Source: Bdellovibrionales bacterium (GTDB taxonomy: Bacteria; Bdellovibrionota; Bdellovibrionia; Bdellovibrionales; DASUEL01). From it: DNA of 39,634 nt. Positions within the stretch are counted from its first letter, which is position 1. Every line of letters begins with the position of its first letter. The position numbers and the translations under genes are program-made. Below, in pieces: positions 1-39,634 of this stretch. The DNA lies in the NCBI GenBank assembly GCA_050250255.1, contig JBFWOZ010000027.1, positions 1 through 39,634 of the forward strand, in the 5' to 3' direction. Below the pieces are notes generated by a model. It was not told where the DNA came from and did not search any database. It saw only the letters and a list, made by a program, of their open reading frames with translations.

Positions 1-116
1 AGATTACGAAAAGAATACTTCAAATAGCGTCGCGATGATCCATCTTGCTATGTCTCAGCGGCTTGTAAAAAGAATAGCTTCGCTGGAGACGCTGTCATGA
101 CTTTTCGGACACGCTC
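1..116 (+). mobile_element. Right end of an IS5-family (IS1031-like) insertion sequence: transposase C-terminus plus terminal inverted repeat
   Basis: Frame 2 (2..100) reads DYEKNTSNSVAMIHLAMSQRLVKRIASLETLS*, matching the (K)DYE...S.AMI.LAM...L.KR C-terminus of IS5-family transposases. The stop is followed directly by cttttcggacacgctc (101..116; reverse complement GAGCGTGTCCGAAAAG), a GAG-starting end like those of the IS1031 subgroup. The left end lies outside the window. Confidence 0.75.
2..100 (+). CDS. IS5-family transposase, C-terminal fragment (5' end outside window)
   Basis: Translated by hand; open from the window edge to TGA at 98..100. Not in the ORF track. Confidence 0.75.
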   Translation, partial: DYEKNTSNSVAMIHLAMSQRLVKRIASLETLS

Positions 117-161
117 CAGAGAAGCTCGCTGTGAATTGACCTAAGTTTTAAAGGAGTAAAT

Positions 162-1172
162 ATGAAGAATATAAGAGACGATGAACTTTTGAGTTTGATC
201 AGATCTAAAGTTCAAACCGAAAGAAACCTTACGCTTGAAATTATTGAACTCCTTCAAGAAATTCGGGATCGGCGGCTTCATCTTCAGCGTGGGTATTCGT
301 CGCTTCATGAATTTTGTGTAAAAGAGTTGAAATATTCTGATGGGGCGGCTTATCGGCGGATCAAGGCGATGAAACTTGTGGAGGAGATGCCGGAAGCCAT
401 AAAGTCTATTGAGTCGGGGAGCCTTTCGCTGACAACTGCAAGCCAGTTGCAAAATGTCTTTGAATCAAAAATGAAAATGCAAACGCCTTTCACGCGTGTT
501 GAGAAGGTTGAACTTTTTCAGCAGGTGCAAAACCAATCGCGTCAGGAAGTAGAACGTACCATTTCGAAAGTTTGCCCTGATGTGGTGAAAACTTTTGAGA
601 AGGTGAGACCTATTAATGATTCGCAAGTAAAAGTGGAGCTCATTCTTGATGGAAAGCTTTATGCAAAACTTGAAAAACTTAAAAAACTCACATCACACAA
701 AAATGGAAATTTGGTTGAGCTTATTGAGCATTTGGCAGATCAAGAATTGAAGAAGTGCGATCCGGGGATGAAAGTTTTGAAACAGAGAACACGCTTAGTA
801 AAGTCGGGAAATTCCGTATCAACCTTAAAAGTAGATACTTCAGAAAACACAGCTTCGCCAGAGAAGCTCAATGCTGAATCTCATCTACCAGCACGGCCTA
901 AGCGTAATGCACGTACTCGTTATATTCCTTCAGTTGTAAAGCAAACTGTTTGGATGCGCGATCAGGGGCGCTGCGCCTTTATTGATCCGCTCACGAAGCA
1001 TAGGTGCGATTCGAATCATCGGATTCAATTCGAACATATAAAACCTTTTGCAGTTGGTGGAGAGAACACGATTCAAAATCTTAAACTTCTCTGTGCGAAT
1101 CATAATACTTTAAGTGCCGTTAAATTTTATGGACGCAGTCGGATGGAAAAATATCAGAAAAGGATGAATTAA
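162..1172 (+). CDS. HNH endonuclease with N-terminal DUF222-like helical region
   Basis: SD aaggag before ATG. C-terminal RDQGRC...C...FEHIKPFAVGG...NLKLLCANHN HNH/Zn motif. N-terminal GYSSLHEFC...YSDGAAYRRI segment typical of the myxobacterial/Bdellovibrio HNH family. Confidence 0.85.
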   Translation: MKNIRDDELLSLIRSKVQTERNLTLEIIELLQEIRDRRLHLQRGYSSLHEFCVKELKYSDGAAYRRIKAMKLVEEMPEAIKSIESGSLSLTTASQLQNVFESKMKMQTPFTRVEKVELFQQVQNQSRQEVERTISKVCPDVVKTFEKVRPINDSQVKVELILDGKLYAKLEKLKKLTSHKNGNLVELIEHLADQELKKCDPGMKVLKQRTRLVKSGNSVSTLKVDTSENTASPEKLNAESHLPARPKRNARTRYIPSVVKQTVWMRDQGRCAFIDPLTKHRCDSNHRIQFEHIKPFAVGGENTIQNLKLLCANHNTLSAVKFYGRSRMEKYQKRMN

Positions 1173-1341
1173 TTCTTTGATAACGCGGACTTATTCATCG
1201 CGCGGGCGATTCATGCTTCGTTTAAAGGAGGCGGGCGCGAACGTATCGCGCCTTGTCGCGCACTAGCCTTGTGAGCGTTTCAAACTAGTAGGTGATCGGT
1301 AATGTACTGTTTCGGTACCGTTCGAGGCACGGAGAAAAAGT

Positions 1342-1367
1342 TGTCATCTTGAGCGAAGCGAAGGATC
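1342..1367. repeat. REP-like element half copy (tgtcatcttgagcgaagcgaaggatc)
   Basis: Closely matches the widespread GTCATCCTGAGCGAAGCGAAGGATC REP-type motif as I recall it; only one copy is present in this window. Confidence 0.55.
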
Positions 1368-1467
1368 AGGGTGCTATTCAATTTTATTGACGTGGTCGGA
1401 GAGTATTCTGACAAGGAACAAGCGATGATCGTTGGCCATCGAGCTTTGGATGGAGCAGCTTTTAGAT

Positions 1468-1956
1468 TTATAAGTATGAGATTCTTCTGCCTTCAGTATC
1501 AATTCTCAGTTTAAGTTCACCACTCACTCTGTGAGAAAGTCCGCCGTGCTCGCGAAAATGAAAGGGGTCAGCTGTAACAACAAGATCAATATATCTTTTT
1601 TCTTTTAGAGTTACCACTTTCCAGCTTTTTATTGTGAAACTAAGATGAGTGTAATAGCTTGTATTAATATGTAAAGACACTCGTAGAAGTTCACCAGTAA
1701 CAAAATTATCAACAGCTTCTTGAATTTTGTTTAAAATTTTTATTTGTTGAGGGGCTTTAACTCCAGGAATAGTCGTAAATTTTTGGGAATTTTCAAATGT
1801 GACTTTGTATCTATAGCGATAGTCATCGCCAGGCTTCGTGTATCGAACCACAACCTCTGGAGATTGTGGTTTTAAGGAGCTTCCGCACATCGAGATGGCT
1901 CCGAAACAAATCTGAGGACACATGACAAGCAACGCAAAAAAATAAGAAAATTTCAT
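1468..1956 (-). CDS. Hypothetical secreted protein
   Basis: 162 aa ORF with SD aggag and an N-terminal signal peptide (MKFSYFFALLVMCPQICFGA). Confidence 0.75.
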   Translation of the reverse strand: MKFSYFFALLVMCPQICFGAISMCGSSLKPQSPEVVVRYTKPGDDYRYRYKVTFENSQKFTTIPGVKAPQQIKILNKIQEAVDNFVTGELLRVSLHINTSYYTHLSFTIKSWKVVTLKEKRYIDLVVTADPFHFREHGGLSHRVSGELKLRIDTEGRRISYL

Positions 1957-2220
1957 AGTCTGCTCCTCATTTATTAAGTAGTCTCTGTGGCTCGATTAAC
2001 GATGAATCCAAGTACAAGAAACGTTCCATGGTTATTGAAGACTTATTGGAGCTAAGGTTGAAAATATGCCGCAACCCGCAGCTTAAAGTGATTCTTGGTG
2101 CCTCTCCGCGGCACTTCGGAGCTAGTCTGAGGTCAAGGTCTTGAAATTCCTTTTTGTTCTCGACCTTTTTCCCTGCACACTAGGGATGTATTGAAATCCC
2201 CCTTATTTGTAGGAGTGTCC

Positions 2221-3528
2221 ATGCGTAGCTCAGGAAGAACTATTAACGGTCTTTTGTTGTCTTTGTCTCTACTCACAGTACTCACAAGCTGTACACATAA
2301 AGGGGAACGAAAACCTGCGAGCCAAGCACAGCAGCAAGAGAACGATGAAGTTCAGCTTGGATTTTTTGGTCAAGACGATCGCCTGCAGGCGATTCAAAAA
2401 GCGCAACTCATTCAGCGCCGGCCTATGGGTTCAATTAACATTGTGAAAGGCCCTGAGCAAAAAGCGGGTAAGAAGAACGTCCTTCGGTTTAATGATCGCG
2501 TGACCTGTCAGTTTACAAAGCCTGGCTCAGAGATGGGTGGCGCGACTCCTAAATACAAATGTGTCATCACGAAAATTGAACGTGACGGAAAAGCCGTAAC
2601 AGTTCTTCCTAACGACGAAGTGAAAGTGAAATTCGGGAAAGACAATCTCGAAATCTACGCCGAACCTGCAGCAACACGACTTTTTTGGGCTATGGGATTT
2701 TTTGCCGATACGGTGATTCCCGTAACGGTCATTTGTGAAAATTGTCCGAAGGATCCAGCGAAAGATAAAGACCCTGCCGTAGGACAAACACGTGCGGAAG
2801 AAATTGCTTTGATCGAGCGTAAATTTTCTGGTGAAACCATGGAACAATTCAACATGGAAGATCAAGGCTGGACATGGCGTGAGTTTGGTCTCAACACGAA
2901 AAATGCAGCGGCGACAAAAGATGCTCTCTCACTTCTTGCAGCTTTCGTAGGTCATGGGGATAACAAACCTCCGCAGCAACGTCTTGTCTGCAGCAAAAAT
3001 AAAATCAAAGTCGATGCGACTAACAAAAAAACCACTTGTGCAGATCCTAAAATGTTTATTCAAGACTTAGGATCTACCCTCGGAGGAGCTGGAAAGTTCA
3101 CGACGGAAACGGCAAAAATGAACTTAAAACATTGGGCCAACAAACCAGATCATACTATTTGGAAGGATTCTGCGAAGTGTGAAGCCCGTCTGTCGAAGAG
3201 CATGTCAGCCAAAGATGGAATTGGCGACCCGGTCATTAGCGAAGAAGGTCGTCGCTATTTAGGGGCGCTTCTTTGTCAGTTGAGCACTCAGCAAATCCAT
3301 GATCTTTTTAAGGTCGCACGTGTTGAGCAAATGCCTGTTTCTGATGAGGGCACCGCATTTGCCACAAATAGCATTGATAACTGGGTGAGAGTATTTAAAG
3401 AAAAACGCGAACAAATTGTAGATCGCCCGGAATGTACTTGGAATAAAAAACCTAAAACGGCAAAACCGTTTGATGCAAAAACTTGCCAAGAATTAGTTGC
3501 GCGCACACACGGAGTGAATGCTCCATGA
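2221..3528 (+). CDS. Lipoprotein with atypical protein-kinase-like motifs (HipA/CotH/PI3K-like superfamily candidate)
   Basis: Start moved to ATG 2221 (SD aggag 2211-2215). Lipobox LTSC. Ordered motifs: GGATPK (Gly loop), VKVK (beta3 Lys), EPAATRL (alphaC Glu), HGDNKPPQ (catalytic loop), QDLG (DFG equivalent). Confidence 0.7.
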   Translation: MRSSGRTINGLLLSLSLLTVLTSCTHKGERKPASQAQQQENDEVQLGFFGQDDRLQAIQKAQLIQRRPMGSINIVKGPEQKAGKKNVLRFNDRVTCQFTKPGSEMGGATPKYKCVITKIERDGKAVTVLPNDEVKVKFGKDNLEIYAEPAATRLFWAMGFFADTVIPVTVICENCPKDPAKDKDPAVGQTRAEEIALIERKFSGETMEQFNMEDQGWTWREFGLNTKNAAATKDALSLLAAFVGHGDNKPPQQRLVCSKNKIKVDATNKKTTCADPKMFIQDLGSTLGGAGKFTTETAKMNLKHWANKPDHTIWKDSAKCEARLSKSMSAKDGIGDPVISEEGRRYLGALLCQLSTQQIHDLFKVARVEQMPVSDEGTAFATNSIDNWVRVFKEKREQIVDRPECTWNKKPKTAKPFDAKTCQELVARTHGVNAP

Positions 3529-4706
3529 TCAGAGCGCCAAAACTAAAAATACTTCTTCTTTTTATCATGGCGTTCTTCTTTATGAGCTGCCAAACCTCTC
3601 CTACGAAGTCAGCACGTTCCATAGCGACGGAGACACAAGGTGGAAGACGTGTGAGCCTGGCCGCTCTCTTTCGTAAGCCGGGTTGGGAATATGTGACGGC
3701 TGGCGAGCTCTCGAAATATCAAAATCTTTGGGCTATCAGCGATATCCATGGTGAATCCGAGAAACTTGTTAAAATTTTAGTGAAAGCAGGACTTGTCACA
3801 CCCACTTGCCAGCCTACAAAATGCCAATGGAAATCTCCTAGCTCAGCGCGCGGCCAGCTTCTGATCGTTGTTGGCGATAATATCAATAAAGGTCCTGACA
3901 GCGTTGGAGTGATCAGGCTTTTAGCAGATCTACAAACACAGGCCGCTTCCAAAAAAGGAAAAGTGATTTTGCTTTTAGGAAATCACGAAGCAGAAATTCT
4001 TGCCAACCTGAAGGGCACAAACAAAGAAACTGATGAGTTAGCAAATAACGCTAACGAAACCCGCCATTTAGATTGGTTAGGTGGCGAGAGAAAACTTGGA
4101 ACAGCAATTAAATTTAGTGAATTGAGGGATGAGAGTCGCTTTGGCAGAGTATTAAGAGAATTCTCTGTTGGAGCGGTTGTTGGAACATGGATGTTCGCTC
4201 ATTCCGGCTTTATTCAATCACCGACCACCCTCCCAGCACTCACGGAGTTCATTGGGGATGTCGGGCAAAAACAAGCGGCTGGATCTGCAGCGGCGAAAAG
4301 ACAAAACTTTGAGGAGAGTCAGAGGCAATATTCTAAAATTGCTGACGAAAGAGAAACCCTAGCTTCTCTCATTTCGGAAAGGGATTGGACCAAGAAAAAC
4401 AATCCACGTGGCAGTATGAAAGAGAAGCTCGATCTCCTCGGCTTGGATGCTCTTTTCGTTGGACACGATCCTGGTGCTTTGAACGATCAAGGTCGAATTG
4501 CAATTTATGATGGTTGGCTTACAAAACTCGATGCGGGAATGAATAACGAAATGTCCTATTCAGATGGGCGCATATTAAAATGTCCTATCCCTTCAGGTGG
4601 CTCTCTTCGTTTGATGAAAGATGCAAAGGAATCCCATTGTAAACAGGTCGCCCCCGAGAGTCGCACCGTAGGCGGCGAAGTGTTAATTCCTCTCGTCGAT
4701 GAATAG
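3525..4706 (+). CDS. Lipoprotein metallophosphoesterase, Shewanella-like PPP phosphatase type
   Basis: ATG 3525 overlaps the upstream stop (ATGA), SD ggag 3511-3514. Lipobox FMSC. Motifs SDIHG, GDNINKG, LGNHE, AHSG, VGHD and LDAG ((I/L)DxG). Confidence 0.85.
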   Translation: MIRAPKLKILLLFIMAFFFMSCQTSPTKSARSIATETQGGRRVSLAALFRKPGWEYVTAGELSKYQNLWAISDIHGESEKLVKILVKAGLVTPTCQPTKCQWKSPSSARGQLLIVVGDNINKGPDSVGVIRLLADLQTQAASKKGKVILLLGNHEAEILANLKGTNKETDELANNANETRHLDWLGGERKLGTAIKFSELRDESRFGRVLREFSVGAVVGTWMFAHSGFIQSPTTLPALTEFIGDVGQKQAAGSAAAKRQNFEESQRQYSKIADERETLASLISERDWTKKNNPRGSMKEKLDLLGLDALFVGHDPGALNDQGRIAIYDGWLTKLDAGMNNEMSYSDGRILKCPIPSGGSLRLMKDAKESHCKQVAPESRTVGGEVLIPLVDE

Positions 4707-4765
4707 TCGACCAATAAGCGACGAATAAGTTTGACCTCTTTCTCCACATTGGAGATGAAATAAGT

Positions 4766-6025
4766 ATGAAGCAAGGATTCGTTGCAGGCGGTCTTTTTCA
4801 AGATTGTCTTCCATTTTCTCTCAAAGAGTCGGTACCAAAACACGGCATTTACTCAACACTTGAGGAAGAGAGAATGGCGGTGGCTTTTCGTGCTTCTATG
4901 AACTCGGTGGGCATTTGTAATCCAAATCCCGCGGTCGGAGCTGCCATTTATAAAAATCGCCAGTTGGTGGCAACTGGGTTCACTCAAAGCTACGGACAAA
5001 AACATGCAGAGCGAATGGCCATTGAATCGGCCCTAGCACAAGGGGTGGAGTTAAAAAACTGCGAACTCTATGTGACGCTTGAGCCTTGCTCTCATCAAGG
5101 GAAGCAACCTCCCTGTGCGGACTTAGTGGCTTCTATTCCTTGGCATCGTATTGTAGTGGGAAGCATTGACCCAAATCCTCTTGTAAAAGGTCAGGGATTT
5201 AAAAAAATTCAAGATGCACTAAAAACAACGGCCGTACAGCTTGGAAACTTCTCTGAAGAGATCACCGCATGGAATTATCCTTTTTTTGCCTCTCAAAAAT
5301 TACAACGGCCGGTGATCGTTGCTAAGTGGGCGCAAACTCAAGATGGAAAACTCGCCCGGAGTGATGGTTCAAGTCGGTGGATTTCGGGCCCGGCTTCTCG
5401 CGCTTACACTCATTGGCTCAGACAAAAATATGATGTGATCGCCGTTGGTCTTAATACTCTCCTCATGGATCGTCCTCAGCTTACGATCAGAGATTGTGGC
5501 GAGCCTCGACAAAATCAACCCTTGCGCCTAGTGCTCGATTTAAAGGGCCGACTTATCGATCAGGTGGAGGTATTAGAAGCTCATGAGCTTTTGAAAAATG
5601 TCGAAGCTGTGTTGGTACAAAAAGAACGAGCAAAAGATTTACGCCGTTACTTTCAAGAAGCTGAAGTGAAGGTTGAGGTCATTGAATCCCAAAGCAAAAC
5701 CTTATCGGCCCTTCAAGAAACCTCAGTGATTCAAATGTTGGGACAGCTTCGTGGACGACCTGTGAGTAGTTACTTTGTAGAGGGAGGGGCGCAGACTTTA
5801 AGTTTGTTGTTTCAAGAGAATCTTGTGGATTTAGCTCACGTTTTTATTTCTCCAGAGAACTGGGAAGAATCGCCTTATACAATTCAAGATTCTCCGGTGA
5901 TAAATTTAAACCTCAAATCCGATTGGCGCTCTTTACAGTCGGCAAAAATTCAGAGAGAAAATCCTGACGAGGTAGATCAATTACTTGAATTTTTGCCTAA
6001 GAGTTTATACCAACAAATTTTTTAG
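4766..6025 (+). CDS. ribD: Bifunctional diaminohydroxyphosphoribosylaminopyrimidine deaminase / reductase
   Basis: PNPAVGA, HAE and TLEPCSHQGKQPPC deaminase Zn motifs; KWAQTQDGK...SRWISG...R and VEGG reductase motifs. Confidence 0.93.
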   Translation: MKQGFVAGGLFQDCLPFSLKESVPKHGIYSTLEEERMAVAFRASMNSVGICNPNPAVGAAIYKNRQLVATGFTQSYGQKHAERMAIESALAQGVELKNCELYVTLEPCSHQGKQPPCADLVASIPWHRIVVGSIDPNPLVKGQGFKKIQDALKTTAVQLGNFSEEITAWNYPFFASQKLQRPVIVAKWAQTQDGKLARSDGSSRWISGPASRAYTHWLRQKYDVIAVGLNTLLMDRPQLTIRDCGEPRQNQPLRLVLDLKGRLIDQVEVLEAHELLKNVEAVLVQKERAKDLRRYFQEAEVKVEVIESQSKTLSALQETSVIQMLGQLRGRPVSSYFVEGGAQTLSLLFQENLVDLAHVFISPENWEESPYTIQDSPVINLNLKSDWRSLQSAKIQRENPDEVDQLLEFLPKSLYQQIF

Positions 6026-6039
6026 CAGGAAAATCACGA

Positions 6040-7692
6040 TTAACTTGCGAAAACTCGGTTACGACCAAGCTTCTTGGCTTTATAAAGGTTTTTATCGGCA
6101 GCCTGTAGTAAATCCTCTTTGTTTTTAAAATTCCCATCTAAAAACGTGGCAATACCGAGGCTACAAGTGCCACTTAAGATGGCATCGTTGTCGGAGTTCA
6201 GTTTTTTAAATCTCTGGGATTGGAAGGTGGTACGAATTCGTTCACCAATTTGTTGAGCTAATTCTGTATCCGTATTGGTTAATACAAGAGCAAATTCGTC
6301 TCCACCATAACGAGCAACAATATCACTGCGTCGAGTGGCCGATACAAGAATTTGTGCTAATTCTCGAATCACAAGATCACCTTGTAAATGTCCGTACTCA
6401 TCGTTAAAGCGCTTATAAAAATCGATATCCATAATGATCAATGAGAGTGGCTGATTTTTTTTACGATGCTCTTCGAAAAGTCGAGTGAGGGACTCCTGAA
6501 AGTAACGATGGTTATAAACTCCCGTTAATCCATCTCGAGAAGCCAATTCTTGAGCGTGATGAAGTTCTCCCTCATGATCTTTTAATCTTTTCCCTAGGGC
6601 GGAACAGTAATCCGTCCATTGAGCCATTTCATCGGTTCCCTTCGCTCTCTCTGATACATAATAGTTTCCAGAGAGCATGTTTTCAAGAATGCTGGTGAGG
6701 TGTCCAATAGGAGTGGTGACCCACTTGTGTGAGAAAAAATAACCCATGAGCCAAATTAGGAGTGTGGCAAAAAGAATAAATCCGAGCGTATCCATAGTAA
6801 AAATATTTTGCGCAGGAAAAAACGAAGAAAGATTCACCTCAGTCACATACATCAGATTGTCTCCGAGTTTATGAAAGTAAGCGAGATAAGAAGGCTTTTC
6901 TGTAAGTTCCGAAGCAGGATCTACCGTATGTTCATGCTCAATCAACCCAAAGGACGAAGTTTGATTTTTTAAGTTAAGAAAGAGATGAAGATTTCGTTCT
7001 TTTGTTCTCGTTGTGTGTATTTTTTTTTGTGCGATAATATCGCCGGTTTGATTATAGATCGTGTGTTCAAAAGGCGTTTGTTGAGAAGTTGTTTGAAAAA
7101 AGAGAGGGTCGACAAAAAACAATCCAATGAGATTTCTTTTATTTGAAATTTCAAAGATAAAAAACGAGGGATAATCAGAGGAGAATTCCGAATAGTAATT
7201 AAGAGAGCTAGGGTCATTGTAGCGGTAGTTTTTAATTTTCTCTTTAGCTAGAGAGCGGAGTGACTCTTCTTCCCAAGGGAGTTCTAATTGGGTCGTTGCA
7301 GGATGTGGGGAGCTGTTGAGAATCGTGAGAACTTCTTTTTTAATGCGACTTCTTGTGGAATCCATTTCCAGGATTTGGAAGAATTTTAACGAAGAATTTT
7401 TTTGTACAAGAATGGAAATATCTACTTTTTTAGCCGAAGGGTTCTGCTCGCCAATCAAAGAAAGAATATTTGTCATATCCTGTTTGAGTGCTTTGATTTT
7501 TTCTGAAATGCCCGCGGCTTCCGAACTCCCTATGGCCAGAAGAGATTGGGAGAGAAATTGTTGTTTCTCTACATTATATTTCTTTTGGGAATAGAGGGAA
7601 TGGGAAACAATGGAGAGGACCGCTACGGCTAATATCAAAAGGGAGACTTTGCTCCCAATGGACATTCTAATTTGCCGAATTTGTTTTTTCAT
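6040..7692 (-). CDS. Membrane sensor diguanylate cyclase (periplasmic domain-HAMP-GGDEF)
   Basis: Two hydrophobic TM segments, a HAMP-like segment, RDGLTGVYN, DIDFYK, RxxD I-site (RRSD) and intact GGDEF. Confidence 0.92.
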   Translation of the reverse strand: MKKQIRQIRMSIGSKVSLLILAVAVLSIVSHSLYSQKKYNVEKQQFLSQSLLAIGSSEAAGISEKIKALKQDMTNILSLIGEQNPSAKKVDISILVQKNSSLKFFQILEMDSTRSRIKKEVLTILNSSPHPATTQLELPWEEESLRSLAKEKIKNYRYNDPSSLNYYSEFSSDYPSFFIFEISNKRNLIGLFFVDPLFFQTTSQQTPFEHTIYNQTGDIIAQKKIHTTRTKERNLHLFLNLKNQTSSFGLIEHEHTVDPASELTEKPSYLAYFHKLGDNLMYVTEVNLSSFFPAQNIFTMDTLGFILFATLLIWLMGYFFSHKWVTTPIGHLTSILENMLSGNYYVSERAKGTDEMAQWTDYCSALGKRLKDHEGELHHAQELASRDGLTGVYNHRYFQESLTRLFEEHRKKNQPLSLIIMDIDFYKRFNDEYGHLQGDLVIRELAQILVSATRRSDIVARYGGDEFALVLTNTDTELAQQIGERIRTTFQSQRFKKLNSDNDAILSGTCSLGIATFLDGNFKNKEDLLQAADKNLYKAKKLGRNRVFAS

Positions 7693-7727
7693 ACGGATCC
7701 ATCTCTCAAAGAGGGTGTTCCTTTAAA

Positions 7728-8381
7728 TTAACGTCGCGCCATGACTCGATTTTTTGTGCTCTCAACCTGAAGCTCAATGTGAGCAATAGACTTCTCAAGT
7801 TTGCTATTTTCAGAAACTTTTTTAGCGCGCTTTTTCTCTGATTTGCGGAATTCCGATTTCCATTTTGCTAATTGCATTTGTGCCCGTTTTTTTCTATGCA
7901 TAAGATCGCGATTCTCTTTTTCAACTTTTTTTACACTCTTCTTAACTTGGCTTAAAAGAGAGCGAGAGTCTTTTTCCTGATTTTCAATAGATCTTACCTT
8001 GCCACGAAGTTGTTCAATTTTAGCGATTTTTTGTGCGCTCTGTGATTGCCATTTGCGAAGTTCTTTTTGAACTTGAGCTAAATCTTTTTGCTCGTGACGA
8101 AGCTTTTCAACTAGTCGTTCGATTTGTTTCTTTTGTTGTTCGTTCTGCCGTCTTAAAGACGCAAGACGAGCTGTTTCTTTTCTTTGCTCATGCCGAACTC
8201 GATTCGATTCCTCTTTTGCCATAGCTTTTTGAGAAATTTGTTCGTCAAGCTTACTTGCTTCAAATTCTGAGTCCAACTTGTAGTTATTGAGCTCATCAAC
8301 TTCGAAGTCCTCGCTAGCAAATACATTTGGCGATGTTAACAGCGCCAAAATCAAAACAGGGCAAAGTAATAGGTTTTTCAT
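7728..8381 (-). CDS. Secreted long coiled-coil protein
   Basis: Start moved to ATG 8381 (SD gaggag). Signal peptide ending VFA, followed by a K/E/Q/R-rich heptad-like sequence. Confidence 0.75.
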   Translation of the reverse strand: MKNLLLCPVLILALLTSPNVFASEDFEVDELNNYKLDSEFEASKLDEQISQKAMAKEESNRVRHEQRKETARLASLRRQNEQQKKQIERLVEKLRHEQKDLAQVQKELRKWQSQSAQKIAKIEQLRGKVRSIENQEKDSRSLLSQVKKSVKKVEKENRDLMHRKKRAQMQLAKWKSEFRKSEKKRAKKVSENSKLEKSIAHIELQVESTKNRVMARR

Positions 8382-8423
8382 GCATTTTCTCCTCAAACGT
8401 TCAATGTGCAACAGTCGCTTCTA

Positions 8424-8440
8424 TGGCAATCGCGGGACCG
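8424..8440 (-). promoter_or_regulatory. sigma54-type -24/-12 promoter candidate
   Basis: Minus strand cGGtcccgcgattGCca, GG-N10-GC with TTGC, about 45 nt upstream of ATG 8381. Confidence 0.55.
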
Positions 8441-8631
8441 TCGCTAAAAACGAATAAAGGTGTCTGCGGTAGATCGACCTTGAACTTTTTTTCTTTGACG
8501 TGACGTTTTACGTCTCTTTCTGAGACATTTGTTGAGACGTTTGACGAATAGTCGGGTGTTTAACAAGGCTGTGCCAAAAAAGGTCTCATCCTTCTTATGC
8601 AGAGATCAATTGCAATATAAGCCCTGAACTG

Positions 8632-8648
8632 CGGTCCTTTCTTTGTAA
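8632..8648 (+). promoter_or_regulatory. sigma54-like promoter variant (GG-N10-GT)
   Basis: cGGtcctttctttGTaa; the GG lies 40 nt before ATG 8673, the same architecture as the site at 13902. Confidence 0.4.
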
Positions 8649-8672
8649 TAGGAATGACCGTAGGAGTAAGAC

Positions 8673-9779
8673 ATGAAGCAGGATCATTTTTGGGGAAAAC
8701 TCTGTGTACTCGGATTAGTTTTAACAGCTCTTGGTTGTTCCAATGGATTTCAAACATCAGGAACGGTCGGTAGTACGGTAAAGCCCGCCAACTTCGATCC
8801 CAAGCTCAGTCTCGATATTTCTGTTAATCAATCCAATGTAAGTTCGGATCTCTCTAAAGTGACCCTTGTGGGTACTTGTAATAAATCAACCTATCCTAAT
8901 CATATTATTCAATGGGAATTAAGAACGGGAGTCACTTACACTGGTGCTGAATCCAATATTTGTCAAAACGGTCGTTTTGCATTTCAAGTGCCTCTCGCCG
9001 GTAGAAGTATTCCTTCCAATACCATTACACTAGCACTCAAAATGTTGGGCTATAATTCCAGCGGCAAATCTTATCAGAGCGATGTGGATTCTATCCAATA
9101 CACCATTCAGAGTGGCGGCGGAACAACCGGTGGATCTACTGGAGGTTCTACGGGTGGATCTACCGGTGGTAGCACTGGCGGAAGTACCGGTGGAAGTACG
9201 GGTAACAGCGGACCAACAGGCGGCTGCGTAGATCCCCAAGTAGAAGCATTTTGTCGTGCAGGCGGAAATCCACCGAATGTGATGGGAATCCTGAACTCTC
9301 TGGGCTCTCAGTATCCTAACGAACTCAATCGTTGTAATCGTCACAATTATGAATTCTCCCACATTGCAGTGAATGAATTAAGAAAGCATGACCAACGCTG
9401 GGGCTTAAACTGGGTACGTGGAAATTATGGAGATGAGACCGGCGACGTTATCGGCTACTACTACGGTCCGGGCGCTCCTCAAAACAACAGTCCTTTTACC
9501 GTCATCATTGATTTTATTAATAGCTGTGGGGGCAATGAAAGTCTTGTATGGGGCGTTCATGCAGCCTCGAATTACCAAAGGTGTTGTAACCCTGAACCTA
9601 CGGCTCGATGGACGATTGAACCTCTTGCGGGCAACGCTGGTGGTGCATGTCTAGGAAGTGGCGGACAGGTGCGCAACGGTTACGATTCACAACAAAACTG
9701 TAATGCGAGCTGGAGCAACAATCCTGCTCATACGCCGTGTGTTCAGGTTCAGTCTTGCTGGACGCCTACAAACTATTAG
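8673..9779 (+). CDS. Lipoprotein: beta-rich N-domain, (GGST)6 linker, Cys-rich C-terminal domain of unknown function
   Basis: SD aggag, lipobox ALGC, Gly/Ser/Thr linker and multiple Cys. Confidence 0.8.
   Translation: MKQDHFWGKLCVLGLVLTALGCSNGFQTSGTVGSTVKPANFDPKLSLDISVNQSNVSSDLSKVTLVGTCNKSTYPNHIIQWELRTGVTYTGAESNICQNGRFAFQVPLAGRSIPSNTITLALKMLGYNSSGKSYQSDVDSIQYTIQSGGGTTGGSTGGSTGGSTGGSTGGSTGGSTGNSGPTGGCVDPQVEAFCRAGGNPPNVMGILNSLGSQYPNELNRCNRHNYEFSHIAVNELRKHDQRWGLNWVRGNYGDETGDVIGYYYGPGAPQNNSPFTVIIDFINSCGGNESLVWGVHAASNYQRCCNPEPTARWTIEPLAGNAGGACLGSGGQVRNGYDSQQNCNASWSNNPAHTPCVQVQSCWTPTNY
9129..9200 (+). repeat. Coding tandem repeat (GGST)x6
   Basis: 12-nt units with synonymous codon variation. Confidence 0.9.
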
Positions 9780-10770
9780 GCAATTTTAATCGATAAAGAT
9801 GGGACGGCTTGGCGGGGTCATCCGCGTCGTCCACCAAATAAATCATTTCTTCAGTACCTGAAGAATCAACGTAGATACCCTCAGCTTTCACATCGGGCGA
9901 GAGACGGCCAAGAATTTTAAAATCACCTTTTTTCTGTTTTTCATTTTCTTCAAGAATTGCGAGAACCGAACCTTTGACCTCTCCATCCTTGTACGTTGAC
10001 ATTGTGTTCTCTGCGGCAGCAAGCAGTAAAATGCCTTTTCGTGAGTTCGCTGCATCTGTAATAGAGAGTCTTACTTTATCGAGTTTTCCAATTTTGAGTA
10101 ACCGAAATTTTAATAGCGAATGATCCCATTTTTTATTCTTAAGAAGAGCAATAAATTCTTTTACTGGTAATTCAAAAATACCACTCATTCCTTTTTTTCC
10201 GTTACCTCGTTGAAAAAGGTGAACTTTATTTTTATGGATAAGCGCACCTTCAATGTTGAGCTCATCGATATATTTTTGAAAATGTTTATAGAAGGGGGCG
10301 AAATCAATCGTTTGGGGCTGATCTAGATCAGATTTATTTTTAAAAGGAATTAATGCGGCTTGCTGCCTCTGCGGAGTAGAGCCTGAGGGGACAGCCAAGA
10401 AGGCTCCATGTGGCTCAAAATCTTCTGCGGAAAATAAAAGTGCCGATTCAAAATCAGACTTCACTTTTTTTCGTTCGACGTTGTTTGCTGGCAAACTTTT
10501 CGAAATTAAAGGAATCACTTCGAGTTTGGATTTTTCCGCAAAGCGAAAGAGAGAATTCTCATCGTCTGAAATAATATAAAAATGAGAATCCTTTTTTACA
10601 AGTCCGCTGGCTGCGGACACGTGTGGGGGACGGCCTTTTTCTAAAGATTTTTCTAAAAGAAGGGGTTTCATTTTCTCGAGAACAAGAATGTTTTTTTTAT
10701 TTGCGTTCGCAGGCAAGGATTGAAGCATAAGAGCCGCAAAAAGCGTAATAGGAAGTAAGTTTGTTTTCAT
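9766..10770 (-). CDS. Secreted beta-propeller-like protein (DUF6929/DUF3616-like)
   Basis: Start moved to ATG 10770. Signal peptide (ANA). Motifs SAASGL, SDFES, SGST..R, NIEGA, FQRGNG, KAEGI and DDADDP. Confidence 0.6.
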   Translation of the reverse strand: MKTNLLPITLFAALMLQSLPANANKKNILVLEKMKPLLLEKSLEKGRPPHVSAASGLVKKDSHFYIISDDENSLFRFAEKSKLEVIPLISKSLPANNVERKKVKSDFESALLFSAEDFEPHGAFLAVPSGSTPQRQQAALIPFKNKSDLDQPQTIDFAPFYKHFQKYIDELNIEGALIHKNKVHLFQRGNGKKGMSGIFELPVKEFIALLKNKKWDHSLLKFRLLKIGKLDKVRLSITDAANSRKGILLLAAAENTMSTYKDGEVKGSVLAILEENEKQKKGDFKILGRLSPDVKAEGIYVDSSGTEEMIYLVDDADDPAKPSHLYRLKLPNSL

Positions 10771-10891
10771 AGTTTCTATAGAGAAACAGAGTCCTCGTAT
10801 CCTGGAAAGATTAAAGTAATTCCATAGTCCAAGGTCTAGAATTAGGGCTGCGGCCAAGACAAAAAAGGGAGCTTTATGGTGGGGTAAGGAG

Positions 10892-11398
10892 ATGAGCGTA
10901 AAATCGAAAAGAACTGCCCTTGTTCTCGCCGTATTCGTGTTGCTGGCCGTGGTTTATCAAAACTGTATGAGTACGGTTCAGGTGATTAATCCCCTTTATA
11001 CTGCGGCGACTATTGAAAACCTTCGTAGCTTACAAGTGACAGAAAGAAATAGTATCTGCCAAGATCCAGAAAACTACGCCTGTGTGCAAAACATTTTTAA
11101 ACACCAGGCAGAAACCTCAAAGGCCCAAGAAACAAAATGTTTAAAACCCTCTGGCGTGGAAAATGAAATTTGCATTATTGTGAGCGTACACACCCAAGAT
11201 ATTCCAGCGGACACGGGAACGGCACGTGACTTACAATACGAAGAATCTTCTTGTTTCAATAAAGTATTAAAAGAACGCACCAATGTAGAAGACAAAATGA
11301 GTGCGAGTGGTTTAGATGCCGCTTTTGAAGCGAGCTTTCAATCTTGCCGTTCGCTTTTGGATGTAGAGGGTACGGAAGACGAAGAAGAAATTCCTTAA
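10892..11398 (+). CDS. Cys-rich lipoprotein with YQNC signal, hypothetical
   Basis: SD aaggag; hydrophobic leader ending YQNC; six further Cys. Confidence 0.75.
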   Translation: MSVKSKRTALVLAVFVLLAVVYQNCMSTVQVINPLYTAATIENLRSLQVTERNSICQDPENYACVQNIFKHQAETSKAQETKCLKPSGVENEICIIVSVHTQDIPADTGTARDLQYEESSCFNKVLKERTNVEDKMSASGLDAAFEASFQSCRSLLDVEGTEDEEEIP

Positions 11399-11406
11399 TC
11401 TGACAA

Positions 11407-12252
11407 TTACGCTAAAACATCTTCTTTCATGAAACGATATTGTTTCAAACAAAAATCACAAGTCGCGACTATCGGGTTTTGAGTGCTAAAGATATCTTCA
11501 AGCTCGGTTCTTGGGAGCATCTTGAGTCCTCGAGTCATTCGATCACTATTACAAGGACATTTGTAAGTAACAGGAGAATGCTCCATTAGCTTAAAATTCA
11601 ATTTTGAAAGTGGCTTCATTTGGAGAGGATCAAAGCGATCCGAGAGGGCCAATTGTTTCGCATAGATGTGGAGATCTTTTGAGGAAATACTTTCCACAAG
11701 TTGACGATCCTGCGTGCTTGCTCCACCCACAATTTGCAAAAGGATTCCCGAAGCTTGAAGTCCTTGCGGAGTCTCACTGACGTAGATTCCCGCAGAGGTT
11801 ATAAGTTGTTCGCTTTGCATGCAAAAGCTCATCAAAGCTTCGCCCATAGACTCTTGATTGAATTCCACAACACCTCTGTAAGGCCAATTATTCTTATGAG
11901 ATTTTGTATAGACGACAGAGAGCATGGGAGGGAAGCCTTCTTCTGACTGTGCATCTTTATGAACCACATATCCACGAACAGTGCCTTCAGGAGTTGCGTC
12001 AACAACTTGTTTTCTCAACTCTCCACTATGATCTACGATCAAATTCACACTTTCGTTTTCTTTATGGGTGGAAGCGATCAATAGACCTCCAACGATCGAC
12101 TCTGCAAACTGAAGTGCTTTTTTTTCTGTAAGTTGGTGAGTCTTTAAAATGTCTTGGCAAACGTGGCTCGCATTCAACGCAATTAAACGCAATTCATTTT
12201 CCTGAGCAAGCCATTTTGTCCAATAAGAGAGGGTATCGATATTTGTAGGCAT
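11407..12252 (-). CDS. hslO: Hsp33 redox-regulated chaperone
   Basis: DATPEGTVRGY and QSEQ motifs; C-terminal CPC...CDFC Zn switch. Confidence 0.92.
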   Translation of the reverse strand: MPTNIDTLSYWTKWLAQENELRLIALNASHVCQDILKTHQLTEKKALQFAESIVGGLLIASTHKENESVNLIVDHSGELRKQVVDATPEGTVRGYVVHKDAQSEEGFPPMLSVVYTKSHKNNWPYRGVVEFNQESMGEALMSFCMQSEQLITSAGIYVSETPQGLQASGILLQIVGGASTQDRQLVESISSKDLHIYAKQLALSDRFDPLQMKPLSKLNFKLMEHSPVTYKCPCNSDRMTRGLKMLPRTELEDIFSTQNPIVATCDFCLKQYRFMKEDVLA

Positions 12253-12302
12253 ACCTTATGTTTTTTCAGAACACGTTGAGAGTCAACGTTAACCGCTAAG
12301 GG

Positions 12303-13646
12303 TTAACGTCTTGGAATAGGGACATTGAAAACGCGAGAACGCGCTCCGCGCATAAGCTTCGTGATCTCGCCAGTGAGGCGAAGATAAAAATCCGAGGAAA
12401 CGGAAACACCATCAGCATCTAATGTTAAGAAATACTGCGACTGTGGTGCTTGCGAAGCATTTTCCGCAGACTTTGCAATCGCGGTTGCTTCGTCGTACTC
12501 ATCAAACATCGCAATCAGCGCGCCGTCGCTCACTTCCGAAGCCCAATAGGCTTGGTGCCACATGTAGTCTCCGCCACGGCGAGAAAATGGGTTCCGTGGA
12601 CCGCCCCCCCAGTTAGACCACGCGAATCCAGGGCTAATTACTTTTTGATAATCAATACCCCAATTTGCATCAAGGAATTGTCGATCTGGAACGGCGACAC
12701 CTTTGTGGAAATTTTCTGTATCTTCATCTGATGCGTAAGCGCCAACAGACCATGGCTGAATCATGCTCAGTTCACGATAGACTTCGTGCCAAGCGTGATT
12801 GTCTCTCCAGCCCCATTGTGTTCCGCCAATGACGTAAAAGCCTCTATTTTTAAAAAATCGTACTAATTTAAGGGCGAGGGCTTGATTCATAGACCCTCCA
12901 TCAATGCCCCAAAGCATAATGACCGGTTTGCCACTGGTTCGTGCATAAACGGGGGATGCCGTAACACTCAGGCGTCCATCAAGTTCGTTGGTCCAGTCGC
13001 GAGTGAGATCGGCCTCGAGAGAATCGAGACGGGCGTTTGTTAAATCGTAAGAAATGTAAAAGTAACGACGGTAATAATGAGCATATTTTTTTATAAGCTC
13101 TACCATTTTGTTTCGAGCCGCGAGTTCTACGCTGGAATAAGTAGCCACCATAAAACGTCCTGAACAAACACCATCAATTCCGTATTCACTCATCCATCGA
13201 AAATGTGTGTCTACAACGCCCGGGTGAAAAGAGGAGAAAAGTTTTGAAGGTTGTCCGTTTCCAAGTGGACCGAGATCTGTGGTCACAAGGCTCGCTGCAG
13301 GATACTCGCTCACATTTGGGTATTGTTCGAAAGTGATACGGTTAGGTGCGGGACTATTTCCTGCCGACCAGTGACCCCAGCGATTCAATTGCCCATCACC
13401 TGGAGTGGAAAACCAACCCTGATAACCAGCGAGAACCATGTTTCGAAAATCCATAGGTTGAAAACCGGGAATAGGCGCATTGGGATCGTACGGAAGATTT
13501 GGATTAAGGGGTGGGGGTGTTGGCTTTATCGCCGTCACCTTTTCCGATGTCTCATTGGCCGCTTTAAAAGCGACCGGGCTACACGCTAAGATATTAAGTA
13601 GAAGAGCAGATACGAATGTGATTTTAAAAGTATATTGTAATCCCAT
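12303..13646 (-). CDS. Lipoprotein glycoside hydrolase, GH99/GH71-like
   Basis: Lipobox ILAC and Pro-rich tether; GYQGWF, HFRWMSEYGIDG, SYDL, PWSVG, PGFAWSN, AMFDEYDEATAIAK and YLRLTG motifs. Confidence 0.8.
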   Translation of the reverse strand: MGLQYTFKITFVSALLLNILACSPVAFKAANETSEKVTAIKPTPPPLNPNLPYDPNAPIPGFQPMDFRNMVLAGYQGWFSTPGDGQLNRWGHWSAGNSPAPNRITFEQYPNVSEYPAASLVTTDLGPLGNGQPSKLFSSFHPGVVDTHFRWMSEYGIDGVCSGRFMVATYSSVELAARNKMVELIKKYAHYYRRYFYISYDLTNARLDSLEADLTRDWTNELDGRLSVTASPVYARTSGKPVIMLWGIDGGSMNQALALKLVRFFKNRGFYVIGGTQWGWRDNHAWHEVYRELSMIQPWSVGAYASDEDTENFHKGVAVPDRQFLDANWGIDYQKVISPGFAWSNWGGGPRNPFSRRGGDYMWHQAYWASEVSDGALIAMFDEYDEATAIAKSAENASQAPQSQYFLTLDADGVSVSSDFYLRLTGEITKLMRGARSRVFNVPIPRR

Positions 13647-13900
13647 AACTCTCTATACAAACATAATTCCAGCCAGAATGACTGAACACCTAATAGCTTG
13701 CTCATTAGATCTAAAGTAAAGCTCTATCAAAACTATGACTTTTTTTGTCGTGCAACTCTGTGAAAATTCGACATTTTCTTTTTCCCATTTTGAGACAATC
13801 TAAGAACGCACAACTTCTTAACAGTTGAATGCCGCTTCTGAGTACGACCTTATGAGAACGCTCAAAAACAGAGCCTATAAGCTCATTCTCACGGTGGAAC

Positions 13901-13917
13901 AGGCCTTATGCTTGCAA
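13901..13917 (+). promoter_or_regulatory. sigma54-type -24/-12 promoter candidate
   Basis: aGGccttatgcttGCaa, GG-N10-GC; the GG lies 38 nt before ATG 13940. Confidence 0.6.
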
Positions 13918-13939
13918 TGTAGCAAGGTAGGAGTCTTGT

Positions 13940-14338
13940 ATGTTTAAGCTCATGTTCGCACTTATTGTTGGAATGACCTTTGTCTTTCAAAACTGTAGTC
14001 AGGTCAATTTCGACAAAGCATCGGTTGGAACAACGGGTGCTAATAATGCGACTGGAACAGGCGGATCCACTGGTGGGTCAACCGGAGGTTCTACTGGTGG
14101 TAGCACTGGTGAACCTATGACAGCCCAACAAACTTGTGAAAGTAGTGGGGGCGTATGGCATGGTACGAGCTGCTATGCTCAATTTTTCTGTGAGGCTCCG
14201 GACAATCTTTTTACTCAAAAATTAAATGCATTAGGAATGACAAATTGTACGGGTTCTGTGAAGTGTACGAACTGTTGTGGATCTTATGGCGCACTGGATG
14301 GGACCGACTGGAACTGGCGCTCTTGTGCCTACCCTTAA
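13940..14338 (+). CDS. Small FQNC lipoprotein with (GGST)4 linker and Cys-rich C-terminal module
   Basis: SD aggag; leader ending FQNC; repeat at 14060..14107; 8 Cys in the C-terminal domain. Confidence 0.82.
   Translation: MFKLMFALIVGMTFVFQNCSQVNFDKASVGTTGANNATGTGGSTGGSTGGSTGGSTGEPMTAQQTCESSGGVWHGTSCYAQFFCEAPDNLFTQKLNALGMTNCTGSVKCTNCCGSYGALDGTDWNWRSCAYP
14060..14107 (+). repeat. Coding tandem repeat (GGST)x4
   Basis: Read directly; synonymous codons vary between units. Confidence 0.9.
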
Positions 14339-14372
14339 TAATTTAAAGGAAACCGAAACAAAGGAAATGATT

Positions 14373-14831
14373 ATGAAAACGGAAAAAATATTTACTCTTC
14401 TTCTGTTGGTTCTATTTATGAGCCTTTCGATGGCTTGTAGTTCAGATGTAAAGTTTGAAACCAAACCTCCTACCATCACAACAGCTTCAGGAGCTACGAC
14501 TGGTGGCGGAACAACCGGAGGCGGCACTGGTGGTGATACAGGTGGTGATACAGGTGGCGGCACTGGTAGTGGTACAGGTGAAGCGCAGCTTCCATGTCCA
14601 GTAACAGTGGTTGCAGGCGTCAGCGTTGATGGTGATAGTGTTTGTACTCCCTGGGTTTTTGCTGGATGTAGTGAGTATAACGGTGGTTACTGGAGATCGC
14701 GCACTTGTCCCGCTATTTATAATTGTCGAACGTATGACCACAACGGTGCTAATGAAGTGCTAAACTTTCGTGACTACGCTCCCGAGCGCATCACTTGTTA
14801 TCACAACGGTAACTCTTGGGTTCCCTACTAA
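14373..14831 (+). CDS. Small lipoprotein with Gly/Thr linker and Cys-rich C-terminal module
   Basis: Start moved to ATG 14373 (SD aagga). Lipobox SMAC; TGG(G/D) repeats at 14490..14579; 6 Cys in the C-domain. Confidence 0.8.
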   Translation: MKTEKIFTLLLLVLFMSLSMACSSDVKFETKPPTITTASGATTGGGTTGGGTGGDTGGDTGGGTGSGTGEAQLPCPVTVVAGVSVDGDSVCTPWVFAGCSEYNGGYWRSRTCPAIYNCRTYDHNGANEVLNFRDYAPERITCYHNGNSWVPY

Positions 14832-14875
14832 TTAGTAATGTTAGTGTGAGCAAGAACGGAAGTTCTTGCTCTAGT

Positions 14876-17045
14876 CTATTGCCGACTCAATTCTGCCAAA
14901 CTCTTCACTTTCAATTTTTCACATACAATTGGTGCATCAGCGTGACCAGACTTATACAAGAAGCCAAAGAGGCGATCTTTTCCTTTAAGTCTAGAAAATG
15001 CGGCTTGGTAAAGAGCCCACAGCTCTGCGTCTTCTGTCGGACTTAAAAGGGTTTTCCAAGCGAAAGACTCCACGTGGCCTAAGTTTCCAAAAATATGATT
15101 TTTCCTTGGCGCAAAGTAGTGGCTCCATTCGTTCATCGCATTGCGCCCACTCGAGCCTTCCATAATGTACATAACGTTCGGCGTTCTGAGATTTTCAAGT
15201 TGTCTTAAATAGATGTCTGGGTTGGTGACATAACCCGTACTGTATTCAAGATTATAGCGGCCTGCGAACCCCCCTGGAAGAGCGATATTCTGAAAACTAT
15301 CGAAGGTTCTTGCATGGGTCATAGCTTCTTGCTTGAGCTGCGCTTCTATTTCCGTACGCGTACGGGAAAAAGGCATTTGATGATCCGTAGGTAAAAAGTT
15401 TTCTACCGGCCCTGCGCAAGAGAGTGCTCCGAGAAGCGCGTAGCGATAAGGTTTCAGTCGAACATTTTCGCTCACTTCCGCAGCGATACGAGGTCCATTC
15501 AATGCGTGAACCACGCCATCCATTTTCGCGAGAAGAAAATTGTAGCTCACTCCAGGAAGAATAAAATCATCTACACCCCATTCAAGATCCATTGGCTGTA
15601 ATGTTGGTGGCAAGAGATATTTATAACGTGAATGTGACGAGAGAGTCGCCGCGAATTTATCGTAGCGTTTTTTCTCTTCGGGGTAGAGATTGAGCATGTC
15701 TCCAAAGTAAGCGCCTGACCAGCCCGTCCAAACATCCCAATTTGGATGTGGGGTTTCACCATGGCATCGAAGGCAACGTGAAGGGTTTGGACCTTCGGGA
15801 GTGATATTTCCCTGCGCTACTTTTTGCATATCAAGATTGTAGAGTTCAATTTTTCTGGTCGTGGGATTCAGAGTCATCATTTCAAGATTTTGATAACCAT
15901 CAAAATCAGAATGGCCATTGAAAGTCATAATGAACTGCCCTGTTCGTTCAAAGAGAAGTGCACGAGGGTAATCGAAGCTTCCCGGCTGACTTGATCGGCT
16001 TGCGTACATAAGTGCATATCGCGATCTCATCGTTTTTGGAATGAGCGGAAGTAAGTCTTCGACCTTTTTTATTTTTGCCTGACATTTTGCGAGAATTGCT
16101 TTGAGTTTTTCAAAACTCATGGGACTGCTGTTGGCATCTTCGCACGTAATCTCTGTTAGGGGTTGTGATCGCACAGCACCTTTATTTCTCAAGAGAGTGG
16201 CGATCTCGTTAGCGCCCAACCGTTCTGCGATATCAAGAGGTGTTTCCCCTTCGGTCGTGATTCGATTCACGTTCACCGAATAATTGTTGAGGAGATATTC
16301 CACGGCATCTTTCGTTTTGGTCGAGATAGCCCAGATCAAAGGTGCGGCATTTGTTTCGTCTGGAGAATCAATCAGGGCTCTAGTTGTTTCTACAGGGAGG
16401 TATTCTGCTAAGCTTTGAATGCGGAGAGTGCCATTAGTGAAACGGCTTCGTGTGGCGGCCCAATGAAAGAGATTATTCTTTTGTACGGAACGGGCCATGA
16501 AATTGATTTTATATTTTGCAGGATCCTTTAAAACTTCTTGGAGAACCCAATCATAGGCCTGTCGTGTTCTCACGAAAAAATGAATAGGGGCAATGCCATC
16601 ATCATGTCCAGCAATTTCAAAATTAGGAGTTCGTGAAAGATACATTTTGATCAGCTCATCAACTTTTCCGTCTGCGCCATAGTTCAAAAGGTAAATCATT
16701 CCCATGAGGCCACGTCCGTCTTGAGCATTAATATCGGCGCCTGCTCCCATGAGCACTTCAATGACATCACGAATACTTTTTAAATGAGCCTCATTCGCCG
16801 AAGAACTGGCGTAAGCAAAACCTTCTGTCGCATAAATGAGGGGGGGTGACTCCACCTGGACCGCGAACGTTGACATCTGCACCTTGGGTAAGAAGTGCTT
16901 TAACTCTTTCCACATCCATCGGTTTGTTACGCCCAATTGTGATCGCAAGCAGCTCTTGTGAAGCAGGATTTGAAGTTTGAATTTTAGAAATCGCTGCAGA
17001 GCTAAAAACAAATGAAAACGCTAAAACGGCAAAAAGGAATCTCAT
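14876..17045 (-). pseudogene. Secreted ankyrin-repeat protein with C-terminal CxxCH domain, frameshifted at a homopolymer (about 722 aa if C7 were C6)
   Basis: ORF 17045..16791 carries the signal peptide and the start of an ankyrin repeat (GADVNVRGPGGVTP). ORF 17011..14876 continues it (PLIYA...GADINAQD; GETPLDIA). The junction is G7 at 16840..16846. CLRCH lies at 15761..15775. Confidence 0.8.
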
Positions 17046-17132
17046 TCAGTACCCCCTGTGAGGTCACCAAAGTCTCTTGATTTTTTTAAAGAGTCAACTT
17101 GAGGAGTTTAGAGGGGCTATTTTGATACCAGC

Positions 17133-19844
17133 TTAATGTGGCAACATACTTTCTGATGGTAAAAGGGAGGACGTCCCAAAGTGGGCGGTCGGCAGCCCAA
17201 ATGTGGGAACGTGGGGCGTAGGTATGTTAAAACTCTCTGTCGCCACCGCCTGGTATTTTTTCAATATTTTTTGCATCTTTTCCTTCTCATCAAAGAAGAC
17301 AATGATCAGTTCGTCGTCTTGCATTTCTTGAATGGCCGTTTCGACGGCCTTCTCTTCGTCCAATACAATTTTGAACGGCTTTTTAGGGTCTACTTTATTT
17401 ACGATGGATTTTAATAAAAGAGGGATTTCGGAAGGCTTCCGGCCTCTTAAGTCATGATCATCTCTTGCAACAATCTTGTCGAAGTTTTGGGCTGCGATTT
17501 CTAAAGATTTTCGGATGAGTTCATCATTTCGATCCCCTGGAACTCCAACGACACCTGTCACTCTTCTGGGCCAATGTTGGGCCATCCCACTTATCGCAGT
17601 GAAGGCGGCAGGATTATGTCCATAATCAATAATTAAATAACCCTTAGGAAGCTTGAAAAGGTTAACGCGCCCGTTGTTGTGATGAATTGCATGAAACTCA
17701 AATAGAGCTTGCTTAATAGCATAAACATTCATGTTTTGGGCGAGTGCTGTGGCGACGGAGGCCATGACATTTTCTACTTGGAATTTCGCTAGTCCTCCCA
17801 GTGTGAGAGGAATATCCGCCACTTTCGCAAATGATTTCGCGATGCCATCTCGTGAATAATAAATCCATAGCCCATCCGTGAAAAGGGCTATTCCCCCTGC
17901 TCGCTGATGCTCTTTTATGAGTGGATTGTTTTTGTCAGTGGAAAAGAGAATGACGGCTTCGCGACCACGTTTTTCAATTTGGGCTCTTGCCATATCAGCA
18001 AGAAGAGCATCCTCCGCATTTAAAATAAGTATACCTTGAGGCGAAAGACAATCAACAATGAGTGATTTAATTCGTAAAATGTCTTCGAGGGTTTCAATCC
18101 CATCTTGTCCAATATGGTCTTCTGCAATGTTTGTGATTACGGCGACATCACATTGATCAAATCCGAGGCCACGACGAACGATTCCGCCGCGAGCCGTTTC
18201 TAGGACGGCAATATCAACTGCTGGATCATTGAGCACAACTTGCGCGGAGGTAGGTCCAGAAGTATCTCCGCTCATTACTTTTTGAGAACCAATATAGATG
18301 CCGTCAGAACTTGTAAAACCTACGGTGCCTAGTTTACTGAGAATAAAACTTGTGAGTCTTGAGACCGTTGTTTTTCCATTTGTACCCGTGATGGCAATAA
18401 CTGGAATACGGACCGGTTCCTCTTCTGGAAAGACGGTTGCTAAAATGGCGCTGCCCACATCGCGCGGTTTTCCCATTGAAGGAAAAATATGCATACGTAA
18501 ACCAGGGCTTGCATTAAGTTCTATGATACCGAGCTCTTGGTCTAATGACTTAGAGATGTCTTCGGCGATCAGATCAACACCACAGACATCAAGAGCAATG
18601 GCAGCGGCCGCTCTTTCGCAGAGCAATCGAATGTCAGGGTGAATTTCATCGGTGACATCTATAGCGTACCCGCCGGTAGATAAATTCGCAGTTTCTCTTA
18701 AAACGATCGATTCACCTTTGGCAGGGATATCTTCGAGTGTCAGTCCTTTACGATTTAAAAAATTTCGCAGAGCTTCGTCTATTTTAATCATCGTCATTGG
18801 CATTTCGTGTCCGGAGCCTCGAAGTGGGTTTAAATTTTCTTTCTCAATGAGTTGCTCAATGGAAAGTTGATTGTCACCTACAACGGTAGGTGGTAGGCGC
18901 TGTGACGCGGCGACCACTTTCTGATTCACGACTAGGACACGATAGTCTTTCCCACGAAGATATTGCTCGACTAAAATCGATGAACGAATTTTTTGTGCGA
19001 AAGAAAAAGCTTTTTTTATTTGTTCTGGAGTAGTGACATTCAGTGTGATTCCACGTCCTTGCTGAGCATCGAGAGGTTTTACCGCAACGGCACCACCAAA
19101 ATCTTCGAGCGCCTGCAGCGCCTCTTGTTCTGATCTCACTACAAAGCCTTTTGGAACTTTAATTCCTGCATTTTCCAGAAGTTGTTTGGTGAGGTTTTTA
19201 TCTTGGGCCAATTCTACGGAAATATAACTCGTCTGTTCGGTAGTGGTGGCTTGAATGAATTTTCTTTTCTTCCCGTAACCTAATTGAATAAGACTTGAAT
19301 CGTTCAAACGTTTCCAAGGAATATTTCTGCGAATCGCCGCATCGATAATCGACTGAGTGCTGGGACCAAAAGCCTCAGCGGCCACGATTTCTTTTACTTT
19401 TTTCATTTCTATTTCAAAGTGGGGAAATGGTTTATGTTCAGCAAGAGCTTTGGCAATATCTGTGGCAATATGTAATAGCTGTTTCATTCCTTTTTCTGAC
19501 TTGTAGCGAATAATGATTTTATAGACACCTTCGCGCCCACCATAAATGGTTTTTCCATAACCCACTTCAATGCCAGCTAAAGTGCTTAGCTCAAGAGCGA
19601 TATGCTCAATAATATGTCCAAAGTAGGTTCCACGATGGAGTCGTTCGACAAAACCCCCTTCGTAACCCGGCGAACAGCGATGAGAATGGAGCCCAGGGAG
19701 CATTTCCAGGAGGGCGGGAATAAACCCTTCGATTTTTTCACTGGATATTTCTGCATAATATCCTAAATCCAAAGTCATAACCATGACGGACTTACGATGA
19801 TAAATGTTAGGACCTACGATAGTTTGAATGTTTTGAATTTTCAT
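17133..19844 (-). CDS. cphA: Cyanophycin synthetase CphA1
   Basis: N domain (GPN...HxC...HIIEH), ATP-grasp (VKPLD..QGRG, ANLSTGG, ELNASPG) and Mur-ligase domain (ITGTNGKTT, ETARGG, DYGHN); 903 aa. Confidence 0.96.
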   Translation of the reverse strand: MKIQNIQTIVGPNIYHRKSVMVMTLDLGYYAEISSEKIEGFIPALLEMLPGLHSHRCSPGYEGGFVERLHRGTYFGHIIEHIALELSTLAGIEVGYGKTIYGGREGVYKIIIRYKSEKGMKQLLHIATDIAKALAEHKPFPHFEIEMKKVKEIVAAEAFGPSTQSIIDAAIRRNIPWKRLNDSSLIQLGYGKKRKFIQATTTEQTSYISVELAQDKNLTKQLLENAGIKVPKGFVVRSEQEALQALEDFGGAVAVKPLDAQQGRGITLNVTTPEQIKKAFSFAQKIRSSILVEQYLRGKDYRVLVVNQKVVAASQRLPPTVVGDNQLSIEQLIEKENLNPLRGSGHEMPMTMIKIDEALRNFLNRKGLTLEDIPAKGESIVLRETANLSTGGYAIDVTDEIHPDIRLLCERAAAAIALDVCGVDLIAEDISKSLDQELGIIELNASPGLRMHIFPSMGKPRDVGSAILATVFPEEEPVRIPVIAITGTNGKTTVSRLTSFILSKLGTVGFTSSDGIYIGSQKVMSGDTSGPTSAQVVLNDPAVDIAVLETARGGIVRRGLGFDQCDVAVITNIAEDHIGQDGIETLEDILRIKSLIVDCLSPQGILILNAEDALLADMARAQIEKRGREAVILFSTDKNNPLIKEHQRAGGIALFTDGLWIYYSRDGIAKSFAKVADIPLTLGGLAKFQVENVMASVATALAQNMNVYAIKQALFEFHAIHHNNGRVNLFKLPKGYLIIDYGHNPAAFTAISGMAQHWPRRVTGVVGVPGDRNDELIRKSLEIAAQNFDKIVARDDHDLRGRKPSEIPLLLKSIVNKVDPKKPFKIVLDEEKAVETAIQEMQDDELIIVFFDEKEKMQKILKKYQAVATESFNIPTPHVPTFGLPTAHFGTSSLLPSESMLPH

Positions 19845-19884
19845 ACATCCTTTATTTGCTCGGCGAATGGGTTTTCGCTGTCTT

Positions 19885-19902
19885 TAGCAGAAAGCTTGCC
19901 AA
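19885..19902 (-). promoter_or_regulatory. sigma54-type promoter candidate for cphA
   Basis: Minus strand ttGGcaagctttctGCta, i.e. TGGCA...TGC with exact 10-nt spacing. Confidence 0.6.
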
Positions 19903-20081
19903 ACTTTGTGAAAATGAATGGCCTTAGACTTTGTGCTGATGAGGCATGTTGTCACATCATGGGTTTTTCTGCCCCAACCTACAATTCAGTTGCCTTTCAA
20001 TAGCCCTCTTCTTTGTGCACAGCAGTTGCAAAGAAGACGAACGAAGTTTCCTCAAAACCAAAAAAGAAAGGGTAATTTCTA

Positions 20082-20633
20082 ATGACAATTTATGAAGCAC
20101 TTGAAACTGATCATCGTAAAGTTAAACAATTATTAATTAGACTTGTTGGCATAACAGATAAAAATGCAAGCGAGCGTCATGACCTTATTTCACAGATTCG
20201 AGATGAATTGATCCCACACGCTCGTGCTGAAGAATCTATTTTTTATAACAGTATGCGTGAGTTAGAATCTGGCAATGAAGAAGTTATGCATGGATATAAA
20301 GAACATATGGAAGCGGAAACCTTACTTCGGATGCTCCAAGTACGTGACAAGATTGATATGGAGTGGAAAAAAACTGCTCAACAATTAAAAGACGCTCTTG
20401 AGCACCACATTCAGGAAGAAGAAAGTAAAATTTTTTCGGTAGCCCGCCGACTTTTTACAGAAGAAGAAGCTCGAATGATGGGCCAGGCATTTGAAAAATT
20501 AAAAATGGAAGTAAAAGATGAAGGATTCATGAAGACAACCGTGGACTTGGTCACAAATCTTATGCCGCCTCGTTTGACGTCTCTTTTTAAATCCAAGGGA
20601 TCGAAATCACAATCGATAGGCCGCACGGCTTAA
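20082..20633 (+). CDS. Hemerythrin/HHE cation-binding domain protein
   Basis: L..DH, HARAEE..FY, EH and HHIQEEE..IF motifs. Confidence 0.9.
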   Translation: MTIYEALETDHRKVKQLLIRLVGITDKNASERHDLISQIRDELIPHARAEESIFYNSMRELESGNEEVMHGYKEHMEAETLLRMLQVRDKIDMEWKKTAQQLKDALEHHIQEEESKIFSVARRLFTEEEARMMGQAFEKLKMEVKDEGFMKTTVDLVTNLMPPRLTSLFKSKGSKSQSIGRTA

Positions 20634-20710
20634 TTTTTTACGAGCTAAAAGATATATATGTACATAGCTCTCACGTTTAAAAGATAATTCACTCCAAGGG
20701 CGTGAGAGTT

Positions 20711-21592
20711 ATGACAATTGCGAAAAAATCTAAAACAAAACCTACAAAAAAAAACAATGTTCAAAAAGAGCTTATTAATCAAAAGTTAAGAACGAGAAAA
20801 GCTCATAAAGCTAAGGGTGTCCTCATTATCATTGGTGGTAATGAAGACAAAGAGCAGCAGATGGACATACTGAAGCTCGTAGCTCAAAGAGCGGGTAGAG
20901 GGAAAATTGTCGTCGTAACTGCGGCAAGTGAGATTCCTCACGAAGTTTGGCCAATATATCGGAACGTTTTTAAAAGTTTTAATGTAGACTCAGCTCATTT
21001 ACATATTGAACAGCCAGCGGATTATTCAAGCAAACATTACGAAACCATTTTTGATGGGGCCACTGCCGTATTTTTTACGGGAGGGGATCAGCTTAAGATC
21101 ACAACCAAAATTGGAGGGTCAATGATTTTTGGTCGCATACGAGAGATTTTTAAAAAGGGTGGTCTCGTTGCCGGAACATCGGCCGGGGCGGCGATCATGG
21201 GTGAGCTTATGTTGGTAGGTACTGAAAATACAGAATCCCATAAAGTTGGTCATTGGATGATGGCACCAGGATTAGGGTTTACAAAAAGTATTATCATTGA
21301 TCAGCACTTTGCTCAACGCGCACGCATTGGCCGACTTCTTAAAGCCATCGCAGTCAACCCTGGAATTTTGGGTGTGGGTATTGATGAAAACACTGCGATC
21401 GTTGTAGAAAATGAAGGTTTTCAGGTGGTTGGTGAAAACGCGGTCTACGTCATTGACGGAACCCATATTTCTTATACGAATGTCGCGGAGGCCAGTCTGC
21501 AACAAGCAATGTCGATGCATGATGTACGGTTACACATACTTTCCAACGGTGAATTTTTTGATCTCTCGACTCGGCAGGCACGCAGCTCTTAA
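20711..21592 (+). CDS. cphB: Cyanophycinase (peptidase S51)
   Basis: IIGGNEDK, FTGGDQ, GTSAGA (Ser), IDQHF (His) and GIDENT (Glu). Start is ATG 20711 or GTG 20702. Confidence 0.93.
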   Translation: MTIAKKSKTKPTKKNNVQKELINQKLRTRKAHKAKGVLIIIGGNEDKEQQMDILKLVAQRAGRGKIVVVTAASEIPHEVWPIYRNVFKSFNVDSAHLHIEQPADYSSKHYETIFDGATAVFFTGGDQLKITTKIGGSMIFGRIREIFKKGGLVAGTSAGAAIMGELMLVGTENTESHKVGHWMMAPGLGFTKSIIIDQHFAQRARIGRLLKAIAVNPGILGVGIDENTAIVVENEGFQVVGENAVYVIDGTHISYTNVAEASLQQAMSMHDVRLHILSNGEFFDLSTRQARSS

Positions 21593-21653
21593 CGCACAGA
21601 GCCCACTCCCATTTCCTTGCGACCACATATCGAGATTGTTACATTGACTCAAT

Positions 21654-22544
21654 ATGGAATTTGGAAAGCTTGAAAGTATTGAGCACATTTCTTGGTCTTT
21701 ACCCGCAGACGATCTGCTAACGCAACCCTTTCTCGCTTCGCTTGGTGCTCAAAAAAATCAAACAAAATTCTATATTGGTGCTCCCGCATGGGGACGAAAA
21801 GAATGGATCGGGCAAATTTATCCGCCCAAAACTGCGGCAACAGATTTTCTTTATCATTATTCGCGTAATTTTAATTGTATCGAACTCAATACCACTCACT
21901 ACCGTATTCCCACTCATACAACGGTGCAAACATGGCTCGATAAAGTACCTTCTGACTTTTTGTTTTGCCCCAAGATACCTCAGTTGATTTCCCATGACCC
22001 TGGGGGATTAAGAGATGAAAAGTTTTTTGCGTTATGGATGGAGGCACTAAACACCTTTGGTGCACATTTAGGTCCTTGTTTTATGCAACTGCCGCCTCAT
22101 TTTGGATACGAGCGAAAAGCCGAACTTTTTCATTTCTTACAAAAGTGGCCCGAGACGATTGAGCTTTCGCTAGAGCTTCGCCACCCTTCTTGGTTTCAAC
22201 ACAACCGTATACTTCCGGCCCTTGTCGAATATCTCCAAAGTCGAAAAATTGGGCTTGTGATCACCGATGTTGCAGGGAGAAGAGATGTTTTGCACACATC
22301 CATCTCATCAAATTTTTCCATATTGCGCTTTATTGGTAACGATTTGCACCCAAGTGATTTTGAGCGCGCAAAAATGTGGAGCGATCGAATATCGCAGTGG
22401 CGTGAGTGGGGGCTTCCCCGATTTTTCTTTATGGTTCATGAGCCTGATGACATTAAAACGCCTCAAATGACCGCGTGGTTGGTACACGAACTCAATGAAA
22501 ATTGCGGCGCCGATTTAAAACCGTTAACACAATCGCTCGTTTGA
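21654..22544 (+). CDS. DUF72 family protein
   Basis: IELNTTHYRIP, F.FCPKIP..ISH, QLPP.F and ELRHPSWF motifs. Confidence 0.9.
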   Translation: MEFGKLESIEHISWSLPADDLLTQPFLASLGAQKNQTKFYIGAPAWGRKEWIGQIYPPKTAATDFLYHYSRNFNCIELNTTHYRIPTHTTVQTWLDKVPSDFLFCPKIPQLISHDPGGLRDEKFFALWMEALNTFGAHLGPCFMQLPPHFGYERKAELFHFLQKWPETIELSLELRHPSWFQHNRILPALVEYLQSRKIGLVITDVAGRRDVLHTSISSNFSILRFIGNDLHPSDFERAKMWSDRISQWREWGLPRFFFMVHEPDDIKTPQMTAWLVHELNENCGADLKPLTQSLV

Positions 22545-22653
22545 GAATTAAACTGTCTGACCGAACTTTCTAGTTTTGCGAACCATTTCTTTTTCGTCAG
22601 AGTCATGATTTTTTTGATTTCAAAAAACTAACCATCGTCAAAAAGCTGAGTTG

Positions 22654-22670
22654 CGGCATCATCATTGCAT
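22654..22670 (+). promoter_or_regulatory. sigma54-type promoter candidate for osmC-sodB
   Basis: cGGcatcatcattGCat, i.e. GGCA...TTGCA with exact spacing. Confidence 0.65.
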
Positions 22671-22755
22671 TTTTAAGGTTGTTATCTTTAAAACGACAGC
22701 AATGGCGTAAGCCGTTCTGTTTTGCCCCACATGGCTTTAGGAAAGGACAAAAATC

Positions 22756-23205
22756 ATGAAACGAATAGCAGTAGTCGAATGGCGAGGAAATTTAAAAGAG
22801 GGAAAAGGAAAGATCAGCACCGAAAGTGGGGCTCTTTCTGAGATCCCATATTCTTTTGGAATGCGATTTGAAAATGAAAAAGGCACCAATCCCGAAGAAC
22901 TGATCGCGGCAGCTCATGCAGGATGTTTTTCTATGGCCCTAGCAGGCGCTTTAGAGAAAGATCGCTTTCCTGCAAAAAGTTTGAAGGTCGAAGCACAAGT
23001 AAGTCTCGCAAAGAGTGGCGATGCTTGGTCCATTCCAAACATTCATCTCAGCGTTGATGCTGAAGTGCCGATGATTTCCGAAGAACAATTTCAACAAATT
23101 GCGGATAAAACAAAAGAAACTTGCCCTGTTTCGAAAGTTTTAAATGCCAAGATAACTCTTGAAACCCGTCTTAATACACAGGCTCGTGTAGCCTTGGGAG
23201 CATAA
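22756..23205 (+). CDS. osmC: OsmC family peroxiredoxin
   Basis: W.G.LKEGKG, GTNPEELIAAAHAGCFSMAL and CPVSK motifs. Confidence 0.95.
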   Translation: MKRIAVVEWRGNLKEGKGKISTESGALSEIPYSFGMRFENEKGTNPEELIAAAHAGCFSMALAGALEKDRFPAKSLKVEAQVSLAKSGDAWSIPNIHLSVDAEVPMISEEQFQQIADKTKETCPVSKVLNAKITLETRLNTQARVALGA

Positions 23206-23207
23206 CT

Positions 23208-23858
23208 ATGGCGATCCAGCAGCAACCACTTCCTTATGAATTAGGGGCTCTCGAGCCGCATATGTCGACCGAGACCTTGCAATATCATTATGGAAAACAT
23301 CACAAGACCTACGTAGAAAAAACGAACCAGCTTATACAGGGCACTCGTTTTGATAACATGGAATTAAGTCAACTTGTTCTCGTATCCTATGAGCAAGGGA
23401 AGAGTACAAAAGTGTATAACAACGCAGCTCAGGCTTGGAATCATGACTTTTTTTGGAAGTGTCTATCACCCCATCAGCAGAAACCGTCTGACCCATTGAA
23501 ATCTCTTTTGGCGCATAGTTTTGGTTCTTACGATGATTTTTTAAAAACCTTTACGAATAAAGCAGTCGAGCTTTTTGGTTCCGGTTGGACATGGCTTGTG
23601 AAAAAAGAAGATGGAACTTTAGGAATCGTGCCAATGAGTAATGCGGGTACTCCACTTGTGAGAGGTGAGGTGCCGCTCTTAACTTGTGACGTTTGGGAAC
23701 ATGCCTACTATATTGATCATCGCAACGAGCGGCCAAAGTTTTTGGAAAGTTTCTGGAATTTGGTCAATTGGGAATTTGTAGAGAAAAATCTTGAACAGTC
23801 GCCATTTACTATAAGGGAACCTACTACTGAGTTAAAATCCTCATTGCTTTATAATTAA
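23208..23858 (+). CDS. sodB: Superoxide dismutase, Fe-type signature
   Basis: HYGKHH, NNAAQAWNH (AAQ Fe-type), FGSGW and DVWEHAYY motifs. Confidence 0.92.
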   Translation: MAIQQQPLPYELGALEPHMSTETLQYHYGKHHKTYVEKTNQLIQGTRFDNMELSQLVLVSYEQGKSTKVYNNAAQAWNHDFFWKCLSPHQQKPSDPLKSLLAHSFGSYDDFLKTFTNKAVELFGSGWTWLVKKEDGTLGIVPMSNAGTPLVRGEVPLLTCDVWEHAYYIDHRNERPKFLESFWNLVNWEFVEKNLEQSPFTIREPTTELKSSLLYN

Positions 23859-23914
23859 ACTTTTTAAAGCTATGACTGACGGCGCCTTTAATTTTTTTAT
23901 CATCAAAAAACTGC

Positions 23915-23953
23915 CAACTTGTCATTCGTACAAGGTCTCTGAATGACAAGTTG
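23915..23953. terminator. Perfect 13-bp inverted repeat (terminator or REP-like hairpin) downstream of sodB
   Basis: caacttgtcattc-N13-gaatgacaagttg followed by tctttt. Confidence 0.55.
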
Positions 23954-23996
23954 TCTTTTCTAAAGCTATAGAGGCGTCTTTATGCATTCTGGACTT

Positions 23997-24013
23997 TGGT
24001 ACTACCGTTGCAA
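23997..24013 (+). promoter_or_regulatory. sigma54-type promoter candidate
   Basis: tGGtactaccgttGCaa, close to the TGGCAC-N5-TTGCA consensus. Confidence 0.7.
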
Positions 24014-24053
24014 TTTGAGCCAGAGTCACTAAACATAAACAACAGGAGTAAAA

Positions 24054-24767
24054 ATGTTTTCACGTATTTTATTATTCGTCGTTAGTTTCGCTATCATTCA
24101 ACCTTCGACATCTTACGCAGAGCGAATTGTGCTTGAGCAGCGAGCCATTCAAACTTTGTTTATTCCTGTCGGCTTTGATAACAACGATAATTCACAGGTT
24201 GTGGCGGATGGATTTCTTCCGAACCCATGCTATAAAATAGGTCCACATACAGTAAAAGTCGACCGTGCCGCTAAAGTTGTACTCCTACAACAGCAAGTAT
24301 ACAAAAATATTGGTAGAGTCTGTCCTCAGGTCCTCGTGCCTTACACTACTGTTTTTAACCTCGGAGTTCTTGAGGATGGAAACTATACAATCAAAGATTT
24401 GACAAATAATAAAACTCTCGGAAAAGTCTCTGTTAAAAAAGCCCTGAACCAGGGGCCCGATGACTATTTTTATGCTCCGGTCGCCGATGCACGAGTCGAT
24501 ATTCCCAACATGACAGTGATCGTTGAGGGAGTGTATACTGATGATTGCCTCGATCTCGAACAAATGAAAATTTTTATGTCACCAGAAAATGTTGTTATCG
24601 TTCAGCCGATACTTAAAGCGTGGAGCGGCGGCCGCTCGTGCAAGAAGGGAAAATTTCCTTTTAAGTACACAAGACCTTTGCCTCAATTAGAAGGTGGCGT
24701 TTACCTTCTCCATGTTAGAGGGATGAGCGGTCTTTCCATTAACAAAACTTTCGAATTTTACTACTAG
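24054..24767 (+). CDS. Secreted hypothetical protein, two similar beta-rich halves
   Basis: SD aggag; signal peptide (SYA); PVGFDNNDN...G..PNPCY motif; a G....C...C...G.Y pattern recurs in each half. Confidence 0.78.
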   Translation: MFSRILLFVVSFAIIQPSTSYAERIVLEQRAIQTLFIPVGFDNNDNSQVVADGFLPNPCYKIGPHTVKVDRAAKVVLLQQQVYKNIGRVCPQVLVPYTTVFNLGVLEDGNYTIKDLTNNKTLGKVSVKKALNQGPDDYFYAPVADARVDIPNMTVIVEGVYTDDCLDLEQMKIFMSPENVVIVQPILKAWSGGRSCKKGKFPFKYTRPLPQLEGGVYLLHVRGMSGLSINKTFEFYY

Positions 24768-24794
24768 TTATATTCTGTCTTTGAATTCTTTAAA

Positions 24795-24830
24795 CGGGTC
24801 CTGAGTCCCCCTCATGGGCCCGATTTTTTT
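24795..24830 (+). terminator. Rho-independent terminator
   Basis: cgggtcc-tgag/ctca-gggcccg stem followed by T7. Confidence 0.7.
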
Positions 24831-24961
24831 GCCAATGAAAACCATCGTATTTGACTGACATTTTGTCATAGCTCTAAATTGACAATTTGACCCATTCATT
24901 TGATTTTAACAAAACAGGCGCTTTTGAGCACTGGCATTGTTTGTGAAAACTCAATGAGAGA

Positions 24962-27289
24962 ATGCAAAATACTGCCAATATAAAAACAGAGGTCCAGCTC
25001 TGTAATCACTGTGGTCGCACCTTTAACACAGGGTTGCACCAATATGGTGTCTATTGTTGTGCCGGCTGTCGTGCGGTAGCTCATCTTCTAAATCAAAAAA
25101 AATTAGGCCACTTTTACGATCTAGAAAAATCCTCTTTGCTTGATATACCAAAAATTGAAACAGAATTTTTATATTTAGATGACACCAATATCTTGGAATC
25201 ACTTGGCACGAGCAAAAATCGCATGAAGTTTTTTGTTGCAGGATTAGATTGCACAGCATGTGTTTGGTTAATCGACCAAATTCCTCACTATGCTTCGTCC
25301 ATCGAGAAAACCTGGACCGACTTTGGCAGCTCTATTGTAGAAATTCAGTTGTCCGAAGGTGCAAAGTTTTCAGATGCAGCAAAAGCCCTTTCGTCTTTTG
25401 GTCTCAATCCAAAGCCAATTTTATTTGTGGGTGAGAGCGATAAGCTATTAGAAGACGAATCAAAAGTGAGTTTATCACGAATAGCAGTAGCCGCATTTTG
25501 TATGGGTAATATCATGTTATTTGCGATTTCAATATATGCGGGTGTGGATGGAGTGCTGAAGACCGTATTTCAGTGGTTGATGCTCGCCCTATTTTTACCA
25601 ACGGCCACTTACAGTGCATTTCCGATTTATCGCAACTGTATTACCGCATTAAAAATGGGACGGATACATATCGATCTCCCTATTGCTATAGCGATACTCG
25701 CAGGTTTTGTGATTAGTTTTTATGAGCTCTTAATGGGACGGTCGGAAATCTATTTTGTTTCTCTTGCCATGCTCATATTTCTTCTTTTGGGATCAAGATA
25801 TTTGTTAAAAACGCTTCAGCAGAAACAAAACTTTCGTTTTCCACTTTTGAATTTCATTTACTCTGTGCCTGCCAAGCTGACTGATGGCCGGGTTGTCAGT
25901 GCCTTGAGTTTACAATCGGGTGATCAAATAACCTTGAGTGCATCAGATGCGGTGCCGGCTGATTGTAAAGTTGAGGCCGGTGAAGGGTGGCTCCATACCG
26001 CATCCTTAACTGGAGAGTCTCATCCGCAAAAAGTGGGAGTTGGAGATGAGGTGTTTGCCGGAACTCATCTTGTTGCAGGAAATTTAACTGCTCGAGTAGG
26101 GAAAACGACAAAAGAATCTCGCGTCGCAAAGTTACTTGAAGCGATTGACAATCATACAATTTCAAAAAGTTCCATGAACTCAAATGTGGATCTGTGGGCT
26201 CAGCGCTTCTTGATTGGTGTTTTTTTATTGAGCCTTGTTACAGTCGTTGCATTTGCTCTGATGGGTAAATTCGAAGTCGGCCTCTATCGCGCGCTGACTT
26301 TAATGATCGTGACATGTCCATGCGTATTTGCAATGGCAATTCCCTGGACATTAAAACTTGCCATTCAAAACGCTGCCGACGAAGGTGTGTTCGTAAAAAA
26401 TCCAGAACTTTTCGAACGATTGGCGAACGCAAAAAAAATTATTTTTGATAAAACCGGCACACTCACTCAGGGTTTTTTGGAAGTAAAAGAATTTCAAGTT
26501 CTGATCGTGCATCCCCATTTACGCACTATTGCCTACGCATTGGAGCGGCACTCGGAGCACCCAGTGGCAAAATCCATTATCAGATTTTTAGATTCAGAAG
26601 TTGTTTCCGAAATTCCGCAAATTACCCATATCGGGACAATTGGGAGAGGCGGTGCTCAAGGAATTGTAGAAGGTCAACTTTGGACAATTCGGCCAATCCA
26701 GGAAGGCACTACGCCGGTTATTGGTTTGTTTCTCGATCAACAGTTAATGGCAAAGTTTTTATTGGAAGACAGACTTCGTACAGACACGAGCCAAGCCTTA
26801 GCCGATCTTCGTAATTTTGGAGCTCGTTTTAGTATTCTTTCTGGTGATCAAACAAGTGTAGCGGAAAATGTTGGGCATGAGTTAGGCATTGTGGAAATTC
26901 ACTCTACACAATCTCCTGAAGACAAACTCACTCATATAAAAGCAAATCCAGGGGCTGTGTTTGTTGGGGATGGTAACAATGATGCTCCTGCAATGGCGGC
27001 CGCCAACGTTTCCATCGCCGTGGCCGGTAGTCTTGAGGCGAGTCTCAAGGTTTCTGATGCATATTTCGCTCGGCCTGGGCTACAGCCCCTCGTGAAACTC
27101 TATCTGCTTTCTCAGCATGCTATGTCGGTCATTCATACAAATCTTGTGTTTACAGCTGTTTATAATTTTGTGGGTCTATCTTTAGCGCTCACCGGACAAA
27201 TTACAGCTTTATGGGCGGCGCTTCTTATGCCGGCAAGTTCGTTAACCGTCACTCTTCATTCTCTCTATCGGATGAGAAGGAGTCGTTAG
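24962..27289 (+). CDS. ccoI: cbb3 assembly heavy-metal (Cu) P1B-type ATPase CcoI/FixI
   Basis: CNHC..CCAGC N-domain, CTAC HMA motif, LTGES, CPC, DKTGT, SEHP and GDGNND; operon context. Confidence 0.9.
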   Translation: MQNTANIKTEVQLCNHCGRTFNTGLHQYGVYCCAGCRAVAHLLNQKKLGHFYDLEKSSLLDIPKIETEFLYLDDTNILESLGTSKNRMKFFVAGLDCTACVWLIDQIPHYASSIEKTWTDFGSSIVEIQLSEGAKFSDAAKALSSFGLNPKPILFVGESDKLLEDESKVSLSRIAVAAFCMGNIMLFAISIYAGVDGVLKTVFQWLMLALFLPTATYSAFPIYRNCITALKMGRIHIDLPIAIAILAGFVISFYELLMGRSEIYFVSLAMLIFLLLGSRYLLKTLQQKQNFRFPLLNFIYSVPAKLTDGRVVSALSLQSGDQITLSASDAVPADCKVEAGEGWLHTASLTGESHPQKVGVGDEVFAGTHLVAGNLTARVGKTTKESRVAKLLEAIDNHTISKSSMNSNVDLWAQRFLIGVFLLSLVTVVAFALMGKFEVGLYRALTLMIVTCPCVFAMAIPWTLKLAIQNAADEGVFVKNPELFERLANAKKIIFDKTGTLTQGFLEVKEFQVLIVHPHLRTIAYALERHSEHPVAKSIIRFLDSEVVSEIPQITHIGTIGRGGAQGIVEGQLWTIRPIQEGTTPVIGLFLDQQLMAKFLLEDRLRTDTSQALADLRNFGARFSILSGDQTSVAENVGHELGIVEIHSTQSPEDKLTHIKANPGAVFVGDGNNDAPAMAAANVSIAVAGSLEASLKVSDAYFARPGLQPLVKLYLLSQHAMSVIHTNLVFTAVYNFVGLSLALTGQITALWAALLMPASSLTVTLHSLYRMRRSR

Positions 27290-27465
27290 TGGAAATCATA
27301 TTTTTTATGATTCCTGTGTCACTATTTTTGGGGCTCGGTTTTTTGGCGGCATTTTTATGGGCGAATAAGACGGGACAATTCGATGATCTGTCAGGACCTT
27401 CACACCGAATTATTTTTGAAGATGAAATATTAAACAGCGGGAGCTCTGATGAAAAAACAAAATGA
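27289..27465 (+). CDS. ccoS: cbb3-type oxidase maturation protein CcoS/FixS
   Basis: GTG start overlapping the ccoI TAG, SD aaggag; IPVSL...FLWA...GQFDDL motif; 58 aa. Confidence 0.92.
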   Translation: MEIIFFMIPVSLFLGLGFLAAFLWANKTGQFDDLSGPSHRIIFEDEILNSGSSDEKTK

Positions 27466-29584
27466 ATTACAAAACTATTATGACGACGACATAGTTAAGA
27501 AATTCCTTATAGCTACGATGATATTTGGAGTGATTGCTTTTTTGGTGGGCCTAGTGGCTGCGCTACAGCTCGCGGATTGGCGTTTCAATTTCAGCCTTCC
27601 GTGGCTGACATTCGGTCGCATTCGTCCTCTCCATACAAATGCGGCGATTTTCGCGTTTGCAGGGAATGCCATTTTTGCGGGCATCTATTATTCCACCCAA
27701 CGTTTGTGTAAAACTCGTCTCTTCAGTGACTTACTTTCGCAACTCCACTTTTGGGGGTGGCAATTCATTATCGCGGCAGCGGCGATTACTCTCCCGTTAG
27801 GTATTACCCAGAGCAAAGAGTACGCGGAGCTTGAGTGGCCGATCGACATCGCTATCACAATTGTGTGGGTTATCTTCGCCGTAAATTTTTTCGGAACTTT
27901 ATGGAGACGCAAAGAAAAACACATGTACGTGGCCATCTGGTTTTACATTGCCACAATTGTAACTGTCGCGGTTCTTCACATTGTGAATTCCATTGAAATA
28001 CCGGTGAGTCTCACCCAGAGCTATCCTGTCTATGCGGGAGTTCAGGATGCGTTGGTGCAGTGGTGGTATGGACACAATGCGGTTGCGTTCTTTTTGACCA
28101 CGCCTTTTTTGGGATTAATGTATTATTTTATTCCAAAGGCGTCGGGACGTCCTGTCTATAGCTATAAGCTCTCGATTATTCACTTTTGGTCTTTGGTGTT
28201 TATTTATATCTGGGCCGGTCCTCATCACCTACTTTACACAGCTTTGCCGGACTGGGCGCAAACGTTAGGAATGACTTTTTCGTTAATGCTTTGGGCGCCG
28301 AGCTGGGGCGGCATGATCAACGGACTTTTGACCCTGAGAGGGGCTTGGCATCGACTAAAAACCGAACCAATTCTCAAATTCTTTGCGGCCGCTGTTGTAT
28401 TTTACGGAATGGCAACATTCGAAGGACCGCTCCTTTCTATCAAGAGCGTAAGTTCCCTTGCTCACTATACGGATTGGATCGTTGCCCATGTTCATGGAGG
28501 AGCCTTGGGATGGAATGGTTTTATGACCATCGGAATGATTTACTATCTTGTTCCAAAACTCTGGAGAACAAATCTCTATAGTCAGAAGTGGGCAGAATAT
28601 CATTTTTGGATCGGAAGTGTTGGTATTCTCCTCTACATTATTTCTATGTGGACGGCGGGTATTACCCAAGGGCTTATGCTCCGAGCCGTTGATGATTCGG
28701 GTCGACTTGTCTATCCAGAATTTGTGCAAACAGTGATGACAATCGTTCCGCTTTATTGGGTTCGTGCCTTAGGCGGAACGATGTTTTTAGCTGGTTTCAT
28801 AATTATGATTGCCAATGTGATCAAAACTGTTGCTCATGCGCCTGTTCATGAATCTGAAGTCATTGATGCTGCAAAAATTCATGCTTCTAAAGGTCCCGAA
28901 ACAACACATCGAAAATTGGAAGCTACGGCCTTAATATTTACGGTCCTCACGATTCTGGCAATTCTGGTCGGATCAATTTTGGAAATTGTTCCGACCTTAC
29001 TCGTTCATACTTACGTCGCAACTAATAGTAAGGCTGTCCCATATACCGCTCTTGAACTCGCGGGTCGGGATCTTTATGTTCGAGAAGGTTGTTACGTTTG
29101 TCACTCGCAGATGATTCGACCAATGATTTCAGAAAAAATTCGTTACGGTGATCCATCGACTCTCGAAGATTCGCTTTATGATCGTCCGTTTCAATGGGGT
29201 TCTAAACGTACAGGCCCCGACCTTGCTCGTGTTGGAGGCAAATATCCAGATCTCTGGCATTTACGCCATATGAACAACCCTCGAGATGTGGTGTCTCAAT
29301 CGATCATGCCATCCTACTCTTGGTTACTTCGAGACAAAGTTAATTTCTCAATTCTGACAAAAAAACTTTCTGTCATGAAGTCACTTGGTGTTCCATATAC
29401 AGAATTAGAAGTGCAAGACGCAGCAGAAAGTGCACGTGCAGATGCACAAAAAATTGCAGCAGATTTGGAGTCACAAGGTGCGCCCAAAAGATTAGAGGAT
29501 AAAGAGATTGTCGCATTGATTGCGTATCTTCAACGGCTGGGGCGATCCGCAAAAACTTCAACCGCGAAGGATGGTGTGCAATGA
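27449..29584 (+). CDS. ccoN: cbb3-type cytochrome c oxidase subunits I+II fusion (CcoNO)
   Basis: RPLHTNA, WWYGHN, GPHH and HVH in CcoN; GRDLYVREGCYVCHSQMIRP and WGSKRTGPDL in CcoO; one 711-aa frame. Confidence 0.96.
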   Translation: MKKQNELQNYYDDDIVKKFLIATMIFGVIAFLVGLVAALQLADWRFNFSLPWLTFGRIRPLHTNAAIFAFAGNAIFAGIYYSTQRLCKTRLFSDLLSQLHFWGWQFIIAAAAITLPLGITQSKEYAELEWPIDIAITIVWVIFAVNFFGTLWRRKEKHMYVAIWFYIATIVTVAVLHIVNSIEIPVSLTQSYPVYAGVQDALVQWWYGHNAVAFFLTTPFLGLMYYFIPKASGRPVYSYKLSIIHFWSLVFIYIWAGPHHLLYTALPDWAQTLGMTFSLMLWAPSWGGMINGLLTLRGAWHRLKTEPILKFFAAAVVFYGMATFEGPLLSIKSVSSLAHYTDWIVAHVHGGALGWNGFMTIGMIYYLVPKLWRTNLYSQKWAEYHFWIGSVGILLYIISMWTAGITQGLMLRAVDDSGRLVYPEFVQTVMTIVPLYWVRALGGTMFLAGFIIMIANVIKTVAHAPVHESEVIDAAKIHASKGPETTHRKLEATALIFTVLTILAILVGSILEIVPTLLVHTYVATNSKAVPYTALELAGRDLYVREGCYVCHSQMIRPMISEKIRYGDPSTLEDSLYDRPFQWGSKRTGPDLARVGGKYPDLWHLRHMNNPRDVVSQSIMPSYSWLLRDKVNFSILTKKLSVMKSLGVPYTELEVQDAAESARADAQKIAADLESQGAPKRLEDKEIVALIAYLQRLGRSAKTSTAKDGVQ

Positions 29585-29754
29585 AACAGGTAGCGCTTAC
29601 CCAATTTCCTTGGCCTGAATTATCGATTGTTCCATTGATGATATTTTTTATTTTTTTCGTCGGAGTCATTGTCTGGGTCAGTTTGGATAAAAATAAGAGA
29701 AAATTTGAACAGGTGAGTTTGCTTCCATTGGAAGGAGAACAACATGAGCGATAA
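29581..29754 (+). CDS. ccoQ: cbb3-type oxidase small subunit CcoQ
   Basis: Translated by hand: MKQVALTQFPWPELSIVPLMIFFIFFVGVIVWVSLDKNKRKFEQVSLLPLEGEQHER*, single TM plus LPL. ATGA overlap with ccoNO. Absent from the ORF track. Confidence 0.85.
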   Translation: MKQVALTQFPWPELSIVPLMIFFIFFVGVIVWVSLDKNKRKFEQVSLLPLEGEQHER

Positions 29755-30301
29755 TGACAAAAATTTTGCAGATGACCACAGCTACGATGGAATTCAAGAA
29801 TTAGATAATCCACTTCCTCGTTGGTGGCTCTGGACTTTTTATATAACTGTTGTTTTTTCGGCCTTTTATATTCCTTATTATCATTTTTTGGGTGGGCAAA
29901 ATCCCATAGATGAATACCAATCCGATATAGCTAAGCTGGAAGCTGAAAAAAAGTCTGCTCCCTCTGAAGAAAATGGCGATCAAAAAATAATTGCTGCTCT
30001 AGGCGATGCGCAGGTGAAGGCGAAAGGTGCTTTCGTTTTTGATAGCAAGTGCGCTGTTTGTCACGGTAAAGAAGGGCAGGGAATTATTGGCCCGAACCTA
30101 ACAGATAATTATTGGATTAACGGTGACGGATCGCCCACAACAGTTGCGAAAGTTATTAATGAAGGAGTGCCGGCAAAAGGAATGCCTCCTTGGGCTTCGG
30201 TGCTACAGCCCGAAGAGTTAGTCCAGGTTGCGGTTTTTGTGGTTTCGCTCAAAGGATCCACACCGGCTAACCCTAAAGCACCTCAGGGCGAACTGAAATG
30301 A
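29744..30301 (+). CDS. ccoP: cbb3-type oxidase subunit III CcoP (single heme)
   Basis: HSYDGIQELDNPLPRWW N-terminus; one CAVCH; GPNLTD..W; GMPPW. Confidence 0.92.
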   Translation: MSDNDKNFADDHSYDGIQELDNPLPRWWLWTFYITVVFSAFYIPYYHFLGGQNPIDEYQSDIAKLEAEKKSAPSEENGDQKIIAALGDAQVKAKGAFVFDSKCAVCHGKEGQGIIGPNLTDNYWINGDGSPTTVAKVINEGVPAKGMPPWASVLQPEELVQVAVFVVSLKGSTPANPKAPQGELK

Positions 30302-31692
30302 CTGAGTTACCGGCGGAGCGACCTGCAAGTTTAGATCCAGAAGGACATCGGATTTCGCTTCATCCTGCCAGAGTAAAAGGAGAGTGGAATACGAGAAGAG
30401 TTTATTTTCAAACTTTTCTCGTATTAACCCTGCTTATTCTTCCTTGGATAAAAATTAACGGCTATCCAGCGGTACTTATCGATTTACCCCACCGTCGTTT
30501 TGCTCTTTTTGGCCTCACCTTTTGGGCTCATGACACTCCATTATTATTTTTAGTCATGGGAACCTTCGCGTTCTCCGCTGCATTACTTACCGCACTCTTT
30601 GGTCGCGTCTGGTGCGGATGGGCATGTCCACAAACTGTATTTATTGAGCGTGTCTTTCGACAGGTCGAATTTCTTATAGAAGGTCACCATCTTGAACAAA
30701 AAGCACTTGATGCATCAGCGTGGGGACTCAGGAAAATAAAGTTGAAGACATTAAAATGGTCTTTATTTACAGCCATATCTCTCATTATTACGCACAGTTT
30801 ATTGGCTTATTTTGTTGGCGTAGATCAACTCTACGAAATGATGCAAGCGAGTCCTCAGCAAGCCTGGCCTGTGTTTCTCATAATGGCATTTACAACCAGC
30901 ATATTACTTTTCAATTTTGGTTGGTTTCGTGAGCAATTTTGTATCATTATGTGTCCCTACGGAAAAATACAGTCCTTGTTAACGGATGAAGACACCTTAA
31001 GTGTTGCTTACGATAATATTCGTGGCGAACCGCGTGGCGAGGGTGGTGATTGTGTTGCATGCTTTAAATGTGTTTCTGTGTGTCCAACGGGGATCGATAT
31101 TCGTCGAGGCAGTCAGCAGTTGGAATGTATTAACTGTACCGCATGCATAGATGTTTGTAATGAGGTGATGAAGAAAGTTAAAAAACCACAGGGCCTGATC
31201 CGATACGCATCCGAAGTTGAGATTTTAAAAGGAGTCAGAAAGAGCATACCCTCAAATTTCAAAAAGATGCGGATTTTTCTATACACGTGTCTTCTTCTTT
31301 TCTGTGTCTCGGGTTTGGTCTGGACGATTTCGAACCGTCGGGATTTAAGAATAGTTGCATTACGAGCAAGTGAAAGTCCTTACCAACTTGTGCATGACGA
31401 TCATGGAAATGAAAAGATAATAAATCATTTTAAAATCGATCTTCAAAATCAGAATTTTGAAACATTTGAAATGAAGCTGTTGAAATCAGACAATGAAGAA
31501 TTTGAATTCGTAACGCCGCAATCGACTTTTGACTTGCGAGGCGGGCAACGCCATGTTCTCGATGTTTTCGTAAAGTTCGATCCCAAGGTAAATCGTCATA
31601 ATGTTCAGATTGCATTTGTTGGCACTTCTGACAACGGAACAATCAAAGAAAGTGTGGAGTTAGGTCTTATTTCTCCGCAAGGAGCTGAGTAA
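30298..31692 (+). CDS. ccoG: cbb3 accessory protein CcoG/FixG (4Fe-4S membrane protein)
   Basis: GRVWCGWACPQT, REQFCIIMCPYG and two CxxCxxCxxxC ferredoxin motifs. Confidence 0.95.
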   Translation: MTELPAERPASLDPEGHRISLHPARVKGEWNTRRVYFQTFLVLTLLILPWIKINGYPAVLIDLPHRRFALFGLTFWAHDTPLLFLVMGTFAFSAALLTALFGRVWCGWACPQTVFIERVFRQVEFLIEGHHLEQKALDASAWGLRKIKLKTLKWSLFTAISLIITHSLLAYFVGVDQLYEMMQASPQQAWPVFLIMAFTTSILLFNFGWFREQFCIIMCPYGKIQSLLTDEDTLSVAYDNIRGEPRGEGGDCVACFKCVSVCPTGIDIRRGSQQLECINCTACIDVCNEVMKKVKKPQGLIRYASEVEILKGVRKSIPSNFKKMRIFLYTCLLLFCVSGLVWTISNRRDLRIVALRASESPYQLVHDDHGNEKIINHFKIDLQNQNFETFEMKLLKSDNEEFEFVTPQSTFDLRGGQRHVLDVFVKFDPKVNRHNVQIAFVGTSDNGTIKESVELGLISPQGAE

Positions 31693-32384
31693 TGATCGAG
31701 GAGTGGATGGAGGTCATTATAAAGTTATCACCTCTTGCAATGTCGATGGCAGTATTTACAGCGAGTCTTGTGGGAAGCTTACATTGTCTTGGAATGTGTG
31801 GACCACTACAGGTCGTTGTTGCTCCAACTCCAACAGAGTCTTTTGTTTATCATTCGGGGAGGTTCTTCAGTTATACGTTATTAGGCTTTTTCGCTGGCTA
31901 TTTTGGAGAAGTACTTTTTTCTGTAACGAGTTCAACATCTTTGGCTTGGCTGTCTGCCATTTCTTTCTCTGTGATGCTTTTCGTGATTGCGGTAAAGACT
32001 TTTGCAAGTAAATCAAAATTTCATTTTACATTTCAAACAAAGTTGTCGAATTGGATTTTTGTGCATGTGCTGTCGTTGGTTCAGCGTCCCGTACGCAGCT
32101 TGATTCTCGGTGTACTAACGCCGCTGCTACCCTGCGGCTGGTTACTTTCTTTTCTGCTAGGAGCAGCTCTGACACAAAAAGCAATTCATGGCGGATTGTT
32201 TATGGCAAGTTTTTGGTTGGGTACGCTGCCGGTCCTTGGCCTTCTGCCGATGATTCGAAAACATCTATTTAAGTTATTTGGTATGAAGACTCATCAGTTT
32301 GCGAGTGTACTTCTTTTGCTTACGGCACTGAGCCTGATCTGCGTGCGCATGCTCGTAAGTTATCAACATACGAGCTGTCACTAA
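31692..32384 (+). CDS. DsbD_2 / TauE-like membrane protein of cbb3 operons
   Basis: GSLHCLGMCGP, YHSGRFFSY, LLPCG and FWLGTLP; multiple TM helices. Confidence 0.85.
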   Translation: MIEEWMEVIIKLSPLAMSMAVFTASLVGSLHCLGMCGPLQVVVAPTPTESFVYHSGRFFSYTLLGFFAGYFGEVLFSVTSSTSLAWLSAISFSVMLFVIAVKTFASKSKFHFTFQTKLSNWIFVHVLSLVQRPVRSLILGVLTPLLPCGWLLSFLLGAALTQKAIHGGLFMASFWLGTLPVLGLLPMIRKHLFKLFGMKTHQFASVLLLLTALSLICVRMLVSYQHTSCH

Positions 32385-32403
32385 TTGATATGCTTTTGAA
32401 TTA

Positions 32404-32937
32404 CTATCCTGCGGTTTCTACCATGGTTTTTAATTCACCGAGACCTTCTTCAAAAACGCCGCCTACCATTTTATCCATATTCATGAAGATGCACATCACT
32501 CGACCCATAAACGTGTTTTCTCCCTCCACTTTCCAAATGACTTTTGTCTGAGTACCTTCAGGGGCGAGAAGAACGGTGGCCTCCTGGGTCATAACAAATG
32601 GTTTTTCGTAATCGATTTTTACTACCACGCGCTCATTGGGTACAGCACCGATGACAGTCGCTTTTCCGGTACCAAGTTCTTTGCCATCCGTCCAAAGCGT
32701 GGCAGAGCCTATGCCTGACTCTGGGCCTTCGGTTGTGATTTTAGCTTGCGTGTCTTTTTTTAGCCAAGGATTCCAACTATTAGAGAGAGTGCGTTTACTC
32801 ACAAATGGAAAAACTTTGTCTATCGGGGCACTGATCAAAACTTCTCGTGAAACCACATATTGAGCAGGCTGAATAGCTGCATATACTAAAACCAATCCTA
32901 CGATGACAACGAGTCCAATGAATATTTTCTTAAACAT
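32404..32937 (-). CDS. SRPBCC (START-like) family protein
   Basis: N-terminal TM; VSREVLISAP..KVF, WNPW..D and MDKMVG..FE.GL..LK motifs. Confidence 0.88.
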   Translation of the reverse strand: MFKKIFIGLVVIVGLVLVYAAIQPAQYVVSREVLISAPIDKVFPFVSKRTLSNSWNPWLKKDTQAKITTEGPESGIGSATLWTDGKELGTGKATVIGAVPNERVVVKIDYEKPFVMTQEATVLLAPEGTQTKVIWKVEGENTFMGRVMCIFMNMDKMVGGVFEEGLGELKTMVETAG

Positions 32938-33013
32938 TATCCGCTCCTTTTATAAATTAATAAAATTCTACGTAATAATGATTAAGAATCAATCGTTCAT
33001 TCTGATAACTTCT

Positions 33014-33030
33014 TGGTTTGTTTGTTGCAA
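33014..33030 (+). promoter_or_regulatory. sigma54-type promoter candidate
   Basis: tGGtttgtttgttGCaa, GG-N10-GC; supports ATG 33045 as the start. Confidence 0.5.
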
Positions 33031-33044
33031 ACCTAGAAGTTCAG

Positions 33045-34178
33045 ATGCTTTTACGTATTTTACTCTTCATTTCAGTGACTTATGGCTCTCTTGGTGCCGC
33101 ATTTGGGGCACCACACTGTTCAAAGGTTTTACAGGGAGTGGACCTTGTAACGACAGGGCCTCTGCGTCCTTTTTCTATGAGGCGTGAAGAGAATAAGATT
33201 ATTTTTAGAAGGAGCGATGTCACTCCTCCAAAGACAATGGTTTATAGCGTCTCTCAAACGAAGAATCCTTATAAAAATTGGCAGGTTCTTGAAACCCAAT
33301 TTGAAGGGAAAACGTATCAATTGCTGCCGCTCTCAATCTCCCAGCTGCACGATATTCATGATCAGTTTACAGCTCATATTCGCCGGCATATTCGCACCAA
33401 CGATGATTATGATGTGATTGTAGGCGTGAATGGTGAAGCGTTAAAAACAGAAGTGCTGTGGATGCGTTATCGATGGGCCTTTCACGCAAAAGTGATTGAT
33501 TCCTACTCTGATAAAAAAGGTTATTTGAGAGCTACAGATCTTGCATTGTTAGATATGATCAATCGAATGGAAAATAATTATGATGTCTATGGCGTGTTTT
33601 TAAAGCCATCCGGCACAGATTTCTCCAAGTTGACTCAAGAGGAAATAAAAACCGATTTATTTGCGACTATTCAAGTTACTTATCGTGAAAGCTATCAATA
33701 TGATTTCCCTAATGCCCACGAAATGTTTCCCGAAAGACTTGGGTCTAAAGAAACAAGAATGGAGCTTTTGCCTTTTCAATGGAGATTAGATGAGATGCGT
33801 GTCTCAGCGAGACCCTTTACTGAAGTGTTTAATGTGGATTTTAAAAATCGTCGACTCGCCGAGATTACGCGTTACGCAAAGTTTGAACAGCTGCCAGCGG
33901 CAATTCAAGCGAAAATGATTATGCAAGCCTTAGTGACGGGTGCTCAAAAAGGAGTGCAAACTTTTATCATTAGCGTGGATCCCGCTACGCAAATTTTATT
34001 TGGACGTTTAGGTTTTCAAGATTACAAAACATTACCAATCGGACAGTCGGAGACGCCCGAGGCGCTTATGTACATGCATACAGGAAGTGAAAAGTACAAA
34101 AAATTAATTCAGAATTATAAACGCCAATCTGATGGCCTTACTTTTGACAGTGTACCGTTTATAGGGCTTTCGAAATAA
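33045..34178 (+). CDS. Signal-peptide protein with C-terminal GNAT-fold (FeeM/LuxI-like) features
   Basis: Leader MLLRILLFISVTYGSLGAAFGA; Y....GY, ATIQV, LP, AEITRY and VDP....LF.RLGF in the order seen in N-acyl synthase GNATs. Confidence 0.55.
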   Translation: MLLRILLFISVTYGSLGAAFGAPHCSKVLQGVDLVTTGPLRPFSMRREENKIIFRRSDVTPPKTMVYSVSQTKNPYKNWQVLETQFEGKTYQLLPLSISQLHDIHDQFTAHIRRHIRTNDDYDVIVGVNGEALKTEVLWMRYRWAFHAKVIDSYSDKKGYLRATDLALLDMINRMENNYDVYGVFLKPSGTDFSKLTQEEIKTDLFATIQVTYRESYQYDFPNAHEMFPERLGSKETRMELLPFQWRLDEMRVSARPFTEVFNVDFKNRRLAEITRYAKFEQLPAAIQAKMIMQALVTGAQKGVQTFIISVDPATQILFGRLGFQDYKTLPIGQSETPEALMYMHTGSEKYKKLIQNYKRQSDGLTFDSVPFIGLSK

Positions 34179-34740
34179 AATTCCAGATTTTTGTTTCGTG
34201 GGTAGCGACGCTTACGCTCTTCTTTTCATACATAGATTTTATCAATTCACCTACGACAACGCTATGGATACGTTTTGCAAACTCGTGAGCGTTTTTGTCG
34301 GACCATTTATTTTCGTGTGAACCGTGGGAGATATAGGTTTCAATACGCGCCACGGCGGCATTTTGAATATCAAAAAAAAGTTGGTTGAGATCGGAGTTAT
34401 AATGTCCGTAATAGTAAAGAGCGAGCAGACATCGTCCTTCATTTGGCTGGTCATGAAACCACTGTAAGTTGGCGCGTATGTAGTCACGTAGCCTCGCTTC
34501 TGCATTTCCTTTAGGATTTACATAGCTCTCGATAAACAGTTGCCCCTTTTGAGCGGCATAGCGGCAGCATTTATCAAGTAAATCAACTTTGTCTTTAAAG
34601 TGGGAGTAGAGAGCGGGCTGGGTGATTTTTGCAAGATCTGCGATCTGCTTAAAGGTGGTGCTTTCGAAGCCATAGCGAGCAAAACATTGTATGGAAGCTA
34701 TTATTATTTTTTCTTTTGAAGATAAGGGATTCTTGCTCAT
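34159..34740 (-). CDS. TetR/AcrR family transcriptional regulator
   Basis: FARYGFESTTFKQIADLAKITQPALYSHFKDK HTH. Confidence 0.93.
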   Translation of the reverse strand: MSKNPLSSKEKIIIASIQCFARYGFESTTFKQIADLAKITQPALYSHFKDKVDLLDKCCRYAAQKGQLFIESYVNPKGNAEARLRDYIRANLQWFHDQPNEGRCLLALYYYGHYNSDLNQLFFDIQNAAVARIETYISHGSHENKWSDKNAHEFAKRIHSVVVGELIKSMYEKKSVSVATHETKIWNFISKAL

Positions 34741-34741
34741 A

Positions 34742-34778
34742 ACTTATATTTATTACATTAAACTTATAAAATATAAGT
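34742..34778. promoter_or_regulatory. Candidate TetR operator
   Basis: ACTTATA-aaa-TATAAGT palindrome (34762..34778) plus an extra ACTTATA half-site at 34742, between tetR and the divergent gene. Confidence 0.55.
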
Positions 34779-34841
34779 AGTAATAGATATTTTATTAATC
34801 CTCCACTATGGTCGAGACCAATTTATTAACGGAGGTTTAAA

Positions 34842-35273
34842 ATGAAATCGTTTATGTTTAGTGTATTAGTGGTAGGACTTTTGTCTGTGGACGTACAAGC
34901 GGCTACTTCTCAGAAGTTTAGTTGTGAAATTCGTAATTCTCATAACAACACATTGATTGTTAAGAGCGATAATTTAGTAGTTACAACGGGGCATACACCA
35001 ACAGAGACAAAAGCAGCTATTCTAAATAGTGACGTCGGTACCTTGTTTATTTTTCCTGAAATGGAGAGCATATTGCCGGTCGTAGTAAAAGGATACACTG
35101 TTTCTGTCATGAGTGCGTTTACAAATCAGCGTGGTGAAATTGCAGGCACAGACGTTTCAGTACCAATGAAAAACCAAACTGCGGAGTTCTACGTAGGAGT
35201 GACGGGTAATGCTTTATCAAAAGATGGACAGCCTTTTTCTCAAGGCTTGGGCGTCATTTGTAAAAAATTATAA
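34842..35273 (+). CDS. Secreted hypothetical protein
   Basis: SD ggagg; signal peptide ending VQA; one Cys near each end. Confidence 0.78.
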   Translation: MKSFMFSVLVVGLLSVDVQAATSQKFSCEIRNSHNNTLIVKSDNLVVTTGHTPTETKAAILNSDVGTLFIFPEMESILPVVVKGYTVSVMSAFTNQRGEIAGTDVSVPMKNQTAEFYVGVTGNALSKDGQPFSQGLGVICKKL

Positions 35274-35288
35274 CTGACTTTCTCCGAT

Positions 35289-35311
35289 AAGCCGATGGTC
35301 GCCATCGGCTT
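35289..35311. terminator. Hairpin between convergent genes, probable bidirectional terminator
   Basis: aagccgatgg-tcg-ccatcggctt, perfect 10-bp stem. Confidence 0.65.
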
Positions 35312-35346
35312 TACATGCCGGCGAGCGGTTATAGGATAACCAGTAT

Positions 35347-36180
35347 TTAGTGATTTTTATGTGGGGGGAACAGACTTTTATGCGACTTGAGATTTCTTAG
35401 CTGTTCGGTGAGTGATCGACTTCTTTGATAAATGCTTTCCCAAACGAAAAGATTATTTTCGTCTTTTTGAGTGTTGGAAAAGTTCTTCATATACTCTTGA
35501 AGGTGCTGCTCATTTTTTTTCTGTAAGCTCCATAACTGTTCTCGAAGTAAAGTGATAACGGTATCTTCTGTGAGGTTCTCATCGAGCGCAAAATCACTGA
35601 TTTTGCGCTCTAAGTCGTCGAGTTCCTTCTTAAAAGATAAAAAGTTTTCGGAAATTTGCTGCCGATTCTTTTCAAGGAATGCCCCTGTGCTCTGGCAATG
35701 AAAGTAGAGTGAGTGAGTTTTGCATTGAGGGAGGGGCCCTGTACCATGGCATTCCGGTGCAACGTTATAGTCTTCTGTTGTCACGCGCAGAAGTTCACGG
35801 AATCGAAAAGGAGTTCCTGAATTGAAGGCCTGTTTTTCGAAAATAAGATCTTTGGTGATCACAAGAGCTGCATGTTTTTCGGTAAAGCCTTCCCGAATAA
35901 TAAGTATATCTCCTGTTGAAGCATCTGCAGGTAAAATTTTTTGACAAAGTGGTGAATTCATCCAGAAGGTAATTTCGTCAAAAGTGGCGTAGCGAACGGC
36001 GGAAGTAAGTCCTCCAAGTGCTAGGGCAGTGCCCCAACAGTTTGGTCCGTCGCCCAAGAGTTCCACACCATTCATCTTGTTCATAAAGCTTTGAACTGCG
36101 GGTGAGAGCTGCTGTGCCTGGCTTGCAAGCGTGGACAAAAGAAACCAACCAATTACCAGACATTTGGTCAATATTTTCAT
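35347..36180 (-). CDS. Secreted protein with NlpC/P60 (papain-like) Cys-His motif and C-terminal coiled coil
   Basis: Start ATG 36180; signal peptide (SQA); GPNCW...GDILII...HAALV...FEK. Confidence 0.6.
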   Translation of the reverse strand: MKILTKCLVIGWFLLSTLASQAQQLSPAVQSFMNKMNGVELLGDGPNCWGTALALGGLTSAVRYATFDEITFWMNSPLCQKILPADASTGDILIIREGFTEKHAALVITKDLIFEKQAFNSGTPFRFRELLRVTTEDYNVAPECHGTGPLPQCKTHSLYFHCQSTGAFLEKNRQQISENFLSFKKELDDLERKISDFALDENLTEDTVITLLREQLWSLQKKNEQHLQEYMKNFSNTQKDENNLFVWESIYQRSRSLTEQLRNLKSHKSLFPPHKNH

Positions 36181-36234
36181 AGGGCTAATGATTAAGAACG
36201 TACTGCGCGGAGTTCGAAGCATAAAGTGGAATCA

Positions 36235-36251
36235 ATGCACTTTGAGGGCCA
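36235..36251 (-). promoter_or_regulatory. sigma54-type promoter candidate
   Basis: Minus strand tGGccctcaaagtGCat, GG-N10-GC. Confidence 0.55.
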
Positions 36252-36262
36252 TGGATCTATGC

Positions 36263-36790
36263 TCATCGACTTAAATCAATGGTCCAATAATAGGCGAACT
36301 TTGAGTTAAGAGAGCGTTCAACTGCGATGCCGATCGATTTACTGTTGGGTGAAAGCATATTCTTGTTGTGACCGTGTGAGTTTTTCCAGGCCAAAAATAT
36401 TCGATCCGCGGTAGGTTGACCGGCTCCAATATTTTCTGCACTGGCGCGAGTGATTCCGAAATCTAGCATACGCTGACTCCATTTTCGGCCCAAGCTATCG
36501 TCGTGAGAAAAATAATTCTTTTTTCCCATATCATGACTGAGCCAGCGAGCAGGGCGGGTCAAGCATTCAGATGGCATCAGGCGTTGGAGGCCATTTTGGG
36601 TGCGATAAATATTAATGAGATTTAAAAATCTTATTTCTTCAGACGAAAGATATTCTTCAGGCAATTTCTTCGCGTCGTCGATGCAGGGCTGTGATTGGAA
36701 TTCCACTTCTGATTGTTGATTGGGTGAATTCGTAGATTGTGTCTGGCAACCCAACAACGCTAGGAGCGAGAGAACTATCGTTTTTTTCAT
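36263..36790 (-). CDS. CAP (SCP/PR-1) domain lipoprotein
   Basis: Lipobox LLGC; LINIYR..NGL, HDM..NYFSH, AENIG and W.NS.GH..NML motifs. Confidence 0.9.
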   Translation of the reverse strand: MKKTIVLSLLALLGCQTQSTNSPNQQSEVEFQSQPCIDDAKKLPEEYLSSEEIRFLNLINIYRTQNGLQRLMPSECLTRPARWLSHDMGKKNYFSHDDSLGRKWSQRMLDFGITRASAENIGAGQPTADRIFLAWKNSHGHNKNMLSPNSKSIGIAVERSLNSKFAYYWTIDLSR

Positions 36791-36938
36791 TTCTTATTTG
36801 TAGCTCAAACTTTTTGTAAGCGCATGCCGAGTAGCACCGTAAATACGGTAGAGAGGGTAGATTTTGAGCGCAAATTTGTCATTGAGTGACGAGCGTGGCT
36901 TAAATCAGCTAACCAGTTTCACTTGACTCGTAAAATAC

Positions 36939-36955
36939 GGGAACGTGGGTTGCAT
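36939..36955 (+). promoter_or_regulatory. sigma54-type promoter candidate
   Basis: gGGaacgtgggttGCat, GG-N10-GC; supports ATG 36971 as the start. Confidence 0.55.
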
Positions 36956-36970
36956 TCAGAAACGGTTACT

Positions 36971-37516
36971 ATGCACTTCATATTTCATTCACTCACTTTA
37001 GTATTGGTTTTATTGCTTTCATCAATTGCTTCTTCGGCGGATAGGAAATCTTGTACCGGGATTGCTACGAAGGGAAGATCTGCTAAAGAAAAAATCGATA
37101 AAGTCGCCTCCGCGAATCAGGCGATAAGCCATTTAGAAAAAGCCATTTCTAAATTTAGAACATTGAGCAAATCGAGAACCATTGGTTTTCAACCATTTTA
37201 TGGTGAAACAGCTCCGAAACTTCTCAGTTGGGAGCGAGCTCCATATGCGCAAGCAGATCGGCTGTTCGAGACGACAAGAAGAATTGTTTCCGATGCCAAT
37301 GATAATTTGCGTTTGCTCAACTTATCTTCTAGTCATCTCACTCAAGAAAAAATTGAAGCCTTACACCAGATCGCTCTCCAGTTAAGTAATTTACGTTACT
37401 CTTGGGAAAACCATAATATGACGGGTAGAAGAATTCATCACGTCAGCGAAACGTTACTAGAGCAATTAAAAGCTGAGCTGAACAGTGCGGGAACTCTCAT
37501 AAGCTCCCTAAAATAG
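36971..37516 (+). CDS. Secreted helical hypothetical protein
   Basis: Signal peptide MHFIFHSLTLVLVLLLSSIASSA, followed by DRKSC. Confidence 0.7.
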   Translation: MHFIFHSLTLVLVLLLSSIASSADRKSCTGIATKGRSAKEKIDKVASANQAISHLEKAISKFRTLSKSRTIGFQPFYGETAPKLLSWERAPYAQADRLFETTRRIVSDANDNLRLLNLSSSHLTQEKIEALHQIALQLSNLRYSWENHNMTGRRIHHVSETLLEQLKAELNSAGTLISSLK

Positions 37517-37526
37517 ATAAAACCAC

Positions 37527-39632
37527 CTAAGACAGTGGGTTTTCAGGCCATTTGTGTTTCGGATACCTTCGGCCAAGTTCAATCCTTAATCTTGGGTACT
37601 CTCTAATCCAAAAACCACTTAAGTCTTGAGTCACTTGTACCGCGCGATAATTCGGCGCCAATAGGTGTAAGGTGAGGGGGGAGCCTAAGACTTTCGGTGT
37701 TTCATGAAGTCCAAAAAAATCTTGAATGCGACTTTCAATCCATGGAGGCTGAGTGTTCGAGTAGTTAATAGGGACTTTTCTATTCCCAAGTTGAATAAAT
37801 TCGGGAACATGCTTATCAAGAGCTTGAGCCAACTCCGAAAGTGGTCCGTAGATTAAATAATCAATAAAACGACTCGATTTTAATTCTTCAAAACTCCAAG
37901 ATTTAAAATTTTCAGTCATAAAATCAAATAGGTGATCAGTGAATTCGACTTCGTTTTTCAGAAATATTTCGAGATTTTTAGGATGAATATTTAAAGATTT
38001 TAAAAAAGCGTATCTTTTTAAAAGGGAGGTCATTTTTTCGCCACCTTCAAGCTCGTTAAGCCATGAATCACCGAATTGATCTTTAAATGCATGAAAGAGT
38101 AAGTCCGCAGCCTTTTTCTTGTCGCTTGGAGTTTGCACACTTTCTGAAAGCACAAGCGAGCCATACTTCACTAATGCGGCTTCTTCTACTTTCTTACGAG
38201 CTGGATTCCAACGAATGGTTTTCTCTTCTGTTAGAAGGTCGACTCCAAGATCGATCAACCATTCGGGTTCAATGGCGATCACAGAACGTGCGACAGTTTT
38301 TTTGCCTTTCGCGGTCGAAATCTCTTCTACTTCTGGCAGCACAAAATATTTCGCTGAAGAAGCGAGTGCTTGATCGCGTAAAGTCACAGATCCACCTAAA
38401 CACAAATTTAAAGTGAGTGGATCCTGAGAGGATCTTTGCGCAACTCGGTCGGCAAATCCACGTAAAAAACATTGAGCTAGAGTGTCGTCGGTGACTTCTT
38501 TTGAGGGCTCAGCGCTAAAAGACTGCAAGATTTGTCGTTGGGCAAGACTGATGGCTCGTGTAGGACGAGTGTCTTTTAATTTACGTACACCCGCAAGAAG
38601 ATCTTCGCCCAGAATTCCTCCACTACTGAGTGCCGCTGCGGCAAGTGAGGTCAGTTCGGTAGCTCCGTGTGCTTCCGCGTACAACACCATGCTGGAAAGT
38701 CGTGGATGGAGAGGGAGTTTAATTAATTTTTCTCCCCACTCCGTAATCTTGCCGTTATGAATGGCCCCTAAGAAATTCAATGTACGTTCTGCAGCTTCCA
38801 TGTGCGAAATGGGAGGTGATTCGAACCATTTAAAAGTGGGGAGCTCTAATTGCGACAATTCAAGTAAAGTCATCGTGAGGTCGGAGCGCGCGACTTCTGG
38901 CATTTCAAAACCAGATCTACTCTCAAAGTCCTGACGCGAGTACAGTCGTATACATTTTCCAGGACCCGTTCTTCCCGCACGTCCGGCTCTTTGTATGGCA
39001 GAGGCTTTAGAAATTTTTTGAAGTTTCAACTGCGATAAACCTGACCACCAAGAAAAACTAGGAACTTTTGCGAGCCCAGAATCTATGACGGTATTCACAC
39101 CATTAATCGTGATGGAAGTTTCGGCAATATTGGTTGCCAATACAATTTTACGTGGTCCTTGCGGTGTGACGGCCTTTTTTTGTTCCGAGTCAGGAGCGGA
39201 ACTAAAAAATTTAATAATTTGAAACCCTTGAGACTGGTATTCAGCTAATGCCAGGGCGGCATCTTCAATCTCTCTTTGGCCGGGTAAAAATACCAGAATA
39301 TCAGAACGCTTTCCCTGCTCTTCTTGTTTGCAGCTTGCGATCGCTTTTTTTAAATTTCGCGGGAGTTCGTCGAAAGTATTCTCGTAGGAAATTTCAAGGG
39401 GGTAGATCGGTGTTTCCACCCGATAAGTGCCTGCATTCAAAAATTCCGCGATAGGTGCCGTGTCGATGGTCGCCGACATCACGATGATTTTTAAATCAGA
39501 ACGAATGCTCTCTTGGATCGCTCTTTGGGTCGAGAGAGCTACATCTGTATGTAAATGTCTTTCGTGTAATTCGGCTAAGTTGACAACCGACGCACCTGTA
39601 TGTGTTTGTGCGTGGAGGAGGTGAGGTGTTAT
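37527..39632 (-). CDS. hrpB: ATP-dependent RNA helicase HrpB (5' part outside window)
   Basis: MSAT, LVFLPG..EI, ATNIAETSITI, QRAGRAGR, HPRL and the C-terminal LLAPNYRAVQVTQDL..FW...Y...L.RRYPKHKWP. The frame stays open upstream of 39482 to the window edge. Confidence 0.95.
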   Translation of the reverse strand: MTPHLLHAQTHTGASVVNLAELHERHLHTDVALSTQRAIQESIRSDLKIIVMSATIDTAPIAEFLNAGTYRVETPIYPLEISYENTFDELPRNLKKAIASCKQEEQGKRSDILVFLPGQREIEDAALALAEYQSQGFQIIKFFSSAPDSEQKKAVTPQGPRKIVLATNIAETSITINGVNTVIDSGLAKVPSFSWWSGLSQLKLQKISKASAIQRAGRAGRTGPGKCIRLYSRQDFESRSGFEMPEVARSDLTMTLLELSQLELPTFKWFESPPISHMEAAERTLNFLGAIHNGKITEWGEKLIKLPLHPRLSSMVLYAEAHGATELTSLAAAALSSGGILGEDLLAGVRKLKDTRPTRAISLAQRQILQSFSAEPSKEVTDDTLAQCFLRGFADRVAQRSSQDPLTLNLCLGGSVTLRDQALASSAKYFVLPEVEEISTAKGKKTVARSVIAIEPEWLIDLGVDLLTEEKTIRWNPARKKVEEAALVKYGSLVLSESVQTPSDKKKAADLLFHAFKDQFGDSWLNELEGGEKMTSLLKRYAFLKSLNIHPKNLEIFLKNEVEFTDHLFDFMTENFKSWSFEELKSSRFIDYLIYGPLSELAQALDKHVPEFIQLGNRKVPINYSNTQPPWIESRIQDFFGLHETPKVLGSPLTLHLLAPNYRAVQVTQDLSGFWIREYPRLRIELGRRYPKHKWPENPLS

Positions 39633-39634
39633 GG

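What the first reader, a model, noticed from the sequence alone, without database searches (positions are those of the whole stretch)
2221..4706. Coupled extracytoplasmic kinase-like / phosphatase lipoprotein pair: candidate envelope phosphorylation switch
Seen: two genes overlapping by ATGA (3525..3528), each with a lipoprotein signal (LTSC, FMSC) and several additional Cys. The first has the ordered kinase-fold motifs GGATPK (2536), VKVK (about 2620), E in EPAATRL, D-x-K-x-x-Q in HGDNKPPQ (2953) and DLG (3064). The second has the PPP/Shewanella-like metallophosphatase motif set. Known: exported atypical kinases exist (CotH, Fam20, HipA-like/PI3K-like effectors), but the periplasm is generally considered ATP-poor. 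Inference: this is a writer/eraser module for reversible phosphorylation of proteins, lipids or glycans outside the cytoplasm, or a kinase toxin with a phosphatase antidote. In a predatory lineage it could use prey-derived ATP. I know of no characterised system with this arrangement.
Basis: partly seen in the sequence, partly recalled or inferred. Interest (0 to 1): 0.78.

Follow-up and report, generated by a model that had tools for sequence, protein, structure and literature searches.

The report
Exported kinase with swappable phosphatase partner
A Bdellovibrio-type bacterium carries two overlapping genes for a predicted lipoprotein kinase of an unnamed family and a predicted lipoprotein phosphatase, which likely add and remove phosphate outside the cytoplasm, although the genome shows no recognisable ATP exporter and most relatives of the kinase lack this partner.

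Summary
Observation confirmed. ORF 2221-3528 has no Pfam or PDB sequence match. Its AlphaFold model (pLDDT 89.8) matches CtkA, PI4K-II, CotH, Fam20, MavQ and HipA (Z 10-12). The catalytic K/E/D residues are invariant in 113 homologs, nearly all with signal-like N-termini. ORF 3525-4706 is an intact Shewanella-like PPP phosphoesterase.

This exact pair is narrow. It is seen here and in one other Bdellovibrionales genome, and inferred for two more contigs; it is in 1 of 80 kinase loci and 0 of 93 other phosphatase loci. The theme is wider: other kinase clades sit beside, or fuse to, unrelated phosphatases (histidine, purple-acid-like, PAP2). Relatives of this phosphatase follow a different exported kinase-Omp85 protein.

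Best reading: an envelope write/erase module with an interchangeable eraser (0.5). Substrate and ATP source are unknown. No NTT carrier was found in this 99%-complete genome, and four intact kinase paralogs stand alone. The toxin-antidote and prey-ATP ideas gain little support, since most relatives are soil Acidobacteriota. This scan had already noted related NTT/Omp85-linked systems on other DNA; this is a carrier-free sister family.

The parts
2221..3528 (+). Predicted exported atypical kinase (435 aa, P0001), HipA/CtkA/CotH/Fam20/PI4K-II-like fold, unnamed family
2221..2292 (+). Predicted lipoprotein signal peptide, lipobox LTSC, Cys24 codon at 2290
   Evidence: heuristic; Cys at the same place in the closest homologs P0003, P0005, P0006, P0010
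2536..2553 (+). Gly-rich loop GGATPK; G107 and K111 invariant
2620..2664 (+). Beta3 Lys137 (VKVK) and helix-C region Glu144/Glu148; roles inferred from the fold
2953..2976 (+). Catalytic loop HGDNKPPQ; Asp247 inferred catalytic base, Gln252 (Asn in many relatives) inferred metal ligand
3064..3072 (+). DLG, DFG-equivalent Asp282, invariant in 113 of 113 homologs and 137 of 137 representatives
3525..3528 (+). ATGA stop/start overlap (translational coupling inferred)
3525..4706 (+). Predicted lipoprotein Shewanella-like PPP metallophosphoesterase (393 aa, P0002); lipobox FMSC, Cys22 codon at 3588; motifs at 3738, 3873, 3978, 4194, 4458, 4527

Best explanation
The two genes likely encode a membrane-anchored, extracytoplasmic write/erase pair: a predicted atypical kinase that would transfer the terminal phosphate of ATP to an envelope substrate, and a predicted metal-dependent phosphoesterase that would remove it. 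Shown: overlap, fold prediction, conserved active-site residues and family-wide signal-like N-termini. Inferred: lipidation, shared compartment, activity and shared substrate. The eraser looks interchangeable, since different kinase clades carry different phosphatase folds. I think the acceptor is slightly more likely a lipid head group, glycan or small sugar than a protein (about 55:45). The grounds are the PAP2 fusions and partners from families I recall as broad phosphomonoesterases. ATP would have to come from outside (prey, lysed cells, leakage) or through an unrecognised exporter.
For: Model pLDDT 89.8, pTM 0.87. Top VIA-align rows: CtkA Z 12.0 (rmsd 4.3, 228 aligned), PI4K-IIalpha 11.1, CotH 10.6, Fam20 10.3, MavQ 10.3, HipA 9.9; all 50 listed rows are kinase-fold entries. 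Hydrophobic N-terminal stretch in 106 of 107 homologs with enough N-terminus and 124 of 133 representatives, against 0 of 14 and 5 of 44 for two cytoplasmic-looking partner families. Same gene order in L001. The top three homologs of each protein lie on contigs of equal length, 84562, 15934 and 58263; on the 15934 contig both lack the lipobox but keep a signal. 27 of 80 kinase loci have a phosphoesterase-family gene within 1.5 kb, with partner type following kinase clade. Three kinase-PAP2 fusions among 11 long representatives scanned. Relatives of P0002 follow another exported kinase-like/Omp85 gene in L108-L110 and face one in L192.
Against: The P0002-type partner is in 1 of 80 kinase loci and 0 of 44 further Bdellovibrionota kinase loci. 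No P0001-family kinase lies in 80 metagenome and 13 genome loci of P0002 relatives. Only 2 of those 44 loci have a clear phosphatase neighbour (L245, L248), plus one 2H phosphoesterase and three unverified CX5R-like genes. Four other intact paralogs in this genome lack such a partner. The commonest partner (48 of 80 loci) is an NHL/YWTD-like propeller without a signal and without phosphatase evidence. The Acidobacteriota histidine phosphatase has no signal (0 of 14), so it cannot share the kinase's compartment. No NTT carrier was found here by Pfam or a custom profile. Clades are few and related, so the counts are not independent.
Confidence: 0.5

Rival explanations
1. Scavenging module: the pair processes environmental or prey-derived nucleotides, polyphosphate or sugar/inositol phosphates at the cell surface. 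The kinase fold acts as a phosphotransferase or ATP-consuming enzyme and the phosphoesterase frees phosphate, with no regulatory switch.
For: Partners span several phosphomonoesterase folds, including SdiA/phytase-like propellers, adjacent in L041 and L216 and fused in P0232. A VTC gene and DUF2252 genes occur beside some homologs. No ATP exporter was found.
Against: A kinase is not needed to release phosphate (general knowledge). VTC occurs at 1 of 44 loci. Most Bdellovibrionota homologs have no such neighbour.
Confidence: 0.17
2. Kinase toxin or effector aimed at other cells (prey, competitors, protists), with the adjacent phosphatase as self-protection.
For: The nearest folds include HipA, CtkA and MavQ. 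ATGA coupling. The genome has five intact paralogs, divergent from each other. Cytoplasmic partners beside an exported kinase in Acidobacteriota resemble immunity genes.
Against: Most paralogs and homologs have no partner, which a self-toxic enzyme would need. No PADLOC match for six proteins tested. A lipid anchor limits delivery. GC near 0.45 against 0.437 for the genome gives no sign of a recent island. The family is mostly in Acidobacteriota, non-predatory as I recall.
Confidence: 0.15
3. Loose linkage: the kinase works alone, like its paralogs, and the phosphatase is an independent exported enzyme that joined the operon in one small clade.
For: The pair is limited to at most four records, and both families are usually found apart.
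Against: Repeated adjacency and fusion with unrelated phosphatases. A rough background is 1-2% per locus (11 genes of four phosphatase Pfam families in 3.09 Mb; my arithmetic, an underestimate because Pfam misses divergent members).
Confidence: 0.18

Closest known systems
CotH (Bacillus spore-coat kinase) and Fam20A/B/C secretory-pathway kinases
   Same: Same atypical kinase fold class (5jda Z 10.6; 5xom Z 10.3). Works outside the ordinary cytoplasmic setting. For CotH the ATP source is also called unanswered (PMC7821199, passages read).
   Different: No sequence match by Pfam or PDB profile; 9-13% structural identity. Lipoprotein signal in a diderm. Paired phosphatase, whereas the CotH paper knows no phosphatase for its substrates.
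HipA/HipT, Helicobacter CtkA, Legionella MavQ, PI4K type II
   Same: Top structural matches (Z 9.6-12.0).
   Different: These are cytoplasmic toxins, host-directed effectors or eukaryotic lipid kinases (recalled, and entry titles). P0001 has a Sec-type signal, seven invariant Cys and no antitoxin-like neighbour.
Shewanella-like PPP phosphatases (Shelphs; Shewanella PPI)
   Same: Best PDB match of the P0002 subfamily (E 3e-19). GNHE, H(A/G)G-like and (I/L/V)D(S/T)G-like motifs as defined in PMC535813 (passages read).
   Different: GDxxNKG instead of GDxxDRG (shared with trypanosome 2qjc), LDAG instead of D(S/T)G, a lipobox, and an operon with a kinase. That paper says specificity cannot be predicted.
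Omp85 'Metallo' subfamily (PF00149 + Omp85; PMC4104836) and the NTT/Omp85/exported-kinase clusters noted earlier in this scan
   Same: Exported kinase-like domain plus phosphoesterase. One NTT-adjacent kinase type is homologous to the P0001 family (hhalign probability 96%, E 3e-9). NTT operons hold distant P0002 relatives.
   Different: No barrel or carrier beside any P0001-type gene examined. The other two kinase types gave no significant profile match. The passages of PMC4104836 do not mention a kinase.

Membership tests
Protein kinase-like superfamily (HipA/CotH/Fam20/PI4K-II clade) | Bilobed kinase fold | tested here: met
   (predicted model)
Protein kinase-like superfamily (HipA/CotH/Fam20/PI4K-II clade) | Conserved beta3 Lys, helix-C Glu, catalytic Asp, metal-binding Asp in order | tested here: met
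   K137, E144/E148, D247, D282 invariant in 113 of 113; spatial geometry not measured
Protein kinase-like superfamily (HipA/CotH/Fam20/PI4K-II clade) | ATP-dependent phosphotransfer | not testable with these tools
   needs an assay
CotH, Fam20C or HipA Pfam families | Profile match to the family model | tested here: not met
   0 Pfam families for P0001 at E 0.1; no kinase family among 113 members. The Atlas gives only leads at 0.84.
PPP metallophosphoesterase, Shelph-like | DxH, GDxxD/N, GNHE, HxG, GH metal-binding motifs | tested here: met
PPP metallophosphoesterase, Shelph-like | (I/L/V)D(S/T)G motif and Shelph clade placement | tested here: inconclusive
   LDAG here, LDTG/LDSG in relatives; best PDB match Shewanella PPI; no tree built
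Sec/SPII lipoprotein | Hydrophobic stretch then lipobox Cys | tested here: met
   heuristic only; FMSC is non-canonical; lipidation untested
NTT/Omp85-linked exported kinase cluster (earlier scan notes) | Adjacent NTT carrier and/or Omp85 barrel | tested here: not met
   none adjacent; no NTT in the genome by two methods; TLC in 11 of 56 genomes searched (55 of them kinase-bearing), never beside the kinase
Toxin-antitoxin or effector-immunity pair | Obligate partner beside the toxin | tested here: not met
   4 other intact paralogs and most homologs lack this partner
Toxin-antitoxin or effector-immunity pair | Toxicity neutralised by the partner | not testable with these tools
   needs expression tests

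The most novel reading that the evidence does not exclude
A large unnamed family of disulfide-bonded, exported bacterial kinases (2,192 clusters at 50% identity) runs reversible phosphorylation in the envelope. It has recruited at least four unrelated phosphatase folds as erasers and, in some tandems, a Fam20A-like pseudokinase partner. It does so without an ATP/ADP carrier, implying an unknown ATP route or a non-ATP donor such as polyphosphate or prey nucleotides.
Probability: 0.3. Interest if true: 0.85.

Novelty: new variant of a known kind. Interest (0 to 1): 0.6.

Why it matters
Kinases are not expected between the membranes of Gram-negative bacteria because ATP is thought scarce there (general knowledge). 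This two-gene unit is the smallest version of the idea: both halves should be soluble once the signals are removed and have clear residues to mutate. That makes periplasmic phosphorylation and its phosphate donor directly testable. Because the genome has no recognisable NTT carrier, it also tests whether the carrier seen in related clusters is needed.

Tried and rejected
Sequence searches of P0001 against Pfam, NCBIfam, PDB and PADLOC gave no family. No relatives in viral contigs. The word-based search for fused forms of 922-2630 aa found none (weak evidence, since the genome itself holds a 1276-aa paralog). No RNA holder was listed. The promoter/terminator scan was at chance level for promoters and gave nothing decisive. 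The idea that the common propeller partner is a phytase or PhoX-like phosphatase was not supported: generic YWTD/NHL matches lead, and Bacillus phytase ranks 38th. The window's DUF6929 propeller showed no pairwise similarity to the L041 partner. The link to ribD downstream was dropped because it is not kept in L001. The tree is the quick one, with long-branch warnings. No CX5R-family match in PDB. Nine literature searches found no description of this family or pairing. 'Periplasmic ATP' had zero occurrences in the 12 papers listed. One review calls Serratia RtkS a 'periplasmic kinase' (PMC13584744, one passage); as I recall RtkS is a kinase regulator. Subscription journals and supplements were not seen.

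Full report
Observation. The window holds a 435-aa ORF at 2221-3528 (P0001) and a 393-aa ORF at 3525-4706 (P0002) that overlap by ATGA. A joint kinase-motif pattern matches 2 of 14,606 six-frame ORFs of the genome, this gene and one paralog. The closest named relatives are Bdellovibrionales genomes, one in the same order (L001) and one in the same family (L006). The genome is 99.2% complete.

The kinase. P0001 has no Pfam, NCBIfam or PDB sequence match. It has 135 homologs in the word-based search, and a wider profile finds 2,192 clusters at 50% identity. The AlphaFold model from 113 sequences is confident (pLDDT 89.8). It matches CtkA (Z 12.0), PI4K-IIalpha (11.1), CotH (10.6), Fam20 (10.3), MavQ (10.3) and HipA (9.9), with a drop to 6.7 after rank 14; Foldseek agrees weakly. 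These Z values are close together and do not identify a substrate class. G107, K111, K137, E144, E148, D247, K249 and D282 are invariant in 113 of 113 homologs, as are seven cysteines, which fits disulfides in an oxidising compartment (inference). 106 of 107 homologs with enough N-terminal sequence (6 were too short) have a hydrophobic stretch, but only 24 have a lipobox by my loose pattern. Export is therefore general and lipid anchoring is mostly a feature of the near clade. The same heuristic scored 0 of 14 and 5 of 44 on two partner families.

The phosphatase. P0002 is a Metallophos-family protein with all metal-binding motifs. Its subfamily profile is closest to Shewanella PPI. PMC535813 (passages read) defines Shelphs and says the specificity of such enzymes cannot be predicted. 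12 of 13 subfamily members have a signal-like N-terminus.

Is the pair conserved? Narrowly. L001 has the same order with a gap of about 25 bases. P0003/P0122 and P0004/P0123 lie on contigs of identical length, so adjacency there is inferred, not seen. Otherwise the P0002 type is beside 1 of 80 kinase loci, the best 80 of 357, and 0 of 44 further Bdellovibrionota kinase loci. No P0001-family kinase lies in 80 metagenome loci or 13 other genome loci of P0002 relatives, many of them short. The genome holds four more intact kinase paralogs without such a partner.

The wider pattern. Within 1.5 kb of the kinase in the 80 loci: an RHG-motif histidine phosphatase in 14; a second Metallophos type in 10, 7 of them with DUF2252; a PF04185 phosphoesterase in 3; the P0002 type in 1. 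That is 27 loci with a phosphoesterase-family gene. One more has an SdiA/phytase-like propeller, one has DUF2252 alone, 44 have only an NHL-like propeller, and 7 have none (4 of them truncated). Partner type follows kinase clade on a quick tree, so this is a handful of events, not 27. Of the 11 longest representatives scanned from the top 150, three are kinase-PAP2 fusions and one is a subtilase fusion. One carries a propeller 50% identical to an SdiA-family protein. In P0266 the kinase lies between a signal and the membrane segments of PAP2. In Bdellovibrionota the enrichment is modest: 2 clear phosphatase neighbours in 44 loci, one 2H phosphoesterase and three unverified CX5R-like genes, plus a DSP-family gene beside a distant paralog. 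My rough background is 1-2% per locus. Conversely, P0002 relatives follow an exported kinase-like/Omp85 protein in L108-L110 and face one in L192. The histidine phosphatase and the NHL propeller of Acidobacteriota have no signal peptide, which does not fit a same-compartment eraser for those clades.

ATP source. Earlier notes of this scan (unchecked AI notes used as leads) describe exported kinases with NTT carriers and Omp85 barrels on other DNA. I tested this. No TLC match was found in this genome by Pfam (whose controls did not ring) or by a profile built from 11 carrier sequences, including one from the same family. TLC matches occur in 11 of 56 genomes searched (55 of them kinase-bearing; one genome counted twice), never beside a P0001-family gene. 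One NTT-adjacent kinase type is homologous to this family (probability 96%); two other types gave no significant match. This locus is therefore a carrier-free sister of those systems. PMC5381601 (passages) reports NTTs in free-living bacteria and contains neither 'kinase' nor 'periplasm'. PMC4104836 (passages) describes Metallo-Omp85 proteins and has no occurrence of 'kinase'. PMC7821199 (passages) calls the ATP source of CotH unanswered and knows no phosphatase for its substrates. bioRxiv 2020.02.18.954925 (passages) was used for background on Fam20C and CotH; PMC9758233 was seen only as a listing.

Mechanism. Most likely (0.5) the two lipoproteins write and erase a phosphate on an envelope substrate, with external or unrecognised ATP supply; the activity, substrate and shared compartment are inferred. 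Rivals are loose linkage (0.18), surface phosphate/nucleotide scavenging (0.17) and toxin-antidote (0.15). The prey-ATP idea may hold for this lineage but not for a family found mostly in Acidobacteriota. Binding between the two proteins was not tested.

Verdict. The feature is real. It is an undescribed kinase family by my nine literature searches and a new variant of the CotH/Fam20 kind. The specific pair is rare, and the broader concept was already flagged by this scan elsewhere. Interest 0.6.

Noticed in passing
L002-L077 (34 of 80 loci); P0153, P0154; G000:C40:9536-10759: Tandem kinase paralogs. In the second-type copy read in full (L004) the catalytic loop reads HYHNA, without the Asp, like the own-genome C40 paralog (NHHNT). 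Two representatives fuse two kinase domains. Possibly an active kinase/pseudokinase pair like Fam20C/Fam20A (analogy recalled).
   Followed up: partly
e.g. L026:240-1178, L035:4550-5494 (48 of 80 loci): Highly conserved (64% mean identity) 312-aa NHL/YWTD-like propeller without a signal peptide, next to the kinase in one clade. Never found together with the histidine phosphatase or DUF2252 partners. Function unknown.
   Followed up: yes
L104, L105, L108-L111, L192/L229: P0002 relatives downstream of an HD/PycTM-like gene and an Omp85 protein; its kinase-like N-terminal domain is covered in L108-L110, and L192 has the kinase-Omp85 gene divergent.
   Followed up: partly
L221-L225: Acidobacteriota operons of exported Shelph-like phosphoesterase, NTT-family carrier and a 274-aa exported kinase-like gene of another family.
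   Followed up: partly
L093:213-920, L235:2939-3622, L236:2806-3462: Unannotated exported protein with a CX5R-like motif beside three kinase homologs; no Pfam or PDB match.
   Followed up: partly
G000:C4:96146-97468, C40:9536-10759, C58:738-1868, C9:1-3828, C1 (L101:845-1578): Four more intact members of the kinase clan in this genome, one a protein of at least 1276 aa ending at a contig edge, plus one broken copy.
   Followed up: partly
window 162-1172: 336-aa HNH-domain ORF with a weak IscB-model hit far under the cut-off; possibly mobile.
   Followed up: no
window 9766-10857: Exported DUF6929/DUF6910 protein 5 kb downstream; no detectable similarity to the SdiA-like kinase partner of L041.
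   Followed up: partly
window 8673-9779 and 13940-14338: Lipoprotein-like ORFs with GGSTGGST repeats and no Pfam match.
   Followed up: no
window 17133-21592 and 24962-32384: Cyanophycin synthetase with a peptidase S51 gene, and a cbb3-type oxidase cluster with fused COX1-FixO.
   Followed up: no
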